From Escherichia phage vB_EcoA_4HA11, in the sequence record MN445184: a stretch of 64,000 bases of DNA. One strand, given 5' to 3'. The notes beneath the pieces were generated by a model. The model made no database searches. It was not told the DNA's origin and saw only the letters and a program-made list of their open reading frames with translations. This document shows positions 1 through 64,000 of the stretch, in pieces. Every line of letters begins with the position of its first letter. Positions within the stretch are counted from its first letter, which is position 1. The translations under genes and the position numbers were made by a program.

Positions 1-2757
1 ATGAAAATGCGCAAGTCCGAGCACTTTATCCGCTCGTCGTCTTCCATTCAGGGGCAGGCGTTCAACGTTAAAATGAACGATAAGATGTTTGAGACTCTGT
101 TCTCATCTTTGTATCGTTACAAAGAGGCTGCAGCCCTGCGCGAAACCGTCTGTAACGCCATCGACTCCCATGGCATGCGTGATCGTATGCACCGTATGGT
201 AGCATCCCACTACGCGCCTCTCACTCCCCCTCCACAGCGCCATAGTAAGTTCCTGGCACCGAAGGGTACACCAGTCATCGTCCATCTGCCTGACGACTTT
301 GAACCATGGCTGGAAATCCGTGATTACGGTATCGGCCTGCCACTTGAGAAGATCATTGGCGAGCCTATCCCAGCGCAGGAAGATGAAGTGCTGCTGGAAG
401 GCAACATGGTGGTCAAGGAAGATGAGATCCCTGACTCAGCTGAGGTCATCGGCGTTCCTGCGTTCTACAATGGGTCTTTAGTGTTCCGTCGCGAAGATGG
501 TGAAATCATTCGTACGCCTGGGTTGTATACCACTCTCTTCCACAGTACGAAGGAAGAAGATGATGATCAGATTGGGGCATTCGGTCTTGGCTCCAAATCA
601 CCATTTGCGGTATCGGATTCGTTCACTGTGGAAAGCCGCATGGACGGTAAACTCCATCGCTTCCTGATGTACCTGAACGCCAAGCGCATCCCGACTGTTG
701 ATCTGATCACCAAAGATCTTGAAACCCGTGATCCTAAGCCGGAAGACACCGATGAGTTCAACGGCATGACGGTGAAGATCCCGGTGAAGAACGCTCGTTT
801 CTCTGCATTCTCCGATGAGCTGGTTCGCCTTGGTCGAGTCATGCGCCCTGAGCAACGTCCAATTGTTGAGAACGCTTCATACCGCTTCAGCTGGGAAGAT
901 ATCAGTTATGAATTCAAGGTCAACAACACGTACATCCAGCCGAAAGGCCAGGGGAACACCCATTATGCTGTAATGGGTGGCGTGTCGTACCCGATTGACC
1001 TGGACCAGCTGGACCCGGACACTGCTTCCATCATGAGCAAGTTTCCATCGTCCTATACGTTCTTCGAACTTGGCTCGCTGAACGTACCACCGTCGCGTGA
1101 AGACCTTTCATATGACGAATTCACGCGTGAGACGCTCTCTGAGGAGTTTAAGGGCACCGCCAATGCAATCTTGACAGAAAAGATGCGTGACCTGGAGCTG
1201 GCGTGTAAGCGTGGTCCTCTTGCCCTGTATATGGAGAAGGTAAAACTGAGTGAAATGTTCGGCAGTGGGTTCCGCAAGATGGTTGAAAAGGAATACCCGG
1301 CTGATAAGCGCTTTCATGATTCATATTACCGTTACCCGCTGCCTATTGAGATCGACCGTGACTATGACCACACCGCACCGTTCAATGAATTGTCATCGCC
1401 GTTCTCTATGGAGATCTTCTATGATTGGGGTGAGTCCAGTAATTTGACCATTTCAGAAATCCAGAAGTGGATTGATCGCGGTCAGCATGTTACTGTGGTG
1501 ATCGAAGATAGTGTTCGTGCTCGTAACCTGAAGATCAAGCAGCTGAAAGATACAGGGACGATAGTCATCGTGGCCAAGCCGAACACATCCTATGTCACCA
1601 AGCGCAACCAATCTAAGGACAACCCTGCGTTCAAGAATTCTCAGGCTCTCTATGATTTCTTTGAAACTTGGATTGGTAAAGAAGAAACGACGGTTGATTA
1701 TCTGTGCTTCGCCGACAAGTTCGTCGATTGGCTGAGTGCGGTGCTGGAGCCTGCTGAAGTTAAGTTAATGAACGAACTGGCGTATGTCACGCCCCCGGTC
1801 ACCAAAGACCCTGGTCTGTTTCCGTTCACGCGCAGCAACTTCGACATATACCAGTATGAAGAACTGACGGGCGACCAGATCTCAGATATCATCAACAAGG
1901 GCGAGCGCATCGTCTATATTGAGGTGTCTGGCCATGCGTGTATCCATCAGGTGATGGACAGAACGTTGACGACTGCGGCGGCGCGGGGTATTCGTAAATC
2001 TCTGTATGAGCACGCAGTCAGTGTCGACGATGAAGGCAAGCCAGTGTATATCAGCGATATGTTGAACGTTCACAACCGAATCTTCTTGGCTCGTCGTAAA
2101 TCCGTTCCAATGATGAAGAAGTTCCCAGAGGTCTTCATACCGATCGATGAAATCCTGAAGATCATGTTGGAAAACGTGAAGCCTATGATGGAACGCGATA
2201 GCGCCAGACGCATACTGGAATCATACCACCGCATGCGCCTTGGGGCGGATCGATTAAAATACGGGAGCCATCTGGTTCATCAGGCGTTTGGTGATGTTGA
2301 AGACGATCGTTATGGCAAATTGGTCAGTCGTTACAACAAGTTAATGAAAGTCGTGGACGATATCTTGGATGAGCAGACTGTACGTCATTACCAAAGCCTG
2401 GCGAAAGCCCCGGTTTCAATCAATGACAAGCGTCGATTTAGCCATTTCCAGGACACAATACATTCTCTTAACGTGAATTTGTACGCCAACGAGCGTGACG
2501 AAAAGATCTTCCGTTCAGAACATCAGATGCTACAGATCTTTGAATGCGCTTCGGATGTGTTGCGGTCTCATGGATTTACACCGTTTGATATATCGAGGAC
2601 TCCGTCATTGAAAGCAAGGCGGGAAAACCGATTGACCATCGAGCGTCATCGTGTTGTCCGGTTCTTGAAAGAGAATTACAAACCAAGCGCCCTGAACCCG
2701 ATTGAAAATTCTTCGGATTACTTGGACGTTATTTCAAATTCCATTATCAGGGCATAA
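1..2757 (+). CDS. rIIA: rIIA-like membrane-associated GHKL-type ATPase (may begin upstream of window)
   Basis: 918-aa ORF starting at base 1; Bergerat-fold motifs in translation: RETVCNAIDS (E..N..D), EIRDYGIGL (DxGxG), GAFGLGSKSPF (GxxGxG); followed directly by rIIB-like gene. Confidence 0.6.
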   Translation: MKMRKSEHFIRSSSSIQGQAFNVKMNDKMFETLFSSLYRYKEAAALRETVCNAIDSHGMRDRMHRMVASHYAPLTPPPQRHSKFLAPKGTPVIVHLPDDFEPWLEIRDYGIGLPLEKIIGEPIPAQEDEVLLEGNMVVKEDEIPDSAEVIGVPAFYNGSLVFRREDGEIIRTPGLYTTLFHSTKEEDDDQIGAFGLGSKSPFAVSDSFTVESRMDGKLHRFLMYLNAKRIPTVDLITKDLETRDPKPEDTDEFNGMTVKIPVKNARFSAFSDELVRLGRVMRPEQRPIVENASYRFSWEDISYEFKVNNTYIQPKGQGNTHYAVMGGVSYPIDLDQLDPDTASIMSKFPSSYTFFELGSLNVPPSREDLSYDEFTRETLSEEFKGTANAILTEKMRDLELACKRGPLALYMEKVKLSEMFGSGFRKMVEKEYPADKRFHDSYYRYPLPIEIDRDYDHTAPFNELSSPFSMEIFYDWGESSNLTISEIQKWIDRGQHVTVVIEDSVRARNLKIKQLKDTGTIVIVAKPNTSYVTKRNQSKDNPAFKNSQALYDFFETWIGKEETTVDYLCFADKFVDWLSAVLEPAEVKLMNELAYVTPPVTKDPGLFPFTRSNFDIYQYEELTGDQISDIINKGERIVYIEVSGHACIHQVMDRTLTTAAARGIRKSLYEHAVSVDDEGKPVYISDMLNVHNRIFLARRKSVPMMKKFPEVFIPIDEILKIMLENVKPMMERDSARRILESYHRMRLGADRLKYGSHLVHQAFGDVEDDRYGKLVSRYNKLMKVVDDILDEQTVRHYQSLAKAPVSINDKRRFSHFQDTIHSLNVNLYANERDEKIFRSEHQMLQIFECASDVLRSHGFTPFDISRTPSLKARRENRLTIERHRVVRFLKENYKPSALNPIENSSDYLDVISNSIIRA

Positions 2758-2788
2758 TAGTCCTGTTAACCAACGTGGGAACTACAAG

Positions 2789-4354
2789 ATGAACAAGATT
2801 GACGAAAAGATCCTGAAATATTTGAAGGAAGGCAAAAGCCAGAGCGCAATTGCTACTCTGTTGGGCATACCCCGCTCGACTGTACAACGTGTTTCCGACA
2901 CGGAACTCGGTGTTGACCCTACTTCGCTGAAATCTCTGACAACAGATCAGATCGCCAATATCCAAAGGGATTCGGCGGTAGGTAATGTCAGCAATGCATT
3001 CTTGGCCAAGGTGTACGGTGTGTCCACCAAGACCATTGCTCGCGCTCTGTTGGTCCGGATTACCGAGGAGGAAAACAAGGTAACTGTGATCTCTCCTATC
3101 AAGCCGGAAGAGCAGGAAGTATTCGAGGTCCAACCGGGCGGCACGGCCAAAGACAAAGATGACACAGAATGGTATGTTGGGGCATATCTGCCGAACCACA
3201 ACAAGTATCTGTGTCTCACCAATGACGGCAATTTCAAAGGGGCTCTCTTTGAAAAATCCGAACTGGCTCCTGTGGAAGGTAATAGTCGCGCTTTCGGTGT
3301 TGAAGCTGTCGGTAAGATGGCAGAAATTTCTGTGGCGCTGACAGAAGGCTCTGACAAAGTTCCGAGCAACGTTGAAATCAGCGTTGTGGTTGACGGGGAA
3401 ACCTATCCTATCCGTGGATCCTTGGATGCCCGTCGCCGTGTTGGTTACTTCGATGCCATCCTCGGTCGCACTCTTCGCCTGGCTCTGTCTTCTGTGGAAT
3501 TCGCTGTTGTTATCAAAGAAGTTGAAGAAGCGGCTGATAACAAGAAAACCAAACAGGACTTCGGGGCGAAAGACCTGGACGTGTTCCTGAACGAACACCA
3601 GATCCTGATTCTGCCTGACAGCGTTGTTATCGCGATTGACGGCAAGCCGGAAACGATCACCACTTCACACCCGGCCTATGACCGCATCGTACAGGCGATC
3701 AAAGACAAAGACGTGAAGCTGGCATACTCGCTGATGCGTCCTCGTGAAGCCATCGCGAAGTACGCTGCTGGTCTGGTAGACGTGTCTGACAACCGTGTCC
3801 GCTGGTCCGGTCATGACATCACAGGCACATCCATCGCCAAGCGTGTACTGGCGCTGATGCTGAAGGGTGACTTCCACAACCTGGACCGCATGGCGAAGTT
3901 TATGGACAAAATGTTCCAGAACCCGTCAGCTGCTCTGGTTCAGTCTGGGCGCATCTATGAGTTCATGGCGTACTCCGACATCGAAATTGACGACGATGGT
4001 GACATCATCCTCTACAAATCGGTGCGCGGCAACTACATGGACAAGCACAGCAACACGATCAGCAACGCCCCAGGCACTATCGTGCGGATGGCTCGCTCAT
4101 TCGTGAACGACAACAACTCCGACCTGTGTTCATACGGTCTGCATGTGTGCTCCCTGGCCTACCTGAAGGAGTGTTTCGGTTCTGTGGGACAACGTGTCGT
4201 TCGCTGTAAGCTGAACCCGCGTGACATCGTGTCGGTCACCGATGATTTTGGTTCAAGCAAAATCCGCTGCTGTGAATACCTGGTGTTGGATGACTACACT
4301 GCTGAGTACAACCGCCAGCACAAGTCTATTGACGTGACAGGTCTGTACAAGTAA
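2789..4354 (+). CDS. rIIB: rIIB-like protein with N-terminal helix-turn-helix
   Basis: ATG at 2789 in frame of ORF 2702..4354 just after the rIIA-like stop; N-terminal HTH-like segments (KSQSAIATLLGIPRSTVQRV); C-terminal block SYGLHVCSLAYLKECFGS..RVVRCKLNPRDIVSV resembles recalled T4 rIIB C-terminus. Confidence 0.5.
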   Translation: MNKIDEKILKYLKEGKSQSAIATLLGIPRSTVQRVSDTELGVDPTSLKSLTTDQIANIQRDSAVGNVSNAFLAKVYGVSTKTIARALLVRITEEENKVTVISPIKPEEQEVFEVQPGGTAKDKDDTEWYVGAYLPNHNKYLCLTNDGNFKGALFEKSELAPVEGNSRAFGVEAVGKMAEISVALTEGSDKVPSNVEISVVVDGETYPIRGSLDARRRVGYFDAILGRTLRLALSSVEFAVVIKEVEEAADNKKTKQDFGAKDLDVFLNEHQILILPDSVVIAIDGKPETITTSHPAYDRIVQAIKDKDVKLAYSLMRPREAIAKYAAGLVDVSDNRVRWSGHDITGTSIAKRVLALMLKGDFHNLDRMAKFMDKMFQNPSAALVQSGRIYEFMAYSDIEIDDDGDIILYKSVRGNYMDKHSNTISNAPGTIVRMARSFVNDNNSDLCSYGLHVCSLAYLKECFGSVGQRVVRCKLNPRDIVSVTDDFGSSKIRCCEYLVLDDYTAEYNRQHKSIDVTGLYK

Positions 4355-4372
4355 CTAAACCCCATCCATCAA

Positions 4373-4392
4373 GGAGGCTCCGGCCTCCTTTC
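4373..4392 (+). terminator. hairpin GGAGGCTCCGGCCTCC followed by TTTCAGTT; probable intrinsic terminator after rIIB-like gene
   Basis: perfect inverted repeat immediately 3' of stop at 4354. Confidence 0.55.
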
Positions 4393-4576
4393 AGTTCGAA
4401 GGCGAGACCAGGGAATACTCCCACAAGAACTTTCCTCCCCGTGAAGTTTATGACCAACAGTTCGTGAAATTGTTCTGTCGCTGTGGTGGGTGTGATTTCA
4501 CGGATGATGGTTACGCAATGCGTATACTGCTGCAATTGCTGTGGTAAATACGTAACAGTCTATAGGAGAACCGAAC

Positions 4577-5002
4577 ATGGCGAAGAAACCTGAAACCAAG
4601 AAAGTTGAAATTAAAACCGAAGCCCCAGTCGATGACATCCAGGCGAAGGAGGAAGGTGTGTTGCCTACCTACCTACAACGCGCCATCGATAACATCCCTC
4701 CAGGGGGAGACGGAGGCGTCGTCTACGCTGGCGGGTACGGTTGGGTGTGTGAATACCAAGACGGCACGAAGGAACTCCTCCAGGAGCTTCCAGGGCTGGC
4801 TGCGACCCTCAAGCGTTATGGTCGCGACAAGTTCGGCAAGCCGTTTGAAACCGGGGCTGTGATTGAAACCAACATCACAGTCGAGACTCTGAACCTGCTG
4901 GGTGAAGATGATCTCAAGTTGTTGGCTGCGCCGCTGGGTATCACAGAAGAAGATCGCATTCAGCTGATTGCGAAGCTGATCGAAAAATTGCAGATTAAAT
5001 AA
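4577..5002 (+). CDS. hypothetical protein
   Basis: 141-aa ORF with upstream TAGGAGAA RBS. Confidence 0.5.
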   Translation: MAKKPETKKVEIKTEAPVDDIQAKEEGVLPTYLQRAIDNIPPGGDGGVVYAGGYGWVCEYQDGTKELLQELPGLAATLKRYGRDKFGKPFETGAVIETNITVETLNLLGEDDLKLLAAPLGITEEDRIQLIAKLIEKLQIK

Positions 5003-5032
5003 GCCGATGTACAACAGCTGAACTTATTCAAT

Positions 5033-5425
5033 ATGCCTATCGTTGACGAAAGCAACTTTATGTATTATGCACTGAGGCATTATATTGTAGATTCTGTCTC
5101 GTGGGATGAACTGCTGGTAGACATTCAGCGGATTTCGCTAATTAATCAATCATTGAAGAGATTTGTCCCTGGTAAGAGTCCTCGGTTGATTCTCAATCAA
5201 TTGATTACTGTCTTCAATACGTTCGAAACAGAGGCCGCTTGCCGTATGCTCGTTTTGAAGGTGGATAAGCCCCAGTTGCCACGCCTCAAGGCTGCTTTGT
5301 TGACATTAGGCGTATGGCGCGATGATTTATGTTCCGGTTCATACGAACCAGATAATGAGCTGATGATGGCTCTGAACAACGATTTGGATGAGTGGAGGAA
5401 ACCATGCCAACGATCACTGTATTAG
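5033..5425 (+). CDS. hypothetical protein
   Basis: 130-aa ORF in same-strand gene train. Confidence 0.45.
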   Translation: MPIVDESNFMYYALRHYIVDSVSWDELLVDIQRISLINQSLKRFVPGKSPRLILNQLITVFNTFETEAACRMLVLKVDKPQLPRLKAALLTLGVWRDDLCSGSYEPDNELMMALNNDLDEWRKPCQRSLY

Positions 5426-6216
5426 TAGCACCGGAAGTTGTTCGCAACAAACCGGAAACTGAGCGTCTTCACACTGTAACAGGTACTGCTCGGGGTTGGG
5501 AAAAGACCAGTCTTAACCAAGACCCAGACGAGATCCTGACTGAGTGTAAAGGTCTGGATGCACTGCTGACCAAGAGCAATTTGCAGGCCGATGGCGTCAC
5601 CAAAGTGGATCCAACCAAGCCCGTTGGCTTCCAGCTGTCTTATGAAATCCACGACCCAAGCGCTGTGCTGACCACTGGCCTGACCATCACCCCTGAAACT
5701 GCTAATGGTGAAGTCGGTCAGGTTGTTGAACTGAAGGCGGTCGTCGCTCCGGAGAACGCGACCTACCAGGGTGTCAACTGGTACTCTGGCGATCTGACCA
5801 AAGCTGTGCACATCGGTGGTGGTAAATTCAAGCTGCTGGCGCCGGGTTCAGTGACTGTTTACGGTGTAACCATCGAAGGTGACCACACTGACTCTACCGT
5901 CATCACAGTGGCTGGCGCTCTGTCTCTGTCTACCGATCTGGCTGCTTCTCAGGATGTAACAACAGGTGAATCCGCAACCTTCACCATCGCTGCTACAGGC
6001 GGCACTACCCCATACAAACACACTTGGTACTTCTCTGATGTCCCTGGTGGTGAAGAAGGTGAGGTGATCGATGCTGGCACTAACCCCACTGCTGCAACTG
6101 CGAGCCTGGTTATCACTGCAGTTGCTGCCGAAAACGAGGGTGAGTACTGGTGTGTTGTTGAAGACGCTGACGGCCACTCTGTGACCTCTACTCGTTGCGA
6201 AATGGCTGCGGTCTAA
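5404..6216 (+). CDS. Ig-like domain protein (BIG2-like plus Ig-like repeat); possible Hoc-like capsid decoration or adhesin
   Basis: internal ATG at 5404 preceded by GGAGGA; translation shows bacterial Ig-like patterns (GEVGQVVELKAVVAPENATYQGVNWYSGD.., ..ENEGEYWCVVEDADG..). Confidence 0.5.
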   Translation: MPTITVLVAPEVVRNKPETERLHTVTGTARGWEKTSLNQDPDEILTECKGLDALLTKSNLQADGVTKVDPTKPVGFQLSYEIHDPSAVLTTGLTITPETANGEVGQVVELKAVVAPENATYQGVNWYSGDLTKAVHIGGGKFKLLAPGSVTVYGVTIEGDHTDSTVITVAGALSLSTDLAASQDVTTGESATFTIAATGGTTPYKHTWYFSDVPGGEEGEVIDAGTNPTAATASLVITAVAAENEGEYWCVVEDADGHSVTSTRCEMAAV

Positions 6217-6218
6217 TC

Positions 6219-6449
6219 ATGAAGGGCTTCCAGGACTTCCTTGAAGACTCGGCAGCCCCTGGAACCACGACCGCCGATGTGGGGAAACCCGAAGGCGGTA
6301 TGGTGAAAGAGCCTGTCAAGAAGCCCAAGGATCTTGAGGAAGAACAAGAGCAGACCTCCTTCCAAAAGATCTTTGGAAACATCTTCAAAGACCTCGACCT
6401 GAAGAATGCAAGAAAGTGGAACTTCAGGACAGGCAAATATGAAGACTAA
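6219..6449 (+). CDS. small protein with T4 internal-protein-like capsid-targeting N-terminus (MKGFQDFLE)
   Basis: ATG at 6219 in frame of ORF 6195..6449; N-terminus MKGFQDFLEDSA resembles T4 IP capsid-targeting sequence MKTYQEFIAE; lysine/acidic-rich body. Confidence 0.45.
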   Translation: MKGFQDFLEDSAAPGTTTADVGKPEGGMVKEPVKKPKDLEEEQEQTSFQKIFGNIFKDLDLKNARKWNFRTGKYED

Positions 6450-6450
6450 A

Positions 6451-6471
6451 AGAGGCTCCGGCCTCTTTTTC
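6451..6471 (+). terminator. intrinsic terminator (AGAGGCTCCGGCCTCT + TTTTTC)
   Basis: perfect hairpin followed by T-run; near-identical core to hairpin at 4373. Confidence 0.75.
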
Positions 6472-6494
6472 ATTTCCAGCATTTGGTGTATAAT
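6466..6494 (+). promoter_or_regulatory. candidate sigma70-type promoter (TTTTCA-N16-TATAAT)
   Basis: TATAAT at about 6489-6494 with weak -35; about 45 nt upstream of ATG 6538. Confidence 0.3.
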
Positions 6495-6537
6495 GGAACC
6501 GTTCCCCATGAGCGGAACCTAACTGAGGATACACCAA

Positions 6538-7038
6538 ATGAAATCCATGGTCAAACGTAAAGTCGAAATCTCCCTGACTGCCCATATTGAAATGGTCCAA
6601 CAACTTATCCTGGATGCGTATGAAATCCAGAAAGATCGCCAATCGAGGGGAGGTGTGACGGACCCCACCTGTCCTGGAAACATACTGTACTATCGCATGC
6701 TGCGCCAGACTGGGCACACCGCCGCGCTGAAGAAGATTCTGTCCTATGATTTCCAGACAGAGAACAACCTCAACATCATGGGTGTCTTCCATAGCGTTAG
6801 TGAACGCGATTCTTTCTTCCGCTCCCGAGCAGGCGCGGATGTATCATTGCCCGATGTAGACAAGAAACAGCACACGACAACCATCTCCCATTACATGGGC
6901 ACGGGCATCGATAAAGCAAATATCATCGTGTTCTCTGATACGTTGCATGACCCCAAGCGCCTTGCATCTGCGCATGAAATGCTGCGGGAAGGTCGCAGCG
7001 CCCTCACTAATTTGACTTTAGTAGTGTTTCTGGGCTAG
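6538..7038 (+). CDS. hypothetical protein
   Basis: 166-aa ORF. Confidence 0.5.
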   Translation: MKSMVKRKVEISLTAHIEMVQQLILDAYEIQKDRQSRGGVTDPTCPGNILYYRMLRQTGHTAALKKILSYDFQTENNLNIMGVFHSVSERDSFFRSRAGADVSLPDVDKKQHTTTISHYMGTGIDKANIIVFSDTLHDPKRLASAHEMLREGRSALTNLTLVVFLG

Positions 7039-7083
7039 ATAGTTACAGGGGAGGAAACTCCCCGCTTCAACCAGGAGGCGCAT

Positions 7084-7281
7084 ATGTTCAGGTTCAAGAT
7101 CTACAAAGAACGAAACTCGTTCAAATTCGGTGTCGTCGCTGGGGTGTGTTTCTTCCTGACGATCGAAAACGTGATCGGGCTGCTCACAATATCACAAATG
7201 CAGATAACCCGATTTGTCCTTGCTATCGTATTCGCCGCTATCGGCTTGGCCTGTAGTTATATGGGCTGCATGAAGAAGTAA
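7084..7281 (+). CDS. small membrane protein
   Basis: 65-aa ORF, two hydrophobic segments, AGGAGG RBS. Confidence 0.45.
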   Translation: MFRFKIYKERNSFKFGVVAGVCFFLTIENVIGLLTISQMQITRFVLAIVFAAIGLACSYMGCMKK

Positions 7282-7308
7282 TTTCACTACACACAGCAAT
7301 ACTTTGAT

Positions 7309-7812
7309 TTGAGAAACTACATCATGATGCTGTTAATGAACGTTCCACAGAACAAGATGACCCCTGCAACAGAGGGTAAGAATCACTTCAACATCTACAG
7401 CCGGAGCCAGACGGAACTCGGGCGCTTCCTCTCGCATTTTACCCATCATCCAATGACTACCCATGAACATGGTGTGTTTAACTCCATGGAGGGGTACTGG
7501 TATTGGCTGAAGTATAGGGATGACAACCTGCGCCTGCTCGACGGTTATGAGGCCAAGCAATATGGACAGAGGTTGGCGGCCACTCGCATCGCTGTCATTG
7601 ATCCATCATCCGAAGAATTCAAGCGCGATATCCTATTTGCAACTAGCATGAAACTCCAGACAATGCCTGAACGTCTGAAGATCAGATTGGCTTACAGTCG
7701 CCTACCCCTGATCCATGCATATGTTCAGAACGGGAAATACAGTTTTCAAAACTCTATGGACTATATCATTGCCCACATTAATCGTCTCCGCATACAAGGA
7801 ACTTTGAAATGA
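7309..7812 (+). CDS. hypothetical protein
   Basis: 167-aa ORF; start may be a few codons downstream. Confidence 0.45.
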   Translation: MRNYIMMLLMNVPQNKMTPATEGKNHFNIYSRSQTELGRFLSHFTHHPMTTHEHGVFNSMEGYWYWLKYRDDNLRLLDGYEAKQYGQRLAATRIAVIDPSSEEFKRDILFATSMKLQTMPERLKIRLAYSRLPLIHAYVQNGKYSFQNSMDYIIAHINRLRIQGTLK

Positions 7813-8390
7813 AATTTCTACATACTATCGTCGACACTTCTTATGACTGCACTGCTCATACCCCAGACCGTTCGCCTGTGTTTGTTCTGAACAAACTAGG
7901 TGAAGAGATCTGTGAACTGTCTGATGTGTTTCATGGTATAGTATCTTCCGAGCCGTTGAATGGCGAAGTTGCTGATGTCATTATCTCTGCTATTGACCTT
8001 CTGTACATTATGGATTTCAATGACCAGCAGCTGCATGGTTGCATGACCAAAGAAGAGTTGGCCGACTCAGTCCAGACATGTTTGGCATTGTGCAGCGATT
8101 GTTCTCCCGAATATCTTGAAGAAGATTGGTTCCGTCTGATCGATCGTGATCCCCAGAAGCACCTGAACCTCATCCATCATTATCACGGCCGGATTATCCG
8201 ATTGTGTAATCAGCCATATCGCAGCCAAGACGTCCTAGAGCGACTCGTTGCCAATTTGATCAAACATGTCGCACGGATGGCTTGCGGTGAAGGTGCCTTA
8301 CACAGCGTGAACATGTTGAGCACACGCATCAAAGTAGAGCACGCCATTGAACACAAAGTTGAAAAGTGGCGTACTAAATTTGGCTTATGA
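7809..8390 (+). CDS. hypothetical protein; weak resemblance to all-alpha (MazG-like) NTP pyrophosphatase
   Basis: 193-aa ORF; LNKLGEEICELSDV..EVADVIISAIDLLY pattern; low-confidence family guess. Confidence 0.4.
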   Translation: MKFLHTIVDTSYDCTAHTPDRSPVFVLNKLGEEICELSDVFHGIVSSEPLNGEVADVIISAIDLLYIMDFNDQQLHGCMTKEELADSVQTCLALCSDCSPEYLEEDWFRLIDRDPQKHLNLIHHYHGRIIRLCNQPYRSQDVLERLVANLIKHVARMACGEGALHSVNMLSTRIKVEHAIEHKVEKWRTKFGL

Positions 8391-8565
8391 AATACGAAAT
8401 CATCTTAGACGCTCTCTGTATGAGAGCAATATTGTTTAATGTTGAAAGAAACCGGGTTAAGCTCTGTGTGTTCTAAGGCCACAGCTCAAACTTGTATATC
8501 TAAATTTCAGGAATGTTGGATACCAAAAGAAGATCCCGCCTGGTTGAAATTTTACGGAGATAATA

Positions 8566-10467
8566 ATGGTTGATGTAAACAGAAAATACAAAAAGCTCTC
8601 ACACATCGAGCATATACTCCTTCGCCCAGAGCGCCATCTGGGGAGTATCCGTTCTTCTGTCGGCATGGCTTGGGTATATGATCCCAGCAAAGACAAAGTT
8701 GTGTTTAAAGACAATTTTGAATATAACCCCGCCCTTATCAAACAGTTTGATGAAATCATCACCAACTGTGTTGACCACAGCAAGACCCCTGAGGGAAAAT
8801 CCCTGACGGAAATCACCATTACCATCTGCCCTATGAACGGACAGATCATCGTGGCGGATAACGGGGGTATTCCTGTGGTAAAACATGAATCTGGTATGTG
8901 GTTGCCAGAAATGTTATTTTCAGAATTGTTTGCGGGATCAAACTTCAACGACGATGACGAAGAATACAACAACCAGAAGTCCGGCGGCCAGAACGGTGAA
9001 GGGGCGTCCCTCGTCAACGTGTTCTCAAAATGGTTCCGCGTCGCGACCAGTGATGGCAAGAAGTCTTATGCTCAGCTGTTTGAAGACAACATGAGCAAGA
9101 AGTCCAATCCGGTCATCAGCAATACGCCGAAAGAGTTCGGCACCACGATTGCCTGGATCCCTGATTATGCTCGTCTGGGTGTCAAGGGGCTTGACCAGAA
9201 CAACCTGCTGATGATCTATCGCCGCGCGTTTGAAGTGGCTGCGTGTAATCCGCGCCTGAAGATTGTTCTCAACGGGAAGCAAATCCGGATTGACCGCTTT
9301 GGTCACTTCGTTGATTACTTCCATGCTGGCTCGGCTGTTGACGAAACCGGGGATTGGTCTGTTGCTGTAGCCCCTTCATCCGGTACGTTCATGCACGCAT
9401 CATACGTGAACTCTATTGCCACCCACATCGGTGGTCCTCACGTTGATTATGTTGCCGACCAGATCGTGGCAGCGATTCGTCCTCAGCTGGTGAAGAAGTT
9501 CAAGACCGAACTGAAGCCAGCAATGATCAAGAACCACATGTCCTTGTTCATCGCCGCCGACATCAACAACCCGCGCTTTGACAGCCAGACCAAGGAGCGC
9601 ATGACCACTCCTGTCAGCCAGTTCGGTACGTCGTACAAGCCCAGCGATAAACTGATCCGCAAGGCGCTTGAGTTCGTTACGGCTGGTCTGAGCAAAGAAC
9701 TGGCTTCCCTGCGCAATGAGCAGGATGGTGCTGAGTTTGAAAAGGCCAAGAAGGACATCAGCAAGCGGGATTATCGTGAGATTGAGAAGTATTACCCGGC
9801 GACCGCCCGTGGTGACCGCAGCGGATGCTCCCTGCTACTGACAGAGGGTGATAGTGCCTCCAATCCTATCCTGAACGCCCGCGACACCAAGAAGATCGGG
9901 TTGTTCCCGCTTCGTGGTAAGTTCATCAACTGCCTGAACGCCCCGCGCTCAAAGGTGATGAACAATGAAGAGTTCAAGAACCTGTGTACGATCCACGGCG
10001 GCGCAGTGCCAGGCCAGCCCCTTGATATCACCCGTTACCCACAGACTGTTGTGGCTACCGATGCGGACGATGACGGCATCCACATCCGTGGGTTGTTGAT
10101 CACCCTGTATTGCACCTACTGGCCGGAGTACGTCCGTCAGGGCAGGCTGAAGCTCCTGCGCACCCCTTACATGCGTGTGTGGTGTGGTAAGGTGATGCAT
10201 GAGTTCATGAACAACGCAGAGTATGAGGAGTTCCTGAAGACGCCTGATGCCAAGAAGATCACGAAGAAGAAATATCTGAAAGGTCTGGGTGGTAACAGCA
10301 CTGAAGACTTCAAGCGTATTCTAAACAACCTAGATGCGTATACTACGACGGTCACGCTGGACGATGGCTATCAACAGTCACTGAAGAATGGCTTCGGTGA
10401 TGAGGCCGCCGATTACCGCAAAACCTGGTTTAGCGATGTTTGTCTATTTGAAACCGAGGATGAATGA
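8566..10467 (+). CDS. DNA topoisomerase II large (ATPase, GyrB-like) subunit, gp39/gp60-like
   Basis: 633-aa ORF; N-terminus LSHIEHILLRPERHLGS, GHKL motif ADNGGIPV, TOPRIM-like EGDSA. Confidence 0.85.
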   Translation: MVDVNRKYKKLSHIEHILLRPERHLGSIRSSVGMAWVYDPSKDKVVFKDNFEYNPALIKQFDEIITNCVDHSKTPEGKSLTEITITICPMNGQIIVADNGGIPVVKHESGMWLPEMLFSELFAGSNFNDDDEEYNNQKSGGQNGEGASLVNVFSKWFRVATSDGKKSYAQLFEDNMSKKSNPVISNTPKEFGTTIAWIPDYARLGVKGLDQNNLLMIYRRAFEVAACNPRLKIVLNGKQIRIDRFGHFVDYFHAGSAVDETGDWSVAVAPSSGTFMHASYVNSIATHIGGPHVDYVADQIVAAIRPQLVKKFKTELKPAMIKNHMSLFIAADINNPRFDSQTKERMTTPVSQFGTSYKPSDKLIRKALEFVTAGLSKELASLRNEQDGAEFEKAKKDISKRDYREIEKYYPATARGDRSGCSLLLTEGDSASNPILNARDTKKIGLFPLRGKFINCLNAPRSKVMNNEEFKNLCTIHGGAVPGQPLDITRYPQTVVATDADDDGIHIRGLLITLYCTYWPEYVRQGRLKLLRTPYMRVWCGKVMHEFMNNAEYEEFLKTPDAKKITKKKYLKGLGGNSTEDFKRILNNLDAYTTTVTLDDGYQQSLKNGFGDEAADYRKTWFSDVCLFETEDE

Positions 10468-10910
10468 TGGAATATCCACTAACTCATCAGATGCAGCCAA
10501 CAAAAGACACGTGTATGTCAACGTGCCTGGCGATGTTACTTGAGCGTCCGGTCGCCGAGGTTGCTGAAATATGGCATGAAAGTTTCGCGAATTGGGAAAC
10601 CACGATTGGTGACGTTCTTTGTATGGAAGGGGTTCCGTTCTTGCAAGGGAAAGGGGTCAACCAAACTTCCACCATCTATCATGATTATGTTTATCTGCTT
10701 TGCGTGCCAAGTCCAGCAACGCCAGGATTATTGCACCAGATCATCTTAGACACTCGTCATGAAAAACTTGTTGTGTACGACCCACTGAAGGGTACTGGCA
10801 AAAGATATTACACCCTGGATGAAGACAAATCTCCTCTGGCGGTAAAACTTGAAACTTGGATTGTGGACTACATTGTCGATCCATATGAAGTGGGAGGTTA
10901 TCGTGGGTAA
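10464..10910 (+). CDS. papain-like (peptidase C39-like) cysteine peptidase domain protein
   Basis: 148-aa ORF overlapping both topo genes by 4 nt and 1 nt; HQMQPTKDTCMSTCLAMLL (Gln..Cys) and HQIILDTRHEKLVVYDP (His..Asp) resemble C39 catalytic motifs. Confidence 0.4.
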   Translation: MMEYPLTHQMQPTKDTCMSTCLAMLLERPVAEVAEIWHESFANWETTIGDVLCMEGVPFLQGKGVNQTSTIYHDYVYLLCVPSPATPGLLHQIILDTRHEKLVVYDPLKGTGKRYYTLDEDKSPLAVKLETWIVDYIVDPYEVGGYRG

Positions 10911-10911
10911 G

Positions 10912-12243
10912 ATGGTTGCCAAGAGCATTACTGTAACGGACTTTGTCAACACTGACCATAAGCAGTTTTCTGTGGTCAACAGCATCCGTCAAATCCCTCA
11001 GCTGATTGACAGCCTGAAGCCAAGCCAGCGCAAGATACTCTTCGCTGCTCTTGAATACAACAAGGAGGAGATTGTTGACCGCCTTGGCATGTTCGCCGCC
11101 GCTCGCACCAACTACAAGTCTGGTGGTGAGAACATGAGCGGCACTATCGTGAACATGGCTCAGGGGTTCCCAGGAACGAACAACATCCCGTACTTTGACC
11201 GCGATGGCCAGTTTGGTTCTATCATGGGGCGTGATGCTTCATCTGCCCGATACATATCCGTCGCTGTATCTGACGTTATCCGCAAGATCTTCCGCAAGGA
11301 GGATGAGGGTATCTTGGAATACAACTACCTTGGTGAAGAAAGGCTGGAGCCGAAGTTCTTTCTGCCCATCCTGCCCATGTTCCTGGTGAATGGGATCAAT
11401 GGTATCGGCACCGGATATTCCACCGACACCCCGTGTCATTGCGTTAAGTCCGTGCTCAGTGCCCTGAGAGCGCTTCTCCGTGGCGAAGATCCGAAAGACT
11501 TAAAACCGTACTGGAACGGCTTCAAAGGAGAGACAGGCTATACTGAGGAAGGAAGAGCATACAGTCGCGGCATCTTCCGTCGCGTCAATGCCACCACCCT
11601 GCATATCACCGAAGTCCCAGTGGGTTGGTTCGCCAAAACCTATGAGACCAAGGTGTTGCTACCTCTGTATAAGGCAGGTATCCTGACCGAGTACGCCAAC
11701 GACACGACGGAAGATGGCTGGGATATCACGGTTGTGTTTAAGCGCGGCGAACTCTCTAAGCTGAGTGACGAGCAGGTTGAGCAGATGTTCAAGCTGTATT
11801 CAGCCACCAAGCCTGTGTGGACAGCATGGGATGAAGACGGTGTTATTCATCGTTATTCTGGTTGGCGGGATATGTTGCTGCCGTTCTTCAATTATCGCCT
11901 GTCACGGTACGAAGACCGTCGCCAGTATCTGTTGAAGGACATGGCAGACAGAATTCGTAAGCTGAACAATCGTGCCCTGTTTATTGCATGGGCTGTGGTG
12001 ACTGACCTACGACGCAGTCTTGATGAGCTGAAGGCATTGTTCCAAACAGACTACCCAGACTTTGATGGTGACCTTGACGAGTTGTTCAAGATGCCTCTGT
12101 CGTCTATTACTCTGGACGCCCGTGAGCGCCTACTGAAGCAGATTGAGAACCTTGAAGCACAGCACAAGGAATTAAGTAAGAAAGAGGACATCGATCTTTA
12201 CACTGAAGACCTTGATGACCTTGAAAAGGCTCTTGGCCTATAA
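10912..12243 (+). CDS. DNA topoisomerase II medium (GyrA-like) subunit, gp52-like
   Basis: SLKPSQRKILFAAL and FDRDGQFGSIMGRDASSARYI resemble gp52/GyrA motifs; start ATG 10912 (or GTG 10903). Confidence 0.8.
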   Translation: MVAKSITVTDFVNTDHKQFSVVNSIRQIPQLIDSLKPSQRKILFAALEYNKEEIVDRLGMFAAARTNYKSGGENMSGTIVNMAQGFPGTNNIPYFDRDGQFGSIMGRDASSARYISVAVSDVIRKIFRKEDEGILEYNYLGEERLEPKFFLPILPMFLVNGINGIGTGYSTDTPCHCVKSVLSALRALLRGEDPKDLKPYWNGFKGETGYTEEGRAYSRGIFRRVNATTLHITEVPVGWFAKTYETKVLLPLYKAGILTEYANDTTEDGWDITVVFKRGELSKLSDEQVEQMFKLYSATKPVWTAWDEDGVIHRYSGWRDMLLPFFNYRLSRYEDRRQYLLKDMADRIRKLNNRALFIAWAVVTDLRRSLDELKALFQTDYPDFDGDLDELFKMPLSSITLDARERLLKQIENLEAQHKELSKKEDIDLYTEDLDDLEKALGL

Positions 12244-12247
12244 CATC

Positions 12248-12265
12248 GGAGGGGTTCGCCCCTCC
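12248..12265 (+). terminator. stable stem-loop GGAGGGG-UUCG-CCCCTCC after topoisomerase gene (terminator or RNA-stability element; no U-tract)
   Basis: perfect 7-bp stem with UUCG tetraloop 4 nt after stop. Confidence 0.35.
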
Positions 12266-12567
12266 TCACCTGGAGGGTTGTGCTATGTTCTATCTCCGTT
12301 CTGAAGCACCTATGGTATTCATCATTTCCTATTTGATTTCCTGGTTCCTCGCTTTATCAAAGAAGAGGTAGCGTTTGGTCTCTATGGTGAGACGGAAGAC
12401 CCAGAGGTCGATGAGTATTACCCAATGTGCGCCCTGAAAGATATCGAGGAAGGGGAAGATGTTGCAATGGTCGGCACCATGCGTTCTTTCAATCTGTTTG
12501 GGCTTGCACTCTTTCCGAAACTGGTTGGTGAACTGCGCCCCTACAATCCTGAAGCCGCTGTAGAGGG

Positions 12568-12885
12568 TTGATCATGCCACAGCTTCTGAGTCCTAAACTT
12601 CTGTCTATGGGTGATTCCCTGTATTTTCACTGCCCTGGATGTGATATACTTCACCCATATCGCATTAAGGGCGAAGTCCAAGGTCCGGCGTGGTCGTGGA
12701 ACAACAATGTCGTTGCTCCTACGTTCACGCCGAGCCTGCTGGTGAATGCATCTGATCTAGCATCACGTTGCCATCTGTTCCTGACCGACGGCAAAATACA
12801 ATTCCTCGGCGACTGTTTCCATGATCTGAAGAACCAGACAGTGGATATGGTCGACATCTCTGAACCTGAAATTTGGATTGAATAG
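12568..12885 (+). CDS. small Cys/His-containing protein (zinc-binding?)
   Basis: 105-aa ORF with HCPGC and CH/H pairs. Confidence 0.45.
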   Translation: MIMPQLLSPKLLSMGDSLYFHCPGCDILHPYRIKGEVQGPAWSWNNNVVAPTFTPSLLVNASDLASRCHLFLTDGKIQFLGDCFHDLKNQTVDMVDISEPEIWIE

Positions 12886-12888
12886 ATT

Positions 12889-13299
12889 ATGAAATTACTT
12901 GGATATTTTCGTGAACTCCCAACGGGAACTGAAGGCAAGTTGTTCTCACAGGTGAAGGGGGATGACATCGGTGATACGATGATTCCCCTGTACACTCGTG
13001 AACTTCCTGCCGAAGGTGCCTGGGAGCGCCGTGTGGTCGCTGCCGCCAACAAATATGGTGACGTGATCGTCGTTGCCGACCGCCACCATAGCAAATTCAT
13101 GAACAGCCAGCTCAAGATCCTGAAAGAAGCAGGCGTCATTAAATCCACCCATACCCGCGAACAGGGTTTCATCGACAACCAGGGCAACTTCCTCACTCGT
13201 GAAGAGGCATGCATCGTAGCCCGTGAAGCTGGACAGATCAATCAGGTGCGCCTGAAGACAACCCCTTTCCGCGAACTCTTTTCCGAAGACCTCTATTGA
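12889..13299 (+). CDS. hypothetical protein
   Basis: 136-aa ORF, 4 nt after previous stop. Confidence 0.5.
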   Translation: MKLLGYFRELPTGTEGKLFSQVKGDDIGDTMIPLYTRELPAEGAWERRVVAAANKYGDVIVVADRHHSKFMNSQLKILKEAGVIKSTHTREQGFIDNQGNFLTREEACIVAREAGQINQVRLKTTPFRELFSEDLY

Positions 13300-13349
13300 A
13301 GAAAAAGGCGGTATTATTACCGCCTCGACCTCTTGTTTGGTAACATCGA

Positions 13350-13592
13350 ATGAGCCCAGAATTTGAAAACCTGTTCGAGCGATGCTTCGAACCAGGTTCT
13401 GTGTCCGGTTACATGGACCGCCTTTGCACTGCCATTGTAATACGCCTTGCTGCCAAGGGTATCGTTGTCAACACCATTATCCGCAATGGGAACAACTTTA
13501 TCATGCAGATGACTGATTATCACCGCCGCACAGGCATCATCCAGGTGTCATGTGTTGACAACAGCATTATTGAATGGAGACAGTACGCATGA
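13350..13592 (+). CDS. hypothetical protein
   Basis: 80-aa ORF. Confidence 0.4.
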   Translation: MSPEFENLFERCFEPGSVSGYMDRLCTAIVIRLAAKGIVVNTIIRNGNNFIMQMTDYHRRTGIIQVSCVDNSIIEWRQYA

Positions 13593-14188
13593 CAACCTAT
13601 GTAATCAATGGCGGCGATTTACTGAAAGCCGCCTGTAGTTTCAATCTGATCGACATCTTTGCCCACGGTGCCAACTGTTGGTCTACCATGGGCGCGGGTA
13701 TTGCCCTGCACATCGGCAACAACTTCCCAGCGCTGCGCGAAGTCGATGCGAACGACCCTCGTGGTCCAGAGCAACGCCTGGGTGGCATGTCCTATGCATT
13801 TGACCACAGCACTGGTGTCTGGGGTGCGAACCTCTACACTCAGTTTTATCCAGGTCCGAACGCTCGCATGCCGTCTGTCATCAGTTCTGTTCAGATGTTG
13901 TTTGAGCAGGTTCACGAAATTGTGGAAGCAACTAAAGACGAAACTGTCTATGTCGGACTGCCTGCTATCGGCTGTGGTATTGGTGGTCTGAACCTCTACA
14001 GTGTAGTGCGCCATATCAATCGAATCTCTGAAAGCGTGTATGAAGAGACCCGCCGTCGTGTCGTCCCAGTCTTCTATATCAGGGAAGGAGACGGATTCGA
14101 TGATGATCTGATGGAACTTTCCCATCTGGACACAGAAGGTATCATGATTGTCGAAGATGAGCAAGAAATCATCGACGAGGAGGGGTGA
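13589..14188 (+). CDS. macro domain protein (ADP-ribose binding/hydrolase fold)
   Basis: ATG 13589 with GGAGA RBS; motifs AHGANCWSTMGAGIALHI and GLPAIGCGIGGL match macro-domain glycine-rich loops; acidic C-tail. Confidence 0.55.
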   Translation: MTTYVINGGDLLKAACSFNLIDIFAHGANCWSTMGAGIALHIGNNFPALREVDANDPRGPEQRLGGMSYAFDHSTGVWGANLYTQFYPGPNARMPSVISSVQMLFEQVHEIVEATKDETVYVGLPAIGCGIGGLNLYSVVRHINRISESVYEETRRRVVPVFYIREGDGFDDDLMELSHLDTEGIMIVEDEQEIIDEEG

Positions 14189-14191
14189 ATA

Positions 14192-14443
14192 ATGATGTGT
14201 GCGTTTGATCAAGAATTTTATAAAAAGGTCAATATTCTAAAACTTGTCATGTCTGGATCTAGTTCGAAAGAAGTATCAGAAATTTATTGTATTTCACAGG
14301 CCAGGGTGAGCCAGATTTTGAGGGAAACTATAGGGTTACTTTGCCCAGAGATAGAAATTAAGCGCGTCAACAAAAAGTTCATTGATGAAAATTATTATAC
14401 AGTAAAAGCCAAAATAAAGTGTTGGGAGAATAAACATGTATAA
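14192..14443 (+). CDS. small HTH DNA-binding protein
   Basis: 83-aa ORF; SSKEVSEIYCISQARVSQILRE helix-turn-helix. Confidence 0.5.
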   Translation: MMCAFDQEFYKKVNILKLVMSGSSSKEVSEIYCISQARVSQILRETIGLLCPEIEIKRVNKKFIDENYYTVKAKIKCWENKHV

Positions 14444-15068
14444 ATCAAATTTTTTGGCTGTGGCCGACAGTGAAACCTTGGGGCGCTGGGATGATGCAGT
14501 CATGCTGTCTTGGGCACACACCATCGCTGACCTGACCAAGCGTTATACTCTTCAGCAGCTGGTTGAGGAGCGCACGACGTTCATTAAGCTGAATGTCAAA
14601 GAGCAGCTCGAACTTGGTCGCGTGAAGGACGCTGGGACGGTAGAATGGTGGTTGGGGGCGGGCAAGCGCAACCCGTGTGATGCGGCTCGCGCCGTCAGTC
14701 TGTACCCGACTGAGCAGGACATCTCTATCTTCCAGCTGGCCGATGAAATCCGCAAGGGTTGTCATCGTCTTGGGGTAGACCCGCGCTCGGTTGACTGGTG
14801 TGATCGCAACCTGTTTGATCTGCGCAAGGCTCAGCACATCATTGAGGTGACGTGTAAGCAGGACTCCAACGAGCCTTGGGATTACCACCACACCTTCGAC
14901 ATCGTGAGCTGGCTGAAGGGTGTTGGGCAACAGGATCGCTACGCTGGTATCAAGGCGTGGGAACTGGAAGGTATGGTCTATCACGACCCTCGTTATGACG
15001 CTGCGCTTGACTGGCTGCGTATTCAGAAGACCATGGAAGATCTGATGGGGCTGGAGGTTGTGGGGTGA
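14436..15068 (+). CDS. DEDD-family 3'-5' exonuclease (DexA-like)
   Basis: FLAVADSETLG (Exo I D-x-E) and C-terminal YHDPRYD motif. Confidence 0.5.
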   Translation: MYKSNFLAVADSETLGRWDDAVMLSWAHTIADLTKRYTLQQLVEERTTFIKLNVKEQLELGRVKDAGTVEWWLGAGKRNPCDAARAVSLYPTEQDISIFQLADEIRKGCHRLGVDPRSVDWCDRNLFDLRKAQHIIEVTCKQDSNEPWDYHHTFDIVSWLKGVGQQDRYAGIKAWELEGMVYHDPRYDAALDWLRIQKTMEDLMGLEVVG

Positions 15069-15367
15069 TTGTATTCACTGTCATCGGTGTGATCGTAACA
15101 GCTGGGGTATTCACAGCCATATTGGGCTACCTGTACTTCATGTTCCTTCATCCGTTATTTCAGGCGTTCAGTCTCACGAATTGGTACTTGGCCTGCCTAA
15201 AGGCCGACGGCGGCGTGAACATGGCCTCTCTTCCTTACTGGCGGCTGGTGGCGCATTACTACTCGGTCGGTGGCTGGCCTGGGGAAAGGACATGGAACTC
15301 TATCGGTGAGTGGTATGGAATAGGTCGATGGCGTATATTCCCTGATGAAGACGATCAAGCCCCGTGA
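15065..15367 (+). CDS. membrane protein
   Basis: 100-aa ORF with N-terminal transmembrane helices. Confidence 0.45.
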   Translation: MIVFTVIGVIVTAGVFTAILGYLYFMFLHPLFQAFSLTNWYLACLKADGGVNMASLPYWRLVAHYYSVGGWPGERTWNSIGEWYGIGRWRIFPDEDDQAP

Positions 15368-15378
15368 GGGCTTTTCTA
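15357..15378 (+). terminator. hairpin AAGCCCCGTGAGGGCTT + TTTC overlapping stop
   Basis: inverted repeat followed by T-run. Confidence 0.5.
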
Positions 15379-15430
15379 TATCCGGGATAGAGTATCATTG
15401 GTTCACCAACGAATCCTCGGGAGAGGCGAT

Positions 15431-15772
15431 ATGAAACGTTCAGTTGTTGTAAATGACATCACGAGATTGATAAACCTTGTCAAAGATGTGTTTCCACAAC
15501 AGGTGGATGTCGAGTATGTTGGGAAGAACGGAAAGTGTTATCAGGTTGCTCTGTTGTTGAAGCACGTGTACCCCCAAGCAGAGATCCATTACAGTCAGAT
15601 TGAAGGCCATGTGTATACTCTGATTGATGGGAATTATTACGACATCGACGGCATCCACTTCAGTGTCCCACCAGACACGTGTTTGCTCGAACATAATAGA
15701 GGCCACAAACCCCATCGCTGGCATAAAGGGTTTGTGAACGTACCGATTTTAGAATGGCTGAGGAAACCATAA
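15431..15772 (+). CDS. hypothetical protein
   Basis: internal ATG 15431 after GGGAGAGG RBS. Confidence 0.45.
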
Positions 15773-16332
15773 TGGCCGGAATTGTAAAGTACCTGGGTGA
15801 CACCCACCTCGGACACAAGAAGATCTTCAAGCCCCGTGGGTTCGACACACAGGAAGCCCACGACGCTGCGGTCATCGACAGTATCTTTCAGGGGCTGAAG
15901 TCTCGAGACGTCCTTGAACTGGCTGGGGACATCTGCTTCATCGGGGCTGAGGGGTTCATTCGCCTGATGCGGGAGGGTGCCAAGCGAAACATTGATGAGT
16001 TTAAGCGACGCCCCGTTCCCGATGACTGGCGTCCGAACTTTATCATCAAGGTGGCACAAGGCAACCATGACAGCTTTAAGATGTTGTTGTCTCTGTATCT
16101 GGACGGCTGGATTAGCTCCTTCGGCGCTATGTATGAACGTGACACGCCTGTTGGCCGTGTGTTGACAACACATGTTCCTTATCAATTAGACCGTTGGGCG
16201 TATAATATCCATGGTCATCTTCACGAAAATATTCGCGAAGAGCGCGAATACCTGAACTGCAGTTGGGAACAATTCAAGCGTCCTGTAACCCTGGCTGAGT
16301 TATTATACACAAATTTAGGAATTGTGTTATGA
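15772..16332 (+). CDS. calcineurin-like metallophosphoesterase
   Basis: GDTHLG, GNHD and HGHLH motifs; ATG 15772 after GAGGAA. Confidence 0.6.
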
Positions 16333-16661
16333 GAATATTCTTTCCTGGTCAGAAAGTACCCGAAGAAATACAAAAGGTCGAGTTATTTGGTTATAAAAGC
16401 GGTGATCCGTTCCTGCGATTTTCTTCACCATGTATCGTGAAGCGCAATCATGAAGGGCATTATGTGCGCCCAATCATCCTCATGGGTTCTGTCATGACGC
16501 TGAGAGCCAAAACAGACTCCGTCGTTATTACCGGAAGTCCCAACATACCCAATGGAAAGACTACGCTAAATTGCAAGCCCATCCTGTCGTCTTGGGTGTT
16601 AATTGGATTTCTGTCTATAATCTTGTTTTATCGTTACCTTACTGACTTGGGGATCTTATGA
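16329..16661 (+). CDS. hypothetical protein with C-terminal membrane anchor
   Basis: 110-aa ORF. Confidence 0.4.
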
Positions 16662-17008
16662 AAAAGCCACGCATCACAGGACATCAACTCTGCGTCCTTT
16701 TAGGAATGTTGAATTTTGAAAAAGGTGAAGCTAGACGCCTTTGTCATTGGTATTTCAATCCCAAATCTTGGACGAACGATAAAGGGAAAACGGTTTGGAC
16801 TTTTCATGCGCCACCGATATCTGGCGGGTTTCGTTCTGTAAAGGGTGATCCATGGGATACGCGTTCAGGTCAATCCTTGTTGTCTAAAGGTCTGATAGAA
16901 CCTGCGTTTACAATGGTTCATGACAACTCTGAAGAGTATAAGCATTGGCCGAAGTCTGAAGTAACATTCTATAGACTTACAGACCTCGGTAAAGCATGTA
17001 CTGAATAA
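16658..17008 (+). CDS. hypothetical protein
   Basis: 116-aa ORF. Confidence 0.4.
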   Translation: MKKPRITGHQLCVLLGMLNFEKGEARRLCHWYFNPKSWTNDKGKTVWTFHAPPISGGFRSVKGDPWDTRSGQSLLSKGLIEPAFTMVHDNSEEYKHWPKSEVTFYRLTDLGKACTE

Positions 17009-17071
17009 TATTTTAGGTTATTGAAGAAAGGGGAAGGTATACTTCCCCTTAATTTATTGGGAGAGACAAAC

Positions 17072-17413
17072 ATGATTTCATTAAAAGAAATGTACGAACG
17101 CCTCGAAGAACTGAAATCTAAAGAACGTCTGTATTCAGAAGAGAATGCAGAAATGTCAGATCTTATCGAAAAAATTGCGTTGCGTGAAAAGTATCTTCAA
17201 CGTTATATCAATCATCCACCTCACATTGTTGAACGTGTGAACGTTGAACTGGAAAAACTGTCCCCAATCACGTATGACAAATTGAGTATGGATAAAGTCC
17301 ACACGGCTATCTCTGGTGTTGTGAACTCTATGTTGGCGTTGGGACAAGTATTTGGTCGCCAGGACCATGATGATCTTATTTTCTACATTGAGAAAAATGT
17401 GGTGGTCAAATGA
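17072..17413 (+). CDS. hypothetical coiled-coil protein
   Basis: ATG 17072 after GGGAGAG; hairpin at about 17030-17050 upstream. Confidence 0.4.
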   Translation: MISLKEMYERLEELKSKERLYSEENAEMSDLIEKIALREKYLQRYINHPPHIVERVNVELEKLSPITYDKLSMDKVHTAISGVVNSMLALGQVFGRQDHDDLIFYIEKNVVVK

Positions 17414-17817
17414 AACGTTATCGCCTGAAGTTTGAGTTAACTCGAAGGGAAGACAACGAACTCATATATGGGGAAATTTTCATATATGATCCTTATGATA
17501 CGGAATACACTGAATGGCTGAAGATAATATTGGCTGGTGAAGTCGATAAAGTATACCGTGCCATTGAAAAGGACGCCAAAGGAGTATTAAGTTTTGGTCA
17601 TCTTCGAGTCGCGGCCATGATTGGTTCAGCTTTAGAAATAGTGTCTGAAGCGTTAGCCATAGATCTACCAGGGGAACATATCTTCATCCGTGAATCTAAA
17701 GTTGATATGGCAACGAATTATGTGATGAAATTGACCTTGACAGAAAATATGGAAAATAACAAACCAAGCATTTTCCGCCGTTTCATGAACAAATTAAAGG
17801 GTGTTAAAAATGATTAA
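17410..17817 (+). CDS. hypothetical protein
   Basis: 135-aa ORF. Confidence 0.4.
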   Translation: MKRYRLKFELTRREDNELIYGEIFIYDPYDTEYTEWLKIILAGEVDKVYRAIEKDAKGVLSFGHLRVAAMIGSALEIVSEALAIDLPGEHIFIRESKVDMATNYVMKLTLTENMENNKPSIFRRFMNKLKGVKND

Positions 17818-18328
17818 ACCACGTATGATGTTCGCCCATATGCGATCAGCTGCAGCATATGGTGTAACCAGTTATGCTCGGCGTCTGCAAGTCGGTTGTG
17901 TTATCGTAAACCCTGAAACTGATCAGCCTGTGGCTATCGGATGGAACGGAACGCCTCCTGGTATGCCGAATGTTTGTGAGATGGAACAACACGGGCAAAT
18001 TGTTACAAACCCGTGTGTCATTCATGCGGAGGAAAATGCTCTAATGCGTATCCCCGAAAATGCAGATGATTTCACAGGGTTGGTTATGTTTGTGACACAT
18101 AGCCCATGCCCTGATTGCACTCAGAAGATCATCGACAACGGCAAGATCGATAAAGTATATTATCAAGAGCCATATCGTATCATGGATGGAATCAAAAGAT
18201 TGATGAACGCCGGAATTGAAGTTTACCGGATGGTGGGCGATATGGCGATCCTTAAACACGTTTTCGACGATCAAGGCGAAGTCGGATACGAACAAATCTT
18301 ATCCAACCCAGACAAAGTAAGGAATTAA
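17810..18328 (+). CDS. cd: dCMP deaminase
   Basis: zinc-binding deaminase motifs HAEENAL and PCPDC. Confidence 0.8.
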   Translation: MIKPRMMFAHMRSAAAYGVTSYARRLQVGCVIVNPETDQPVAIGWNGTPPGMPNVCEMEQHGQIVTNPCVIHAEENALMRIPENADDFTGLVMFVTHSPCPDCTQKIIDNGKIDKVYYQEPYRIMDGIKRLMNAGIEVYRMVGDMAILKHVFDDQGEVGYEQILSNPDKVRN

Positions 18329-18329
18329 A

Positions 18330-18737
18330 ATGCGTTATGTAGACCGCATGCTCGGTGAAAATGAACATGTCATCGCTTTCACCCGCCCGACTTGGTGGAG
18401 CGGTTTTTGGATTTATGTTCTGGTTATTTTAACGATTATCCCAACATTTGGATTCAGCTTGTTATTTCTGATACCAACAATTTTAAATGTATTGACAACT
18501 GAATTCGCAGTCACCAACAAGCGTGTTATTGTCAAACGGGGATTTATTCGTCGTGATGCTGATGAACTCCGTCTTGGTAAAGTAGAAACCATTAAGGTGG
18601 ACCAGTCTATTACAGGCCGTATCCTGAAGTTTTCGACCATCAGTGTTATTGGTACGGGCGGTACTCGCCTGTTGGCTACAGGTTGTGCTAAAGGGAACGA
18701 ATTCCGTCAAAAAATTTATGATCATCTGGGTGACTAA
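18330..18737 (+). CDS. membrane-anchored bacterial PH-domain (YdbT-like) protein
   Basis: two N-terminal TM helices then FAVTNKRVIVKRGFIRRD..ISVIGTGG pattern. Confidence 0.4.
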   Translation: MRYVDRMLGENEHVIAFTRPTWWSGFWIYVLVILTIIPTFGFSLLFLIPTILNVLTTEFAVTNKRVIVKRGFIRRDADELRLGKVETIKVDQSITGRILKFSTISVIGTGGTRLLATGCAKGNEFRQKIYDHLGD

Positions 18738-18956
18738 ATGATTACTGCAGGATACACCGTCGATTTGTATTGTGAGTGTGTTGAATGCAAATCTTGTAAT
18801 TGGGCTTGGGAAGAACATCACCCCAGATGTGGGATGAAGTCTTATGCTGGTGAATCTTGGGGAGACTGTGCTAGACAAGCCCGTGCTGATGGGTGGATGA
18901 TATGCAGGGACAAACAAACTTGCTTTGCCCCTGGACATCCAAGGAAATCAGGGTAA
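18738..18956 (+). CDS. small cysteine-rich protein
   Basis: 72 aa with 8 Cys (CECVECKSC..). Confidence 0.4.
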   Translation: MITAGYTVDLYCECVECKSCNWAWEEHHPRCGMKSYAGESWGDCARQARADGWMICRDKQTCFAPGHPRKSG

Positions 18957-19568
18957 TAACAAACCATCATCTTCCGATTGCGTTGGTTGTTTATTAGCAG
19001 TTTCCTTCTTCATTTGCTCTTTCAACGCATTAATCCTTTGAGCGCGGCGTCGATCTTCCATTTCGACTTCGCGCTTTTTCTTAGAACGAAGAGCAAATTG
19101 TTTTTTAACTTCTGGGTCTTCACCTGGCACCAAATGTTCTTCTGTCCAGATAATGAATTTCCAACCTACCTTTGCGCAATGTTCTTTAGTTGCTGTCCAC
19201 TTTGCCTGATTTACCAACCAAGTGCGCATTGAATTATTGAATGTTGATTCCTTCATCGTTTTAGTTTTGCGAGGTTCTTTAATCTGGTCTTTGGGTTTTA
19301 TTTCAATAAGAGTAATTTGTAATTCATCGGAATCCTGCCGACGAGTCCAAACCTTCAAATCCATGAAATAACGATGGGCGCGGCCATCAACCGGAGATAT
19401 GTAAGGGATTACAGTTTCTTCTGAAGACCAATAGACGATAGCAGGATTCATATCACAAAATTTAAAGGCGACAAGTTCTAGCGAAGAACGAAATACTATT
19501 TTGTTCACGTCGCCTTTATATTTCTTGGGATTTACGGGAACATACTTCCCCTGCAAATACATAGCCAT
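18948..19568 (-). CDS. PD-(D/E)xK-motif protein; possibly gp4-like head completion protein
   Basis: YFMDLKV..ITLIEIKP (D..E.K); divergent from baseplate/tube genes as T4 gene 4 is. Confidence 0.3.
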   Translation of the reverse strand: MAMYLQGKYVPVNPKKYKGDVNKIVFRSSLELVAFKFCDMNPAIVYWSSEETVIPYISPVDGRAHRYFMDLKVWTRRQDSDELQITLIEIKPKDQIKEPRKTKTMKESTFNNSMRTWLVNQAKWTATKEHCAKVGWKFIIWTEEHLVPGEDPEVKKQFALRSKKKREVEMEDRRRAQRINALKEQMKKETANKQPTQSEDDGLLLP

Positions 19569-19621
19569 ATTCTAGTCCTAAATAGTGTCATCACTCTATT
19601 CTAATTAAAGGGCTTCAGACC

Positions 19622-20590
19622 ATGGCGAATTTCAAGTCGACCATCGATAAGATCAAAGTTCTGAACACAAAAGGCTTGGCCAAGTCTCAGAAGCAATTGG
19701 TCTATCCATTAGACATAACAGGGGGTAAAACCCTCGGCCATTATGTTCTATTCAACATCAACCGAATATCTGGTTCTTCATATGGGGACACCACAACCCA
19801 AACCGTCGAAAATCCGATACAAAATCCATTGGGTAAGACTCCTGTGGTTTACGGTTCTAAATCGGGTTCTATTAGCAAATATGCTTGGGCGCGTCATGTC
19901 CGCTCTAACGAGTCAATTGTGTTGTGTATGCCCGAATCCATTACAACCAACTATGGCGTTGGCTGGAACGGCTCCGAGTTGGGATTAGCAGGTATGGGTG
20001 CCCAATTCTTATCACGCGCCGCCCAAGATATGAGTCAATTCAAACTTGGGGATGCTTTGAATGTTGGGAAAGAAATGGGGAGATTTGCGGCAACAAAGGC
20101 CATTCAATCTGCTTCGGAAGCAATTCCTTTCTTGCCGACAATTAATGCTCATGATACATTAGAATTGTTTACAGGTACAATGACCAACCCGTATGTGGAG
20201 ATGATTTTCCAAGGGGTGCGCAACCGAGAAATCCCGTTCACATTCAAATTCACTCCAAGATCGCAAAAAGAGGCGAAAATGGTGCGGGAGATTATCCGTT
20301 TATTCAAGATGCACATGTATCCAGAATACAAATACAACAAGAATTCCAGCGCATTCTATCTTCATCCATCCACGTTTGATATCACGTTCATGGTCCAGGG
20401 AGAACGCAACAAATGGTTGCATCGGATATCGACTTGCGTCCTATCAAATATGTTTGTCAACGAGACGCCTGACTCTTCATATGCCGTACACAAAGATGAC
20501 AGCATCGTGTCAACCCAGATTGATATGACATTTATCGAACTGGAACCGTTGCACAAAGGCCGCTTTGATACCGAAGGCGACAGCTTCTAA
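19622..20590 (+). CDS. baseplate tail-tube junction protein (gp48/gp54-like)
   Basis: 322 aa (T4 gp54 is 320 aa); tube-initiator-like conserved block; leads a structural operon. Confidence 0.4.
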   Translation: MANFKSTIDKIKVLNTKGLAKSQKQLVYPLDITGGKTLGHYVLFNINRISGSSYGDTTTQTVENPIQNPLGKTPVVYGSKSGSISKYAWARHVRSNESIVLCMPESITTNYGVGWNGSELGLAGMGAQFLSRAAQDMSQFKLGDALNVGKEMGRFAATKAIQSASEAIPFLPTINAHDTLELFTGTMTNPYVEMIFQGVRNREIPFTFKFTPRSQKEAKMVREIIRLFKMHMYPEYKYNKNSSAFYLHPSTFDITFMVQGERNKWLHRISTCVLSNMFVNETPDSSYAVHKDDSIVSTQIDMTFIELEPLHKGRFDTEGDSF

Positions 20591-20602
20591 GGGGAAGATG
20601 CC

Positions 20603-21160
20603 ATGAAATATTTTGAGAAATTTCCACTCGTGTGGCATCAATTAATTGGTGTCAAAGAGGATGACCAAGTCCTGTTGCAGAACTTAACACGACGGGTTAT
20701 GGTTGTTAAGAAAATTAGGGACATAGAAGGGCTTCTCCTGCCGTATACTGTTTTCGATGGGGAAACCCCAAGGTCTTTTGCCGAACGCGTCTACGGTTCC
20801 TTCGAGCTGTTTTGGATCCCATGTCTTATCAATGGTATTATGGACATCGCAGAGGACTGGCCAAAACCAGAGCGCCGTATCATTGAAGAACTGACGGCTC
20901 GATACGGCCTTGACGGAATGTGGGATGTGAAATACTACGTTGACGAATTCGGTCATGAAACAGATCCTAGAGCAATACGTTTAGCATATGGCCTTGGTTC
21001 TATGGATGATTCCACGATTATCGCCAACTATGGTCTGACAGGTATTACATATCATGATGATGCTATAAACAAAAACGAAGCCAAACGGAATATTCAGGTT
21101 CTAGACCCAGATTATGTTTCTTCCTTTGTTAATCAGCTGGAACAGGAGCTGACCAAATGA
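20603..21160 (+). CDS. baseplate-associated protein (gp28/gp53-like?)
   Basis: 185-aa ORF inside structural operon; assignment by position only. Confidence 0.3.
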   Translation: MKYFEKFPLVWHQLIGVKEDDQVLLQNLTRRVMVVKKIRDIEGLLLPYTVFDGETPRSFAERVYGSFELFWIPCLINGIMDIAEDWPKPERRIIEELTARYGLDGMWDVKYYVDEFGHETDPRAIRLAYGLGSMDDSTIIANYGLTGITYHDDAINKNEAKRNIQVLDPDYVSSFVNQLEQELTK

Positions 21161-22545
21161 TCGAAAATAAAGAATCCCAGGACGGAATTTTAACTCCGTC
21201 CACAACATTTGATTTGAAATATATGGCGATATTACCACACACGCCTGAAGGCGGTACTCCCAAGCCTTATGACCTTTCATCGTTGTTTCAAGAATTCAAC
21301 GTATATCAGGATCTTGGTCTGGAAGGGAATGCTTCACCGTCGCTGACAGCTAATATTCTGATCAAAGAAGGCTGGGATATATTGGATACAATGCCAATCC
21401 TCGGAGGTGAGGAAGTAGTGGTATCGTTCAAATCACCTGCGGCTTCCGACTACACTACGCTTTCATTGCGAGTCAGTCGGGTGGGGAGAGTTGCTGACGA
21501 ATCGAACTCTTCTTCGAAAAAGGCATTTTGGTTACACTTGGTGACAACAGACGCGTATCGAGATAGCATGTTGCGTAAATCTGTTGGATTAAGCGGTTCT
21601 TATTCTGAGATGGCAGCTAAGATCTTTGAGCAACTGAATTCACGCACCAAATTTGAAGACATAGATCCTTCATATGGGATACAAGAAAGGTTCGCCACCC
21701 CTCTTTGGCCTGTACTTCGCTCCATAGATTATATGGCCAGCCGTGCATATGACGAATTATTCATGCCATTCGTTTTCTATGAAGACTTCACAGGCTATCA
21801 CTTCAAGAGCATGACGACATTGTTCAACCAGGGCAATCAGTCCATGACTGCTGAAGAGAAACAAGAGGCAAGCGCGGAAAAGAAATTCTTCCGTGATCCT
21901 CAAGATGCCCCGTTAATGCAAGACAATAACTTCAACTCCGAACGTTTTATGCGGACGATCATCAAGGCTGAAAAGAAACTGGCGCGTGATCAGTACATGG
22001 CGAATTATCGGGATATCTTGGCAGTGAACGAGCGCGTGTATGACTTTAGTACAAAATCCACGACAGCGACCCAACGCATTTATTCAGAATGGTTTGACAG
22101 CACTGCTCACCTTGATCCGTTCCCTTTGTTCTCGGATCAATTTGATCGTGAAAATGTTCGTTATATCGAGGCACAACCAGATGGAGCTGAACAAATAGAT
22201 TATGCTCGCCGCGTAATAGAATTCAGTCTAGCATCTACGGTTATGCGTTTGCTCGTGGTCGGCGATAACCGCCTGAACGTTGGTCAGGTTTATTATATTG
22301 AAGATTTGTCGAACCGCCCGAAATCTAATGAAAACATTGCCGAGTTAAGTAAGTTATCAACAGGCCATTATATCGTCACAAAGATACGCCACAAGATTTC
22401 ACGCCTGACAAATGATTATCAATGCGTCGCTGAGATTGCCAAAGATAGTATGATCCAGAAGGTCTTACCGCCTCAGACTGGTCAAACTGTGGCTTCTACA
22501 CCAACTCCGACGCCAATAGAGAAAGGACAAGCCCAGAAGGTCTGA
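21157..22545 (+). CDS. baseplate hub-like structural protein (gp27-like?)
   Basis: 462-aa ORF between tube-initiator-like and tape-measure-like genes. Confidence 0.3.
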   Translation: MIENKESQDGILTPSTTFDLKYMAILPHTPEGGTPKPYDLSSLFQEFNVYQDLGLEGNASPSLTANILIKEGWDILDTMPILGGEEVVVSFKSPAASDYTTLSLRVSRVGRVADESNSSSKKAFWLHLVTTDAYRDSMLRKSVGLSGSYSEMAAKIFEQLNSRTKFEDIDPSYGIQERFATPLWPVLRSIDYMASRAYDELFMPFVFYEDFTGYHFKSMTTLFNQGNQSMTAEEKQEASAEKKFFRDPQDAPLMQDNNFNSERFMRTIIKAEKKLARDQYMANYRDILAVNERVYDFSTKSTTATQRIYSEWFDSTAHLDPFPLFSDQFDRENVRYIEAQPDGAEQIDYARRVIEFSLASTVMRLLVVGDNRLNVGQVYYIEDLSNRPKSNENIAELSKLSTGHYIVTKIRHKISRLTNDYQCVAEIAKDSMIQKVLPPQTGQTVASTPTPTPIEKGQAQKV

Positions 22546-22555
22546 GAGGTGACAA

Positions 22556-24496
22556 ATGGCAGATAACAATCAACCGACACCAGGGCAGCAAGACATCGTC
22601 AAGGTTTTGGATAAAATCAAAAAAGAAATGATGGAGCGCAAGCAATTGCGCGCCCAATCCGAGACGAATAAACAGCTCGCAGATGTCAACAAACAACTGC
22701 AATCTCTGAAGACACGCCAGGCGTCTAATCAGGAGCAGAAAGTCCCGCCAATTAAATTCCCATCGGTGAATGATATTGTTGGTGGGTTTGTCCGCGTCAG
22801 TCCTATTTTCACAAGGGATTACAGCACTTGGATGAAAGACACCGTCAGTCTTTCCAAGGACGGAAATGAAGAACTGATGCGAATCGCAACCAAAATAGAA
22901 AAATTTGGCGAAGCGGCGAATGGTCCGGTTGACGACATGTCAGTTGAATATCTTGACATGATATCAGATCAATTGGGCGCGGCCAACGAAGATAGTCTTG
23001 AACGCCTTGATGGATTAAAGGATAAGCTGGCGTTGGTCGGAGGGGAGATCGTAAACCTGACTGACATAATGCTTCAAACGCATAAGGACACGCTGGATTT
23101 CAATAAAGATGCCAGTAACGAAACTGTTACCCGCCTCGACAGCATTGATGACAAATTGGGATACATGAACGAAGATCTTAATGATACTCTGACACGTATC
23201 TATGAAAGTGATCAAAAATATAGAGAAGAAGAGAAATTCCGTCGTGGCGAAGAAGGTAAGGAAAACAAGAACAACCCAGAGGCTGGTTCTATCCCTCCGT
23301 CTGAGCCTAAACAAGATGGTCAATCTTCTGGGTTAGGCGCGGCGCTGGGGGCACTCCTTGGACTGGGTGCGTTAAAACTCCTGATGTCCCCATTAAAACT
23401 TGTTGGTGGCTTCATTAAATTATTCATGGGGTTTGGTGCTGGGATCGGCGGGTTGCTTGCGCCTCTGAAAGCAGCAACCAAGATGCTTCGAGTTGGACCT
23501 CTGGCGTTAATAACATCTGTATTTGAATTCGGTAAAGGTTTCTTTAATGCTAAAGAAATCCTTGGTAAAGCGCAAGTATCGATCGTTGATCGGGTTCAGG
23601 CAGGGATAACAGAGCTGGTCGGTAGTTTCGGGGATCTCGCTGATTGGGTTGCTGAAATATTCGGATGGAACAATGCTGGGTTTGGAAAGGCGTTCCGTGA
23701 ACAAGTGCTGAAAATGACCGAAGCGCCCGTGCGTTGGTTGAACTCGATTGTTGATTGGGTCACCAACGATTTGTTTGCGGGTATCGGGAAGAGTACATCA
23801 CTGACCGAAATCCCTGGTAAACTTGCAGACAACTTACAAGGCCAATTGATAAAATTGGTTGATTGGGTAACGGGCGGGATATCAGGATTGATTGATGATG
23901 GCATGGCGGCTGCAAATAAAGTCGTTGAAGATATGAAGAAAGGATTTGCGGAAAACGTGAAGAAACCATTCTTTAATATGTTGAATGCCATAACCAATGC
24001 CATGTTTGATATCGTGGATAAATTCGTGAGTATCATACCTGATGCTCTGGGTGGTGAAGCAGCCAGGAACAAAATGGCGGAAGCAAGACAGTCTATGCTA
24101 ATCAGCCAAGACGATAAGGCTCCTGAGAATGCGTCTACGCCGCCAAGCAGCCAATCACCAGCACAACCCAATGCCAATATCAGCACGTTAACTCCAATGC
24201 CTTCTGGGGTGTCCTCAGACGCTGTCAACGTTACGGATAGAACTTCACAATTGAAAGACGCATACGCAGGGATTGGGGGAGGTACTCTGGGCGGGGCTTA
24301 TCCGGTTCAAGGAAGAGCAGCCAATAACATCGAAGAAGTTAAATCCGCCTATGCTAACCCGCCAGCCAGTGTTGTGGTTCCAGTACAACAAAATGTGGAC
24401 AACTCGAAGAAAGTCAGTACGACGAACAACTTCAATAGTTCACAGTTGGAGCCGTCCAACCGTACTGATACAGGGCGCATTCTCTGGGATTGGTAA
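22556..24496 (+). CDS. tail tape-measure / baseplate hub protein (gp29-like)
   Basis: 646 aa; N-terminal coiled coil, central glycine-rich hydrophobic stretch (GLGAALGALLGLGALKLL), long helical remainder. Confidence 0.4.
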   Translation: MADNNQPTPGQQDIVKVLDKIKKEMMERKQLRAQSETNKQLADVNKQLQSLKTRQASNQEQKVPPIKFPSVNDIVGGFVRVSPIFTRDYSTWMKDTVSLSKDGNEELMRIATKIEKFGEAANGPVDDMSVEYLDMISDQLGAANEDSLERLDGLKDKLALVGGEIVNLTDIMLQTHKDTLDFNKDASNETVTRLDSIDDKLGYMNEDLNDTLTRIYESDQKYREEEKFRRGEEGKENKNNPEAGSIPPSEPKQDGQSSGLGAALGALLGLGALKLLMSPLKLVGGFIKLFMGFGAGIGGLLAPLKAATKMLRVGPLALITSVFEFGKGFFNAKEILGKAQVSIVDRVQAGITELVGSFGDLADWVAEIFGWNNAGFGKAFREQVLKMTEAPVRWLNSIVDWVTNDLFAGIGKSTSLTEIPGKLADNLQGQLIKLVDWVTGGISGLIDDGMAAANKVVEDMKKGFAENVKKPFFNMLNAITNAMFDIVDKFVSIIPDALGGEAARNKMAEARQSMLISQDDKAPENASTPPSSQSPAQPNANISTLTPMPSGVSSDAVNVTDRTSQLKDAYAGIGGGTLGGAYPVQGRAANNIEEVKSAYANPPASVVVPVQQNVDNSKKVSTTNNFNSSQLEPSNRTDTGRILWDW

Positions 24497-25159
24497 TCAA
24501 ATTCCGTGGGCAAGGATTAGCTCACGGAGTTTTCCTTTTGTGTATTCTGTGTTTTCATCAGGAACAACTGAATTGGTTTTCTTTAATAAAAAAGACTCAG
24601 AGTTCCAATAGATGTCATCCTTGAGTATTGTATCATATAAATGGATGAACCCCACTACTTTATTCAATCCAACGAGAAACCAAATTGGATAGCGTTTAAC
24701 AATAATATCTGTCAGTAAAGGTGGATGCCCATTACCATTTCCTTTGATATATTGGATAAAATTCACGCCTCTTTCTTTTATCTCAGGGATCATATATCTC
24801 TCAAAATGTTCAAGAAAATTATATGAGAAGTTGTCATACAGGCGGCGATATTCATTATAATTTTCTTGAGCCTGACGGGTGAGTAATGTTGTCACCCATG
24901 TTTTTGGTGATTTAACAAAGTTGGCGATGATATAATTTTCCACCACTTCACCCTGGGAAGATTCAAACCGACGAGCAAGTTTGGCAAATTGTTTGGCCAC
25001 ACCCTGTTTAGAATAGAACGTTTCAAACTTGTAATTGTTCATCGGCCCATACAGGCCATAATCAAAATCTTTGGTGGTGAAATGCAACTTGATCGCCATA
25101 TATATGCAATAAACGTTAAATGCACGTTCGTATTGCATTTTCTCCCACTCAGTTATCAT
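24497..25159 (-). CDS. gp59-like helicase loader (tentative)
   Basis: 220 aa; size and N-terminal basic helical pattern similar to recalled T4 gp59. Confidence 0.35.
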   Translation of the reverse strand: MITEWEKMQYERAFNVYCIYMAIKLHFTTKDFDYGLYGPMNNYKFETFYSKQGVAKQFAKLARRFESSQGEVVENYIIANFVKSPKTWVTTLLTRQAQENYNEYRRLYDNFSYNFLEHFERYMIPEIKERGVNFIQYIKGNGNGHPPLLTDIIVKRYPIWFLVGLNKVVGFIHLYDTILKDDIYWNSESFLLKKTNSVVPDENTEYTKGKLRELILAHGI

Positions 25160-25566
25160 GGCGTTTCTCCCTGCTTTTCTGTTTCTGTAATCTGCGGCGT
25201 TCAGAACAGAACTGATTGAACTCCGTCACCAATCCTTTCTCCTTTATAAAGAGAATGGCGTTTCGAAAAGCAATTCCAATTTTGGCATATGACGGCGGAT
25301 TTTTACCAACCACGTGATCTCTCCTCTGTGCGAACGAAACGTTGAAACTCTTCTGTCTTCCCTTGTCGGTGAATAAAAACCAACGCCAGAATAAAACGGC
25401 GAAAAGATTTTGGTATGAGACGATATCCGTTGGTCCAATTATAAACGACATCAGAACAATTCATCATCTTCATCATCTGTAATTCAGAAACTCCCAATTC
25501 CCTCATAATGTTTATAAGGTGAAGAGAATCATTGTCTTTCCTTGGTTTCTTATCAATAAGTTTCAT
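25149..25566 (-). pseudogene. HTH protein gene interrupted by a 1-nt frameshift at an A5/T5 homopolymer (25375-25379)
   Basis: ORFs 25303..25566 and 25149..25451 overlap 149 nt in adjacent frames; removing one T from GGTTTTTATT joins ..RFILALV to LFTDKGRQ.. giving about 138 aa; downstream frame ends with ATGATAACTGA coupling to next gene. Confidence 0.45.
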
Positions 25567-25643
25567 AATAACACCTGGTAATGATTTCTTGGAATTATAC
25601 TGCTACTGACTTTATTGAATGGGGTTCCGAAGAACCCCAATTT

Positions 25644-27071
25644 TCATGCCGCTTCCAACAACACCAAAATATTTTCGATATATGCTTTCTGGATAGCATA
25701 GACTTCAGCCAGTGTATTAGCGACTTTCTTGTCTGTGCGTACTTCAACGAGACGTGGAAGGAATAGAGACTTCATGGCGTCATCGGTTTTATCCTGTACG
25801 CCATTAGAGAGCACGGCGGCAATCTTACCAATGAAGTCCTCTTGGTTTTCCCACATTCGTAGTCTCAACTCATCCGAGATCCCCGATACGCCAACAACTA
25901 AGAGGCCATCAGAGGTCTTGCAGAGGAGAGATCCAAATGTCTTGGCGTGCTTCCCTTTCTTATCGGCCTCATTGAAGCCAACTATTTCAAGGTCACATTC
26001 TACTTCCATTTTTAGCTTTAACCCTTCAGATGATGTTCCATCTTCCCAAGGCATATCTGCAGCCTTACAAATCGTGCCTTCTTCCCGACGAGCCAAAGCA
26101 TCTTTGAAGTGTTCGACAGCTTCTTCAAATGAATGAACAACACGGGTTTCTTGAACCTGAACCAGGCCGTCATCCCCTTCGAACAACTGTTGTATGATAT
26201 CAAAACGGCGATCATATGGGGTGTCCACACGCTGAGCATTGAACCAATTATCATACGGCACAACATCCCATACCCGATAGATCACCTTGTAACGATCTTC
26301 CAGGGGTTCACCCGTTTGGATAACACTGTTGAGCTTACCATTGCCGATAGCCCGAGGCAACACTGTATTCGTTTTCAGATCAATGACGAGCAGTTCACCA
26401 TGGAAGACGCTTTCACCAATCCCCGCATCATAGATCAGGTCTTTGAAAACCAATGACAGGTTATCAACGGAACCACCCGCAATAAGAGAACCGGAACGAG
26501 AACGAATCTCTGGGTCTCTTCCATAACGACAGATGATGTTGGCGAACATGCCATCTGACTTCAGCTGGCTGAAGACGCCACGCTTAAAGTCCATCTTCTT
26601 CAGCAAGTCAATCGTCATGTTATCATAACGGTGATATGGAAGGATATTAATCAGACGCCCTGTACCACCTGCTGCGTTGAATGCTGCGTTTATACCTTTC
26701 TCGGCAATTCCCGCTTTGATGTCTCTGTCGAGTATAATTTGTATCAGGGTATGGTAATCCGGATGAATGTTGGTTGCAGCCTTCGCAAGTTCTTGATCTG
26801 CCTTCATCCCACCGATCTTGCGTTCGGCCATCATATCGAGAACGTCATAAACCTGATCCCAGCTACCAACAACGCCGCGCGAGAGCATGCGAGGGAATGC
26901 GTTTAGATTGAATTGAGTGCGGTAATAAGAACGCATCGGGTCGTAGACGTATTGAAGGAAATCAACCAATTCTGGGTTGTTTCTGAACGCCTCGGTCAGC
27001 ACAGCTTTCTTGGCGTTGGTGCCTTTGGTATCGCGAAGATTTTGAATTATTTCTAAAAGAGGAAGCATCAT
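25644..27071 (-). CDS. ATP-dependent DNA ligase (gp30-like)
   Basis: 475 aa; N-terminus resembles T4 ligase; adenylation motif LKSDG (KxDG). Confidence 0.75.
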   Translation of the reverse strand: MMLPLLEIIQNLRDTKGTNAKKAVLTEAFRNNPELVDFLQYVYDPMRSYYRTQFNLNAFPRMLSRGVVGSWDQVYDVLDMMAERKIGGMKADQELAKAATNIHPDYHTLIQIILDRDIKAGIAEKGINAAFNAAGGTGRLINILPYHRYDNMTIDLLKKMDFKRGVFSQLKSDGMFANIICRYGRDPEIRSRSGSLIAGGSVDNLSLVFKDLIYDAGIGESVFHGELLVIDLKTNTVLPRAIGNGKLNSVIQTGEPLEDRYKVIYRVWDVVPYDNWFNAQRVDTPYDRRFDIIQQLFEGDDGLVQVQETRVVHSFEEAVEHFKDALARREEGTICKAADMPWEDGTSSEGLKLKMEVECDLEIVGFNEADKKGKHAKTFGSLLCKTSDGLLVVGVSGISDELRLRMWENQEDFIGKIAAVLSNGVQDKTDDAMKSLFLPRLVEVRTDKKVANTLAEVYAIQKAYIENILVLLEAA

Positions 27072-27124
27072 GTGTCTCCAGGGTTATTCGTCATGCTATT
27101 ATAACCCTAGAGACTTCAATAGAT

Positions 27125-27484
27125 TTATTTGCTGCGTCTTTTTCTGTTGTTCGGTGGTGTGGCAGAGGTGAAAGATTCCTTCCAACTCTTGAATTTTTCA
27201 ATCAGGGATTCTTTCCCCATCTCACCGTTGGAAACATCATGGATATAAGCAAATGCGTCATACCCATATCCTGGTAAAGCAGAACAGATTCGAAGGTGAA
27301 CCAAAGATTCTCCCACAGAAACCAAATAATGATCGCGACGATCATTCAGAGCATAATGATTGTCATGGAATTTGTCGATAACAACACAGTTCTGGGGTTC
27401 GGCGTCAATTGCCAGCCCGTTGGCTTCGCTACCGCCGCGCCCAAGGGTGCATCCTGGGAATAATGTTTCTACAAGTGTGGTCAT
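27125..27484 (-). CDS. hypothetical protein
   Basis: internal ATG 27484 with GAAGGA RBS. Confidence 0.4.
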   Translation of the reverse strand: MTTLVETLFPGCTLGRGGSEANGLAIDAEPQNCVVIDKFHDNHYALNDRRDHYLVSVGESLVHLRICSALPGYGYDAFAYIHDVSNGEMGKESLIEKFKSWKESFTSATPPNNRKRRSK

Positions 27485-27531
27485 AGTCTGATCCTTCTGT
27501 AAAGTTCCCATGCATTATATGGGTAAATTGT

Positions 27532-27951
27532 TTATTGAAAATCGTGATGGCCGTATGCGCCCTCTTCGGCTTCATCGCGTTCAGCTTCTCTTATCTCAGC
27601 CTTTGAAGCCCCAAGGACTCTGAGCTGGCGAGAACTGAACAGAGGATAGTCCATTCCGTCGAATCGGATATGACCACAACCCGCCTTATTGAGTTTGTCC
27701 ATCTGCTCTTCAGTGAGGCCAGCAGAAAGGCGGACAGACTCTTTCCGCAAATCAGAAAGGATTGCCTGCGCCGATTTAGGTCGCTTGCCATTCAGGGACA
27801 GGTCTGTTGGGGTATCTTTACGACACCCAAAGGTCTTCCAGTAGGCGGCGCAAGACTTAGAACAGAACAACCCCCAGCCACGGTCAATGTCGGCCTGGCG
27901 AACCATCTTCTTGTTCGGACAGCATTTGCATTGGATTTCAACTTTTGACAT
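27532..27951 (-). CDS. zinc-ribbon protein
   Basis: internal start MSKVEIQCKCCPNK; CxC..C..C N-terminus. Confidence 0.4.
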   Translation of the reverse strand: MSKVEIQCKCCPNKKMVRQADIDRGWGLFCSKSCAAYWKTFGCRKDTPTDLSLNGKRPKSAQAILSDLRKESVRLSAGLTEEQMDKLNKAGCGHIRFDGMDYPLFSSRQLRVLGASKAEIREAERDEAEEGAYGHHDFQ

Positions 27952-28291
27952 TGTGACACCCCAGAGCTTTGCGGACTTTTTCACGGTCATATGTATCGAC
28001 CTGAATTGCTTCACGATTAATCCGACGCCTGTGATGTCGGGTGAGCGCTTTATACACGGCCTTGGCCTCATGGTATGGCAGACAATCGAAACAAAAACCG
28101 ATATCGACTCTATACCCTGCGCTGCTATTGACTGTATATGCACATACCCTTACGCCGTTATAGATGACAGCATCGATACCGACAAAGCGTTCACCATTCC
28201 ATTCAACGTCATCAGCGTCGATGGCATCAATAAGACAACGGATTTCGACGCTTAGGGGTTTCCCCAACAACCAGTTAAAATATTTGCGCAT
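27938..28291 (-). CDS. hypothetical protein
   Basis: 117-aa ORF. Confidence 0.4.
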   Translation of the reverse strand: MRKYFNWLLGKPLSVEIRCLIDAIDADDVEWNGERFVGIDAVIYNGVRVCAYTVNSSAGYRVDIGFCFDCLPYHEAKAVYKALTRHHRRRINREAIQVDTYDREKVRKALGCHNVKS

Positions 28292-28292
28292 G

Positions 28293-28505
28293 TCATTTAC
28301 TCATCAGTGAAAGAAGATTGACTTTATCTGAACGTGCGTTTGGTGAGTAATGCACGTCCTGAGAGTGCCTCTTACAGCACGGACAATCCTTGGTGGCAAT
28401 TACACAGGGAGCCTTATCCACGGCATATCCGGCTTCTTCGGCTTCCTTCACGGTGTTAAATGGCAAGTATGCACTTGTGCCTTGCCCTCCGCATGAACAT
28501 TCCAT
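28293..28505 (-). CDS. small cysteine-rich protein
   Basis: 70 aa, CSCGG..CPCC. Confidence 0.4.
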   Translation of the reverse strand: MECSCGGQGTSAYLPFNTVKEAEEAGYAVDKAPCVIATKDCPCCKRHSQDVHYSPNARSDKVNLLSLMSK

Positions 28506-28705
28506 TAGAAATCCTCCTTGGTAATGAAGAGCAAATCAGATTTCAGATTTTGGCGCTTGACACGGCGGACATGTCGATGCTCCTTTTTAATACCGTCTGA
28601 ACGTTTTGATTTAGAGCGGCGATTTTTGTATGTGTCCGCTGGGTACTTGTCATGGCCTGGACAACAAGATCCAGGGTAGTAAACATCCAAGATTTCCCGT
28701 TTCAT
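28505..28705 (-). CDS. small basic Cys/His protein
   Basis: 66 aa, CCPGH, Lys/Arg-rich. Confidence 0.4.
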   Translation of the reverse strand: MKREILDVYYPGSCCPGHDKYPADTYKNRRSKSKRSDGIKKEHRHVRRVKRQNLKSDLLFITKEDF

Positions 28706-28821
28706 TAACGTTTCCTCTTAAATGGGATGATCAGGGCTATGATTAACAGCATAGCTGTGATCACTCCGCATGCGATAAGACCGAATGCAAATGCTTTCAA
28801 AACAAATTGTAAAAGAATCAT
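28705..28821 (-). CDS. unlisted 38-aa single-pass membrane peptide (MILLQFVLKAFAFGLIACGVITAMLLIIALIIPFKRKR)
   Basis: read by eye; GAGGAA RBS; start overlaps upstream stop (ATGA) and stop overlaps downstream ATG (TAATG); below 60-aa ORF cutoff. Confidence 0.4.
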   Translation of the reverse strand: MILLQFVLKAFAFGLIACGVITAMLLIIALIIPFKRKR

Positions 28822-30011
28822 AATTTCCTCAGTTTTGCCCTTGTAATCTGAGTTTGTTTAATACCTTTGAATTCGGTCAATTCTTTGACACGACCTCGAA
28901 TGATCATATCGCCTTCTAAAAACTCGGTTTCCATATAGGAAGTCTTCCATGTAATGGTATTGCCTTCCTTGGTTTTGAAAGTATACAGATACGTGTCACC
29001 ATAATCAGATGAATACAGGAAAATCCTTGCTTCAAATTTGACCTGTGCTTCTAACATTTCACCAACTTCACCAACCCAATTTGATACAGTGCGCGTTTGG
29101 CGGGGGGTGTGGATATAATCATAATACTTTGCTGCTCCCCAACGAACTGTTGTTGAGTCTTTAACAAGGTGATAACCAGGTTCGCACATACGTTTCAGCC
29201 GGACGTTGAAATCGTTATTTTCAGACAACGATGCGATGAAAAGCATCATATGATACATCTCTGATTGAGCATCTTCACGGGCTTTAACAGCCTTGTTATA
29301 GAATATATCAATGTCAGAACCTTTCTCCGGACGAGTACCGCTAGAGATATGACCAAGAACTCGACCAAAATCATCACTTTTAATGCTCAGGCCGGACAGC
29401 AAAACCTGAAAGCATTTACACAAATATCCTTCCGTGTCAACATAATCTGGTTCATTAACCCGATAAATTCCTTCTGGGTCATCTTCATCGGGGGTAAACA
29501 TTTCGTGAATAGACATGTAATAAGACATAACCGCATCAAGGGATTTCTGATGCGGGACATAATGATGCATACAGCTGCTACCCACGAGCATCTGTGCGCC
29601 AGATTGTTCGTTACGAACGACATATGTGTTATGACGACGCACAGATTTGTTGCAATGCTCGCACCAAGATACGTTTTCAGCTTCAAATCTTTGAACGAAA
29701 TTTGGGTGGATGTCATCTGACAGTTTATTCAGAATGACTTTTGGATACTGGTGGTTGAATTGTCCAATGATACTCCACCCACCATAAGAAACGGGGCGGT
29801 CGATGCCTTCACCAGTTAGAGTACAATCTTGCCACCAACGATAAAATTTTTCGCCAGTGATAGAATCGCGGTGTTGTGTTTTGTATGGTTCACTGAACTC
29901 AACAAGAGGGAACTCGAGTTTCAGGCGGTTTGCCGTTCTTTCAAGTTTGGCAAGACGTTCCTTGACACGACCAATGTTATCAATTGGGATGCTGAAGGTC
30001 TTGGCTTTCAT
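28818..30011 (-). CDS. hypothetical protein with Cys/His cluster
   Basis: 397 aa; WCEHCNKSVRRHN..SSCMHHYVPH. Confidence 0.5.
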   Translation of the reverse strand: MKAKTFSIPIDNIGRVKERLAKLERTANRLKLEFPLVEFSEPYKTQHRDSITGEKFYRWWQDCTLTGEGIDRPVSYGGWSIIGQFNHQYPKVILNKLSDDIHPNFVQRFEAENVSWCEHCNKSVRRHNTYVVRNEQSGAQMLVGSSCMHHYVPHQKSLDAVMSYYMSIHEMFTPDEDDPEGIYRVNEPDYVDTEGYLCKCFQVLLSGLSIKSDDFGRVLGHISSGTRPEKGSDIDIFYNKAVKAREDAQSEMYHMMLFIASLSENNDFNVRLKRMCEPGYHLVKDSTTVRWGAAKYYDYIHTPRQTRTVSNWVGEVGEMLEAQVKFEARIFLYSSDYGDTYLYTFKTKEGNTITWKTSYMETEFLEGDMIIRGRVKELTEFKGIKQTQITRAKLRKL

Positions 30012-30054
30012 TTTTGCCTCTCATGATGTAGTGAAACTTTTCAATGTAGGTTAA

Positions 30055-30100
30055 ATGATAGCCGCAAGTTTTATTGAAGTAAAGTTTTATTGAAGTAAAG
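30055..30100 (-). promoter_or_regulatory. early-type promoter with duplicated -35 box (2x CTTTAC) and TATCAT -10
   Basis: minus strand reads CTTTACTTCAATAAAA twice, then -10 about 18 nt downstream. Confidence 0.4.
30067..30098. repeat. perfect 16-bp tandem repeat x2 (AGTTTTATTGAAGTAA)
   Basis: direct inspection; lies between a hairpin (30097-30120) and the -10 element. Confidence 0.8.
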
Positions 30101-30128
30101 CCCAACAAATGTTGGGCTTTAACCGATA

Positions 30129-30431
30129 TTATTCATCCGTGCGATCAGGCGCGGCGTTAGGATACAGCGACTCATAAAGATCTTGGTATTTGGCGCTGGT
30201 CTCGATGGTCTTGGTATAAGTTCCACCAGCGCGATCGGTAACGACTTTGCGCAGATCAACGGCTTTGATGCCTGTTTCTTTTGCCAATTCAGCCAGGGCT
30301 TCGGTAACAAAGGTCTGTTCAGACTTGATACGGATCTGGGCGGCACGACAATTTTCTAAAGTCTGCATCATCTTTTGACGCAGTTTTGGATCAGAAGGGA
30401 GTTGATAAAAACCAATTTGTTCAACTGACAT
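30129..30431 (-). CDS. hypothetical protein
   Basis: 100-aa ORF; hairpin 30097-30120 downstream as terminator. Confidence 0.45.
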   Translation of the reverse strand: MSVEQIGFYQLPSDPKLRQKMMQTLENCRAAQIRIKSEQTFVTEALAELAKETGIKAVDLRKVVTDRAGGTYTKTIETSAKYQDLYESLYPNAAPDRTDE

Positions 30432-30443
30432 AATATATCCTCA

Positions 30444-30776
30444 TTAATGACGAGAACCGAGTGGACCGATACTAGTTCCCAAACGGCGCAGGAAGAAATA
30501 AACGATACTGTGAAAACCAAACTTAGGAATAATATCAACGCCTTCAACATTGTAATATTCCTGAGTGTTGGTCTGTACTGGCAATGGAAAAGACGGAAGA
30601 TCAAGCTGAACCAATTCACCTGGTTCGCAATGTATCTTGACATTCTTACCCCAATGCCGACGATTCTTATAAAATTCTAGAGTCTGCTCTGTAGTGAGTT
30701 TGAGACTGGTTTCTCCAGACTGGCACACCTGTTGTGCCGCCCGAATCAGGTCAGCTATAAATGCAACATCCGACAT
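30444..30776 (-). CDS. hypothetical protein
   Basis: 110-aa ORF; TATAAT on minus strand just upstream. Confidence 0.45.
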   Translation of the reverse strand: MSDVAFIADLIRAAQQVCQSGETSLKLTTEQTLEFYKNRRHWGKNVKIHCEPGELVQLDLPSFPLPVQTNTQEYYNVEGVDIIPKFGFHSIVYFFLRRLGTSIGPLGSRH

Positions 30777-30839
30777 GATGTGCTCCTGGGTTAATATTCA
30801 GATCATAGAGATTATACCCTATGATCACCATTATTGAAG

Positions 30840-32192
30840 TTAACCGAAATTCCAATTATTCACGGTCTCGGCTTTCTTGACATCATTTACGTCGCCTGTT
30901 TTGTTTAAGTCATGTTTGATATGAACATTCTCAACATAACGGGCTTCCTCTTCTGTCAGGTCTCGCTTGACTTCATTCCAATCCAAGTCAAACAATATCT
31001 GTTTATCTTGATCCATACCGAACAAGAACGATTTGAGTTTCTGTTTATTGGCATAACGGTTTTTCAAGATAGACGCTCGGGCTTTCTTAACAGCCGCCAG
31101 TTCATCAGGGGCATAGAACGCCATGATGAAGTCTGCAACCTTCGGAATACCGATAGCATCTGCCAGGTCGCTAATATCACCATCAGTCGCCGATTGTTTT
31201 TCACGGTTAAATTGCATACCTGTCCATACAGGGCAATCAAATTCAAATCCAAGCGCACGGAATTCACGCGCCACCGACGTATAATACACGTTGGTGTTCT
31301 GCATTAAATGGGCAGGAAGGCGAGAAGACGCTGATTCACCCAAGTAGTCTATAATAATGACGTCCGGCGTAATTCCCGTGGATGTCGCGTAATCAAGGAT
31401 ATCGCGGCGATACAGTCCTGTATGCCCAGCGCCTGAAGGATATTCCTTGATAACAATATCACCCTTCATGGAACCGTCTTGACGGGTTCGCAACTTTTGT
31501 ATCGTAGCGACATATTCATGTCGTGAGAGCTTCTCTAAGGACTCGAAGTCCCTGCGCATCATACGGGCATCAAGGCGGTGACGCCAGACGTTCTCAGCCA
31601 CTTCTAGGGTAAATACGAATACGTTCAACCCTTGCTCGGAGTAACCAGCAGCCAAATCAATCAGAGTTGTTGTCTTACCCGCATTAATTGCACCCGTCAC
31701 GATGTTCAGCGTTTTCTTACCAACACCACCACGAGTCGCTTTGTTGAATATCTCTACAGCGAAAGGAATCTTCGCTTCATTAGAGTTCATGTGGTCGTAT
31801 TGTTGTTCAGCCATTTCCCAATAGATATGGCCAAGATAAGAATCAAAACTTATCGCCAACGCCTCTTGTAGGAGAGTTGGAATCGTGTTCATCTCATCTT
31901 TACGTTTCTCATCACCATAGATGTTGACGGCGTGTTTGATCGCATTATGAACAGCTTTCTGCCGCGCCCAACTTTCTGTTTCTTTTACAAGCCATTCCTG
32001 ATGGAATGTGTTGTCATTGATATTCTCAAGAGCAGAAATAGCTTGTTCAAATACGTGTTCGTTGAGCGAAGTCTTTTCCAGCATAATAGACAACGCTTCA
32101 ACCGAAGGACGAGCATTATATTCGCAAGTGTAATGGTCAATGAGACCGAATATAATTTTCTCGCCTTCGTTATCGAAATAATCGGCTTTCAA
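30840..32192 (-). CDS. DnaB-like replicative helicase gp41, main body (N-terminus displaced by tandem duplication)
   Basis: Walker A GAINAGKTT; ORF begins at a non-ATG codon inside the duplicated segment. Confidence 0.8.
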   Translation of the reverse strand: MKADYFDNEGEKIIFGLIDHYTCEYNARPSVEALSIMLEKTSLNEHVFEQAISALENINDNTFHQEWLVKETESWARQKAVHNAIKHAVNIYGDEKRKDEMNTIPTLLQEALAISFDSYLGHIYWEMAEQQYDHMNSNEAKIPFAVEIFNKATRGGVGKKTLNIVTGAINAGKTTTLIDLAAGYSEQGLNVFVFTLEVAENVWRHRLDARMMRRDFESLEKLSRHEYVATIQKLRTRQDGSMKGDIVIKEYPSGAGHTGLYRRDILDYATSTGITPDVIIIDYLGESASSRLPAHLMQNTNVYYTSVAREFRALGFEFDCPVWTGMQFNREKQSATDGDISDLADAIGIPKVADFIMAFYAPDELAAVKKARASILKNRYANKQKLKSFLFGMDQDKQILFDLDWNEVKRDLTEEEARYVENVHIKHDLNKTGDVNDVKKAETVNNWNFG

Positions 32193-32201
32193 ATACGGCT
32201 G
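31885..32201. repeat. 317-bp direct repeat, copy 1 (inside helicase gene)
   Basis: identical to 32202..32518 by inspection. Confidence 0.8.
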
Positions 32202-32587
32202 GTGTTCATCTCATCTTTACGTTTCTCATCACCATAGATGTTGACGGCGTGTTTGATCGCATTATGAACAGCTTTCTGCCGCGCCCAACTTTCTGTTTCT
32301 TTTACAAGCCATTCCTGATGGAATGTGTTGTCATTGATATTCTCAAGAGCAGAAATAGCTTGTTCAAATACGTGTTCGTTGAGCGAAGTCTTTTCCAGCA
32401 TAATAGACAACGCTTCAACCGAAGGACGAGCATTATATTCGCAAGTGTAATGGTCAATGAGACCGAATATAATTTTCTCGCCTTCGTTATCGAAATAATC
32501 GGCTTTCAAATACGGCTGGATCTTTCTTTGATATTCTTCGTTATAGATTAATTGGGAAAGCACGACAGATTCGAGTAACATTGGCAA
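32189..32587 (-). pseudogene. gp41 helicase N-terminal fragment (true start plus first copy of duplicated segment, ends 3 codons after junction)
   Basis: residues KADYFDN..KDEMNT identical to start of main ORF, then SRI-stop. Confidence 0.7.
32202..32518. repeat. 317-bp direct repeat, copy 2 (perfect tandem)
   Basis: identical to 31885..32201; period not a multiple of 3. Confidence 0.8.
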
Positions 32588-32917
32588 CTACCCCACCAAA
32601 ATTTTGTTGTAATCCTGAGCATTTTGCTGTATCAGATCAACTAAGATATCCCCAGACACCACAGTGAACAAGTCATTTTCTTTCAAATTAACAAATAACA
32701 AACGCCATGGTTTCTTCAATATATCTGTTGTAAAGGATAACCGAGGCTCTCCATTATCTAAATGGACACCCACTTTCCCTATACGAAATTGAACACCGCG
32801 GAACTTGCCTTCCGTTATTTCGATAATAGCTAACTGATCAGAACCAGGGTCGATGATTTTGTAATTAACGGGGGAGTCTCCTCCCCCTGCAATATTACTC
32901 GGTTGTTTTGATGACAT
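32588..32917 (-). CDS. hypothetical protein (occupies the gene-40 position between gp41 and uvsX)
   Basis: 109-aa ORF; assignment by position only. Confidence 0.35.
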   Translation of the reverse strand: MSSKQPSNIAGGGDSPVNYKIIDPGSDQLAIIEITEGKFRGVQFRIGKVGVHLDNGEPRLSFTTDILKKPWRLLFVNLKENDLFTVVSGDILVDLIQQNAQDYNKILVG

Positions 32918-33980
32918 TATCGAGGCGCTCCAGCATATCTGCAGGCATAACCGAACTCTGAGAGATACCGAACATGTTGTTCACATCGTCAACAAAGTCT
33001 GGGTTTTCCAGCAACGGATACCAGAAGTCATCCCCCAGCTCTGCCTTACGATATTTCTTTTCTTTTTCTGGATCAAACCCGCCTTTGGCAGTACGTTGAT
33101 ACCAAGAACCACTCACCAAATCCACATACCCCAGCATGCGCGCAATTTCTAACATACCGGACCAACGGTCAATACCGCCTTCATACAACACAGTGACAGG
33201 GAACTTGGCTTTTTCACGGACAAAGCGGCCTTTCATAATGTTGACTGTAAACTGCCATCCCAAAAGGTCTTTGTCTTCTTTTACTTGAGAACGCGTGATG
33301 AACCACAATTGGTTAGAAGACAGGAACCCCTGTTTACCGCCTTTGATGTTCGGCTCGGCGTATTGGTTCCCGATTTCATCATAGTACGAGTTGATCCATA
33401 CCAAAACGAATTTCTTTTCAGTGACCAACGGGGTGATAACACGCCAAAAACTATTGAGAGCGCGAGCGCGGGTCATATCTTGTGTGTCTTTGCCCGCGAT
33501 GGCATCATCAACTTCTTTGGTAGACGGCAACTGGCTGATTGAGTCAATGAATACGATGATCTTGTCACCTTTCTGAGCATCATTCAGAAGCTGTGTCAGT
33601 TTGATCTTCGTCTTTTCAACGTTTTCAATCGGCAGATACAAGACACGGTCCATGTCAATACCCATAGATGTCCAGTAGTTTTCATTCGCACCGCCTTCTG
33701 AATCCGCGAAGATACAAATTGCATCAGGAAACTTATCCATGTAAGCCTTAACATCCACCAGCCCAAACATGGTTTTGAATGTACGAGAATCCCCCACCAA
33801 CTGTTTGATGCCTGATATCAGACCACCATCAATACGACCGGACCAGGCCAAATTCAGAATAGGAATACCCGTACTGCAAATAATGTCAGGCTTCAGCGCA
33901 TCGGTCTTTGACAGCACTTCGGCATTCGGGTCCAGTTTCTTTGCTGTCTTGAGCATGCGAGCCATCAATGAATCGGCCAT
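32895..33980 (-). CDS. uvsX: UvsX RecA-like recombinase
   Basis: 361 aa; RecA-fold pattern; adjacent to gp41 as in T4. Confidence 0.8.
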   Translation of the reverse strand: MADSLMARMLKTAKKLDPNAEVLSKTDALKPDIICSTGIPILNLAWSGRIDGGLISGIKQLVGDSRTFKTMFGLVDVKAYMDKFPDAICIFADSEGGANENYWTSMGIDMDRVLYLPIENVEKTKIKLTQLLNDAQKGDKIIVFIDSISQLPSTKEVDDAIAGKDTQDMTRARALNSFWRVITPLVTEKKFVLVWINSYYDEIGNQYAEPNIKGGKQGFLSSNQLWFITRSQVKEDKDLLGWQFTVNIMKGRFVREKAKFPVTVLYEGGIDRWSGMLEIARMLGYVDLVSGSWYQRTAKGGFDPEKEKKYRKAELGDDFWYPLLENPDFVDDVNNMFGISQSSVMPADMLERLDNVIKTTE

Positions 33981-34495
33981 TTCGTTTCCTCTTGCTTGTT
34001 GATCGTAATTAATAAATCGGTGCCCAAGACTTTCTTGGACAATATATTGATTGCTTCGTGAATCGCCATTATTGACGGGAGTTTTTCATCGTTAATTTCG
34101 GAACCCCCGCGTTCTGTTAAATACATATTACGCAGACGATTGTGCTGTGCCCTGTTGACACAAGAAACATTCAATGCGATATTCAGGATATACATCATTT
34201 GTTCAGTTGTAACATCCTTTGGAATAGCATGAACATAATATATCGCATCTTCAAAATAGATATGCTGCAATGACTCTGGAATTTCTTCCCCGCCAAAAGC
34301 AAAATCTTCAATGCGTTTAAAAAGTGTTTCCGGCTCTGGTGTTGTAATATGTTGTGTTACAGTAGCCGCACCATTTGGCCCTTTCTTGAAATTGGTCGCA
34401 ATAACGACATGACCGCCTGGTTTAATAAACTCAGCGAAGTTCTCTGCCATGTACGGGGCATGTTCCGCATAATATGATACGACGACTGTAAACAT
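33965..34495 (-). CDS. hypothetical protein (occupies position of T4 beta-glucosyltransferase; no glycosyltransferase motif seen)
   Basis: 176-aa ORF; FIKPGGHVVIA motif of unclear significance. Confidence 0.4.
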   Translation of the reverse strand: MFTVVVSYYAEHAPYMAENFAEFIKPGGHVVIATNFKKGPNGAATVTQHITTPEPETLFKRIEDFAFGGEEIPESLQHIYFEDAIYYVHAIPKDVTTEQMMYILNIALNVSCVNRAQHNRLRNMYLTERGGSEINDEKLPSIMAIHEAINILSKKVLGTDLLITINKQEETKWPIH

Positions 34496-35040
34496 TAGAA
34501 CTCCAGAGTCAGAGGGGTTTCGGCAGACTTGTCATAGTTCGCACCGCCAGCAGCACGTAGACGATTGCGATCGTTCTTGCGCTTGTGCGCCAGCATGTAG
34601 GTTTCGGCATCCAGTCCCAAATAACCACAAGCATACGCAAGGAAAGCAGCCAGCACATTGCGCTCTGGATGAGACATAAAATGCGTAAACAGATTTGTCA
34701 CATGGAGGAAATCTGGCTTTCTCTGAATAGGTTGGTCAGACACATAACCCGTCATGTCGTACATATCATGCGGCTCTGCTTCTTTTTGTATAACGGCACA
34801 CAGCATGAAGTGGACAACATCGACCAATTCATAGACTGCATTAACTTGGTGCCATTGCTGATCATTTCCATAGATCTTCCAACTGGTCGAAACTTCATCA
34901 AGAAATTCCGCCCACTCGCGGTAGATGGAATTCGCCACCGCTACATCGGTCCAATACTTCTTCCACTCTTCCCCAAAATAGGCCACGTTGGTGGCCTTTT
35001 GAAGTTCGAGCAGATTTTTGATATGCTCTGCTGTGATCAT
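34495..35040 (-). CDS. all-alpha (MazG-like) dNTP pyrophosphatase, gp56 dCTPase/dUTPase-like
   Basis: 181 aa; helical, acidic metal-binding-like segments and C-terminal KRKNDRNRLR pattern similar to recalled T4 gp56. Confidence 0.45.
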   Translation of the reverse strand: MITAEHIKNLLELQKATNVAYFGEEWKKYWTDVAVANSIYREWAEFLDEVSTSWKIYGNDQQWHQVNAVYELVDVVHFMLCAVIQKEAEPHDMYDMTGYVSDQPIQRKPDFLHVTNLFTHFMSHPERNVLAAFLAYACGYLGLDAETYMLAHKRKNDRNRLRAAGGANYDKSAETPLTLEF

Positions 35041-35621
35041 TTCCGATCCCTATAAAATTTGACGAATGGTTGCCAACCTTCAAATGGGTTAACAAATTCA
35101 TAATCAACTTCCATCTTATCAATGAAAGCCTCAATGTCATCCTCTATGATACCACCGCGATCCGCCTTTGAAATGCGGGTGATGGGACATTTAGTGCTCA
35201 GCGCCCATTCATATTCCTGAGGGGTGCGCAAATCACTCACGATATAATGAACGTGTGGGTTCTGCTCCACCAAAGGAAGTTGATATCGTTTAAAGAATGA
35301 CAGGAACAGGTCTGGTTGTACATAACGCAAGCCCGTATCGCTGCCCAGATGAAGCCAGATCTGCCGTGGGGTTAAGCCCTTGGGGTTATCAGGGTGTACG
35401 AATGGAACGTCCTTCACAGCATCCTCCACCTCCGCTGGTAGCCATGGGTAGATGAAATTGGCGACACGTCGCAGTTCATCTGAGAAAGACAGACGACGAA
35501 TATCCTTATCACCCTGAATATGATGAAAACTGATCAGGGACTCCAAACAGAAGTCCTTGCCGGAGCGCTTGCGCCCCGTGAAGAATTCAAGGTTCTGGTA
35601 CATCATTCGCCATACCCCCAC
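35037..35621 (-). CDS. deoxynucleoside monophosphate kinase (gp1-like)
   Basis: N-terminal GRKRSGKD matches T4 gp1 GVKRSGKD P-loop. Confidence 0.6.
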   Translation of the reverse strand: MGVWRMMYQNLEFFTGRKRSGKDFCLESLISFHHIQGDKDIRRLSFSDELRRVANFIYPWLPAEVEDAVKDVPFVHPDNPKGLTPRQIWLHLGSDTGLRYVQPDLFLSFFKRYQLPLVEQNPHVHYIVSDLRTPQEYEWALSTKCPITRISKADRGGIIEDDIEAFIDKMEVDYEFVNPFEGWQPFVKFYRDRK

Positions 35622-36646
35622 ATAAATTTCTGATCAACAGGGGAATGCAGTAATGCAGTACGAAGACCGTCATCAGCGATACGGCGTTTGTCAATTTTGG
35701 TATCATTGAGGCGACACCACAGGCAATATGACATATCCATCATCAATCCCGTGTCTGCTTGATATCCTTTCAGATGTTCTCTGATTTTACCAAAATCACT
35801 GCCGATGTCACAGTGATGTAACACGCCGAGGAATAGATTACAAATATCTTTTTGCGACTTCACTTTTTCTGAAGAGAATTCCAGCAAAGAATTGTACATC
35901 CCAGAAGAAGTTTTGGTCTTCTTAGTGATACCCCCGAGTTGTTTCCGACTAACTTCATTGTTGTAATAATGAAGATTGTTAGAAAACAGTTTGTAATACC
36001 CAACTTCGACATTCAGCACTTTCGCCAGAACTTCTTGCAGGATAGAGAATTCAATGAAATTGATTGAACTCATGCCCCACAAGACATCTTGGCTGCGGTT
36101 AATGACAGTGATATTCAATCGCCCTTCTGTTATACTGAACAATAGAGCAAGATTACAGATCATGTCCTTGGTCTTGGCTTCTCCAGTTTCACTATGGGCG
36201 GCCAAACCTTCATCTGAGTCCAGCGCCGGATCATAGATGGTGAGATACGCCTGACGGGTGTTGGGATTATTACGCAGACGGCTGATGACACTATCCAACT
36301 GGCCATTATTGTACAGACGTGGGCCATACGCGCCTCGCCAGGTTACACCGTCATCAGAGAAGTTGGCGGCGCGGGGTAAGACTTTCGAAAGGAAACGGAT
36401 ATCATTACGTCCGGACAACACCCAGAATGTCTCACCGATGGCAGCAATTGCCGACGAGTTGCGGCCTTCAACGGAAAGCCAACGGTCACGTGGATCTGAT
36501 ACTGTAATTGTTACACCATCAATGAAACGAGTGCCGTCAGTGTTAATCTCTGCGTTGCCAGGATCTGACTCAATGCCGTGTTCACGGATGGCCAACACAG
36601 CCTTCTTCAGCATATCATTATTGTTTAAAGCAAAAATTTCCATCAA
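35603..36646 (-). CDS. thymidylate synthase-fold deoxypyrimidylate hydroxymethylase (gp42-like, unusually long)
   Basis: 347 aa; NRSQDVLWGMSSINFIEF matches TS-family block QRSxDxxLGxPFNIASY; candidate catalytic Cys in DMICNLA; no LPPCH motif; YLTIYDP resembles gp42 IMIYTRP. Confidence 0.6.
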   Translation of the reverse strand: MMEIFALNNNDMLKKAVLAIREHGIESDPGNAEINTDGTRFIDGVTITVSDPRDRWLSVEGRNSSAIAAIGETFWVLSGRNDIRFLSKVLPRAANFSDDGVTWRGAYGPRLYNNGQLDSVISRLRNNPNTRQAYLTIYDPALDSDEGLAAHSETGEAKTKDMICNLALLFSITEGRLNITVINRSQDVLWGMSSINFIEFSILQEVLAKVLNVEVGYYKLFSNNLHYYNNEVSRKQLGGITKKTKTSSGMYNSLLEFSSEKVKSQKDICNLFLGVLHHCDIGSDFGKIREHLKGYQADTGLMMDMSYCLWCRLNDTKIDKRRIADDGLRTALLHSPVDQKFMWGYGE

Positions 36647-37317
36647 TCAATACTCCCAAAATCACGATTGAGAAACGCAAAAACAGCCTGCTCTATAGTC
36701 AGGCCATTGGACTTCATCATACCTGCGGGAACGGTAGGGAACAAGCCTTTATGCCGTTGGCGGTGGTCATGAACTCTCTCCCACTTTTCGACAACCAGGC
36801 TTTCATTGAAGTCTGCGCCGCCGTTGCGTGATTTCACACGGGAAACACAGGTTTCAAGCGGGGTGTCCATGAAGAGCACGACTAATTCGCGCGGTGGGCG
36901 CGTCAGGCGGGGAATCCATGAGCTGAGCAAAGTTGAAGGGATGATTCCTTCAAACAACACGTCATATTTCAGATATTCCGGCTGATCAGCAATGGACAAG
37001 GCGAACAACATCTGCTCGGTATCTTTCAGGGAATCAACACCTTTAGACTTAGACTTGTCATATTTACCAATACAGATAATGTTATAGGAAGGGCAAACTG
37101 TGAGCATGATCTTGCCATTGTAGGTCACGACATACGCCTGAGGATCATTCTCCGCCAGATAGGAAGGGACAGTGGACTTGCCGCTACCGTTGGAGCCTTT
37201 AACGTAATACAACTCTCCTCGTGCCGGATATTCCCCTTCGACAGCAGGTGGTTTTACAAATAGATGTACGGGGCGCTTCAACAACCCTTTGAGCGAATAC
37301 GACATGGTGTGCTCCAA
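36643..37317 (-). CDS. P-loop kinase (candidate 5-hydroxymethyl-pyrimidine DNA kinase or extra nucleotide kinase)
   Basis: 224 aa; Walker A GSNGSGKST; translationally coupled to hydroxymethylase gene. Confidence 0.55.
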   Translation of the reverse strand: MEHTMSYSLKGLLKRPVHLFVKPPAVEGEYPARGELYYVKGSNGSGKSTVPSYLAENDPQAYVVTYNGKIMLTVCPSYNIICIGKYDKSKSKGVDSLKDTEQMLFALSIADQPEYLKYDVLFEGIIPSTLLSSWIPRLTRPPRELVVLFMDTPLETCVSRVKSRNGGADFNESLVVEKWERVHDHRQRHKGLFPTVPAGMMKSNGLTIEQAVFAFLNRDFGSID

Positions 37318-37377
37318 TAAACAAAAGGAGCTGCTATTATAGCAGCCCCTTCATCTATTGAATGCTTCTGAATTAAA

Positions 37378-38337
37378 TTACGCAGCAGCTTTCGCTTCGG
37401 CCAACGCCTGTGGCAACCATTCATTGATTGCTTTCACCAGAGATTCGGCATCAGTTTCTTTGATTTTCTGGCGTTTGGTGAATGATTTACCATTCACATA
37501 CAGACTGAACCCCCAGCCGCCGGAAACGATCGGCGCCAGATCAACATAAGTATTGGTGCGGGCGTGTGGATTGGCTTCATCTGCCAGTTCGGTAACAGGG
37601 AACTGGAACCAGCGCATATCCGGATTCACATAGCTCAAATAAACCCCAGGCACAACCCCCGATTCAACCGCAGCCAGGATAGGACCATAATTGGATGCGC
37701 GAGCCGCTTCAACCATTTCTTCACGCTTGTTATGACGACGCTTGCGTTCTTCGGTAGAAGATGCAGGGCGCATTTCAGAAGATTTCTTGGCCAGAACCGC
37801 CTTCGCGTTCGCTAAAGCCTGATCATCCTTCGGATTTTCAACGTCGGCGATTGCTTCAGCAACGGTTGTGCCCAGCATACGACGGCGAACTTCTTCAGCA
37901 CGGGCTTGCGCTTCTTCGTCAAGAACTTCTTCGCCTTCAACTACCAGGGAAATGGAACCGTCTTTGTTGACTTCAAGAGAACCGTCTTCGACGGTCTGGG
38001 AATTTTGATCACCGACAGGTTGCCCAACCGTTTCTTCGGCGTCAATCACCGGATTTGATTCACCGTCGCCCTGTTTAACCCCCGCATCTTCGGTCGGTTT
38101 AACTTTTTCGGCTTCAGCGCGGTCAAGAGCTTCGAGAGTCTCTTCTTTCTCTTCCTGGCTCAGACCTTCAATGAGTTCAAAGCCGTTGGCTGACTGGAGG
38201 ACGCCTTCCATCATACGGCGTAACGTGACGTTGCCGATGATAAGGTCTGCACCTTTGATTTCTGCTTGAAGATCAGCAGCGGTTTTACCATCAATTTCAA
38301 ATTTCAGGCCGGACTCGATATGAAGAATATAGGACAT
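37378..38337 (-). CDS. acidic hypothetical protein
   Basis: 319 aa with long Glu/Asp-rich low-complexity region. Confidence 0.5.
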   Translation of the reverse strand: MSYILHIESGLKFEIDGKTAADLQAEIKGADLIIGNVTLRRMMEGVLQSANGFELIEGLSQEEKEETLEALDRAEAEKVKPTEDAGVKQGDGESNPVIDAEETVGQPVGDQNSQTVEDGSLEVNKDGSISLVVEGEEVLDEEAQARAEEVRRRMLGTTVAEAIADVENPKDDQALANAKAVLAKKSSEMRPASSTEERKRRHNKREEMVEAARASNYGPILAAVESGVVPGVYLSYVNPDMRWFQFPVTELADEANPHARTNTYVDLAPIVSGGWGFSLYVNGKSFTKRQKIKETDAESLVKAINEWLPQALAEAKAAA

Positions 38338-38404
38338 AATAAAAACCCTTTTGTGTAGTAACCTTCTTTGGCAGTCTAATGTTCAACTGTGCGTCTGGAA
38401 CATT

Positions 38405-38433
38405 AATATACTGCCTTTTTAGAAGATGTAAAC
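38405..38433 (-). promoter_or_regulatory. early-type promoter GTTTAC-N17-TATATT
   Basis: minus strand reads GGTTTACATCTTCTAAAAAGGCAGTATATTAATG about 60 nt upstream of start 38337. Confidence 0.5.
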
Positions 38434-38510
38434 CACTTTTTATTGAAAAGTTGGTTAACACTTCTGTGTTAGACAACGGAACGCTGTATCAGCGCGGACT
38501 GGCGTGAATA

Positions 38511-38798
38511 TTAACTTTGTATATCAATATTGAAAACTGTTTCAGGTGGCCACATGGCAGACAACTCGATCTGTGTGAACTTCGGTTGAACATACTGATC
38601 TAACACTTCATCCCAGAGAGCATGTTCTATGTTAGCAATCAACAATTCGTCGTCCACTATTTCGACGGAATGAACCACTATCCGGTGGTCATAAGTCAAA
38701 GCATCGCTCACATGATCATTTTCTGCTCTCAGGTGCTGCATTATGAAATATTCGATTACAGATTCCAGTACCGTGTTCAGACGAACATATTTCTTCAT
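38511..38798 (-). CDS. hypothetical protein
   Basis: 95-aa ORF. Confidence 0.4.
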   Translation of the reverse strand: MKKYVRLNTVLESVIEYFIMQHLRAENDHVSDALTYDHRIVVHSVEIVDDELLIANIEHALWDEVLDQYVQPKFTQIELSAMWPPETVFNIDIQS

Positions 38799-38815
38799 AC
38801 AGCCCCCTGCTTGTG

Positions 38816-39562
38816 CTACAGATAGAAATTAGGGATTTCGCCGGATTCACAACCAAACCCGTTAAAATTCTGCTCAACGTGTAAGCGAATTTTATTCACC
38901 ACTACCTGACGATGCTCTTCTTCCATACAACGTTCAATCAAAGAATACGCTGTGTATGACAGACTGTTGAACAATCTGGAAATAACAAGGCAATTCTCTT
39001 CATTGTAAACGACTTCAGTATGGATTGCGAAAGCGTGGTCTTCGTCGGTAAGAATTTTACAGCCTTTGACCACAAATGGTTTTTCAAAGAAATCACGAGC
39101 TGAATCAGTGCCAGATTCTGGCATCAAACGGAAATCACCTTCTTCGCCGAAAACTGCTTTCAGATTTTCTTTACTGAATTCCGCTTCCATCTGTATACGT
39201 TTGTCGGCAAGATATTTCGCCGCAAAGTAGAATTTACCCACTGCATCATTAGCAGCGCGGCGGTTCGTAGCGGCTTGGGTATAACCAGAAACGAAGTCTT
39301 CAATGAATTCCAATGCTTCTGGTTTGCCAAAACGAATTTCGTCGCCCAGATCCAAGCTGGCTTCAGAATCAAGTTCAATACCCATAACCTTAAGAAGATC
39401 CGTTTCATTCAGCCTGTGCTGATTGAACAATTGTTCCTTGGAATATCCCAACTGGCTACCGAGTTCATATCCGGTTTTACCACCCGAATCTTTATGGGTG
39501 CGATCATAACGAACGCAATTAGAACTGAATTCAATACCAAAAATACGATGTAGCTGTGACAT
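38816..39562 (-). CDS. hypothetical protein
   Basis: 248-aa ORF. Confidence 0.45.
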   Translation of the reverse strand: MSQLHRIFGIEFSSNCVRYDRTHKDSGGKTGYELGSQLGYSKEQLFNQHRLNETDLLKVMGIELDSEASLDLGDEIRFGKPEALEFIEDFVSGYTQAATNRRAANDAVGKFYFAAKYLADKRIQMEAEFSKENLKAVFGEEGDFRLMPESGTDSARDFFEKPFVVKGCKILTDEDHAFAIHTEVVYNEENCLVISRLFNSLSYTAYSLIERCMEEEHRQVVVNKIRLHVEQNFNGFGCESGEIPNFYL

Positions 39563-39623
39563 ATCATAACCTCATGTTTATAGAAAGCCGTTCGCGAATT
39601 ATCACGTAGAACGACTTTTAGAA

Positions 39624-40328
39624 CTAACCATTTTTGTGTTTACGACGTGCGTCCTTCCAAACAGACATCTGACTCTGTTTCTGGAATCGAGCAGTACGCA
39701 TAAACAAAACGACCTCCCAATATTGCGGTTCAATTTCATAAAGTTGTGAACGAAATTGATCTGCGCGGTATAATTTGACACAATGATTGTACAAAGGGTG
39801 ATTCGCAAACCGCTTTAGCGCATCCCAGGTAAGTCTCAAACGTGTTTTAGAACGATATGCCCGTTCATTTCTCAATTTAATGAGATCTTCAAATACCAAC
39901 AATCTGAGTTTAGGCGGTAAATAATGGAGGTTTAGGCCATAAAGATAGGTCACACCACGTTCACCGAATTTCACCCCGTCCCCCTTCACAAAATTGAAGA
40001 AGAACACCAGAGGATACATATCCCAATACGGGAGTTCATCTTTAGTCAGCGCATCATATTTGAAATAATACATGCGACCAACAATATAACGCACACCCTG
40101 AACAGGACGTTTATTTTCAGCGAATGCTTTCATCATGTGATTCGGAGATAAGTTAGCATCTTTCGACACGCGCTCCATAAACCACACATGAGAACGACGG
40201 ATATTACGCTTCGCTTCCGGCCCAAAATGTTGACGATATTTGCGGATGTAACGCTTGACCAGTTCTGGGGCGTCCATCTCGGCGGGAAGCAACAACGGGT
40301 CTTCTTCACCCATAGCGTTCTTAGCCAT
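39624..40328 (-). CDS. hypothetical protein
   Basis: 234-aa basic/aromatic-rich ORF. Confidence 0.45.
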   Translation of the reverse strand: MAKNAMGEEDPLLLPAEMDAPELVKRYIRKYRQHFGPEAKRNIRRSHVWFMERVSKDANLSPNHMMKAFAENKRPVQGVRYIVGRMYYFKYDALTKDELPYWDMYPLVFFFNFVKGDGVKFGERGVTYLYGLNLHYLPPKLRLLVFEDLIKLRNERAYRSKTRLRLTWDALKRFANHPLYNHCVKLYRADQFRSQLYEIEPQYWEVVLFMRTARFQKQSQMSVWKDARRKHKNG

Positions 40329-40340
40329 TTGTCAACTCCT

Positions 40341-40348
40341 TATAAATA
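40341..40348 (+). promoter_or_regulatory. T4-type late promoter TATAAATA
   Basis: exact octamer about 35 nt upstream of GTG 40383. Confidence 0.5.
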
Positions 40349-40382
40349 TCAACAGATATATTATTTAAATGGAGTCCTCATC

Positions 40383-41324
40383 GTGGAAGACTATCGCAAT
40401 TTTCTAACGCAACTGCTTCAACGGGGTATTTCCCGCAAGAACAGATTTCGTGTTACAATTCCGTTGCCGCCTGGGATATTTGATTCCAATGCAACACTAG
40501 CAAATGATGGGAACGCATATCCTTCATCTTCATTCGGCGATTTATTCAAACAAAGCGCCCGTATTGTAAACGCATTCTTTGGAGGGACAAACCAAACATC
40601 CCGTTCCCTGCAAATGATGTGTATGGTCGCATCTTTACCTGGTACAGGGATTGACACTACTCCCATGACCAACAACGGCAACCACATTAAAATGCCGAAC
40701 AACAAGACGAACATTGATCTGGAGTTGTCGTTCCTCCTCGCCAACGATTATTATGAAAAGTCGGTCATGGACAAATGGAAGAATCTGATATTCGACCCAT
40801 ACACAACCAAGATGGGTTATTATGAAGATTTCGTGACCGATATTTGTATAGAACAAATGGATACAGAAGATCAGGTTGTTCATCGCGTTTATGTGACTGA
40901 GGCTCACCCCATCAACTTCAGTTCTATAGATCTGGATAAAAGCGCCGCCGATCAATTTAATCAGTACAACATTTCCTTTTCTTATAACAAAGTATTATCG
41001 GAGACTGAATATGAAACGCGCAGCCTCGCCAGCGATTTTCTTCCTTTGGGTATTACTGATGCTCTTGCTTCCGGAGACTGGGAAACCGCTGCGTCAAAAG
41101 CCGGACAGCTGTATAAAAAGATCAAAGAAGGAAACTTCACAGGTGAAGCCCTGCTGGCTTATAAGCAACTCGATCAGCTTGTAAACAATCTGGCTGGTAT
41201 CAGCTTGGCTGATTTCGAAAGGATCTCTATCGGCATCCAGAGGGATATATTAGGCAATGATAACCTGACGGCGTCTGAGAAGAGTAGTCTGTTGGGATTG
41301 TTACAGGATGTTGTCAAAAACTAA
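40383..41324 (+). CDS. late-expressed protein, probably virion structural
   Basis: GTG start after GGAG RBS; behind TATAAATA. Confidence 0.45.
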   Translation: MEDYRNFLTQLLQRGISRKNRFRVTIPLPPGIFDSNATLANDGNAYPSSSFGDLFKQSARIVNAFFGGTNQTSRSLQMMCMVASLPGTGIDTTPMTNNGNHIKMPNNKTNIDLELSFLLANDYYEKSVMDKWKNLIFDPYTTKMGYYEDFVTDICIEQMDTEDQVVHRVYVTEAHPINFSSIDLDKSAADQFNQYNISFSYNKVLSETEYETRSLASDFLPLGITDALASGDWETAASKAGQLYKKIKEGNFTGEALLAYKQLDQLVNNLAGISLADFERISIGIQRDILGNDNLTASEKSSLLGLLQDVVKN

Positions 41325-41344
41325 AAAGCCCCCGAAGGGGCTTT
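41325..41344. terminator. bidirectional hairpin AAAGCCCCCGAAGGGGCTTT between convergent genes
   Basis: perfect 8-bp stem; U-rich flank on minus strand after gp32 gene. Confidence 0.6.
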
Positions 41345-41351
41345 AGTGAAA

Positions 41352-42383
41352 TTAGTCTTGCTTCAGGAACTGCTCGAACTCATCAATGGAAGCCGTCTGT
41401 TTCGCATCGGCACCACCATTATTGGCTGGAACAGATTGCTGTGCATTAGAAGGCTGAGATTGTTGTTGGTTCAGACTTTCCTGCGCTGTTGGGCGCTGGG
41501 GTTCCTGAGACTGGGTAGGCGCATGTGCCATAGTAGAAGCACCACCTTCAACCAGAGGCTGATTATCAGGGATGGCCAGAACTTTGCGCAAACGTTTTTC
41601 CAGATCTTCGTACGATTTGAAGTTGGCTGGATTAAAGAACTCAAACAGACTGTGTTCTTTTTCCCAGATCTCTTCAATGTATTCGTCGGTTCCCAGCGGT
41701 GCTGGATTATCCCACTTCACGTTGGTGAAGTTGGCAACCAGGCCTTTCCAGTTTCCGAACTCTTTCTCTTCGCCGTACAGATTCAGAATCAGATTCGCGC
41801 CTTCCCACATATCGAACGGGTCGAATTTCGGGTCGGTTGAGAACTTAGGATTCTGAGCCGAATCCAGGATTTTCTTGACGGCATTACCGAACTCAAGCAA
41901 GAAGACCTTGCCGTTGTTTTCCGGATTGTTGCCATCTTTGATCACCAGGATGTTGGCGTAGTATTTGGTGTCCGGCAGACGCTTTTTGAGAACTGTTTTC
42001 AGCTTTTCATCATTCGTTTCTTTCTGTTGTGCCCACAGAGGACGGTCATGGTCACGAACAGGATCATCGTTACCGAAAGTCTGCGGAGAGTTTTCGATAT
42101 ACCAACCACCAGCGCCCTGGAATGCGTGTTTCATGATCATGGCACACGGAGTTAACACAGCATCTTCAGGGATGGTGCCTTCTTCTTTAGCCTTCATGTC
42201 CACCAAAGGGATCGACAGGAAACGAATGATGTTTTCAGAAGTACCCTTGTCATTCCAGGTCCACTTCCAGATGCGTGGGTCACGACCGCCACCAACACGC
42301 TGGCCTTGCTGAGCGAGTCGCTGTTGCATAGCTTCGGCTTGTTGGCCACGAGATTGTTTAAGACGATCAAATAAATTACCCAT
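41352..42383 (-). CDS. single-stranded DNA-binding protein gp32
   Basis: YYANILVIKDGNNPENNGKVFLLEFG and WEGANLILNLYG match T4 gp32 blocks; acidic C-terminus. Confidence 0.85.
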   Translation of the reverse strand: MGNLFDRLKQSRGQQAEAMQQRLAQQGQRVGGGRDPRIWKWTWNDKGTSENIIRFLSIPLVDMKAKEEGTIPEDAVLTPCAMIMKHAFQGAGGWYIENSPQTFGNDDPVRDHDRPLWAQQKETNDEKLKTVLKKRLPDTKYYANILVIKDGNNPENNGKVFLLEFGNAVKKILDSAQNPKFSTDPKFDPFDMWEGANLILNLYGEEKEFGNWKGLVANFTNVKWDNPAPLGTDEYIEEIWEKEHSLFEFFNPANFKSYEDLEKRLRKVLAIPDNQPLVEGGASTMAHAPTQSQEPQRPTAQESLNQQQSQPSNAQQSVPANNGGADAKQTASIDEFEQFLKQD

Positions 42384-42455
42384 TTTAATATTCCTCTATA
42401 ATCCGCCCCTTCGGGCTATTCTGTAAATGTATTTGTCAATTATTCCGACGGTGTA

Positions 42456-42484
42456 ATTATACTGCGTTTTGCTATTGAGTTAAC
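42456..42484 (-). promoter_or_regulatory. early-type promoter GTTAAC-N17-TATAAT upstream of gp32 with hairpin-containing 5' leader
   Basis: minus strand GTTAACTCAATAGCAAAACGCAGTATAAT; leader has GCCCC-UUCG-GGGC stem-loop. Confidence 0.4.
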
Positions 42485-42719
42485 CCGCAATCATTTGTTT
42501 TGCTGGGTCTATTTCAATAATGTCGTACACATCCGAGAAGGTTTTGTGTCCTTCCAAGAATGTATGGTATTCGATGACATAGGATTTACCTTCCGGCGTC
42601 GTGTAACGTACACGATCCATATCATCAGCATGTTCATTGAGGCTACCGTGACGCCAGCGGATAGAACCTGGCAGATACTCTTGCGCCTTCAACATTTTAT
42701 AGATTTGCTCTTTGCTCAT
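42480..42719 (-). CDS. hypothetical protein
   Basis: 79-aa ORF. Confidence 0.4.
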   Translation of the reverse strand: MSKEQIYKMLKAQEYLPGSIRWRHGSLNEHADDMDRVRYTTPEGKSYVIEYHTFLEGHKTFSDVYDIIEIDPAKQMIAG

Positions 42720-42728
42720 GTTACAACC

Positions 42729-42971
42729 TTAAATGAGTTTTTTAGATTTCAATTCACCCTTCAACAACCGAGCATCAGAACATTCAGCTGTTAGCCTTGA
42801 CAGAAGAGGAGGCGTGATCAATTTTTTGACCTTTGCTTCTTCGATGTCATACTCTTCACAAACACTGGCCATCGTTTCAAGGATTGATTCCTTGCGTTGG
42901 CTTGCTCTCATCAACACCAATTCGGAAAAAGAATCTGGTGTGAGCACTTGTGCTATTTGTTGATCAGACAT
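42729..42971 (-). CDS. hypothetical protein
   Basis: internal start MSDQQIAQV. Confidence 0.4.
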   Translation of the reverse strand: MSDQQIAQVLTPDSFSELVLMRASQRKESILETMASVCEEYDIEEAKVKKLITPPLLSRLTAECSDARLLKGELKSKKLI

Positions 42972-43209
42972 CGATTGTATTCCCCTTCCCTGATTGCTTC
43001 TTAATATGACGCAAAACGTCTTTGAAGCCATCAGGCGCGGACTGAGGACCACGAACACCAGATACGATCTTTGGTGCTCCGATAATCATTTTTATTTCGC
43101 CGCCACATTCAGAACATGGCTCTAATTCAGGCGTGTGACGTTCAGCACAAGATTTTCGAGCACTAAACGAATTTCCACAACCTGTACAGGCATAATCATA
43201 AAACGGCAT
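42964..43209 (-). CDS. FmdB-family zinc-ribbon protein
   Basis: internal start MPFYDYACTGCGNSFS..CSECGG. Confidence 0.5.
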   Translation of the reverse strand: MPFYDYACTGCGNSFSARKSCAERHTPELEPCSECGGEIKMIIGAPKIVSGVRGPQSAPDGFKDVLRHIKKQSGKGNTIDV

Positions 43210-43492
43210 GAATCGCCTCCAATACGTGTCGTAGAAATATAATAACTGCTCCCACCAGCGTAGAAAACAGGACAATCCTGCTTGCTTTATCACGCAGCAA
43301 AACATATTCGGCCAACATATCAGATTGATTTGCAGCTCTTACATTGACGTCACTATGTGGTGAAACCGCATAGAAAGATACCATGGCACTTAATGAATGA
43401 AGGAATGTCAAGAATCCCTTAATCCAAACAAACGCCGTCATCAACAGCAAGGCGAAAAGCAGTATATCTGCCAGCAGCCAGTAGTTAATCAT
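43196..43492 (-). CDS. membrane protein
   Basis: 98 aa, three hydrophobic helices. Confidence 0.45.
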   Translation of the reverse strand: MINYWLLADILLFALLLMTAFVWIKGFLTFLHSLSAMVSFYAVSPHSDVNVRAANQSDMLAEYVLLRDKASRIVLFSTLVGAVIIFLRHVLEAIHAVL

Positions 43493-44096
43493 TTCTTACA
43501 CCTCTATTGAAATCAGGATAATTTTCTATGAAGTAAGGACCAGAAACCATATTTGCAAACGAATCCACGAGGTCATCGATTGGCTTTGGATCCTTCACAT
43601 CCAACATGTCCATTATACCGCGCATCTTAACGTTGAACAGCTTCTCAAAGTGATCTATCATGACCAATTTGTCGGCATTTCCTTTACCACAAAAATGTTT
43701 CTTAACAAAAGACGGGGTAACAATCTGAAATTCCATATTGTTACGGCGCATCGCTTGTTTCAATAGAGATGTGTTCTCGGCGGTTTGGCATATGTTGTTG
43801 GAGTTTTTTGAATTCCCCATAGCATAGCCTTCTAGGGTGATGAAATCCGGCTTCTCTGTAAGAAGTACGGCTTCAGCCCATTTGGAAATGTTATAAAACC
43901 GTTCTTCGGGGGATTCATATTTGGGTTGACGTAAAATAAGAATATTGTGTCGCACTTGACGACAGTGCTTCTCAACGGTATGATGTGCATAGAAATGAAG
44001 ATGATCAAAATCCAGAGGATCTTTGTCGTCCCAGAAGCACATGGCTGGACAGCCGTAAGAATAGTCGATTCCGCAAAATTTCATAAAAATACCCAT
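43485..44096 (-). CDS. putative RNase H-fold (RuvC-like) nuclease
   Basis: N-terminal MKFCGIDYSYG resembles RuvC/YqgF GID motif; start 44096 or 44084. Confidence 0.3.
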   Translation of the reverse strand: MGIFMKFCGIDYSYGCPAMCFWDDKDPLDFDHLHFYAHHTVEKHCRQVRHNILILRQPKYESPEERFYNISKWAEAVLLTEKPDFITLEGYAMGNSKNSNNICQTAENTSLLKQAMRRNNMEFQIVTPSFVKKHFCGKGNADKLVMIDHFEKLFNVKMRGIMDMLDVKDPKPIDDLVDSFANMVSGPYFIENYPDFNRGVRND

Positions 44097-44133
44097 AACG
44101 AAGTTTCATTGTGTTATGGGTATTTAGACCGGA

Positions 44134-44619
44134 TTATCTGGTGACGATTTTGCTTTCCGGTAAAATCAGGCGAGGTTTGGAGTCCATTTCTTCTTGCATC
44201 TGACGTATCTGTTGCAGTAATGCAGAAGTGTCCACATGACGTTTGATCCCCCGCGCTTCATCACCATATGACACATGGCCGTTGGCGTCCACATAATGCG
44301 CGGTGCAAACCATCAAAACATAACCCAACTCACCAACGGCAACCGTTAAATCAACCACTTCGGAAGCCAAAGATTCTCCGTCAACACTGAGATTGGGTGA
44401 ATAATGGATTTTACCATCAGCCATAAATTCGCTATTCAGCATAATCATGCCAGCGATCGTTTGTACAACGGGGTTCCCCTGATCATCAGCAACGAAACCG
44501 TCGAATGCGCCTTCAAACCCTGGCGCAATTTCTCCCTTTTCATTTGTGATCACAGCGCGAAGGCGTTGAAGGATGACGTCTTGTACCTGCTGAATATCAG
44601 CGCGTTCTACGTTTGGCAT
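44134..44619 (-). CDS. hypothetical protein
   Basis: internal ATG 44619 after GGAGAA RBS. Confidence 0.4.
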   Translation of the reverse strand: MPNVERADIQQVQDVILQRLRAVITNEKGEIAPGFEGAFDGFVADDQGNPVVQTIAGMIMLNSEFMADGKIHYSPNLSVDGESLASEVVDLTVAVGELGYVLMVCTAHYVDANGHVSYGDEARGIKRHVDTSALLQQIRQMQEEMDSKPRLILPESKIVTR

Positions 44620-45121
44620 TATTGTTCTCCAGTTCATAATCCCGTTCTTTAACATATTCATAAAGACGAGAAGTAATTCGGTCGGCATTGCCTGTGGTAT
44701 TCTTCACAACCCAACCGCTCGTAAGGACATCCATTTTATATCCACAATCATTATCTTGAAAATAACTTTTAATTGATTCAAGCCGACGACGTTTATGAAA
44801 ATATGGTATTAATTCGCCAATGATGACACAATCGGGATAATGCTTATCCAGAGTGTTTATGTCTCGTTGCACCCAAACCGGAATAACATCATCATCTTCA
44901 ATTGGGCTGTACGTTGGATCAACGATAATCACATTGAATCCATAATTCAATAAATCTTTAACTCCCAGCCACCCGAATTTCATATCGGACACGGTCATGG
45001 CGACATTCTTTATCCCCAATTTATTTGCAAAATCTGTGAGTAATACAAAAAAGTCCGTGTTTGCATCCGGATAATTAATTGCGAGTTGCTCCCCCACTTT
45101 ACTGAAACAGAACGCGTGCAT
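44597..45121 (-). CDS. hypothetical protein
   Basis: 174-aa ORF. Confidence 0.4.
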   Translation of the reverse strand: MHAFCFSKVGEQLAINYPDANTDFFVLLTDFANKLGIKNVAMTVSDMKFGWLGVKDLLNYGFNVIIVDPTYSPIEDDDVIPVWVQRDINTLDKHYPDCVIIGELIPYFHKRRRLESIKSYFQDNDCGYKMDVLTSGWVVKNTTGNADRITSRLYEYVKERDYELENNNAKRRTR

Positions 45122-45134
45122 TTTCAGTCCTCGT

Positions 45135-45142
45135 TATAAATA
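45135..45142 (+). promoter_or_regulatory. T4-type late promoter TATAAATA
   Basis: exact octamer about 29 nt upstream of ATG 45171. Confidence 0.5.
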
Positions 45143-45170
45143 CAATTACAATATACCGTGGAGATACATT

Positions 45171-45977
45171 ATGAATTTACCATCATTGCCCAAAACTGAG
45201 AGAACACATAAAAGTGATTTCTGGCCGACTGTGATCAAATACCGCGCCTTTACAGCAGGGCAACAGACCATGTTACTTCAGGTTGCTGATCCGAACACTC
45301 CTATGAGTGAGCGCGTGGCAACATTGGAGCAACTATTTGACAGTTGTGTTGATGCTGGCGTTCCCTTTAGTAAACTGCCAATCGGTGTTACTGAAGAAGT
45401 ATTTTTAAAGATGCGCTGTATATCTATCGGCGAGGTCATGAAGATACGTTACAAATGTAATAACAAAGTTCAAGCCGAAACCAATGAAGGTGGTGAAGAA
45501 CCAGTTTCTGGCCTTAAAGATTGTGGTCAAGAGCTTGTGTTACCGATCCCGCTCAATCAGGTAAAATGCGTGTCCCCAGAAGGCTTCAGGGAGACGTTTG
45601 ATCTACCAGGTGGTTATCATATAAAGATGCGCCAGCCGTCCTTCTCGGATGCCTCAGTGCTTAATGAAGCATCCTCTGTTGAACAAATGATTGCCACCTT
45701 TATCGATTGTCTGTATGACGACGATGGTCAGGTTTGGAAGGTGGAAAATCCGGCTGAACCTGGTATCGATCCAGAAGTTGCTAAAGAACGCCAACGCATT
45801 AAGGATGAATTTGTCAAATGGGTCGGGGACAATATTGAATCTGAGATTGTTCAGGACATTTCGAATGATTTCTTTAAAAAGATTCCGCGTATTCGTTACG
45901 CGACAAAAATTAAATGCCCTTCGTGTGGGAAAGAACACGAAGTCAAATTTAACAGTGTCACCGAGATTTTCATTTAA
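45171..45977 (+). CDS. late protein with C-terminal zinc ribbon; possible baseplate assembly protein
   Basis: 268 aa; CPSCGKEH near C-terminus; late promoter upstream. Confidence 0.4.
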   Translation: MNLPSLPKTERTHKSDFWPTVIKYRAFTAGQQTMLLQVADPNTPMSERVATLEQLFDSCVDAGVPFSKLPIGVTEEVFLKMRCISIGEVMKIRYKCNNKVQAETNEGGEEPVSGLKDCGQELVLPIPLNQVKCVSPEGFRETFDLPGGYHIKMRQPSFSDASVLNEASSVEQMIATFIDCLYDDDGQVWKVENPAEPGIDPEVAKERQRIKDEFVKWVGDNIESEIVQDISNDFFKKIPRIRYATKIKCPSCGKEHEVKFNSVTEIFI

Positions 45978-46126
45978 TTTTTGAAATTGATTTACTCTCC
46001 TATTTTGTGATGTGTGACGAATTAAAGGCACACGGCTATAGCATATTTGAAATCAGTGAATCGATGCCGTGGCATCTTGATTTGCTTACCGAGACACTGA
46101 AAATTAGATTGTCTAAGAAATCTTCC

Positions 46127-46153
46127 AACCCCACGTAATGTGGGGTTTTCTTT
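46127..46153 (+). terminator. intrinsic terminator (AACCCCACGTAATGTGGGGTT + TTCTTTG)
   Basis: perfect hairpin and T-rich tail inside the 45978-46483 gap. Confidence 0.6.
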
Positions 46154-46454
46154 GCTTACCTGTATTACCGTTTAAGAAAGGATTGTTTAACCCGAAATTG
46201 CTATAACACCATTGTTCCTGATGTGAATGTTGTGTAAATCTGTTTTGAATTTGTTTTGAAACAAAAATAATGCTTTTCTACGCATGTTCTGAGGTGTACA
46301 GTATTTTCCTCGCCTTTATGCCTCCATGGCATTGGAATGGGACTGCCTGTCAAGGCGGTGTTACGAGCTTCAGCGAGTAGGAACGAAAAGAATAAAGGTT
46401 GAACGGAAGCAGAGCTTCCTATAATATATTATTCGACAGATTTCAAATCCCCGC

Positions 46455-46462
46455 CATAAATA
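46455..46462 (+). promoter_or_regulatory. late-promoter-like CATAAATA
   Basis: 7 of 8 match to TATAAATA, about 22 nt upstream of ATG 46484. Confidence 0.3.
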
Positions 46463-46483
46463 TCACATGATTCTAATTGACTA

Positions 46484-48109
46484 ATGGGTTTCAATATGTT
46501 AGACAACTTGCGTTGGTTTTACGGGCGCGTTGAAGACGTGAATGATCCCGATCAAAACGGGCGCGTCGCAGTACGCATCTATGGGGTACACACGGAGGAT
46601 ACCACTCTCCTGCCTACAGAATTATTGCCTTGGGGTAAAATGCTTATGCCAGCATCTAACGCCTCCTCGGCAGGTTTAGGCTGGTCTCCGACGGGTATCA
46701 CTGTCGGCTCTGACGTTATGGGGTTTGCTTTGGATGAAGCATATCAGAACATCCGTATTGCATGGGTATGGCCAGCAGCAACACCAACAGATGGGTCAGA
46801 TACAAACCCATTGGCGCTGGGTCAGGTCGTTCAATCTATAGAAAGACAGAAGTATAATGCCGTCGAGAATGTTCCTGTTAAGATTGAGGATGAACCACAA
46901 CCGGATCCACAACCACCAGTAGACGGATATGATCCTGAGAAGTGGATGACCGTGGCTCGTGGGGAATTGGGTGTCAAAGAATATTCTGGTAAGTTCAATA
47001 ACAACCCAAGGATATTGGAATATCATAAGACAACTTCCCTGGGGGCGTCAGAAGATGAAGTTAGTTGGTGTGCGTCGTTTGTCGGATGGGTTCTGATACA
47101 GGCCGGATATACATCAACACGTTCTGCTTTGGCTCGTTCATATTTACAATGGGGGTCTCCTCTGTCAGAACCACGTTACGGCGCTGTTGTAGTGTTCCGG
47201 CGCGGGAACAACCCGACATTCGGTCACGTTGCATTCGTTCAGAAATTTGACGCCAACTACGTTTGGTGTATCGGGGGAAACCAATCCGATTCTGTGAAGG
47301 TGAGCCGTTTTAGCCGCTCATCCGTGTTGGGTTATCGTTGGCCAGGTCCAGCAACTACAGCTTCAGCAGCTCCGGCACAACAAAACGGTAAATGGTCTGA
47401 ACCTATTCCAGATCGTACCCCGAAAGTCCAAGAAACACCGCCTCCTTCTGGTCGTGTTCAGGATATTGACAACACAGGAGAGGTATCGGTTCCTTCGGCT
47501 GGAGGGTCTCGTTATCCATACAACAATGTTATGGCTTCTCGAGCTGGGCATATTATGGAGGTCGATGACACTCCAGGCGGGGAACGTTTGCATTGGATGC
47601 ACTCTTCTGGGTCTTACAAGCAAATGCTTCCTGACGGTGATGTTGTTAATAAATCAGTCAAAGATCATTATGACCTGACGATGTTCGACAAACGTTATTA
47701 TGTGGGGGGTGATCATAACCTGACAATTGGTGGGACTGAAGTACAGCGCAAGAAAGGAGAAGTTTACCACTTACACTCTTCTAACTATTCCAATGTGGTC
47801 GCTGGAACAGCGTTGATGAAATTTTCCCAATTGGCTGAGATACAGGCACAGAACGTGTTGCGTCTCATCTGTGAAATGTTGGAAGTTTCCAATACTTTGA
47901 AAGTGCCTAAAATACTGGCTAGTGAAATAGTTTGTGATAAGTTGTCGGTGGCGCAGACTATTGAAGGCAACATCAAATATGCTGAAGGCGCTGGCCGCGC
48001 CGCCTCACGTGCGGGGGCAACTCCTGTAACAACTACAGGCCCAGGTCCAATTGATATAAAACCGGAGTTAGAGGATAACGGCGGCAATTTTGGTGGTAAA
48101 GGCGCATGA
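46484..48109 (+). CDS. gp5-like baseplate central spike with NlpC/P60-CHAP-like peptidase domain
   Basis: N-terminal VNDPDQNGRVAVRIYGVH (gp5 OB-domain-like); central WCASFVGWV and GHVAFV (Cys/His peptidase motifs); Gly-rich C-terminus. Confidence 0.6.
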   Translation: MGFNMLDNLRWFYGRVEDVNDPDQNGRVAVRIYGVHTEDTTLLPTELLPWGKMLMPASNASSAGLGWSPTGITVGSDVMGFALDEAYQNIRIAWVWPAATPTDGSDTNPLALGQVVQSIERQKYNAVENVPVKIEDEPQPDPQPPVDGYDPEKWMTVARGELGVKEYSGKFNNNPRILEYHKTTSLGASEDEVSWCASFVGWVLIQAGYTSTRSALARSYLQWGSPLSEPRYGAVVVFRRGNNPTFGHVAFVQKFDANYVWCIGGNQSDSVKVSRFSRSSVLGYRWPGPATTASAAPAQQNGKWSEPIPDRTPKVQETPPPSGRVQDIDNTGEVSVPSAGGSRYPYNNVMASRAGHIMEVDDTPGGERLHWMHSSGSYKQMLPDGDVVNKSVKDHYDLTMFDKRYYVGGDHNLTIGGTEVQRKKGEVYHLHSSNYSNVVAGTALMKFSQLAEIQAQNVLRLICEMLEVSNTLKVPKILASEIVCDKLSVAQTIEGNIKYAEGAGRAASRAGATPVTTTGPGPIDIKPELEDNGGNFGGKGA

Positions 48110-48173
48110 TTACACTGGTGAGGGCAGATAATGCCCTCTCGTGCTGGAGAGGCAATATCCAAAGGGGTTTAAC

Positions 48174-48554
48174 ATGAAAGAGTACAAGGACATTGACCTG
48201 AAGTTTGGCATGCATCCGGTCACCAAAGATGTCACTAAGAAAACAGGCATTTATGCTGTACTACAATCTGTGCGTAATATAGTGATGGCGACGGTAGGTG
48301 ATTGGCCGACGTATCCGAGTATTGGGGCGGGGTTGTATACCATGCTGGGAGAAAATACAAATCCCACGATACAGGTCGACGTGAAGAACAAAGTTGAAGA
48401 TGCCATTGCTCTTTTTGAGCCAAGAGCTGAATTGCAATCTGTTGATGTATCATTGTCGGACGATTATCATTCTCTGGGCGTAACCATCACGTTCTATGTG
48501 GTCAACAACCCAGAGCCGATAACAGACACCATATGGTTGAAACGGACAAATTGA
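48174..48554 (+). CDS. gp25-like baseplate wedge protein
   Basis: ATG 48174 after AAGGGG; size and pattern of gp25/lysozyme-like baseplate protein. Confidence 0.55.
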   Translation: MKEYKDIDLKFGMHPVTKDVTKKTGIYAVLQSVRNIVMATVGDWPTYPSIGAGLYTMLGENTNPTIQVDVKNKVEDAIALFEPRAELQSVDVSLSDDYHSLGVTITFYVVNNPEPITDTIWLKRTN

Positions 48555-48893
48555 TTAAAGAACGTCCGTGGCAGAGCATTTTGTCACCAACTCAAAATGA
48601 GTTAATAAACGATATAATATTTTCCCACCCGTTCTGTGGACTATGGTGGTTGGTTTCAGATTAACCACCATACCGTCCAGATTACCTGTCAACACAAATG
48701 TCAGACGGATGCGTAAGACGTTGGTGCCTTCAGAACGCATTATTTGGCAGTCATGGCTATATCCTATTTGCTTTCCCTTTAGAACCAGAGGGATACGGAC
48801 ATTTTCCTTTAACAGAATATCCAAATTTTCAAATAATGGACCTTCCTTTTTGTGAACAGAGTACACTGTTTCTAATATCGGGAATTTGTACAT
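48555..48893 (-). CDS. hypothetical protein
   Basis: 112-aa ORF. Confidence 0.35.
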   Translation of the reverse strand: MYKFPILETVYSVHKKEGPLFENLDILLKENVRIPLVLKGKQIGYSHDCQIMRSEGTNVLRIRLTFVLTGNLDGMVVNLKPTTIVHRTGGKILYRLLTHFELVTKCSATDVL

Positions 48894-48894
48894 A

Positions 48895-49356
48895 TCACGG
48901 CACCAAAGTAATGACGATCATATTGAGTACTGTATCAACCGCGACACCAGAATCTTCTTCATGGATAGTTGATGCACGTAAATGAATGTCAGAAATATAA
49001 TTGTCTATATGCATCGACGTCAAATAAGGACGGTGTTGATACACAGGACGGTTGACCTGAACATATTCACGCAGAATGCTGAATGAAAAGTCTTCACATT
49101 GAGTGGTGTCAATGCGCAAAAATCTTTGAGCATGGCAGGTCTTTAACTCGGTCACTTTCCCCAAATAATGGAGGTCTCCGGATGAACCGATGCGGAACAT
49201 CACGTCTACTTCAGATTTGAAAATTTCGCGTTCAATAAGAGTCGCTGGTGCCCAACAAACTTCTTCCTTGTCTTCTGGGAATAACGTATCGATCACTTCA
49301 GGCAATTGGATGTAACCGAAGTTGTGACGAGGGTTGGTGAGTAATTTGTTGGACAT
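48895..49356 (-). CDS. hypothetical protein
   Basis: 153-aa ORF. Confidence 0.4.
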   Translation of the reverse strand: MSNKLLTNPRHNFGYIQLPEVIDTLFPEDKEEVCWAPATLIEREIFKSEVDVMFRIGSSGDLHYLGKVTELKTCHAQRFLRIDTTQCEDFSFSILREYVQVNRPVYQHRPYLTSMHIDNYISDIHLRASTIHEEDSGVAVDTVLNMIVITLVP

Positions 49357-49357
49357 G

Positions 49358-49612
49358 TTATGCTCCTATTACGTGCTGTTTGGCTTGTTCATAGGCTGTG
49401 CGGAGTTCAAGATAAGAATCTGCCAACAACGGTGATTTGTCGTTTTTCCGATTCATGATTATTTGGTGGTTAACGACAGCACGGCGTAATCTGAGTTCTG
49501 CCACCCAGAATGCTTTTTGTTTTGCGTGTCCTGGACGGGCGCGTAGGTCGTGATAATGCATAGAAGCATGATATATTTCAGAGTTGGTCATGATATAGTT
49601 CCTGCTATTCAA
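49358..49612 (-). CDS. hypothetical protein
   Basis: 84-aa ORF. Confidence 0.4.
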   Translation of the reverse strand: MNSRNYIMTNSEIYHASMHYHDLRARPGHAKQKAFWVAELRLRRAVVNHQIIMNRKNDKSPLLADSYLELRTAYEQAKQHVIGA

Positions 49613-49642
49613 TTTGTGGCGTTTGCCAATAAATTACTGGGA

Positions 49643-49691
49643 AGTATAGGCGGAAAGGTTTCAAAAGTAAAGCCCCTCATTGAGGGGCTTT
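49643..49691 (-). promoter_or_regulatory. terminator-promoter cassette: hairpin AAAGCCCCTCATTGAGGGGCTTT overlapping -35 CTTTAC, then TATACT -10
   Basis: minus strand GGGGCTTTACTTTTGAAACCTTTCCGCCTATACT. Confidence 0.45.
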
Positions 49692-49697
49692 GAAAGA

Positions 49698-49922
49698 TCA
49701 GCGTTTCAAACTTGCGGCGAGTCCAGTAACGTCGGTCACGGTTTGATCAGCCAGGACAATCACGGGCATAGACATGCGCTGTTTACCAGTGATTTTCTGT
49801 AATTCTTCCAGCTTGTAATCTTTATCAAGTTTCAGAATCTTATGTTCAATACCGCGAATGCGACAGATGTTTTCAGCTTGTAAACATTGCGCACAACCTT
49901 GTTTGGAATAAATCGTAATCAT
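49698..49922 (-). CDS. glutaredoxin/NrdH-like redoxin
   Basis: 74 aa, CAQC active-site motif, next to nrdAB. Confidence 0.6.
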   Translation of the reverse strand: MITIYSKQGCAQCLQAENICRIRGIEHKILKLDKDYKLEELQKITGKQRMSMPVIVLADQTVTDVTGLAASLKR

Positions 49923-49931
49923 TTCTCACCT

Positions 49932-51035
49932 TTAGGCAAATTTCAGACCGTCGGAGACTGATCCAGTAAGGACACCAGTCAGATAATCAGGGGCTTCCGC
50001 TTCCTGTAATGCATATTGCATTGTTTTATTATCTAGCCACTCATTTATCCATGGCACCGGATTGTCTTTACGGGCTTGTCCTGGATATGGGTGGCCAATA
50101 GCTCCCATACGGTGTGTTGCCAACCAGTCCACCATTTGATGAAGGATATTTGCATTCAGTCCCAGCATTGAGCCGTCTTTGAACAGATAATTCGCCCATT
50201 CTTTTTCTTGGTTGACAACGTCGACATACATCTGGGTCATTTCGCCGCGCAGTTCTTCTCTAATAATGGCAAAATCAGGGTCCATCAGTGGCAGACGGTT
50301 CAGGAAAGTCTGGGTCAGGATGAGGTGATCTTGCTCATCACGAGCAATCTGACGGATGATTTTAGCGTTGCCTTCCATTTTGTTGAGGAATTGCATGAAT
50401 GCCCAAGAACACGCAAATGAAACATAGAAACGGACGCCTTCGAGGGAGTTGGCGGCAAACAGAGCACGCCAGAATGCACGCTTGGCGTTCATGATGTCTT
50501 CACGGGTGAACGCGCGTCCAGCCATACGCATCCCGCTGTAACGCACCATGTCGTCGTAGTATACGCTGATCTGTCCGGCGCAATCGACGATCTCCTGAAC
50601 GTCCAGAACATGGTCAAAAACGATACCAGGATCATTCACTGTGTTACGAAGGATATGCGTGTAAGATAGTGAGTGGATGGCTTCTTGGCGCGTCCACTCC
50701 AGAATAGCAAATTGCGCTTCTGGTGTTGATGCCCATGGGCCAAACGCTTCGAACGGAGCAGCACCCTGGATAGAATCCAGCATGGTCTGTCGTTTCAGGT
50801 TGCTGAAGTAGATGTGTTGTTCCGCAGCGGATAGAGTGGCAAAGTCTGCTTTGTCTTTGGTGACATCCACTTCTTCCGGACGCCAGAATTGGCTGAGGCC
50901 TTTTTCATACCATTTTTGAACAAAAGGCCAAGCCACTTTGTCATAACGCTGGATACTTACAGGGTCGCCAAAGAATGGCAGTCCTGTATTATTTGAAGAT
51001 GGATCGAATACTGAGAATTGCTTTTGTTCGTTCAT
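49932..51035 (-). CDS. nrdB: ribonucleotide reductase class Ia small subunit
   Basis: 367 aa; di-iron helix pattern; immediately downstream of nrdA. Confidence 0.85.
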   Translation of the reverse strand: MNEQKQFSVFDPSSNNTGLPFFGDPVSIQRYDKVAWPFVQKWYEKGLSQFWRPEEVDVTKDKADFATLSAAEQHIYFSNLKRQTMLDSIQGAAPFEAFGPWASTPEAQFAILEWTRQEAIHSLSYTHILRNTVNDPGIVFDHVLDVQEIVDCAGQISVYYDDMVRYSGMRMAGRAFTREDIMNAKRAFWRALFAANSLEGVRFYVSFACSWAFMQFLNKMEGNAKIIRQIARDEQDHLILTQTFLNRLPLMDPDFAIIREELRGEMTQMYVDVVNQEKEWANYLFKDGSMLGLNANILHQMVDWLATHRMGAIGHPYPGQARKDNPVPWINEWLDNKTMQYALQEAEAPDYLTGVLTGSVSDGLKFA

Positions 51036-51105
51036 GTTTCTTTCCTGATGAATAAGGGGTGACGAATCACCCCTGATATTAAACGTTTGTGTTGTATAGA
51101 CCTAA

Positions 51106-53382
51106 TCAAACAACACAGGTATCACAAATTTCTTCAACTTGTTTCAACTCTTCATCTTCCTTGGAGTCTTTGTTGGTGTTGTAATACAGAGTTTTACCAC
51201 CCCACATGTAGAAAGACAGAATATCCTGCATCATAAGAGAGCGCGGGATCTTGCCTTCTGGATATTTCTCTGGGTCATACCATGTGTTGGTGCTGATAGA
51301 TTGATCTACCCAACGTTGTATGACCGCAGCCGTCTTCAGGTATTCAATACAATCCAGATTCCATTTCAGGTCATATAGAGGACCAAGGGTTTCTACATCC
51401 GGAACGATCTGTTTATAGACGCCGTCCTTGCTGCCTTTGATGCTGATGAGACCTTTTGGTGGCTCTATACCGTTCGTTGCGTTCAGCACCTGAGAGGAGC
51501 TTTCAGTTGGTGCTACGGCTAACAACGTGGCGTTACGGATCCCATACTCGGATAGGTTCTGCTTAAGACCTTCCCAGTCAAGACCATAGGCTTGCCCAAC
51601 AGGCTTTTTGCCATTGGGTAGGATGTCCAGCGGGAGAGGCTGAAGGTCGGCTGTTACAAATCCGGAATCATGGATAGTTGATTTCTTACAAGATCCGAAA
51701 CGCATGGCCAGACGGTTGGACGCTTTGACCAAGTAGAAATGAAGATGCGCCATCCACTTGTCTAGAAGTTCTAATCCGATAGGCGATCCATAACCCGTGA
51801 AATTCTTGGCCAGGAAATGTGCGACGTTGACGATACCGATACCCAGAGGACGATATTCTTCTACGGCCAAACGGGCTTGGCGAGCTGGGTAGTCCTGATA
51901 TTCCAACAACATATCCAAAGCTGAAACCAGAACGAAAGCAACATCTTCCATTTCTGTTGGATCTTCAAATGCCGTCAGGTTAAATGATGCGAGTGTACAC
52001 AGGGCAATGCGACCATCTTCATCATCATACTGTTGGAACTCACGAGTCGGGAGCGCGATTTCTAAACACAGATTAGAGCTATAAATCGTGTCCAAATTGA
52101 ACGGACTATACTCGTTCATGTGATCAACGAATGCGATGTAGATCCGTCCAGTGTCAGAACGCTGGTCTAGTAGCATTTGGAACACTTCTTCAGCTTGCAG
52201 CTTTTTGGAACGACAAAATCCGGCGTCGGCGGCCTTGATCATATTGTCGTACATTTCGCGGAATTTATTGACGTCTGCGAAAAATGCTTCATACATTTCG
52301 CGGTTGTCTTTTGGATCAAACAGGTATAGAGGCTGTTTGTTCACCAGGCGCTCGAACATGACGCGGTTAATCTGAATCCCATAGTCGATACGACGTTCAC
52401 GGTTCTCTTCCAATCCACGGTTGTTTTTGAGAACAACGACATCATCAAATTGATAATGCCAGATGGGAACATAGCATGTTGCCGATCCACCACGGATACC
52501 GCCTTGAGAGCAAGACTTCAGGGCACCAGTCAAATACTTGATGAATGGAACCAGACCTGTATGGACCATTTCTCCTTTACGGATAGGGCTACCGATGCCA
52601 CGAATTGCCCCAACATCGAATCCGATGCCAGCACGTTTGGAAACATAATCCACGATGCTTTTCGCAGTGGCATTAATTGAGTCCAATGTGTCACCAGTTT
52701 TGATCAATACACAAGAGCTGAACTGTCGGGTCGGGGTGCGGACGCCGGACATAATAGGTGTTGGAAGACTGAATTTGCCTGTACTGGCGTATTCATAGAA
52801 CTTCTTCACCATTGTCAGTCTGCTTTCTTTATCCCACGCTGAGAATAATGCCATAGCGATTGCCATGTACATGACTTGAGGGGTTTCATAATACACTTTG
52901 CTGTCAGAAGAACGATCACGCAAAAGATATTTTTGAGTCAGCTGGCCCATTGCTGCCCAAGTGAAATTCTTGTCGCGTTTGTGGTTGATGACTGTGTTAA
53001 GTTCTTCGAATTCTTCTTTAGAGTAAAGTTCGAGGAATTCGCGGTCATAAACACCCAGCTTGGTGTTCTTTGCAAAGATATCCAGCAAATGAGGTGGCTT
53101 GTACTGACCATAGACAACCTTGCGCAGGTCATACGACTTCAGGCGGGCAGCAACATATTGATAGTTGGGTTTATCAACAGAAATTAAGGTGGCCGCAGCT
53201 TGGATAATGATATCCTGAATGCGTTCGGTTTTCATGTTATCGGTGAATTGGATCTTCGATGCAGCTTCCACCTCAGACACCGATACTCCTTCAAGGCCGT
53301 CACATGCTCGTTCAATAACGGTATGGAGTTTTTCAATGTCAAAGGGGACAGAAGATCCGTCCCGCTTTATGATGTTAATCAT
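51106..53382 (-). CDS. nrdA: ribonucleotide reductase class Ia large subunit
   Basis: ATP-cone N-terminus MINIIKRDGSSVPFDIEKL; ATG 53382 after GAGGA. Confidence 0.9.
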   Translation of the reverse strand: MINIIKRDGSSVPFDIEKLHTVIERACDGLEGVSVSEVEAASKIQFTDNMKTERIQDIIIQAAATLISVDKPNYQYVAARLKSYDLRKVVYGQYKPPHLLDIFAKNTKLGVYDREFLELYSKEEFEELNTVINHKRDKNFTWAAMGQLTQKYLLRDRSSDSKVYYETPQVMYMAIAMALFSAWDKESRLTMVKKFYEYASTGKFSLPTPIMSGVRTPTRQFSSCVLIKTGDTLDSINATAKSIVDYVSKRAGIGFDVGAIRGIGSPIRKGEMVHTGLVPFIKYLTGALKSCSQGGIRGGSATCYVPIWHYQFDDVVVLKNNRGLEENRERRIDYGIQINRVMFERLVNKQPLYLFDPKDNREMYEAFFADVNKFREMYDNMIKAADAGFCRSKKLQAEEVFQMLLDQRSDTGRIYIAFVDHMNEYSPFNLDTIYSSNLCLEIALPTREFQQYDDEDGRIALCTLASFNLTAFEDPTEMEDVAFVLVSALDMLLEYQDYPARQARLAVEEYRPLGIGIVNVAHFLAKNFTGYGSPIGLELLDKWMAHLHFYLVKASNRLAMRFGSCKKSTIHDSGFVTADLQPLPLDILPNGKKPVGQAYGLDWEGLKQNLSEYGIRNATLLAVAPTESSSQVLNATNGIEPPKGLISIKGSKDGVYKQIVPDVETLGPLYDLKWNLDCIEYLKTAAVIQRWVDQSISTNTWYDPEKYPEGKIPRSLMMQDILSFYMWGGKTLYYNTNKDSKEDEELKQVEEICDTCVV

Positions 53383-53466
53383 AGCGATCCTCGGTTTGTG
53401 TTTATGCAGGCTGTTATTATACGCCGCCTCCATGGATTGAAGGCGGCGGGGAAGTTCGTGTGGTAT

Positions 53467-54342
53467 TTAAATGTTGTACAGGTCGTTAATTTCTAACATC
53501 AGGCGGGTGAAGTTGCCGCGACCATTACGATCAGACTTATCGAATTCGATGATGCTGAATGGTTGAACCCACTCTGGATATTCATCCCCGATTTCTACAC
53601 CGTCAATTTGCAAGGAACCTGTTTCCAGCTTGTTGTTGAAGTCTTTAAAGGAATCCACATACGTCTGTAACGCACTATCACGCAGTCGCTTGTTAGACTG
53701 TTTGATATCTCCATTCACGAAGATGTACGAAGAATCTGAAGCACGGGTCAGTAAGTTCTTCAGCTGCTCCATATCGCATTCCTGCGCCTCTTCGATAATC
53801 AGGAAACAATCATCGAAAGTCATCCCTTTTACAGTTTCAAGGTCTTGAATTTCTATGATGCGTTTCTCCCACAGATAGTTGAAGAAACCGTCGGAACCCG
53901 TATCTGTTTTGAGAACCTTTTTGAATGTCTGTATGAGCGGCATCAAATAAGGCATCAGCTTTTCATATGTGTCACCAGGCCGGAACCCTGCTGTGGTGCC
54001 AGTTGGAAGGGGAGAACGCGTGATGATAATCTTGTTGATGGTTTTGTCAATCAGATGTTTTGCTGCAGCAGATGCACCACAATAGGATTTGCCTGTACCT
54101 GCCGGACCGATAGCGATAGTGAGATGTTCATTGAGTGCGGATTGATATGCGAGGTTCTGATTTTCTGAGAGGCCATTGAACGGAGCAATTTTGAAATCGC
54201 CTTTGGAAAACTTCATCCAGTCTTCTTCCTTCTGGATGGTGTCTTTCTTACGAGCAGATTTTGTCTTCGCTGGCTTCATGGATACAACTTTAGACGCAGA
54301 TTGCATGTTGAACCTTCCTATATCTACAGGGGTTGTCGACAC
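53467..54342 (-). CDS. phoH: PhoH-like ATPase
   Basis: Walker A GPAGTGKS and PhoH-like layout. Confidence 0.75.
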   Translation of the reverse strand: MSTTPVDIGRFNMQSASKVVSMKPAKTKSARKKDTIQKEEDWMKFSKGDFKIAPFNGLSENQNLAYQSALNEHLTIAIGPAGTGKSYCGASAAAKHLIDKTINKIIITRSPLPTGTTAGFRPGDTYEKLMPYLMPLIQTFKKVLKTDTGSDGFFNYLWEKRIIEIQDLETVKGMTFDDCFLIIEEAQECDMEQLKNLLTRASDSSYIFVNGDIKQSNKRLRDSALQTYVDSFKDFNNKLETGSLQIDGVEIGDEYPEWVQPFSIIEFDKSDRNGRGNFTRLMLEINDLYNI

Positions 54343-54390
54343 CTTTAATTAAGCGACACGCCCAGCATACCTGTATATCAGATAAAGAAA

Positions 54391-54408
54391 AAGGCCGTTT
54401 CCGGCCTT
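54391..54408 (-). terminator. intrinsic terminator after endolysin gene (hairpin AAGGCCGGAAACGGCCTT + TTTCTTT on minus strand)
   Basis: perfect hairpin with U-rich tail. Confidence 0.6.
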
Positions 54409-54413
54409 GAGAA

Positions 54414-55208
54414 TTAGCAGAAACTCTTGTATGCTGCCGCCAGTTTAGTATCATACTGGTTTTTCGCATATGCCGGACCATTGTACCGACGAGCAAACTC
54501 GGCCCAATTCTTATTCTTCAGGGCTTTCCACATATTGGCGTCAGCTTTGATGAATTTCACAAATGCCAGAAGATGAGCGCGTTCACCAGTCAGGAAATCA
54601 GTGAACATCTCTTTGGCATTTGAATAGCCACAGATTTGGCAGTTGAACCCCATGATCTGGAATAGGCCGTAGGAAGCACTCTCGTAAGCGCAGTCCTCGT
54701 CAAGGGCGATTGCACCCTGAAGGCGTTCCAACTCCGCGTCTCCGCCGATATACCCGCCAGAATTGGGGTTAACCAATGTTGGGTAGAGTTGGTACAGAGC
54801 ATTGGCTCTTGCTTGCCCGAATTTGGCCGTCACCTTTTTGTACATGATGTGGCGCTCAAACAGAGTTTTGATCTTGCCAGTTTTGGTAAAACCCGTGCCA
54901 CGGGATTCTACCTGATTCACAGCTTTCATACTGGCCAGCTCAACACCAAGTTCACGTGCTGCGTCAACCAAGTCCGCTTCGGTCAGATGTTCCTGGTGAG
55001 CGTCTCCAGCGTTGCGGATAGCATAGAAGGTCTTTGGCCCAGCAATACCATCAATAACCAATCCAGCACCTGCCTGAACGGATTTGACGGCATTCTCTGT
55101 TGCCTTACCAAATATGCCATCGGCTGTAAGAGAGAAACCGATTTTGTTGAGGCTTTGTTGAAGTGCTTTGACTTCAGAACCTCGGTTGCCAAGTTTTAGA
55201 ATGGCCAT
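54414..55208 (-). CDS. endolysin: N-terminal peptidoglycan-binding domain plus N-acetylmuramidase-like catalytic domain
   Basis: ATG 55208 after GGAGG; PG_binding_1-like LKLGNRGSEVKALQQSL..DGIFG; C-terminal GLFQIMGFN. Confidence 0.6.
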   Translation of the reverse strand: MAILKLGNRGSEVKALQQSLNKIGFSLTADGIFGKATENAVKSVQAGAGLVIDGIAGPKTFYAIRNAGDAHQEHLTEADLVDAARELGVELASMKAVNQVESRGTGFTKTGKIKTLFERHIMYKKVTAKFGQARANALYQLYPTLVNPNSGGYIGGDAELERLQGAIALDEDCAYESASYGLFQIMGFNCQICGYSNAKEMFTDFLTGERAHLLAFVKFIKADANMWKALKNKNWAEFARRYNGPAYAKNQYDTKLAAAYKSFC

Positions 55209-55277
55209 AAGAAAATACCTCCGCAATGTATGCGAAGGTATTTAAAGTGAAAGTCGAACTTGAGGATTTAGTGTCGA

Positions 55278-55466
55278 TTATCTGACTACGACGATAGGCA
55301 TGATTTCTTTGAAGGAAGTCCTAACTTCGGAATCATACCCATATTTTTCAAATATTTTCAACATCGCTTGTTCCAGTTCCTCTTGGAACTGAGGAAAGTG
55401 CGCGTTGGGAATTCGGTCGGCAACCCATAGAGCGCCAGGAGAGGCTTGGATAATTGCTCTACTCAT
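55278..55466 (-). CDS. hypothetical protein
   Basis: 62-aa ORF. Confidence 0.35.
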   Translation of the reverse strand: MSRAIIQASPGALWVADRIPNAHFPQFQEELEQAMLKIFEKYGYDSEVRTSFKEIMPIVVVR

Positions 55467-55516
55467 GTCTCATTCTCCTACCAAAACTTTGAAAGGGGGA
55501 GGTTTCCCCCTTGCGG

Positions 55517-56005
55517 TTAAGCCAGTTTGTTCACCAGAGTTTCTACTGCGTCGGCGCTCAGTTTACCCATTTTGACATACTGGGATTTCGCTTCACCGCC
55601 AGCGGCTTTCACGATATCGCTGTTGTCATAACCCTTTTTCGGGAATACCATCACGGAGAAGGTTCCGTTGTTCAGCGGGTTCAGCTGAATGCGACCTTTA
55701 CCGACTACGATGGTGCCGTAAGTTTCGGTGTTCGCTTCGACAACGTGGATGTCATGGCCCAGGTCTTTCAGCATGCCAACCTTGTCAGCAGTCTTGGCAA
55801 CCACGGCTTTGTCTACGACAACCTGCTCTACCAGGGTGAAGCCGTTGGTCGCTTTCACTTTGCCGTTCAGCAGATTCATGAAGGAAGTTTTGCCACCAGT
55901 GAAGCCAGCTGCCTGAGCGATGCGGAACATTTCAACTTTTGCAACTTCGGTGTTCAGTTCAAAAGAGATGGTGCCGTTGGTGATCAGAGTTTTGGTAGTA
56001 GCCAT
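55517..56005 (-). CDS. hypothetical protein, likely abundant early protein
   Basis: ATG 56005 after GAGGAA; near-consensus promoter and leader hairpin upstream. Confidence 0.5.
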   Translation of the reverse strand: MATTKTLITNGTISFELNTEVAKVEMFRIAQAAGFTGGKTSFMNLLNGKVKATNGFTLVEQVVVDKAVVAKTADKVGMLKDLGHDIHVVEANTETYGTIVVGKGRIQLNPLNNGTFSVMVFPKKGYDNSDIVKAAGGEAKSQYVKMGKLSADAVETLVNKLA

Positions 56006-56082
56006 GATGTAATTCCTCATAATGTAGTTGGGTCGTTTCACTTTTCATTCGGCGGGGTGTTGTGTACCGCCCTATGTGAACT

Positions 56083-56112
56083 ATAATAGTGCATGATTAT
56101 TGAAGAGTAAAG
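56083..56112 (-). promoter_or_regulatory. early-type promoter CTTTAC-N18-TATTAT
   Basis: minus strand CTTTACTCTTCAATAATCATGCACTATTAT; GC hairpin (about 56051-56072) in leader. Confidence 0.45.
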
Positions 56113-56204
56113 TCTTTTTCAATAAATTTTTAAATTATTTTTGAAGTATTTTAAAAGGCCTCGTAGAATGAGGCCTAGAGAGAAGGTTTTTGAGTTAAAA
56201 AGTT

Positions 56205-56414
56205 TTAGGTCGGCTTCTTTTTCAAATACTGGCGAGCCAAATCCATTTGTTCTTCAGTGATAGGACAACCGCCGAAGTCCACCATTCCATTCCTCCAACC
56301 ATGGATGAAACTCTTAGATTCTAAGCCAGATAGGACATATCCTTCACGGGCTTGCATATACCCGCGAAGAATCTCTTCATCGTCCATACTATTCAGTTCT
56401 TTCAAATCCATCAT
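56205..56414 (-). CDS. hypothetical protein
   Basis: 69-aa ORF with 4-nt overlap to primase gene; hairpin at about 56155-56178 downstream. Confidence 0.4.
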   Translation of the reverse strand: MMDLKELNSMDDEEILRGYMQAREGYVLSGLESKSFIHGWRNGMVDFGGCPITEEQMDLARQYLKKKPT

Positions 56415-57475
56415 ATCTTCCTCAAGTCAGAAAATCGTAAGGACGCCGACAGTCCCTGATATACGTTCTTGGCTATGATCTGAAGCAGATCACGTATCGG
56501 GATATTTCCCTTGTCGGGGCGAACCATATCATTGATATCCTTCCACGGTATTTCCGGTGGAAACAGAACGACTTTGACTCCGCTGTCTATCATCTTCTGT
56601 ATACCGTCACAAACTTGTTTGTTCCTGTATTGGTTATCGGGGATATAGATGTCTCCCTTAGCACTTAATAAGTCGGCATCGGCAGTCGCAAGACAATTGG
56701 GTAGAAACAAGCTATCAATTGGACCTTCTACTACCAACTTTGTTTTGTTCCAAATGATGCGCTCTTCCCCGTAGATCTTAGTATCTTCGTTCTTAGGCTT
56801 GACAGTGGCATACCGTAATACCCCATCAGGAAGGTTATCGCCGAATGCGCGCCCCTGAACTATCTTCATGCGCCCGTCTTGGGTCCAGAATGGGATTACC
56901 AGCCGCTCATCTTCGGGTATCTTCTTCTGCTTCTCAACATCCGTTTCGAAACTCAGAAGATCTTGACGAAAATTTCTGCTGTAATACAACAAAGATAACG
57001 TGCTCTCCGGCATTCCCCTGCCTTCAACGTAACGACGGGCGATATGATCACGGTCAAGAAGATCAAGGCGTATCATATTCCCAAGGTGCTCTTCATCTCG
57101 TTTGGCGACCTGAGAACCGATACGCGCTGTCTGGGTCAGGCGCTGTAATGGTTTGAGTTTTTGTAACGGGCGGGAACTGGTATCCCCCATGATTCTGAAT
57201 TTTTCAAGGTTGTATTCATTATACAGACGCTCGTCAAACTTCTTCAACCAGAATTCAAACGCCCAACCGCTCATTTCATTACAGTTGTGGCACTTGAAAC
57301 GAAACACATCGTCATCACGATCATAAAAGAAGTGACCACGACGCTTGTTGGCACTCTTCTTAGAATCCCCACATAATGGGCAACGAAATTTGGCGACAGC
57401 GCCAACACGTTCCCAACTGAATTTATCAAGTCGGGGGGCGAGAAAATTGATGTATTGTTCGTCCAAGAATTTCAT
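56411..57475 (-). CDS. DNA primase gp61-like
   Basis: FRCPLCGDSKKS zinc ribbon, VEGPIDSLF and KDINDM match T4 gp61 blocks. Confidence 0.8.
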   Translation of the reverse strand: MKFLDEQYINFLAPRLDKFSWERVGAVAKFRCPLCGDSKKSANKRRGHFFYDRDDDVFRFKCHNCNEMSGWAFEFWLKKFDERLYNEYNLEKFRIMGDTSSRPLQKLKPLQRLTQTARIGSQVAKRDEEHLGNMIRLDLLDRDHIARRYVEGRGMPESTLSLLYYSRNFRQDLLSFETDVEKQKKIPEDERLVIPFWTQDGRMKIVQGRAFGDNLPDGVLRYATVKPKNEDTKIYGEERIIWNKTKLVVEGPIDSLFLPNCLATADADLLSAKGDIYIPDNQYRNKQVCDGIQKMIDSGVKVVLFPPEIPWKDINDMVRPDKGNIPIRDLLQIIAKNVYQGLSASLRFSDLRKI

Positions 57476-58092
57476 TAGATATTTGGCCTCTGGAACACTT
57501 CTGTCACATTATAATCCACCCCGCGACTTTGAGCTATGCAAAGCTGTCGCCAAGCCCCATACAGAATATTTTGTTCCGCAACCTGATTGCGTTCAAAGTG
57601 GGCGAATTCTTCCAGCATCTGTTTGTACCCTAATAGATAAGGAGGGATATCTGTATGTCTTCTTTTGCCCAAAGATTTAGACAAATATGATGCATAATGT
57701 TCCGGTGAAGACAAAGAGGAATATTGCATATTCGGAACGTGAACGGGCTTCAAAGATTTTCTAGGGGTGAAGTACAACAAACCCCACTTGGGAGGGAGGT
57801 CTTCAATTTTAATAACATCTGCTGGGCAAACATAGAAACGATATGCTCCCATGCCTATGGAAGGATTCATGCGATGAGGTTTCTTTTTGTCTGTCAGGAA
57901 GTCGGCGCGGGAGACTTTAACTTCCATTAATATAGAACAACCTCCAGGTCTGAACCCGATGGCGTCAGGGGATTCACGATTATCGAATGAATTTGGTTCT
58001 ACGAACACAGCACCACAATTCATTTGTTTGTGTAGAAATTTTGCAGCGATTTGACAACCTTCTGAGTGAGAAGGTATAAAGATTTTGCCCAT
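57475..58092 (-). CDS. PD-(D/E)xK-type nuclease (VRR-NUC/restriction-endonuclease-like fold)
   Basis: PDAIGF..ILMEVKV (D..E.K) motif. Confidence 0.4.
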   Translation of the reverse strand: MGKIFIPSHSEGCQIAAKFLHKQMNCGAVFVEPNSFDNRESPDAIGFRPGGCSILMEVKVSRADFLTDKKKPHRMNPSIGMGAYRFYVCPADVIKIEDLPPKWGLLYFTPRKSLKPVHVPNMQYSSLSSPEHYASYLSKSLGKRRHTDIPPYLLGYKQMLEEFAHFERNQVAEQNILYGAWRQLCIAQSRGVDYNVTEVFQRPNI

Positions 58093-58155
58093 TGTTATCT
58101 GTATCCTATTGATGACGAATGGGCAAAATTATAACCTGATGATGATCCTATTGAG

Positions 58156-58509
58156 TTAGGACAATTGCTTCAGTTTGTAAATCGTTTGATAGCACAAAGT
58201 TTTGATTTCGTCAAGCGTGTTTTGTAAATGGCTATCACACTGATTGTAGATCCCATTAACGTCGATGACCACGCTGTTGATATACGATATCGGTTCAGGA
58301 TTGTATAATTTGATGTTCTCGAATCCTGGAATGTATATACCACCCGCACCAATATACGCTTCCGTAAAGGTGTCTAGCAAGTCCTCCAGTTCCCCGTAGA
58401 ACTCCCCGAGTGCCTTGTGCTTGGCATAGGACGTTGTAACGAAGTGGAGGGCATGAGAGTGGGCTATAGCAAGCAGTCCACGGTTGATGAATATACTCGC
58501 ATTGACCAT
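58156..58509 (-). CDS. hypothetical protein
   Basis: 117-aa ORF. Confidence 0.4.
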   Translation of the reverse strand: MVNASIFINRGLLAIAHSHALHFVTTSYAKHKALGEFYGELEDLLDTFTEAYIGAGGIYIPGFENIKLYNPEPISYINSVVIDVNGIYNQCDSHLQNTLDEIKTLCYQTIYKLKQLS

Positions 58510-58526
58510 GATATTTACCCCTAAAA

Positions 58527-58550
58527 AGAAAATCCCCCTGTATTTAGGGG
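58527..58550 (-). terminator. intrinsic terminator after internal-protein-like operon (ATCCCCC-loop-GGGGGAT + U-rich)
   Basis: hairpin just below stop at 58559. Confidence 0.5.
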
Positions 58551-58558
58551 GATTGTAA

Positions 58559-58801
58559 TCACGGCTTGACCAGAGTCATCTTGACGGTTTCACCCGTGTC
58601 GGTGTCTGTCAGGGTCATGATGTCTTGCGCGTTCACGGACTTCACTTTCCCCTGCCGCTTATCACCGTTGCGATTGTAGTAATCGATCAGCTCGCCTTTG
58701 GTTGGACGACCAACATCCGTGATGTCGTACATGCCCTGCTGCCCAAGGCGGCGATGGTCAACCTTTGCTTCCTTCAAGAGGAAGTCCTGGAATCCTTTCA
58801 T
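58559..58801 (-). CDS. internal-protein-like small protein with capsid-targeting-like N-terminus (MKGFQDFLLKE/A)
   Basis: 80 aa; N-terminus resembles T4 IP targeting sequence with L-x-E cleavage context; basic body. Confidence 0.5.
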   Translation of the reverse strand: MKGFQDFLLKEAKVDHRRLGQQGMYDITDVGRPTKGELIDYYNRNGDKRQGKVKSVNAQDIMTLTDTDTGETVKMTLVKP

Positions 58802-58810
58802 ACAACCTCC

Positions 58811-59380
58811 TTAGACAGGTTTAACGCCAATATATTTGGCAATGTCCGCAGCTAGGGTTTTCCCCTTACTGATGTCATGCTGTTTGCCAGCGACTGTGAC
58901 AATTACATATGGATCGTCTTCTCCGCCGAAGTCGATTGCGACAGGTTTTCCAATACCAGGAATACCGGAATATTCAAACTCTGTACGACCGCTTTTACGA
59001 GATTTGCCAACGCCCAGCGCTTTACCGATCATCTTATCCATGTTCGCCAATTCTTGGGCATAGGATTCTGTGACCTGACCTTTGCTGGCATCTTTCCCAA
59101 AGAAGAACTCAAAACCGTCATGAACGGCAACAACATCTTTGCCCACAGAAACCGCATGAACCTGGTCCGGTGTGAGTTTTACTTTGGTGGTGTTGCCGTT
59201 AGTCAATTCCAGATTATAGATGTCGGCCTGATTATCTGGAGTGATCTGGGTCACGGTGGCACCAGTACACCATTGGGTTCCGTCGGCCTGTTTGGTGATG
59301 GTTACACCTTTGCCTTGTATGCCGCCATGAGTTTGCGGTTGTTGAGCTTGTTCTTTAAAATATTCGATAAACGGTTTCAT
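58811..59380 (-). CDS. internal-protein-like protein with capsid-targeting-like N-terminus (MKPFIEYFKE/Q)
   Basis: 189 aa; same operon. Confidence 0.45.
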   Translation of the reverse strand: MKPFIEYFKEQAQQPQTHGGIQGKGVTITKQADGTQWCTGATVTQITPDNQADIYNLELTNGNTTKVKLTPDQVHAVSVGKDVVAVHDGFEFFFGKDASKGQVTESYAQELANMDKMIGKALGVGKSRKSGRTEFEYSGIPGIGKPVAIDFGGEDDPYVIVTVAGKQHDISKGKTLAADIAKYIGVKPV

Positions 59381-59431
59381 CGTGGATCTCCTAAGGATTT
59401 TGATGTATTTAGCCCCCGAAGGGGCTATGAC

Positions 59432-61819
59432 TTATTTCAGACTAATCTGAAGATTACCACCCAGTGATTGTTCATATTCACTGTATGCACTATCACCATT
59501 ACTCATAGCCCATTCGTCGGATTGGCGAGCGCGTTCAAGAGTCATGAGATTTGGCTCGGTAGGATTATAGCCTTTAGATTTCGCGTCGTTGTATACCGTT
59601 TGCAGGTATTGGTTGGCACGGTTGATCTGATCCTTGAATTCACGATATGCTCCTTCGGTCGTATTGCGACGGAAAGTGATATCCCAAGCAACATTCAGAA
59701 CTGTACCATTACTGGCTGTGTATACCTGCCAATCCAGATCTCGTCCATTAGGAGCGCTGTCACGAATGGATTCGGCATAGGTGGCCAGATCACCTGCATT
59801 CTTACCTCCAGCAGCCTGATCTTTAGCCCGAGCCAAAGCATCAATGACTGCCGTGCGGTTCCTGGACTGTGCCAAATCTTTGTCTTGGAACATAATCGCG
59901 CCAAATTTACTGACAGTGATGTCATTCAGGAACAGATTGTTAGGGTTATAGTTTGATGAACTGAGATGGCTCAGTTGCGAAGCCGCGTCTTTCAGGCGTC
60001 GAGAAATCTCATCCAATGCATCTTGCACTGATTTGACAGACAACGAAATATCATATCCATTGCTGTCTACCACATTTCGACCATTTTCAGTCAACATGGT
60101 GGTGATGTTGGCTTTATTTCGATCAAAATCGTAAGTTACGTTGGTAACGAATCTTGCGGCTTGCAACTTGCTACCAGCAGGGAACTGGAAATCCCACGCT
60201 ACAGAGAAGCCATGAACGGTTTCACCAAAAAATTTAGCGTTGCTTGGTACTTTGATGTTTGCAGTGATCACTGCATTTTCACTGGAATTGGTGTTGATTT
60301 CACCAAAGATAGTACGCTCGTCGGAAGATTGAACCAACAGAGTATCTTTTCCACGCCAATCATAGCGGACTTTGAATGTTGTACGAGGAAACTCTTTCAT
60401 CAGATCAAGTTTGACCGCCTTGCCCAAGGTAAACCGATTCAGCAGAGCGTCAGCGATCTTCAATGTGAAAGAACCACAATCAACGTAAGAATATCCCTGA
60501 GAACGGGAAATTTTTTGAATCGGATATGGGGCACCATTGATAGGAACCACACGGCATTCTACTTCTCCCGCAAATTGAGAATCGGCTGCACGGGAGATTG
60601 CGCCCACTATTTCATAAGCGGCGTTTTTCACGTCTCCTTCCAGCATAAGTTGGTAATGACCAGACAAATCTGATACTACTTCTACAGAAAGTTTTCCGTT
60701 GACAATTCCCCAGAAATAAACCTGAATGTCCAGACCACCCGAAGTACGATATTTGCCCGCGCCGATTCGTGTTAGTTTTTCACCTGCATACATACCGACC
60801 TGTTGTGGAGCATATGTGTCTACAATCCCCAGAAGGCGAGCAATATAACCCTGATTTCGTAAGTCATCCACAGATCCTGTTTTTGGCAAAGTCTGCATGT
60901 CTATTTTTCCAGAATCTCCCGTCATCTCTTTCCAGAAGATGGACGACTGCTTGGTGAAATCATTCAGAATATTCACAGGGATCTGCGGTAATCCCAGTTG
61001 GCGTACAATAGCGTCTGGGGATTGAGCGCGGATCCGTTTCTCGTTCATGATACTACCAGCATACACACCAGGTTCATTCGCGTGAGGTGCGATATTGGCG
61101 GTAATAGTCCGCCCACGTTCTTTACCAGACCAGACCAGCATAGGCTGAGTATGATCAGCCTTGGTCAGAATCCAGCGAGAATCGGCATTTATGGCTTGGC
61201 TCAAATCATCCATGTCACCTTGTAGTGCGGCGTCACGAGCAGCCTGGTCAGGAACGTCGCCGACTTTGTCTGGGTCGTCCCAAGTCACGCCTTTCATTTT
61301 CGGACCATCGAATACCTGAGCAGGATCCTTACCTTTACGCACAACCCATACGAATGCACGATCAGGGATAGGGGTATACGTCAGGTCCATGACATTGAGC
61401 TTCTGCTTCAGGCCGGACTGACGGATGATCTTCGGCAGGAGGGTAACACCACGTTCCAATGCTTTCTTGGAGAAGTTAATTGCAAAGCCGTCAATGGTTT
61501 TCCCCAAAGGCGTCGCCATGAATTGCTTTGTTGCTTCGATCATGGATGCGATGACACGCATTGGGTTTTTGAAACGACCGATTGCGTCTGGATAGGTCGA
61601 ACCACGTTTCTGGCCTATGAAGACCTGACGAACGTTCTTGCCCAGCCCCTGCGGGGTATAAAATTGGATGCGGAATTCTTTTTCGTCTTCATCAACAAAT
61701 GTGAAGAAAATGTCACCAGCGTTCTTCTTACCGAATGTCAATTCATACGGGGATGAGTTAAACGCTTCGTCTAATTGTTTAGACTCTTCAAGAAAGTTCA
61801 AGAAAGATGGGATGGCCAT
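59432..61819 (-). CDS. large protein leading the internal-protein-like operon; possible packaged/injected protein
   Basis: 795 aa; N-terminus MAIPSFLNFLEE/S has a possible L-x-E site; no enzymatic motif recognised. Confidence 0.4.
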   Translation of the reverse strand: MAIPSFLNFLEESKQLDEAFNSSPYELTFGKKNAGDIFFTFVDEDEKEFRIQFYTPQGLGKNVRQVFIGQKRGSTYPDAIGRFKNPMRVIASMIEATKQFMATPLGKTIDGFAINFSKKALERGVTLLPKIIRQSGLKQKLNVMDLTYTPIPDRAFVWVVRKGKDPAQVFDGPKMKGVTWDDPDKVGDVPDQAARDAALQGDMDDLSQAINADSRWILTKADHTQPMLVWSGKERGRTITANIAPHANEPGVYAGSIMNEKRIRAQSPDAIVRQLGLPQIPVNILNDFTKQSSIFWKEMTGDSGKIDMQTLPKTGSVDDLRNQGYIARLLGIVDTYAPQQVGMYAGEKLTRIGAGKYRTSGGLDIQVYFWGIVNGKLSVEVVSDLSGHYQLMLEGDVKNAAYEIVGAISRAADSQFAGEVECRVVPINGAPYPIQKISRSQGYSYVDCGSFTLKIADALLNRFTLGKAVKLDLMKEFPRTTFKVRYDWRGKDTLLVQSSDERTIFGEINTNSSENAVITANIKVPSNAKFFGETVHGFSVAWDFQFPAGSKLQAARFVTNVTYDFDRNKANITTMLTENGRNVVDSNGYDISLSVKSVQDALDEISRRLKDAASQLSHLSSSNYNPNNLFLNDITVSKFGAIMFQDKDLAQSRNRTAVIDALARAKDQAAGGKNAGDLATYAESIRDSAPNGRDLDWQVYTASNGTVLNVAWDITFRRNTTEGAYREFKDQINRANQYLQTVYNDAKSKGYNPTEPNLMTLERARQSDEWAMSNGDSAYSEYEQSLGGNLQISLK

Positions 61820-61897
61820 TGTAATTCTCCTGATTATAAAATCGGTGCGGTTTCCCTTAATTAGCGAAAAGAAAGGGATGCTAACACCCCTTTATTC

Positions 61898-62173
61898 TTA
61901 ACGACGGAACGGGCGAGACGCGTTTTGGCGATTGTTGTAATTCTTATCAAATTGTGCCAACGCCGCCGGACTCCATTCGCGTTCCCATTCTTTGTCAACT
62001 TCGGTTTGGTTGGCAGGTTCAATCATTTCAACAGTAGGAAAATCGCGTTTCATAATTTCACGCAATTGTTCAGAAGGGGCGGTTTGGGCGTGGACTAATT
62101 CTTCACCGTCGTAAACTTTGGCCATCAACCATTTGCTGCCGTAACGGATATATGCGTCGAGGATGATTTTCAT
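61898..62173 (-). CDS. hypothetical protein
   Basis: internal ATG 62173 after AGGAA. Confidence 0.4.
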   Translation of the reverse strand: MKIILDAYIRYGSKWLMAKVYDGEELVHAQTAPSEQLREIMKRDFPTVEMIEPANQTEVDKEWEREWSPAALAQFDKNYNNRQNASRPFRR

Positions 62174-62221
62174 AATGTAGTTCCTGCTTTTCAAGTTGGT
62201 GTCGTACTGCTTATGTTTAGA

Positions 62222-62266
62222 ATTATACGTGGGTTATTGAAGAAGTAAAGGGGCTTTTGCCCCTTT
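62222..62266 (-). promoter_or_regulatory. terminator-promoter cassette: hairpin AAGGGGC-TTTT-GCCCCTT overlapping -35 TTTACT, then TATAAT
   Basis: minus strand CCCCTTTACTTCTTCAATAACCCACGTATAAT. Confidence 0.5.
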
Positions 62267-62277
62267 TATTGAATATT

Positions 62278-62916
62278 TTAAGGTGTTGGATTGACAACGG
62301 GAATATGGAACCTGATTCCAGAGACAATGTCCTTCAGCTGAGGCTTCCAGCCGTCCACCAGGCGGGACAACGCGTTAGAACCAGGATAGACAATAATGAT
62401 ATCGCTTCCGGTTACATTATGTTGAGGGAATTGTGACATGTATTGCTCCATCGTCACCCCTGGGTCTATCAACACAGGACCGACATCCGAAGATGCATAT
62501 GTTGCCCCCAAACCGTCGACGCCCCATGCTAGTATTCCATAATCAGGAATATTCGCTTCAGAAGTTATGGTGAATCCGAAGATACGATTCAGCGCAGAAA
62601 AATCATACACGCTGTGAGCACTGTCATATGTCAGATAACCCTTTGACAGCATATCGGCGAATATCGCGTCTGTGTCACCAGTTGCCGGAGTCGGTATGGT
62701 AAACAATAACTCACCAGCAGGAGGGGATGGATACGTGCCGAGTGCATAAAGGCACCAAGCGTCGATGCATTTCTTGATGAATGCTTCCGGCGCGACATAA
62801 TCCGCAAGGCGCATTGTACCGGAATATTCTGAAGTAATGATCCCTTCCTTCGCGCCCTGAATAGCCAGAAACACCATTATGTGTTCATATCCGGTCTGAG
62901 ATGGAGTGATATTCAT
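62278..62916 (-). CDS. hypothetical protein
   Basis: 212-aa ORF. Confidence 0.45.
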   Translation of the reverse strand: MNITPSQTGYEHIMVFLAIQGAKEGIITSEYSGTMRLADYVAPEAFIKKCIDAWCLYALGTYPSPPAGELLFTIPTPATGDTDAIFADMLSKGYLTYDSAHSVYDFSALNRIFGFTITSEANIPDYGILAWGVDGLGATYASSDVGPVLIDPGVTMEQYMSQFPQHNVTGSDIIIVYPGSNALSRLVDGWKPQLKDIVSGIRFHIPVVNPTP

Positions 62917-63533
62917 TATCTGGTCCTCTTGAGTTTCTCAATCGTGCGCTTATTCATGGCGATCACTCCTGGGTCGACCTTTGGGTTTATTGCCATGCTT
63001 TTGAAAGACACACATCGTTGAAGATATTTAGCCTTCTTCACGACGTCGGCTGCATAAGAATTGGATTTCTGGTTACGATTGAACCCAGCATTGTAAGAGG
63101 AAAGGGATTTGCGGATGTTTTGGTTGTGATATTCTAGCCAGAAATTCATTTCATCAAGGGCAGCATTGGCAGCATATTCTTGATTGACCAGTAATTTGAT
63201 CGCGACATTGGCGTAACACTTCTGTGTTTTGCATCCCTCCCGTTTCCCGACGGTTTGGACGCGATTTTGAAATGCCCCCATATTAGCCGATTTGAGGTTA
63301 TTCCGCATGGATACAACATCTTCTCCGGCGCGGCTTTCCCTCCATGATATTGCGGCGAGGGTGAAACCAAGGTCTTGTTGTTTTCCCACGTGATAGGCTG
63401 TGGCCATGGTTGAAAGTTGTTGATCAGAAAACTCATAATCACATTGGGTGGTACTTTGGGAAGCGTGCACACTCCCGCTGGCAATGGTAAAGGTCACGGA
63501 CAAGGCCATGGCCTTCAACGTTGTCATCGTCAT
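62916..63533 (-). CDS. secreted lytic transglycosylase (SLT-domain) protein with signal peptide
   Basis: N-terminal MTMTTLKAMALSVTFTIASGSVHA; SLT-like motifs RES, GAFQ, SYNAG. Confidence 0.5.
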   Translation of the reverse strand: MTMTTLKAMALSVTFTIASGSVHASQSTTQCDYEFSDQQLSTMATAYHVGKQQDLGFTLAAISWRESRAGEDVVSMRNNLKSANMGAFQNRVQTVGKREGCKTQKCYANVAIKLLVNQEYAANAALDEMNFWLEYHNQNIRKSLSSYNAGFNRNQKSNSYAADVVKKAKYLQRCVSFKSMAINPKVDPGVIAMNKRTIEKLKRTR

Positions 63534-63629
63534 GATGGCGTTCCTTATGTGTTTGTCGACTTGCAGCTCGCTGGAGCCTCCTGACAGGGTTAAAAGATAA
63601 AGGGCACGTGATATTTAGTGCCCTTCACC

Positions 63630-63914
63630 TTATTCGTAGATCAGATGGTATGATTCCTCGATGCATTCCAACCAACCGTAGACAAATTCCATAGGATCAT
63701 CCCAAGCTGTATTGGAAGCAATAGTGAAATTCCCGTCCAAGATTTGCATGTCAGTATATTTGTTGAAACCTAACACGGCATCAACGACTATTAAGCCACC
63801 TTGCTCTAGATAACGCTTTGGGGTCAACGTCACCTGATAATGTTTGTTTCGCTGATTCCATAACTCGACAGCGATATCACAAGCAATCTGAATTTCATCT
63901 TTCTCTTCTGACAT
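63630..63914 (-). CDS. hypothetical protein
   Basis: 94-aa acidic ORF. Confidence 0.4.
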   Translation of the reverse strand: MSEEKDEIQIACDIAVELWNQRNKHYQVTLTPKRYLEQGGLIVVDAVLGFNKYTDMQILDGNFTIASNTAWDDPMEFVYGWLECIEESYHLIYE

Positions 63915-64000
63915 ATGTTTGTCTCAAATATTCAGTAAAAGATTTACCCAACTTACGGAATAGTTTAATACGACCGATCACTTTGACATAAACATCTCCA

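Follow-up and report, generated by a model that had tools for sequence, protein, structure and literature searches.

Known 5-hmdU DNA kinases

Kinases that act on a base within DNA are an unusual enzyme class; the prediction of such an activity reportedly dates from 2013, and its demonstration from 2018-2021. The hypermodified nucleoside 5-(2-aminoethoxy)methyl-dU (5-NeOmdU) shields phage DNA from many restriction endonucleases. It is the native modification of phage ViI, and combined lysates containing the ViI proteins gp67, gp160, gp226, gp243 and gp247 converted 5-hydroxymethyl-2'-deoxyuridine (5-hmdU) DNA into 5-NeOmdU (Lee et al., PNAS 2018, PMC5889632). Gp67 (YP_004327432) is entered as 5-hmdU DNA kinase in Table 1 of Lee et al. 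(NAR 2021, PMC8989533). Like the purified reference enzyme gp54 of Pseudomonas phage M6 (YP_001294562), it converted the 5-hmdU of SP8 phage DNA in vitro into the 418 u product 5-PmdUMP. With M6 gp54, ADP was the sole other major product, and the 32P of gamma-labelled ATP was transferred to the DNA. The 5-hmdU receives one phosphate only, which in the gp67 reaction likewise comes from ATP (PMC8989533). ViI encodes a second such enzyme, gp243 (YP_004327565, 5-hmdU DNA kinase 2), whose in vitro activity is the same as that of gp67. Of the remaining ViI proteins, gp247 is the serine:DNA transferase that converts 5-phosphomethyl-dU (5-PmdU) to O-serinyl-T, and gp226 is the PLP-dependent decarboxylase yielding 5-NeOmdU (PMC8989533). 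5-HMUDK, the DNA kinase for 5-hmdU, was noted to co-associate with dUMP hydroxymethyltransferase (PMC5889632, Fig. 2 legend). The same pathway scheme was kept, for a further modification, in a paper of 2026 (PMC13458397).

Identification of the kinase gene

The window, i.e. the whole stretch of 64,000 nucleotides that was analysed, carries on its minus strand an ORF at 36643..37317, which encodes 224 amino acids if begun at TTG. The first-pass annotation had assigned to this ORF the Walker A motif GSNGSGKST and had proposed a DNA-level 5-hydroxymethylpyrimidine kinase. Direct reading of the window DNA confirmed the ORF and the P-loop, which is encoded at 37171..37197 (minus strand; residues 41-49 of the 224-residue ORF).

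The proposed function was supported by two results. The protein matched the Pfam family PF18748 (HMUDK_HMUD1, '5-hmdU DNA kinase') with 387.1 bits (E=1.7e-116, gathering cut-off 27), and the match was end to end, protein residues 18-213 covering profile positions 1-196 of 196. It was also identical in 219 of 220 positions to Vi01_061c (orf00067, YP_004327432.1), that is, to the characterized ViI gp67, which belongs to the same Pfam family and has the same length when counted from ATG. The sole substitution concerns residue 182 of the 220-residue form, where ViI gp67 has S and the window protein R. The gene is thus identified, with a probability of roughly 95%, as encoding an HMUD1-type 5-hmdU DNA kinase (in the sense of Iyer/Aravind and Lee et al.), the orthologue of ViI gp67 in a Kuttervirus, and its substrate is predicted from the sequence match to be 5-hmdU specifically. 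None of the results spoke against this identification. The protein is 100% identical in four deposited phages (Mutine, Mooltan, vB_SentM_sal1 and FSL SP-029). It is an enzyme already described and biochemically characterized, present unchanged in deposited genomes, and not a new candidate.

Window positions 35000-38400 share 99.3% DNA identity with Salmonella phage Mutine and 98.2% with Vi01, both of which belong to the genus Kuttervirus of the Ackermannviridae. The window is Kuttervirus (ViI-like Ackermannviridae) DNA. It represents an isolate different from Vi01: the kinase locus is closest to that of Mutine, and in its initial 22 kb the window has only about 90% identity to any deposited phage.

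Conserved residues of the kinase family were read from an alignment (A1) of six sequences, in which the identities to the window protein were about 56-57% for Erwinia phage Bue1, about 41-43% for Vibrio phage K471, 31% for Bacillus phage YungSlug, 27% for Bordetella phage FP1 and about 27-31% for M6 gp54. The Walker A core N-G-x-G-K-x-T did not vary across the aligned family (N39, G40, G42, K43, T45; 220-residue numbering). Further invariant columns were G80, Y82, G89, D91, G120, E151, R156, R160, N161 and K174. The segment R-V-K-S-R-N containing R156, R160 and N161, encoded at 36823..36840 (minus strand), is a putative kinase lid. Position 182, the only one to differ from ViI gp67, is not an invariant column, and four of the six sequences have R or K there. 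M6 gp54, the purified reference enzyme, retains the Walker A core, G80/Y82, G89/D91, E151 and R156/R160/N161 and acts on 5-hmdU DNA to give 5-PmdU; it differs from the window kinase in being without the N-terminal extension of about 30 residues. The genetic setting differs as well: in M6 the gene is closely grouped with those of its transferase, PLP and radical-SAM partners, and the end product is 5-NedU.

A search of the PDB with the single kinase sequence gave nothing below E=0.06, and a search with the A1 profile found no close solved structure in the PDB copy searched. The best profile match was to the lid region of gluconate kinase (GntK, PDB 1knq; full-sequence E=3e-5), likewise a P-loop kinase, over A1-profile positions 121-180, and it is the R156/R160/N161 segment that aligns there; the others were ABC ATPases matching in the P-loop only. 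GntK is a small-molecule kinase. The likeness extends over no more than some 60 residues and the P-loop and gives no evidence for a shared substrate. The scan of the kinase against NCBIfam found no family at E<=0.01. An AlphaFold2 model made from the single sequence (mean pLDDT 35, pTM 0.30) was unusable.

Translation start and transcription signals

The length of 224 amino acids given in the first-pass annotation is probably too great. A GGAG sequence at 37315-37312 is overlapped by the TTG at 37317 and stands 6 nt upstream of the ATG at 37305, for which it is the likely Shine-Dalgarno sequence. The Vi01 homologue is annotated from the equivalent ATG as a protein of 220 amino acids. From the placement of GGAG and the Vi01 annotation, the true coding sequence is therefore most likely 36643..37305 (minus strand; 220 codons plus stop), and the in-frame extension up to the TTG, 37306..37317 on the same strand, with GGAG inside it, is probably untranslated.

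At its 3' end the kinase gene reads ...GAT TGA TG G, where the stop codon TGA occupies positions 36645-36643. The 4-nt overlap with the hydroxymethylase gene that had been reported earlier holds if the TTG at 36646 is the start of the latter; with the ATG at 36643, the start in the Vi01 annotation, the overlap shrinks to 1 nt (TGATG). With either start codon the two genes are joined stop to start.

A terminator-like hairpin was found by sequence scan at 37324..37352 (minus strand), consisting of a 13-pair stem followed by the T-run TTTTGTTT. It separates the kinase start from the stop codon at 37378, with which the upstream gene ends. A scan for sigma-70-type promoters yielded no candidate from this upstream hairpin to the kinase start; across the scanned region there were 12 candidates, as compared with 6.7 +/- 2.5 in shuffled sequences, and 0 of them at the kinase start. 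No tRNA was found in a scan of the whole window. A terminator feature is listed somewhere under the match to window positions 35000-38400 in the Mutine record.

Gene neighbourhood

The kinase gene is the first in a chain of six overlapping genes, all on the minus strand, in the order kinase, hydroxymethylase, dNMP kinase, NTP pyrophosphohydrolase, ACT-like protein and UvsX. The second gene (35603..36643; as a 347-aa ORF from TTG, 35603..36646) encodes a dUMP hydroxymethyltransferase of the thymidylate synthase superfamily (PF00303, 54 bits; phrog_3676, E=5e-183). Its product is 100% identical to Vi01 'thyA' and scored far under the NCBIfam ThyA equivalog cut-offs (53 vs 327 bits), in keeping with a divergent enzyme within the superfamily. 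It overlaps by 4 nt the gene of a gp1-like dNMP kinase (35037..35606, also given to 35621), identified by phrog_139 (E=3.3e-48) and by the dnk annotation of Vi01; the separate dNMP kinase noted at first pass is thus present. After a further 4-nt overlap follows a dUTPase_2/MazG-type NTP pyrophosphohydrolase (34495..35040; PF08761, E=4e-11; phrog_173, E=2e-40). A gene for a phage ACT-like domain protein (33965..34495; PF24021, E=3.6e-86), overlapping by 1 nt, is the last small gene before uvsX (32895..33980), which ends the chain.

The stop/start overlaps suggest that the six genes may be translationally coupled. The neighbours of the gp67 gene in Vi01 are the same as those in the window: the thyA-like hydroxymethylase, dnk, the dUTPase_2-type NTP pyrophosphohydrolase, the ACT-like protein and uvsX. 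The order kinase, hydroxymethylase, (dNMP kinase), NTP pyrophosphohydrolase is common to Bue1, in which the kinase still adjoins the hydroxymethylase, and K471, where it runs on through (ACT-like) and UvsX at a kinase identity of about 41-43%.

Alternative functions

A P-loop kinase within a nucleotide-metabolism operon could be a second free-nucleotide kinase of the dTMP/dNMP type, acting on the 5-hmdUMP of the pool or on other dNMPs and not on DNA. The name 'thymidylate kinase' given to the homologue in some GenBank records and a weak match to the thymidylate kinase family phrog_761 (E=3e-4), which contained no qualifying stretch, point in this direction. The near-identical ViI gp67, however, acts on the base in DNA (PMC8989533), and a dedicated dNMP kinase is already encoded two genes off. 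Clear homology to dTMP or dNMP kinases, named in the first-pass annotation as the finding that would speak against a DNA-level enzyme, was looked for in three ways and did not appear: the Pfam families Thymidylate_kin and dNK were not matched, the 60 top PDB profile matches contained no thymidylate kinase, deoxycytidine kinase reaching only E of about 0.04 and matching in the lid region alone, and hhalign of the A1 profile against the gp1-like dNMP kinase of the window gave a probability of 0.3%. A free-nucleotide kinase is therefore very unlikely.

Still less credit can be given to a polynucleotide 5'-kinase resembling the kinase domain of T4 Pnk and acting on the ends of DNA or RNA. The Pfam matches other than PF18748 were both below threshold and restricted to the P-loop; they were ABC_tran (18.4 bits) and AAA_33, whose 19.7 bits (cut-off 27) over residues 38-64 are what favours an end-directed kinase, but PF18748 scored about 370 bits more, over the full length. 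The 60 top PDB profile matches contained no Pnk. Moreover, 5-hmdU DNA phosphorylated by M6 gp54 resists NcoI, a protection that supports internal over terminal phosphorylation (PMC8989533).

That the protein is a small terminase subunit, as stated by the RefSeq name of the Vi01 homologue, by the label of phrog_800 (E=1.5e-68, positions 2-220 of a 511-position profile) and under the match in other phages, can practically be dismissed, since no Pfam terminase domain was found and a P-loop kinase family was matched over its full length, since Vi01 has its own small subunit, Vi01_162c, adjoining the large terminase Vi01_161c on its upstream side and about 73 kb off, and since the kinase activity has been published (PMC8989533). 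The label looks like a propagated mis-annotation. Besides 'terminase small subunit' (RefSeq, PHROGs), public records call the kinase 'baseplate hub', 'thymidylate kinase' or 'hypothetical protein'. With the public names so often wrong, the practical value of the assignment as a 5-hmdU DNA kinase lies in the correction of the annotation.

Proposed pathway

A pathway can be drawn up by combining the annotation of the window with the published scheme. The hydroxymethylase would convert dUMP to 5-hmdUMP, which the gp1-like dNMP kinase would phosphorylate on the way to 5-hmdUTP, and the MazG/dUTPase_2-type enzyme probably clears the competing dUTP and dTTP. The phage polymerase would then insert 5-hmdU in the places of T. 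After replication, the P-loop kinase is expected to phosphorylate each 5-hmdU of polymeric DNA once, with ATP as donor and on the oxygen of the 5-hydroxymethyl group, giving 5-PmdU and ADP; for the window protein this step is inferred from its 99.5% identity to ViI gp67. In ViI, the phosphate of 5-PmdU serves as leaving group and is replaced by the side-chain oxygen of serine through the gp247-type transferase, and the O-serinyl-T so formed is decarboxylated by the gp226-type PLP enzyme to 5-(2-aminoethoxy)methyl-dU.

The second ViI kinase, gp243, differs from the window kinase in family (PF18747, HMUD2) and length (304 amino acids), with about 20% identity across the aligned part. Hhalign showed a distant relation to the family of the window kinase in the 75 N-terminal residues, a part that contains the P-loop (probability 84%, E=7e-6). 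Its gene is absent from the window and has as neighbours the genes for DNA polymerase and serine:DNA transferase, not the hydroxymethylase. Since the gp67-type gene is joined to the hydroxymethylase, as part of the presumed expression unit of the pre-replicative nucleotide genes, and the gp243-type gene accompanies those of polymerase and serine transferase, the two kinases are possibly not redundant. A division of labour by infection time or sequence context, setting which 5-hmdU residues become hypermodified, or an additional role of the gp67-type enzyme at the nucleotide level or in a complex with the hydroxymethylase, could be imagined, although we regard such specialization as doubtful.

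Partner genes

The window had been described as containing no recognizable transferase. This was correct: a tblastn search of the 64 kb with ViI gp160, gp226, gp243 and gp247 gave nothing better than E=0.36. In Pfam, gp160 corresponds to PF18723, gp243, as mentioned above, to HMUD2, and gp247 to PF18724 (amino acid:DNA transferase); gp226 is a PLP enzyme. In Vi01 the four proteins are encoded at 87-89 kb and 140-152 kb. Mutine has homologues of gp247 (7.7-8.9 kb), gp243 and gp226, which together fall at 7.7-19.6 kb, just beyond rIIA. Position 1 of the window is the ATG of a 918-aa ORF that aligns with rIIA of related phages. With rIIA at the window start and the gene layout of Mutine, the partner genes are therefore expected just beyond position 1, outside the window.

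By analogy with these relatives, we infer that the isolate carries the partner transferase and decarboxylase and makes 5-NeOmdU. The kinase gene would thus mark the genome as one that swaps part of its thymine for 5-(2-aminoethoxy)methyluracil, a modification that matters when Kuttervirus phages are sequenced, cloned or used in therapy. Among enterobacterial phage records, the gp247 family and the kinase were almost equally frequent, with 164 vs 161 in Salmonella, 45 vs 45 in Klebsiella, 28 vs 28 in Escherichia and 19 vs 19 in Dickeya phages.

Database names of the two 5-hmdU DNA kinases

The public names of the characterized HMUD1-type 5-hmdU DNA kinase (window 36643-37305, minus strand) and its homologues are inconsistent and often wrong. 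RefSeq calls the homologue in the Salmonella phage ViI (Vi01) 'terminase small subunit', and its entries for Mutine, ECML-4, S118, Maynard and other phages have the same name under the match. The PHROGs family matched by the kinase, phrog_800, is also labelled 'terminase small subunit'. In other records the homologues appear as 'baseplate hub', 'thymidylate kinase', 'putative kinase', 'P-loop nucleotide kinase 1' or 'hypothetical protein'. Vi01 and Mutine also encode a 5-hmdU DNA kinase of the HMUD2 type (PF18747). This second kinase was located in Vi01 (gp243, positions 42520-43434 of L003, the stretch of the Vi01 record) and in Mutine (positions 9462-10355 of L010, the stretch of the Mutine record). 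In both phages its RefSeq name is 'guanylate kinase', which is likely a further mis-annotation.

Transcription and neighbours of the kinase gene

A strong terminator-like hairpin, consisting of a 13-pair stem and a T-run (37324-37352, minus strand), lies immediately 5' of the kinase gene and carries the hexamer TATAAT within its loop/stem. Since no sigma-70-type promoter was found between this hairpin and the kinase start, transcription of the kinase operon may depend on read-through or on a phage-specific promoter.

Directly upstream of the kinase gene is the gene of an acidic, low-complexity-rich protein of 319 amino acids (37378-38337, minus strand), which belongs to phrog_3905, a family of unknown function, and has no match in Pfam. 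Its counterpart is retained in Vi01 as Vi01_062c. Within the overlapping nucleotide-metabolism chain headed by the kinase, a gene for a phage ACT-like domain protein (33965-34495, minus strand; PF24021, E=3.6e-86) sits between the NTP pyrophosphohydrolase and UvsX genes. ACT domains usually bind small ligands, e.g. amino acids. The equivalent position in Vibrio phage K471 also holds a gene.

Apparent mosaic structure and base composition

The vB_EcoA_4HA11 genome looks mosaic when window 1-22561 is compared with 35000-64000. The first ~22.5 kb, encoding rIIA, rIIB, a topoisomerase and baseplate genes, shows at best ~90% identity to any deposited phage, with a coverage of 82-85%, and its top matches are E. 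coli Kuttervirus-like phages, e.g. AV101. In contrast, the 35-64 kb segment is 98-99% identical to Salmonella Kutterviruses. The G+C content is 48-51% in positions 1-16000 and 42-47% over most of the length of 16001-64000, the change at ~16 kb being a sharp step. A single block with G+C up to 49% is located at 36-38 kb.

Follow-up and report, generated by a model that had tools for sequence, protein, structure and literature searches.

Central spikes of contractile tails and their enzymes

In bacteriophage T4, the OB domain of gp5 docks the central spike onto the trimeric gp27 hub. In phages of Gram-positive bacteria, CHAP and NlpC/P60 lysins are borne by the virion and are believed to breach the wall as infection begins (Staphylococcus phage HydH5, Kayvirus and enterococcal phages), but these enzymes face a thick wall and reside on other tail proteins, including the tape measure, Tal and separate hub proteins, and are not fused to a gp5-type OB domain and gp5C. 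T4 gp5 (PDB 1K28, 1WTH, 5IV5), which is encoded in a baseplate gene context and annotated as serving penetration, has a three-part layout with the enzyme placed between two linkers. The centre of the T4 protein is a muramidase (Phage_lysozyme, PF00959, aa 183-310), and the protein also contains Gp5_C octapeptide repeats and Gp5_trimer_C.

The closest described proteins are the orthologs encoded by Kuttervirus phages, which are 98-100% identical to the protein studied here, share with it the order OB, CHAP/TIGR02594, gp5C and the gp26-like and gp25-like gene neighbours, and differ only in the choice of the start codon (541 vs 537 aa). For the ortholog of phage CBA120, the replacement of the lysozyme by a cysteine peptidase was stated by Kutter et al. 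(2011, PMC3184105) in almost the same terms as in the earlier note on the present sequence. The entry for PhiSH19 in Hooton et al. (2011) reads "Gp5 OB & CHAP", and the RefSeq note for S118 likewise gives the OB and CHAP architecture. The architecture of this spike is already known, both from the literature since 2011 and from public annotations.

Spike gene and its genomic context

The window (the whole stretch of DNA analysed, 64,000 nucleotides) is a Kuttervirus (Ackermannviridae) genome belonging to a Vi01-like Salmonella/E. coli phage. The genes and signals relevant to the spike are the following:

46484..48109, + strand: spike gene, 541 aa (open reading frame list; so delimited in the earlier note)
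46455..46462, + strand: candidate late promoter CATAAATA, read from the sequence, with one mismatch to the T4-type TATAAATA, 21 nt upstream of the ATG at 46484
45171..45977, + strand: gp26-like baseplate hub subunit, upstream neighbour (Pfam T4_baseplate, E 1e-51; PHROG 150)
48141..48554, + strand: gp25-like baseplate wedge subunit, downstream neighbour (Pfam GPW_gp25, E 1.7e-08; PHROG 261 and 43)
21157..22545, + strand: probable gp27-like hub protein, 462 aa (PHROG 350 "tail protein", E 1.2e-102)
54414..55208, - strand: endolysin with PG_binding_1 and N-acetylmuramidase domains (Pfam Muramidase PF11860, E 3.8e-58; PG_binding_1, E 2.9e-16)

It seems, with a probability of about 0.8, that the spike gene encodes a homolog of T4 gp5, the central spike or cell-puncturing device of the Kuttervirus contractile tail, and that its CHAP domain acts at entry. 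The 541-aa product shows 100% amino acid identity to the product of Salmonella phage SFP10 and 98% to that of Vi01, and matches PHROG 430 with an E-value of 5.5e-158. An alternative ATG at 46496 (MLDN...), located four codons downstream of 46484 and yielding 537 aa, is used by most orthologs and in the annotations of S118 and CBA120, and is probably to be preferred as the start. For the related phage PhiSboM-AG3, too, a late promoter has been proposed ahead of the gp5 homolog. The Rfam scan of the 500-nt gap upstream of the spike gene gave only a sub-threshold chance match to a snoRNA.

The spike gene is located among baseplate genes, with the gp26-like gene on one side and the gp25-like gene on the other. 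The 462-aa protein encoded at 21157-22545 gave no match in Pfam; it was labelled gp27-like because its synteny and size agree with those of LIMEstone1 ORF26, annotated as "T4 gp27", a protein of 52.6 kDa whose gene adjoins the tape measure gene. By analogy with T4, this protein is the probable docking partner of the spike OB domain. The LIMEstone1 ortholog of the spike (ORF61) was found in virions by ESI-MS/MS, the ViI ortholog is a virion component according to Kutter et al. (2011, PMC3184105), and the virions of Sajous1 contain a "tail associated lysozyme". Homology, gene context and the published mass spectrometry of orthologs together show that the spike is located in the virion.

Domain architecture of the spike

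The parsing of the protein gave six consecutive segments, with an enzyme placed between two linkers as in T4 gp5:

46505..46774, + strand: N-terminal OB-fold domain, aa ~8-97 (Pfam Gp5_OB, alignment to T4 gp5)
46775..46942, + strand: linker 1, aa 98-153, rich in Pro, Asp and Glu (EDEPQPDPQPPVDGYD; composition, pLDDT < 50)
46943..47341, + strand: central TIGR02594/CHAP domain, aa 154-286, of the NlpC/P60 papain-like superfamily, a predicted hydrolase of peptidoglycan peptide stems
47348..47497, + strand: linker 2, aa 289-338, Pro-rich (16.7% Pro, pLDDT < 50)
47498..47818, + strand: gp5C-like segment, aa 339-445, a homolog of the initial portion of the C-terminal triple-stranded beta-helix of T4 gp5
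47819..48106, + strand: C-terminal 96 residues specific to the lineage, aa 446-541, amphipathic and poor in Gly at first, then a tail rich in Gly, Pro and Ala

The earlier note had likened the N-terminus (VNDPDQNGRVAVRIYGVH, aa 19-36) to the gp5 OB domain and had read WCASFVGWV (aa 195-203) and GHVAFV (aa 247-252) as motifs of a cysteine peptidase occupying the place of the T4 lysozyme. All three stretches were located in the protein, and the domain parsing, which the note had proposed as a check, revealed a gp5 OB domain, then a complete TIGR02594/CHAP domain and then a gp5C-like segment.

The likeness of the N-terminus to gp5 is confirmed both by Pfam and by alignment to T4 structures. Gp5_OB was recognised at aa 39-98 (E 6.2e-10, above the curated cut-off), the match spanning profile positions 11-70 of 144, so the spike OB domain is shorter than that of T4; Phage_base_V gave a weak match at aa 14-39. 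The region aligns to aa 6-91 of T4 gp5 with domain E-values of ~1e-11 to 1e-14, and in the full-length AF2 model it is predicted to form beta strands with pLDDT of ~75-80. The structures of T4 gp5 (1k28, 1wth, 1pdl) align only to aa 7-87 and 341-436 of the spike, the middle remaining unmatched, and the homology to T4 gp5 comprises the OB domain and ~95 residues at the start of the needle. In the phmmer comparison with T4 gp5 chains, spike aa 341-436 corresponded to T4 aa 384-477 (E ~1e-15 per domain), and tblastn with T4 gp5 as a query gave a match at 47513-47800 of the window (E 2e-16). The full-length AF2 monomer model has pLDDT < 50 beyond aa 289 and is usable for the OB and CHAP domains only.

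Linker 1, where Pro makes up 16% of aa 101-150, gave no family match in Pfam. The position of linker 2 is equivalent to that of the T4 gp5 linker containing the Ser351/Ala352 maturation cleavage site, and BLASTP aligned T4 S351-A352 opposite S294-A295 of the spike. S294 is not kept among orthologs, and thus a gp5-like maturation cleavage in linker 2 is not to be inferred.

Central domain

The unmatched middle of the spike was assigned to TIGR02594 over nearly the entire profile (NCBIfam, positions 2-132 of 132, E 8.5e-39, 132.9 bits, cut-off 70.55) and to Pfam CHAP (PF05257, E 3.3e-10, 40.7 bits, cut-off 26). Like the Gp5_OB match, both lie far beyond chance. The AF2 model of this domain alone, with pLDDT of 95.7 and pTM of 0.91, has a papain-like alpha+beta fold. 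The Foldseek search of the PDB placed Acd24020, Acd33800, MepS, LytE and CHAPK at the top, and all significant fold matches were NlpC/P60 or CHAP wall hydrolases (7cfl, 9ubf, 8xud MepS, 8i2e LytE, 4csh CHAPK); the matches to their catalytic domains had a probability of 1.00 and TM scores of 0.55-0.67, and glycosidases were absent from the matches. In BFVD, the best Foldseek matches were phage tail lysins and CHAP/TIGR02594 endolysins. The sequence similarity to solved enzymes is weak (E 0.01-0.1, 11-20% identity): the profile search of the PDB gave weak yet consistent NlpC/P60 matches, and the single-sequence search gave only noise (WrbA, E 0.13; C51 peptidase, E 0.18). The family models, the structural model and both Foldseek searches bear out the proposed cysteine-peptidase (CHAP/NlpC-P60) nature of the centre.

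A lysozyme hidden in the centre of the spike was ruled out, having found no support in Pfam, in the PDB or in the fold. Pfam revealed no lysozyme families in the spike even at E <= 1; as for membership of the T4-type lysozymes (PF00959/GH24), the lysozyme segment of T4 gp5 remained unaligned and Foldseek returned no lysozyme folds. The outcomes named in the earlier note as contrary to its claim, a lysozyme or glycosidase in the centre or the lack of a peptidase fold, were not observed. The module swap relative to T4 is borne out as well, since the T4 Phage_lysozyme domain (a muramidase) occupies the slot equivalent to that of the spike CHAP domain (a cysteine hydrolase).

The central domain is the best-conserved region of the spike, with a mean pairwise identity of 81% vs 53-68% elsewhere and with 63 of the 138 alignment columns invariant. 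Three elements of its predicted active centre were assigned from conservation and position in the model:

47069..47071, + strand: Cys196 codon, predicted catalytic nucleophile
47225..47227, + strand: His248 codon, predicted catalytic base
47273..47284, + strand: GGNQ motif, aa 264-267

Cys196 is invariant in all 23 gp5-like relatives, down to 31% identity, and its position is at least 90% conserved among 63 standalone TIGR02594 proteins, while His248 is invariant in both sets. In the GGNQ motif, all four residues (G264, G265, N266, Q267) are invariant across the gp5-like set, while the standalone set keeps G and N throughout and conserves Q at 90% or more. In the domain model, Cys196 is located at the N-terminus of a helix (47-57 in domain-model numbering) and corresponds in the alignment to the Cys of "DCS", an NlpC/P60 motif present in CwlO and 4hpe; His248 is located at the start of a strand (98-106) and is matched to the His of "HVG" in NlpC/P60 structures. 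The modelled positions of Cys196 and His248, at a helix N-terminus and on a beta strand, are those expected for papain-like enzymes. The GGNQ motif is placed at the end of the strand following the His strand; within it, Asn266 is the candidate for the remaining, polar member of the triad.

Proposed role of the spike enzyme

By analogy with T4, the protein would be a trimer anchored through its OB domains to the gp27-like hub, where the tail tube ends, and the gp5C-like segment would form the start of a trimeric beta-helical needle. The TIGR02594/CHAP hydrolase, with Cys196, His248 and probably Asn266 in its active centre, would replace the T4 lysozyme and be held on the two flexible Pro-rich linkers; for this step, the identity of the domain, its fold and the conservation of the residues were shown in the present analysis. 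Contraction of the sheath would drive the needle through the outer membrane, whereupon the three enzyme domains would cut the peptide stems or cross-links of peptidoglycan locally, making a hole for the tail tube. Local cutting of peptide stems during tail penetration is the most likely function of the spike enzyme. Peptidoglycan is indicated as the substrate by the fusion of standalone TIGR02594 relatives to peptidoglycan-binding modules. Full-text literature searches yielded no enzyme assay on the spike protein or any ortholog, and no cryo-EM structure of an Ackermannviridae baseplate came up in them.

The endopeptidase suggested in the earlier note is one candidate activity, as CHAP and NlpC/P60 domains comprise both endopeptidases and N-acetylmuramoyl-L-alanine amidases. 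The central domain might have the same location and role and yet be an amidase that strips stems from the glycan, a reading that we consider unlikely, although it deserves more weight than the other alternatives. Among the fold matches are CHAP domains of Gram-positive endolysins, enzymes whose specificity varies, and the spike sequence offers nothing to tell an amidase from an endopeptidase. However, NlpC/P60 D,L- or D,D-endopeptidases (Acd24020, MepS, LytE) have the best E-values among the fold matches, TIGR02594 effectors of the T6SS are treated in the literature together with NlpC/P60 peptidases, and Kutter et al. (2011, PMC3184105) cite the family as a glutamate-specific amidohydrolase, i.e., of the gamma-D-Glu-mDAP type. 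Even among the nearest structures the specificity varies, including gamma-D-Glu-mDAP endopeptidases (LytE, CwlO), the D,D-endopeptidase MepS and the CHAP domain of LysK, and so the bond cut by the spike enzyme is not readable from the fold.

It is improbable that an active enzyme serves mainly in lysis from without at high multiplicity, as an aid to lysis or in other remodelling of the wall, even though the annotation of T4 gp5 gives "lysis from without" beside penetration and the CHAP/TIGR02594 family also supplies endolysins. The domain is joined in one polypeptide to the OB domain before it and the needle after it, in a virion protein detected in particles; neither an export signal nor linkage to a holin gene is recognised for the spike, and the same phage encodes a dedicated muramidase endolysin with a peptidoglycan-binding domain. 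The S118 ortholog of the latter is annotated as an endolysin; the phage's own endolysin is a glycosidase encoded by a separate gene and belongs to an enzyme class unlike that of the spike's cysteine hydrolase. Since the lysis enzyme is a separate muramidase, the entry and exit enzymes would attack different bonds. In T4, by contrast, the spike enzyme is akin to the phage's own endolysin (Kutter et al. 2011, PMC3184105), a kinship lacking here, where the endolysin is a muramidase unrelated to the spike enzyme.

A non-catalytic structural or peptidoglycan-binding remnant is the least probable reading and a very improbable one, for although the Cys of the standalone family is not strictly invariant and inactive members may exist, the spike-type relatives retain Cys196, His248 and Asn266 without exception in the most conserved segment of the protein, and the TIGR02594 model is matched in full length and far above its cut-off.

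C-terminal region

Beyond the gp5C-like segment, the spike departs from T4 gp5. The C-terminus, described in the earlier note as Gly-rich, is so only in its last 41 residues (24% Gly), whereas aa 446-500 are Gly-poor (1.8%). The Pfam search of aa 446-541 at E <= 10 gave nothing, neither the Gp5_C repeat nor Gp5_trimer_C, both of which are present in T4 gp5, and the PDB sequence search with the C-terminal 96-203 residues gave no match, as did Pfam. Another difference from T4 concerns gp5.4/PAAR, no homolog of which was found in the window by tblastn (E > 8). The region of aa 446-541 is conserved only within Ackermannviridae-like relatives, with a mean identity of 53-60%. A structurally distinct tip formed by these residues is a tentative suggestion, rather doubtful at present; it may, for example, consist of a short bundle of helices and, after it, a flexible Gly-rich tail and breach the membrane in a manner unlike that of the T4 needle with PAAR. 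An equally tentative and separate suggestion is that the division of bonds between the spike CHAP domain at entry and the muramidase endolysin at exit is a deliberate one.

Relatives of the enzyme module

Standalone TIGR02594/CHAP proteins (137-250 aa) show up to 57% identity to the central domain and conserve the Cys, the His and GGNQ. Unlike the spike, they carry PG_binding_1, SH3_3 or LysM targeting modules or none at all, whereas the spike enzyme would be targeted mechanically, via its insertion in the tail spike. The TIGR02594 effectors of the T6SS differ in being VgrG-associated cargo and not part of the spike. Kutter et al. (2011, PMC3184105) described the origin of the spike enzyme module as "bacterial rather than phage". 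In the present study, one standalone relative (L004) was found in a phage-like string of genes and another (L005) in a bacterial chromosomal context, and because both contexts occur, the origin of the module is not assignable. The genes downstream of these two are unrelated, which rules out a shared downstream partner (an immunity protein or a spanin) of standalone TIGR02594 genes.

Spike proteins of this type illustrate a general rule that the enzyme on gp5-type contractile-tail spikes is interchangeable, the variants including lysozyme, CHAP, M15 peptidases and SLT. Such swapping bears on the adaptation of phages to differing cell walls, and it is relevant to the search for antibacterials against Salmonella and E. 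coli among virion-associated lysins. Four more distant metagenomic relatives (P0025, P0028, P0041, P0049) likewise have an N-terminal Gp5_OB followed by a wall-degrading enzyme, which differs from that of the spike: Peptidase_M15_4, Peptidase_M15_3, SLT with CHAP, or M15_3 with Phage_lysozyme2. These relatives show that the OB-borne enzyme is interchangeable and that CHAP is one version of several.

The spike gene and its domain composition

The genome under study is that of a Vi01-like phage of the genus Kuttervirus, family Ackermannviridae. Across positions 45000-49000 it shares 99.3% identity with Salmonella phages SeHz-1, S115 and S118, and across 30000-54999 it shares 97-98% with PhaxI, SeHz-1 and BSP101. 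The gene of the gp5-like baseplate central spike occupies exactly the coordinates assigned to it in the earlier note and is located between two baseplate genes:

45171..45977, gp26-like baseplate hub gene, adjoining the spike gene on one side
46484..48109, + strand, spike ORF, 541 aa
48141..48554, gp25-like wedge gene, adjoining the spike gene on the other side

The start codon is ambiguous, as two in-frame ATGs lie four codons apart at 46484 (541 aa) and 46496 (537 aa). Translation is annotated from the latter (MLDN...) in S118 and CBA120, and nearly all homologs begin there too. No strong Shine-Dalgarno sequence precedes either ATG; that at 46496 has a weak GGG about 9 nt upstream.

The three motifs quoted in the earlier note were all found in the product: VNDPDQNGRVAVRIYGVH (aa 19-36), WCASFVGWV (aa 195-203) and GHVAFV (aa 247-252). 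The Pfam search revealed Gp5_OB at aa 39-98 (E 6.2e-10) and CHAP at aa 191-266 (E 3.3e-10), both over the curated cut-offs, and no lysozyme family at E ≤ 1. The NCBIfam profile TIGR02594 is matched end to end, its positions 2-132 of 132 aligning with aa 154-286; the score is 132.9 bits, where the cut-off is 70.55. T4 gp5 comprises Gp5_OB (33-173), Phage_lysozyme (183-310), Gp5_C repeats and Gp5_trimer_C. The T4 gp5 chains of the PDB (1k28, 1wth, 1pdl/5iv5) align only to spike aa ~7-87 and ~341-436, and the middle of the spike aligned neither to these chains nor, in a BLASTP comparison, to T4 gp5. The central slot thus holds an enzyme of another class, with flanking modules that are homologous to those of T4 gp5. 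Both the gp5-like OB N-terminus and the module swap relative to T4, proposed earlier, are borne out, with CHAP/TIGR02594 standing instead of Phage_lysozyme.

Fold and active site of the enzyme domain

The AlphaFold model of the full-length spike monomer is confident in the OB and central domains only; therefore, the central domain was modelled alone, after 141 relatives had been gathered and 63 aligned (pLDDT 95.7, pTM 0.91). The top Foldseek PDB matches were papain-like wall hydrolases only (probability 1.00, TM 0.55-0.67), with no glycosidase among the PDB matches to the domain:

7cfl, C. difficile autolysin Acd24020
9ubf, C. difficile autolysin Acd33800
8xud, E. coli MepS
8i2e, B. subtilis LytE
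4csh, CHAP domain of LysK
4olk, CHAP domain of LysGH15

The Foldseek search of viral models matched the domain to the spike of Serratia phage 3M, to further "tail associated lysozymes" and to endolysins of the CHAP/TIGR02594 type. The predicted catalytic residues Cys196 and His248, together with G264-G265-N266-Q267, are invariant in 23 spike-type relatives with identity down to 31%. In the standalone family (63-sequence alignment), conservation is complete for the His, Gly and Asn and at least 90% for the Cys. In the domain model, a helix opens at Cys196 and a beta-strand at His248, a papain-like placement. A profile search paired these residues with the "DCS" Cys and "HVG" His of NlpC/P60 CwlO and 4hpe; this alignment is weak (E 0.01-0.1) and agrees with the fold search. 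Neither a lysozyme fold nor the lack of a peptidase fold, either of which would have contradicted the earlier note, was seen in the centre of the spike, and the suggested cysteine-peptidase centre is supported.

Mean pairwise identity is 81% in the enzyme domain (63/138 columns invariant) and 53-68% elsewhere in the spike. This conservation, the highest anywhere in the spike, argues that the predicted enzyme is functional. The nearest solved structures differ in bond specificity and share just 11-20% sequence identity with the central domain. The earlier interpretation is supported, save for the term "endopeptidase": the predicted enzyme may be an endopeptidase or an amidase.

C-terminal part and spike tip

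Unlike T4 gp5, the last 96 spike residues carry no Gp5_C and Gp5_trimer_C signatures, and they gave no Pfam or PDB match. The "Gly-rich C-terminus" noted earlier holds for the final 41 residues (aa 501-541, 24% Gly) but not for aa 446-500 (1.8% Gly). The T4 gp5 cleavage residues S351/A352 align with spike S294/A295 (BLASTP); Ser294 varies among orthologs. No PAAR/gp5.4 homolog was detectable within the 64-kb window. In the alignment of spike relatives, the orthologs P0014-P0022, from phages of the Limestonevirus, Erwinia and Serratia types, possess an extra C-terminal extension of ~70-75 aa, ending in a conserved "...ILRQ.G.KP....SNG..WE" motif. The Kuttervirus spike has no such extension, so the spike tip varies within the family.

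Proposed functioning of the spike

We infer the trimerisation of the spike, its enzyme activity and timing as follows. By analogy with T4 gp5, the OB domain would dock the spike trimer on a gp27-like hub, and the gp5C-like segment would be the beginning of the needle. Three CHAP domains would be held on Pro-rich linkers and, most likely, would cleave the peptide stems or cross-links of the peptidoglycan locally after the needle passes the outer membrane. Two further genes match LIMEstone1 genes:

21157-22545, + strand, "tail protein" of 462 aa (PHROG 350), matching in size and synteny LIMEstone1 ORF26, called T4 gp27-like
22556-24496, + strand, 646-aa protein (PHROG 3799, function unknown), matching in size and synteny LIMEstone1 ORF27 (tape measure)

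The 462-aa product is probably the gp27-like hub, by synteny with LIMEstone1; it has no Pfam match, and Pfam does not reveal a relationship to gp27. Both genes adjoin gp48-like and gp53-like genes. The spike orthologs of LIMEstone1 (ORF61, by ESI-MS/MS) and, according to Kutter 2011 (PMC3184105), of ViI are virion components, and a "tail associated lysozyme" is present in Sajous1 virions.

The endolysin is encoded elsewhere:

54414..55208, - strand, endolysin, PG_binding_1 + N-acetylmuramidase (PF11860, E 3.8e-58)

As the endolysin is an N-acetylmuramidase, the entry and exit enzymes differ in class, unlike those of T4. The lysis enzyme of CBA120 was still unidentified in Kutter 2011 (PMC3184105); later annotations name this gene as endolysin.

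Enzyme swapping in related spikes

The OB + CHAP architecture is already published and annotated. In Hooton et al. 2011, the PhiSH19 protein of 541 aa is listed as "Gp5 OB family & CHAP domain", the RefSeq note on phage S118 also gives Gp5 OB and CHAP, and a section of Kutter et al. 2011 (Virol J 8:430, PMC3184105) is titled "Baseplate Lysozyme". The literature search found no published enzymology and no published baseplate structure for any Ackermannviridae spike; biochemical confirmation and a structure of the divergent tip are what would still add value.

The CHAP-for-lysozyme swap is one instance of a broader pattern. More distant Gp5_OB proteins carry Peptidase_M15_4, Peptidase_M15_3, SLT+CHAP, M15_3+Phage_lysozyme2 or T4-type lysozyme, and OB+CHAP spikes occur beyond Ackermannviridae, e.g., in Rhizobium phage RL2RES and the metagenomic P0025, P0027 and P0030. 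P0025 (644 aa) is a dual-enzyme form of the spike, with an SLT transglycosylase (aa 165-277) and CHAP (aa 359-443) in tandem and a weak Gp5_trimer_C match. TIGR02594 domains are also known as VgrG-associated T6SS effectors, a parallel in a related bacterial injection machine.

Adjacent sequences

At its C-terminus (aa 240-263), the gp26-like hub protein contains a CPSCGKEH-type motif with weak Pfam Zn-ribbon matches (E ~0.06-0.12), which suggests a small zinc-binding element. The gap of ~500 nt between this gene and the spike gene (45978-46483) is unusually long and includes:

46007..46138, 43-aa ORF, ending inside the hairpin
46127-46147, strong terminator-like hairpin followed by a T-run
near 46421, late-promoter-like TATAATATA, just upstream of the spike gene
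46455-46462, late-promoter-like CATAAATA, just upstream of the spike gene

No convincing ORF was found in the ~300 nt after the hairpin, and the Rfam scan of the gap gave nothing above threshold. The base composition of the window shows a step, with G+C of ~49-51% in 1-16000 and ~42-47% in 16001-64000; judged by synteny with S118, the first 16 kb correspond to the rIIA/rIIB/topoisomerase region.

Follow-up and report, generated by a model that had tools for sequence, protein, structure and literature searches.

The window, i.e., the whole 64,000-nucleotide stretch of Escherichia phage vB_EcoA_4HA11 (MN445184) analyzed here, was 98.8% identical to EP75 and is of a Kuttervirus (Vi1-like, Ackermannviridae). 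Three adjacent genes on the minus strand encode virion proteins of 795 aa (88 kDa; 59432..61819), 189 aa (58811..59380), and 80 aa (58559..58801), and the N-termini reported in an earlier sequence-only reading were all found in these open reading frames (MAIPSFLNFLEE, MKPFIEYFKE, and MKGFQDFLLKE, respectively). The RefSeq record of EP75 lacks an annotation of the 80-aa gene. As the same reading had noted, the gene set ends in an intrinsic terminator-like hairpin with a 9-bp stem and a T-run, located 3' of the 80-aa gene (58531..58554, minus strand; AATCCCCCTAAATACAGGGGGATT and then TTCTTTTT). The three genes had been regarded as an operon; however, the 795- and 189-aa genes are separated by a further hairpin (59410-59427), and the 795-aa gene, the 189-aa gene, and the downstream DUF5856 gene are each preceded by a CTAA(N)TA(A/C) motif of their own. 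The motif CTAATTAA (61857..61864, minus strand), a candidate late promoter, is located 38 nt upstream of the 795-aa gene and just downstream of a terminator hairpin (61872-61893), while CTAAATAC (59405..59412, minus strand) is located 25 nt upstream of the 189-aa gene and overlaps the internal hairpin. CTAANTA[AC] occurs at only six sites in the 64 kb, five of which lie between genes, 14-38 nt ahead of starts on the same strand, and related motifs were found upstream of the capsid and portal genes of EP75. A scan for sigma-70 promoters was uninformative. Because of the second hairpin and the separate upstream motifs, the three genes may not form a single obligatory transcription unit.

The DUF5856 gene (58156..58509, minus strand; PF19174, E 1.4e-28) encodes a ferritin/Dps-like virion protein without a leader; it is a member of the virion-protein cluster outside the leader-tagged set. 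The base-modification module noted earlier was recognized in the window as a 5-hmdU DNA kinase gene (36643-37305) and a thymidylate-synthase-like gene (35603-36643). We regard this module as the setting of the three genes, not as evidence of their function.

The N-termini of the 189- and 80-aa proteins had been likened to the leaders of the T4 internal proteins. We matched them against the T4 genome, in which IPII and IPIII start with MKTYQEFIAE↓A and IPI starts with MKTFKEF...ITE↓A, and the shared pattern proved specific. Among ~89 likely genes in the window, M-K-x-[F/Y]-x-[D/E]-[F/Y] was confined to the genes studied here and a fourth gene encoding 76 aa (6219..6449, plus strand; phrog_4805), the product of which starts with MKGFQDFLE↓DSAAPG and continues into a low-complexity charged body. 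The 76-aa gene lies directly downstream of an Ig-domain (Hoc-like) gene (5404-6216) and is conserved in 279 Ackermannviridae records. The leader type M-K-x-[Y/F]-x-[E/D]-F of ~10 residues fits the 189-, 80-, and 76-aa proteins, while the 795-aa protein has a different and longer leader. The specificity was tested with a degenerate DNA pattern, ATGAARNNNTWYNNNGANTWY, on the T4 loci and seven Ackermannviridae loci. The matches in T4 were exactly the starts of ipI, ipII, and ipIII, and those in the Ackermannviridae loci were exactly the starts of the 189- and/or 80-aa genes, plus EP75 ORF182. The leader of the 80-aa protein is kept across genera, the Ag3 version being MKGFKDFLAE↓AKV. Judged from this pattern, the resemblance of the 189-, 80-, and 76-aa leaders to those of T4 is not due to chance.

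Protease-type sites of the form L/F-x-E had been proposed at the ends of the leaders. Such sites were present and their E was invariant, but the site of the 795-aa protein fits better at LDE than at FLEE (see below). The leader of the 189-aa protein ends in FKE, with F at P3 of the gp21 motif (L/I)-x-E. EP75 possesses a gp21-type prohead protease (ORF149) and a gp22-type core protein (ORF148); the latter starts with MKPELQNLFE↓G, and the capsid protein has LGE↓S where a T4-like removal of the propeptide is expected. Altogether, these motifs support the N-termini as T4-type head-targeting leaders with prohead-protease-type ends.

The 795-aa protein is predicted to bear an 18-residue propeptide, MAIPSFLNFLEESKQLDE (61766..61819, minus strand), ending in the protease-type site L-D-E↓A. 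In 20 sequences of the 795-aa family, E18 was conserved in 100% and L16 in 95%, and FLEE was set aside as the cleavage site in favor of L16-D-E18↓A19. As the equivalent of the propeptide end, Serratia 3M has IAE↓A, Vibrio K369 has LTE↓A, and Aeromonas TSW001 has ILE↓S. The propeptide is followed by a predicted Alt-type N-terminal (head-delivery) domain (residues 19-190; 61250..61765, minus strand), which is >90% conserved in the family. The hhalign comparison between a 54-sequence profile of this domain and a 10-sequence Alt profile aligned it with the N-domain of T4 Alt over 160 columns (Prob 96.1%, E 3.3e-9). The cleavage sites were aligned as well, LDE↓A falling on ITE↓L, the documented cleavage site of T4 Alt. 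The Alt homologs were gathered by tblastn since a word-indexed search with an Alt fragment gave just four proteins. The homology became significant only once the N-domain alignment was diversified with matches from exhaustive searches; the comparisons by pairwise BLASTP (E 0.07), by a profile against a single sequence (E 0.54), and by a shallow profile (E 0.016) were weaker. By the profile comparison, the 795-aa protein is homologous to the N-domain of T4 Alt over residues 19-190, which is the new finding of this study. Thus, the earlier statement that none of the three proteins carries a recognizable domain is incorrect. On the other hand, Pfam detected no PF03496 R-S-E ADP-ribosyltransferase domain, present in T4 Alt, in the 795-aa protein, and we therefore regard it as a bearer of the Alt delivery domain, not as an Alt enzyme. 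Its sole family match was phrog_3867, with none in Pfam.

More than 60 diverse proteins (306-1409 aa) carry the N-domain at their very N-terminus, and this wider family keeps a leader followed by [LIF]-x-E↓[AS]-F-[DN]-S-x-P-Y. Two distant relatives, P0214 and P0227, possess a C-terminal PF03496 ART domain and thus the Alt architecture. The middle region of the 795-aa protein is mosaic among near-identical phages, and the identity of its cargo ranges from 48% to 100% between phages with >95% identity elsewhere. The C-terminal domain, termed here 'TFRRNT' (residues ~661-795; 59435..59839, minus strand), matched ~50 small stand-alone proteins or other C-termini, and no Pfam family. Of the 50 TFRRNT proteins, 20 start with a leader plus [LIMF]-x-E, compared with 7 of the 127 genes taken as background (Fisher p 8e-8); one of these leaders is MKTFKEFVKE↓S.

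The 189-aa protein comprises a 10-residue leader, module A (residues 11-105), the junction VTE105, and module B (residues 106-189). The only invariant columns in its family are M1, F4, E10, and E105, and the swaps or fusions of modules fall exactly at E105. The AF2 model contained a leader helix and then two domains. Similarly, the 80-aa protein comprises its 11-residue leader and module C (residues 12-80), and module C occurs in other phages as a fusion with module A or with module B; one relative ends in ...ATE. Read from these alignments, the two small proteins are shuffled modules joined at x-x-E sites.

The virion presence predicted for the three proteins is already on record, as their orthologs have been found in published proteomics of purified virions. 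In Sajous1, mass spectrometry of CsCl-purified virions detected gp214, gp215, and gp216, the orthologs of the 795-, 189-, and 80-aa proteins, with 196, 32, and 20 spectra, respectively, and gp214 was among the most abundant virion proteins. ORF78-85 of LIMEstone1 are a cluster of structural (virion) proteins, including the ortholog of the 189-aa protein (ORF80). The DUF5856 orthologs, LIMEstone1 ORF78 and Sajous1 gp217, were found in virions as well. EP75 ORF182, a further leader-tagged protein, is an ART-PolyVal enzyme, and its Sajous1 equivalent, gp116, was detected with 10 spectra. No proteomics by which head and tail proteins could be told apart is given in the S117 tailocin paper.

Searches of the three proteins against Pfam, PHROGs, and PDB sequences retrieved no functional family. 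The AlphaFold models were of moderate quality (pLDDT 71 and 69), the conserved N-domain being poorly modelled. The structure prediction and fold search proposed by the sequence-only reading yielded nothing specific and no enzyme or inhibitor fold; a match to the frataxin fold was one of many generic alpha+beta sandwiches with an equal score. Neither fold nor sequence similarity to IPI* or a known anti-restriction protein was found in the three proteins, which we therefore did not place among IPI*-like inhibitors of type IV (GmrSD) nucleases, and the anti-restriction role suggested for them is purely an analogy to T4 IPI. Variable and shuffled cargo is typical of conflict proteins; hence the module shuffling and the mosaic, fast-evolving cargo seem to fit a host conflict, either counter-defence or host takeover.

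The small proteins resemble the T4 internal proteins in the ~10-residue leader (MKTYQEFIAE↓A and MKTFKEF vs. MKGFQDFLLKE↓A, MKGFKDFLAE↓A, and MKPFIEYFKE↓Q), in the (L/I)-x-E protease site at the leader end, in their small size (8-20 kDa) with unrelated variable bodies, in being found in virions, and in belonging to a phage with gp21/gp22-type head genes. They differ from the T4 proteins in that the phage is of Ackermannviridae and not Straboviridae, that their bodies are dissimilar to IPI* in both sequence and fold, that the 189-aa protein is seemingly a two-module precursor with an internal site, that modules are exchanged between genes, and that packaging, cleavage, and injection are deduced here from sequence. 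T4 Alt is an RNA-polymerase ADP-ribosyltransferase that is packaged and injected. The 795-aa protein shares with it a homologous N-domain of ~170 residues directly behind a short x-x-E propeptide, a large size (88 vs. 76 kDa), and presence in virions, and the ART domain of Alt recurs in distant relatives of the N-domain. In contrast to Alt, the 795-aa protein lacks the ART domain, small alpha+beta domains make up a mosaic over its C-terminal 600 residues, with TFRRNT as the last, and its gene is away from the baseplate genes, which adjoin alt in T4. The P1 Dar system (DarA, DarB, Hdf, and Ddr), which protects against restriction, and the ejection proteins of phiKZ and SPN3US are likewise processed head-internal sets co-packaged with DNA. 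The polyvalent-protein effectors (Iyer et al., 2017; PMC5512222) are also modular effector domains delivered with invading DNA, and EP75 ORF182 carries an ART-PolyVal domain behind the same leader. Unlike those effectors, the proteins here are mostly single small proteins with a leader each, not one giant polypeptide, and no catalogued polyvalent domain was found in the three window proteins.

Since the three are virion proteins with T4-type head-targeting signals, one of which bears an Alt delivery domain, we infer that they are very probably packaged in the capsid and injected into the host with the DNA, and propose that the gene products are probably capsid-internal ('ejection') proteins built on the T4 plan, here in a phage of Ackermannviridae. 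The leader-tagged proteins would be made late in infection. The amphipathic leader (MKxFx[D/E][F/Y]...E) of the 189-, 80-, and 76-aa proteins, and the leader plus the Alt-type N-domain of the 795-aa protein, would dock them onto the prohead core, of which the gp22-like core protein itself starts with MKPELQNLFE. The gp21-type protease would then cut after (L/I/F/V)-x-E and take off leaders of 10-18 residues, and a further cut at VTE105 would probably divide the 189-aa protein into a pair of ~9-10 kDa products. Once matured, the proteins would be kept in the DNA-filled head, exit with the DNA at infection, and act ahead of any phage gene expression. Their cargo is modular and fast-evolving, with A, B, and C shuffled at protease sites, the mosaic middle of the 795-aa protein, and its widespread TFRRNT end.

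A head-internal but structural role, i.e., DNA-condensing, core-remnant, or ejection-conduit proteins comparable to the T4 bulk proteins IPII and IPIII or the P22 ejection proteins and not dedicated counter-defence effectors, seems unlikely to us. The abundance of gp214 (196 spectra), the high conservation of the N-domain, the basic nature of the mature N-domain, module B, and module C (pI 9.7, 8.9, and 9.1, respectively), and the fold searches that gave neither an enzyme nor an inhibitor fold would all suit such proteins. It agrees less with the divergence of the 795-aa cargo among near-identical phages, with modules exchanged between genes in the pattern of conflict proteins, or with the same delivery signals carrying ADP-ribosyltransferases.

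We consider a place in the tail or baseplate still less probable. Database labels include 'tail completion protein' and 'tail fiber protein', and the only paper that noticed the gene cluster, on Sajous1, took gp214-217 for a tail 'ferritin' system for iron uptake, a 'ferrojan horse' of ferritin/molybdate entry. However, the Phyre2 confidences were low (63% for gp215 and 27% for gp216), no Pfam or PHROG tail family was matched, the frataxin match is generic and, in contrast to frataxin, module B is basic, the Sajous1 authors saw no TonB/FeoB dependence, and a head location is indicated by the leaders, the LxE sites, and the homology to the Alt N-domain alike. The identities as tail completion or tail fibre proteins were rejected, as no homology to T4 gp3/gp15-type or fibre families was found, and so was the ferrojan-horse module, for which neither a molybdate-binding (MOP) fold in the 189-aa protein nor dependence on iron uptake was seen. 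It is very improbable that the N-termini resemble those of T4 by chance and that the proteins are contaminants of virion preparations. The non-structural ligase and rIIB were also detected at low levels in virion mass spectrometry, but the motif is specific and is kept from genus to genus, the proteins were found in two independent phages with many peptides, and the Alt N-domain homology is significant.

Beyond the capsid-internal reading of this locus, we tentatively suggest, with some doubt, that the IP-type leader and the Alt-type N-domain constitute a general modular head-delivery system extending well past the T4-like phages to Ackermannviridae, an Acinetobacter myovirus, and many uncultivated phages. 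The exchangeable cargo might comprise modules A, B, and C, TFRRNT, ART-PolyVal, and an extremely acidic protein, possibly a DNA mimic, and include new inhibitors of defences against 5-hmdU-derived hypermodified DNA. If this is true, injected anti-defence proteins would be open to mining with the leader as a sequence tag. As proteins injected with the DNA act before any phage gene expression, they form a first line of counter-defence. To our knowledge, apart from those of T4, P1, and a few jumbo phages, very few injected phage proteins are known. Ackermannviridae find wide use in biocontrol and diagnostics, yet a recent review of the family makes no mention of internal or injected proteins.

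The leader and the Alt-type domain would correct the annotation of abundant virion proteins in >300 phage genomes and could tag candidate injected effectors in metagenomes. The T4 capsid-targeting sequence (CTS) is already used for loading foreign proteins into phage, and the present results suggest that the leader and the Alt-type domain may serve likewise as a packaging tag in Ackermannviridae phages.

The window shares 98.8% identity with Escherichia phage EP75 and 96–98% with many Salmonella Kuttervirus phages (e.g., Det7, barely, and ST-W77; Ackermannviridae). The three adjacent minus-strand genes flagged in the sequence-only reading, for proteins of 795 aa (59432–61819), 189 aa (58811–59380), and 80 aa (58559–58801), were recovered with the N-termini quoted there, and the terminator it placed after the 80-aa gene is a good intrinsic-terminator hairpin (58554–58531, minus strand). 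None of the three proteins matched a Pfam family, and PHROG placed each in a group of unknown function. In the EP75 RefSeq record, the 80-aa gene (locus L002, 37339–37581) is unannotated, yet its ortholog in phage Sajous1 was detected by mass spectrometry. The 795-aa ortholog of Shigella phage Ag3 (locus L005, 3501–5880) is annotated as three ORFs of 163, 46, and 573 aa, a division that is either real or the result of a frameshift or sequencing error.

We regard this cluster as an Alt-type delivery-domain protein with non-ART cargo, accompanied by internal protein (IP)-type leader proteins built of exchangeable modules. In the T4 genome, IPII and IPIII start with MKTYQEFIAE↓A (the arrow marks the known or predicted prohead-protease cut), while IPI starts with MKTFKEF, and its cleavage at ITE↓A leaves the known 76 residues. 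The corresponding leaders are MKGFQDFLLKE↓A in the 80-aa protein, MKGFKDFLAE↓AKV in its Ag3 ortholog, and MKPFIEYFKE↓Q in the 189-aa protein. Among the approximately 89 likely genes of the window, an N-terminus of this type was found only in the flagged genes and one additional gene overlooked previously. When M-K-x-[F/Y]-x-[D/E]-[F/Y] was turned into a degenerate DNA pattern, it matched exactly the start codons of ipI, ipII, and ipIII in the T4 loci and, in seven Ackermannviridae loci, exactly the starts of the 189- and/or 80-aa genes plus EP75 ORF182. The sole invariant columns in the 189-aa family (21 members) were M1, F4, E10, and E105. In the 795-aa family, L16 and E18↓A19 were essentially invariant, with IAE↓A, LTE↓A, and ILE↓S as the equivalents in Serratia phage 3M, Vibrio phage K369, and Aeromonas phage TSW001, respectively. 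EP75 is the complete genome closest to the window; it encodes a head maturation protease of the gp21 type, a gp22-like prohead core protein (ORF148; locus L014, 6832–7668) that starts with MKPELQNLFE↓G like the cargo leaders, and a major capsid protein bearing LGE↓S at the position where T4 gp23 loses its propeptide. Because of the motif specificity, the conservation, and the protease, core, and capsid sites in EP75, we consider the leader resemblance confirmed at the sequence level and not a product of chance. The core protein and the cargo may share a common logic of docking and cleavage.

The first 190 residues of the 795-aa family are >90% conserved and the middle is mosaic; among phages otherwise >95% identical, the orthologs range from 100% down to 48% identity and from 689 to 964 aa. 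When 1.84 billion representative proteins were searched exhaustively with a profile, residues ~5–200 emerged as an independent module at the extreme N-terminus of >60 diverse proteins of 306–1409 aa; in all of them, [L/I/F]-x-E↓[A/S]-F-[D/N]-S-x-P-Y comes after a variable leader. Relatives P0214 and P0227 carry a C-terminal ADP-ribosyltransferase exoenzyme domain (PF03496), which is the architecture of T4 Alt, the classic example of an enzyme that is packaged and then injected (PMC9026906, PMC5512222). Shallow profiles linked this N-domain to Alt weakly (E 0.54, 0.07, and 0.016), whereas hhalign of a 54-sequence N-domain alignment against Alt N-domains from 10 diverse T4-like phage sequences gave a probability of 96.1% and an E-value of 3.3e-9 over 160 colinear columns, starting where LDE↓A lines up with ITE↓L, which is annotated in Alt as the processing site ("6 amino acids cleaved off"). 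The sequence-only reading had recognized no domain in any of the three proteins; that view does not hold for the 795-aa protein, which by profile comparison bears the Alt delivery domain. The Pfam search detected no ART domain in it. In the polyvalent-protein survey, the N-domain of Alt is not described as portable (PMC5512222).

The confident part of the AlphaFold model of the 795-aa protein, residues 213–795 (pLDDT 70–90), consists of small alpha+beta domains in series, for which a fold search returned no specific PDB neighbor. Its last ~135 residues, with the motif TFRRNT, constitute a second independent module found by the profile search in ~50 small stand-alone proteins; 40% of these start with a leader, whereas the share among background phage genes is 5.5% (Fisher p 8e-8), examples being MKTFKEFVKE↓S, MKLTQITE↓MAAKK, and MRYSELTE↓A. 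Seven of them (P0231, P0232, P0248, P0250, P0269, P0270, and P0289) share the leader MKLxxLxE↓MAAKK and, after it, a zinc-ribbon-like CxxC...HYWYKGxWxC motif, and are another uncharacterized leader-tagged cargo family from metagenomes.

The small proteins are, judging from their sequences, shuffled cargo modules. The 189-aa protein comprises the leader, a beta-rich module A (11–105) ending in VTE105, and module B (106–189), predicted to fold as a helix, five strands, and a helix. In other phages, the leader and A are joined at VTE↓A to module C, the body of the 80-aa protein, or are followed by an unrelated tail, or terminate exactly at ...ATE; leader + B + C occurs as well.

The overlooked gene (6219–6449, plus strand) encodes a 76-aa protein that starts with MKGFQDFLE↓DSAAPG and has a charged, low-complexity body. 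It begins two bases 3' of the stop codon of an Ig-domain (Hoc-like) gene, and its conservation extends to 279 Ackermannviridae records. The 98-aa ORF overlapping it on the opposite strand is spurious. At 97% identity, the copy in the window is closer to the versions in Ag3 and a Dickeya phage than to most other Kuttervirus copies (~83%), a pattern that suggests lateral exchange. Outside the window, EP75 ORF182 (locus L013, 16043–16492, minus strand) combines the leader MKTFLEFYRE↓S with a predicted ART-PolyVal ADP-ribosyltransferase (PF18760, 42.3 bits; cut-off, 31.2 bits). The adjoining ORF183 (15549–16007, minus strand) has the shorter MPISKLFE↓A and encodes a 152-aa protein of extreme acidity, a possible DNA mimic. 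In virions of Sajous1, the orthologs of ORF182 and ORF183, gp116 and gp115 (locus L025, 1442–1891 and 948–1406), yielded 10 and 31 spectra. The leader-type set amounts to six proteins, five with MKxF-type leaders plus ORF183. All five with orthologs that could be mapped to proteomics tables are virion proteins, the 76-aa protein being the one matched to none; one of the six is a recognizable host-modifying enzyme by sequence.

The presence of the orthologs in virions has already been published but interpreted otherwise. We mapped the 795-aa, 189-aa, 80-aa, and DUF5856 genes to Sajous1 gp214, gp215, gp216, and gp217, for which CsCl-purified virions gave 196, 32, 20, and 10 spectra, gp214 being within the five most abundant virion proteins (PMC10892097). 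Mass spectrometry of LIMEstone1 virions identified an ORF78–85 cluster of "unknown structural proteins" (PMC3296691), to which the annotation of phage barely ties the 189-aa, DUF5856, and DUF7270 homologs. LIMEstone1 ORF81 (40.9 kDa, 23 peptides) and ORF82 (18.8 kDa) (PMC3296691) are, on size and gene order only, most likely a split large protein of the 795-aa type, perhaps comparable to the divided Ag3 ortholog. In the Sajous1 paper, gp214 is named as a tail completion protein, and the tail is proposed to bear a ferritin/molybdate "ferrojan horse," based on Phyre2 matches at 63% and 27% confidence; its authors found no TonB/FeoB dependence (PMC10892097). We found no support for tail location or metal binding of the three proteins. 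Internal or injected proteins go unmentioned in both the CBA120 paper and the 2024 family review.

The T4-like head targeting proposed earlier has good support and can be made more precise. Packaging into virions is documented, and head location, proteolytic maturation, and ejection of the three proteins are strongly inferred. The base-modification module noted earlier is real, comprising a 5-hmdU DNA kinase (36643–37305; PF18748, E 1.6e-116) and a thymidylate-synthase-like gene (35603–36643). The proposed anti-restriction activity is unsupported speculation, since the cargo offers no functional hint; a role in structure or in association with DNA is a serious rival.

Some neighboring genes also have virion orthologs. 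DUF5856 (58156–58509, minus strand; ferritin/Dps-like, labeled "starvation-inducible transcriptional regulator") has them in LIMEstone1 and Sajous1, and DUF7270 (62278–62916, minus strand) in LIMEstone1; both proteins lack a leader or LxE N-terminus. The gene at 62916–63533 (minus strand) is widely labeled "RegB endoribonuclease," probably wrongly given its match to the SLT lytic transglycosylase domain (PF01464); its product has a signal-peptide-like N-terminus, and gp211, the ortholog in Sajous1, was detected in virions with 31 spectra.

The CBA120 paper states that the late promoter of this phage family was not identified. CTAA(N)TA(A/C) occurs at only six sites in the 64-kb window (61857, 59405, 58540, and 44120 on the minus strand and 19601 on the plus strand among them), five of which are intergenic and 14–38 nt upstream of same-strand start codons, and the genes behind these sites include the 795-aa, 189-aa, and DUF5856 genes. 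Upstream of the EP75 capsid and portal genes, we found CTAAGTAA and CTAATTAC. The element looks like a candidate late promoter of Ackermannviridae. The sites often lie directly 3' of a terminator hairpin.

Follow-up and report, generated by a model that had tools for sequence, protein, structure and literature searches.

The minus-strand block and its promoter-like sites

The DNA that we analysed (the window) is a 64,000-nucleotide stretch of Escherichia phage vB_EcoA_4HA11 (record MN445184). It shares 97-98.5% identity with Salmonella Kuttervirus genomes (e.g., SF02, Det7, and ST-W77), and its gene order is colinear with that of E. coli phage CBA120. Hence, the window comes from a Vi1-like myovirus of the Ackermannviridae, and the source phage is related to T4 only at a distance. 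From 24.5 to 64 kb the genes form a near-continuous minus-strand block that encodes replication, recombination, and nucleotide-metabolism proteins together with small ORFs of no known function. Vi1-like phages (Kuttervirus and its relatives) are in wide use against Salmonella, E. coli O157, Klebsiella, and Dickeya, and we know of no description so far of their early gene regulation.

A first-pass annotation of the window had proposed a recurrent layout, a GC-rich hairpin that runs into a -35 box followed by a TATAAT-like -10, at five or more sites and as a variant ahead of gp32. All six layouts were found on the minus strand where it had placed them. Five of these, here called class A and named by their position in kilobases, have a -35 of CTTTAC at 62k (62250-62245), 56k (56112-56107), and 49k (49672-49667) or GTTTAC at 38k (38433-38428), with -10 elements of TATAAT (62227-62222), TATTAT (56088-56083), TATACT (49648-49643), and TATATT (38410-38405), respectively. 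At 30k the putatively functional -35 is at 30084-30079 and the -10 is TATCAT (30060-30055). All five have TTTAC followed by T or A, a hexamer-to-hexamer spacer of 16-17 bp, and a -10 with five or six matches out of six. The -35 elements match TTGACA at only four of six positions, and the -10 is imperfect at four of the five sites.

Both strands of the window were scanned with the pattern [CG]TTTAC-N17/18-TAnnnT, the -10 being required to match at five or more of its six positions. The scan returned six matches, all on the minus strand; 300 dinucleotide-preserving shuffles gave a mean of 0.10 and a maximum of 2. Five of the six are intergenic and have the start codon of a minus-strand gene 45-85 nt downstream, and the remaining one (16994) runs antisense to genes of the plus strand. 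The class A sites are thus a non-random, strand-specific family of sigma-70-type promoter-like sites, and the earlier claim of a recurrent family was borne out. In line with the claim that such units mostly drive proteins of unknown function, the first gene behind each of the five has no known function. The assignment to the host-polymerase early class of T4-like phages held in part: the -35 and -10 elements match the TTTACW-N17-TAYWAT sequence of T4-type phages (T4/PST) (PMC4122927), but this phage belongs to the Ackermannviridae and early timing is something that we infer.

Architecture of the individual cassettes

When the five paralogous sites were compared by hand alignment anchored on the -35, the similarity was found to run on through the leader and the start codon. 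The cassette is therefore longer than the first-pass annotation had drawn it. The 62k cassette (62171..62273, minus) begins with the 8-mer TTCAATAA (62273-62266), followed by a hairpin at 62266-62247 (-13.6 kcal/mol, z -4.7) whose 3' arm is overlapped for 4 nt by the -35. A second TTCAATAA lies in the spacer (62241-62234), and the unstructured leader ends in AGGAACTACATTATG directly before the ATG (62173-62171). The unit behind it (61872..62173, minus) is a single gene, a 91-aa ORF of no known function (61898-62173) with its own terminator hairpin at 61893-61872. The 56k cassette (56003..56176, minus; ATG at 56005) is likewise followed by a one-gene unit (55493..56005, minus), which consists of a 162-aa ORF of no known function (55517-56005) and a terminator hairpin past it (AAGGGGGAAACCTCCCCCTT, 55512-55493). 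Its upstream hairpin (56176-56156) is about 45 nt from the -35, and the AT-rich stretch between the two contains an inverted box, TTATTGAA, which is TTCAATAA read on the plus strand (56118-56125). A direct copy is present in the spacer (56104-56097, minus), and the leader has a 5' hairpin (GGGCGG..CCGCC) and a duplicated start unit (ACTACATTATG / AGGAATTACATCATG).

The 49k cassette (49589..49691, minus) resembles that at 62k in that its -35 overlaps the 3' arm of a hairpin (49691-49669; -16.6 kcal/mol, z -4.2). Its leader ends in AGGAACTATATCATG, with the ATG at 49591, and leads into a 77-aa ORF followed by a conserved 153-aa ORF and a 112-aa ORF, all on the minus strand. At 38k (38335..38455, minus; ATG at 38337) there is only a weak A/U hairpin (38455-38432, z -2.1), which carries TTCAATAA in its loop (38447-38440). 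The downstream gene, a 319-aa ORF of no known function, heads the block that contains nucleotide-metabolism genes, UvsX, and gp41. The 30k cassette (30009..30120, minus; ATG at 30011) precedes a 397-aa minus-strand ORF of no known function. The 3' arm of its hairpin (30120-30097; -16.9 kcal/mol, z -5.5) enters a CTTTAC (30100-30095) in the first copy of a 16-nt tandem duplicate (CTTTACTTCAATAAAA twice); the -35 at the right distance from the -10 is that of the second copy. The 30k leader reads ATTGAAAAG..ACTACATCATG, then a new Shine-Dalgarno sequence and ATG.

Stable stems are present at 62k, 49k, 30k, and 56k (z -4.2 to -5.5), and the proposal that the hairpin 3' arm runs into the -35 stands for 62k and 49k, the only two of the five sites where a GC hairpin adjoins the functional -35. 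It fails at 30k, where the arm meets the duplicate -35, at 56k because of the distance, and at 38k because the hairpin is weak. The tails of these putative terminators are T-rich yet interrupted (TTTACTTCTT; UUUACUU). In a terminator pattern scan over a range that did not include 30k, the 62k, 49k, and 56k hairpins were missing from the minus-strand list, the 62k hairpin being listed on the plus strand only. The stems themselves are preserved among relatives by compensatory substitutions. The 49k stem GCCCCTC/GAGGGGC becomes GGCCGGT/ACCGGCC in phiMAM1 by four double changes, with CTTTAC still adjoining, and the 30k stem GCCCAAC/GTTGGGC becomes GCCCAGT/ACTGGGC in LIMEstone1 and phiSboM-AG3 (AG3) by two double changes.

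The leaders share the sequence (C/T)TGAAnAG-N5/6-ACTAYAYYATG, that is, an AGGAA Shine-Dalgarno sequence and a conserved start context, and end in a conserved AGGAAnTACATYATG. Four of the five minus-strand copies of ACTAYAYYATG lie inside cassettes. The 56k and 30k leaders have a degenerate start unit and, behind it, a second Shine-Dalgarno sequence and ATG. Folding of the leaders gave z values of -0.8 to +1.5, as expected of unstructured RNA, and an Rfam search of the entire window returned zero family matches. We accordingly take the leader to be an open module for translation initiation, and the idea that it is a riboregulator was dropped.

Conservation and copy number in the Ackermannviridae

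The five cassettes were found at orthologous loci, and only on the coding strand, in LIMEstone1 (Limestonevirus), 0507-KN2-1 (Taipeivirus), phiSboM-AG3 (Agtrevirus), and phiMAM1 (Miltonvirus). The aligned sites show no variation in TTTAC or in positions T1, A2, and T6 of the -10, although their spacers and flanks diverge, and A2 and T6 are invariant across all orthologues of the five genera. The exception is the phiMAM1 30k orthologue, in which CTTTAC is 23 nt from the -10. Invariance of these positions amid varying flanks is the footprint that would be expected of sigma-70 contacts.

Five copies are present within the window, and the CBA120 genome has about nine, all on the minus strand, at 30522, 38560, 49802, 56242, 62098, 76215 (a weaker copy), 78233, 97491, and 144083. 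Those at 62098, 97491, and 144083 share a near-identical core, TTTACTTCTTCAATAA.

Breaks in homology at the edges of the cassettes

At the 62k locus, Kuttervirus bering is virtually identical to the window up to ATGA and again from just past the downstream terminator. Between these identical flanks lie unrelated ORFs of 123 aa (bering) and 91 aa (window; BLASTP E = 2.4), and the terminator stem of the bering module differs from that of the window. LIMEstone1 has a third ORF type in the slot, which is therefore occupied by three unrelated ORF types among the phages compared. 0507-KN2-1 carries the ORF type of the window followed by an ORF whose N-terminus looks, by eye, like that of the LIMEstone1 ORF. 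For 30 of 60 relatives, taken as a spread sample, similarity is lost at query positions 160-162, directly past the start codon (158-160). At 30k, the region matched by phage KE31 starts at the first base of the hairpin. At 49k the 77-aa gene that separates the cassette from the conserved 153-aa gene is an addition found, among the genera compared, in Kuttervirus only. All of these genera have kept the gene behind the 56k, 38k, and 30k cassettes. As judged from these comparisons, the cassette edges are homology breakpoints, a property that had been overlooked in the earlier annotation.

The TCAATA box and promoter-like sites that lack a -35

The 8-mer TTCAATAA occurs 20 times in the window, where about four copies would be expected. 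The earlier description of class A spacers as often TTCAATAA-like was right about the enrichment, but the box lies in the spacer at 62k, 56k, and 30k only, with upstream copies at 38k and 62k. At 56k and at CBA120 144083 an inverted pair of boxes flanks the -35. The box also defines a second group of sites, class B, which consist of TCAATA(A/G), N10-14, and a perfect TATAAT without a -35. Six are present on the minus strand (beginning at 58154, 42478, 37361, 30837, 27538, and 25618) versus 0.06 expected. One of them is the supposed class A variant before gp32 (42456-42484), which has no -35 and belongs to class B instead: TCAATAG (42478-42472) is followed by N10 and TATAAT (42461-42456), the site spanning 42456..42478. 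At 58128..58154, ahead of the operon of a 205-aa ORF and the gp61 primase, TCAATAG is separated from TATAAT by N14. The site at 37336..37361 (TCAATAG, N13, TATAAT), the basis of which includes the AG3 prediction Porf067, has its TATAAT as the loop of a hairpin (GGGGCTGC/GCAGCTCC) followed by TTTT, and it also resembles a terminator of the 38k unit. Past gp41 (30811..30837) TCAATAA is followed by N14 and a TATAAT in the loop of the stem GATCATAG/CTATGATC. The remaining two have TCAATAA, N12, and TATAAT. At 27514..27538 the upstream ORF stops at the TAA of the box, and at 25594..25618 the box is preceded by the hairpin GGGGTTCttcgGAACCCC. A related minus-strand site before the gp30 ligase (27098..27121) has the inverted box TATTGAAG, N10, and TATAAT (27103-27098). 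The -10 of class B sites often lies in a hairpin loop, the stem of which varies among sites and genera.

The minus-strand block has ten perfect TATAAT sequences between genes. Six of these have the box at N10-14, one has the inverted box (27103, ligase), one has a near-box (53421, NrdA), and one is the class A -10 at 62k. None of ten in-gene TATAATs has a box. The genes behind the class B and other box-type TATAATs include gp32, ligase, the primase operon, the thymidylate operon, and NrdA, and class B orthologues were found in LIMEstone1, 0507-KN2-1, and phiMAM1.

Several other readings of these sites were considered and rejected. A late-promoter reading of class B does not fit, because replication genes lie downstream and the late genes of AG3 carry TATAAATA-type sites. 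The sequences gave no support to reading the box as an IHF site or an UP element. At class B the box TCAATA(A/G) is unrelated in sequence to the MotA box (a/t)(a/t)(a/t)TGCTTtA, and a MotA-box reading of GCTTTAC at class A was abandoned on spacing: GCTTTA-like sequence, found at just two class A sites, ends 18-19 bp from the -10. Searches of Pfam, NCBIfam, and PDB sequences with a 100-aa 'transcriptional regulator' (30129-30431) and its neighbours as box-binding candidates gave no informative match, and nothing relevant to the TTCAATAA motif was found in the literature searched.

The box and the putative class B promoters are the most interesting loose end of this analysis. We offer, tentatively and with more doubt than belief, the idea that TCAATA(A/G) is the site of a phage-encoded or phage-recruited factor that defines a MotA/AsiA-free middle regulon in the Ackermannviridae, early cassettes and middle promoters being two read-outs of that one factor. 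If so, a box 10-14 nt before TATAAT would replace the -35 at gp32, ligase, the primase operon, the thymidylate operon, and NrdA, and boxes in or around the -35 of an early cassette (sometimes as the inverted pair TTATTGAA...TTCAATAA) would modulate or shut off early transcription.

Discussion

The best explanation of the class A cassettes is that they are composite modules of an intrinsic terminator, a sigma-70-type early promoter, and a leader, equivalent to the PeSL (promoter-early stem-loop) elements of T4-type phages, which serve also as gene-swap junctions. We assign this reading a probability of about 0.7. Promoter activity, terminator activity, sigma-70 dependence, and early timing are what we infer from the sequence; in the literature searched we found no transcript-mapping, 5'-end, RNA-seq, termination, or timing data for the Ackermannviridae. 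An intrinsic-terminator hairpin would end the transcript arriving from upstream, and its U-rich tail (CUUUACUU...) would, as DNA, double as the -35 (TTTACT/A) read by unmodified host sigma-70 RNA polymerase together with the TAnnnT -10 situated 16-17 bp farther on. Transcription would restart about 7 nt past the -10 to give an unstructured leader of 50-70 nt that ends in the AGGAAnTACATYATG Shine-Dalgarno and start module. With terminator, promoter, and leader in one element, we propose that each cassette insulates and re-initiates an early unit. As a module of about 100 nt repeated about nine times per genome, it might act also as a homology arm, such that downstream ORFs would be gained, lost, and swapped at its edges, as with PeSL. 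Hypermodified thymidines are described in the DNA of Vi1-like phages (PMC5889632), which may bear on how sigma-70 recognizes the T-rich class A elements. A conserved TCAATA box in or beside the spacer, in either orientation, is not usual in a simple sigma-70 promoter and may point to a further factor.

Such a factor would be indispensable if the class A sites were middle-mode promoters, as with T4 MotA/AsiA, that are inactive with host polymerase alone and require a phage protein on the TCAATA(A/G) box or on the GCTTTA-like sequence. The LIMEstone1 GenBank record does label the 62k, 56k, and 30k orthologues 'putative middle promoter', although those labels rest on pattern matching to T4 consensus sequences only. 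The box persists within or beside the spacer in different genera (at 56k of phiMAM1 it has moved by 3 nt with its sequence unchanged), the same box stands N10-14 from perfect TATAATs at the class B sites ahead of replication genes, and the phiMAM1 30k orthologue, with its CTTTAC displaced to 23 nt, has the box at N12. However, the 17-18 bp from CTTTAC to the -10 fit a -35, whereas a MotA box needs 12 +/- 1 bp (PMC2988021). Moreover, at class A sites the box stands anywhere from 6 to 10 nt from the -10, no direct-orientation box is present in the spacer at 49k or 38k, and according to Kutter et al. Vi1-like phages have no homologues of MotA, AsiA, Alt, or ModA (PMC3184105). We consider a middle-mode function of class A unlikely.

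Could the hexamers be simply a by-product of T-rich tails and AT-rich intergenic DNA around intrinsic terminators or intergenic hairpins? Three sites do have strong hairpins with T-rich tails, and forty intergenic terminators were reported in AG3, so such structures are abundant in this phage group. The -35/-10 pair, however, is kept where a GC hairpin does not adjoin it (56k, 38k, phiMAM1 62k, and CBA120 144083), which argues that the promoter part is not a by-product of terminator tails. In addition, T1, A2, and T6 of the -10 are maintained at 17-18 nt from TTTAC in five genera despite diverging spacers, and no -10 follows at this distance behind other terminators of the window, such as 61893-61872, 55512-55493, and 58554-58531. 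We regard this explanation as very improbable. Somewhat less so, but still improbable, is that the cassettes are primarily recombination or mobility elements, by which homing or site-specific exchange moves small ORFs, and that the transcription signals are secondary. Homology breaks exactly at the cassette edges, the 62k slot holds three unrelated ORF types, a homing endonuclease gene lies directly upstream of the LIMEstone1 30k cassette, and 30k contains the 16-nt slippage duplication. The breakpoints are explained equally by ordinary homologous recombination between repeats together with selection, as a viable swap must keep a promoter and a translation start. No gene for a recombinase or endonuclease accompanies the cassettes with any consistency, and the conserved genes behind 56k, 38k, and 30k have stayed in place in all genera.

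Relation to known systems

Several of these sites had been predicted singly. Table S2 of the AG3 paper (PMC3121705) gives Porf069, Porf100, Porf138, and Porf237 as early promoters predicted in silico; we find that Porf069 is the 38k site, that Porf100 overlaps 56k, and that Porf138 is a paralogue with the sequence TTttacttcttcaataactcacgTATAAT. The LIMEstone1 annotation (HE600015, PMC3296691) has a middle promoter and a terminator at 62k, 56k, and 30k, an early promoter at 38k, and a terminator only at 49k, its four promoter features overlapping or adjoining terminators. The CBA120 paper stated that early promoters could not be found by informatics (PMC3184105). The AG3 and LIMEstone1 class labels are inconsistent and some hexamers are misregistered, and neither annotation treats the sites as one family or notes their leader module, the swapping at their edges, or the box of class B. 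Since the kind of element and several individual sites were predicted before, the gain is incremental, and the result is solid yet largely expected biology. The cassette consensus provides testable start sites for the first transcription units, points to about nine small genes of no known function that are probably involved in host takeover, and would explain where relatives swap accessory genes.

The one-gene units at 62k and 56k, each with its own downstream terminator, recall morons, the autonomous promoter-gene-terminator units of phage genomes. Morons were reportedly defined by Juhala, Hendrix, and colleagues in 2000 in temperate lambdoid phages, where they are expressed from the prophage, whereas the present units belong to a virulent phage and would presumably be expressed early in lytic growth.

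The class A sites resemble the early promoters of T4, which are of the host sigma-70 class (Hinton 2010, PMC2988021), in having both a -35, of the TTTAC type, and a -10, in the AT-rich upstream DNA of some copies, and in their position ahead of small genes of no known function on the prereplicative strand. They differ in lacking the TGn of an extended -10 and in having weaker -10 elements, and homologues of Alt and ModA have not been reported in Vi1-like phages (PMC3184105). Class B, in turn, is on paper like the MotA/AsiA middle promoters of T4 and the PmSL of phage nt-1, in that a box about 12 nt before an excellent -10 takes the place of the -35, and the genes that follow serve replication and nucleotide metabolism. 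The class B box is TCAATAA rather than TGCTTtA, its spacing is looser (10-14 nt), its -10 often lies in a hairpin loop, and MotA and AsiA homologues are likewise not reported in the Vi1-like group.

The closest relative is PeSL, in which A3-4G3-loop-C3T3-4 stems stand just before TTTACW-N17-TAYWAT and the element extends through the Shine-Dalgarno sequence and ATG (PMC4122927). In both systems a stem-loop, here a putative terminator, lies before or merges with a sigma-70-like promoter sequence (merged at 62k and 49k, merged with a duplicate -35 at 30k, separate at 56k), the element reaches the Shine-Dalgarno sequence and start codon, and many copies per genome sit beside small ORFs of no known function at indel or replacement junctions between close relatives. 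Promoter activity, terminator activity, and mini-circle formation were demonstrated by experiment for PeSL (Arbiol et al. 2010, PMC2839356; Comeau et al. 2014, PMC4122927), whereas the activities of the present cassettes are predicted. The cassettes differ also in belonging to the Ackermannviridae rather than the T4 group, in having fewer copies (about nine per genome), several of which lie between conserved core genes with the downstream gene kept, and in their extra conserved TCAATA(A/G) box. The PeSL idea would thus reach beyond the T4 group.

A leader and start module shared by class A cassettes

Paralogous class A cassettes ((C/G)TTTAC -35 box, N17/18, TAnnnT -10 box and leader) and their orthologues in five genera have in common an unstructured leader/start module, (C/T)TGAAnAG-N5/6-ACTAYAYYATG, found on the minus strand at 62194-62171, 56040-56003, 49612-49589 and 30044-30022. 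In the 56k and 30k cassettes a degenerate copy of the module comes first and is followed by a second Shine-Dalgarno sequence and ATG. Two Kuttervirus phages differ by a cleanly exchanged module (window 61872-62173 versus 1658-2100 of the second phage locus): flanks of about 99% identity enclose an unrelated ORF and terminator stem, and the left junction of the exchange coincides with the ATG of the 62k cassette.

The -35 hexamer of the 56k cassette (repeat at 56125-56097, minus strand) and that of one CBA120 cassette (29700-29665 in the CBA120 locus) are each flanked by an inverted repeat, TTATTGAA-N13-TTCAATAA, which looks like an operator, and in phiMAM1 the sequence TTATTGA lies directly 5' of four of that phage's cassettes. 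A class A-like site at 16966-17057 on the minus strand (CTTTAC at 16994, TAGAAT at 16971) lies about 30 nt 3' of a hairpin and TTCAATAA. This site is antisense to plus-strand genes and is kept in CBA120 (at 17848); it could have arisen by chance or could act as a promoter for antisense transcription.

A second class of promoter-like sites

On the minus strand of the window we found a second promoter-like class (class B), in which TCAATA(A/G) stands 10-14 nt 5' of a perfect TATAAT and there is no -35 box. Six such sites were observed (58154-58128, 42478-42456, 37361-37336, 30837-30811, 27538-27514 and 25618-25594) versus 0.06 expected, and further related sites lie at 27121-27098 and 53421-53416, also on the minus strand. 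Class B sites are kept in other genera and the genes downstream of them function in replication and nucleotide metabolism. The TATAAT is often located within a hairpin loop, and the stem of that hairpin varies among sites and genera.

The gp41 primase-helicase gene contains a perfect 300-nt direct repeat (31885-32184 and 32202-32501, a spacing of 317 nt) that breaks it into two ORFs, 30840-32192 and 32189-32587; gp41 of CBA120 is a single gene of 1425 nt. The repeat is a genuine duplication or else an artefact of assembly.

A candidate regulator and a possible OmpR-like sequence

Directly 5' of the 30k cassette and 3' of a class B site is a minus-strand gene (30129-30431) encoding a 100-aa protein assigned to PHROG 639 ("transcriptional regulator"). 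Searches of Pfam, NCBIfam and PDB with this protein gave no match indicating a binding target. The -35 box and spacer of the 49k cassette, CTTTACTTTTGAAAC (49672-49655, minus strand), may resemble OmpR-binding sites of enterobacteria.
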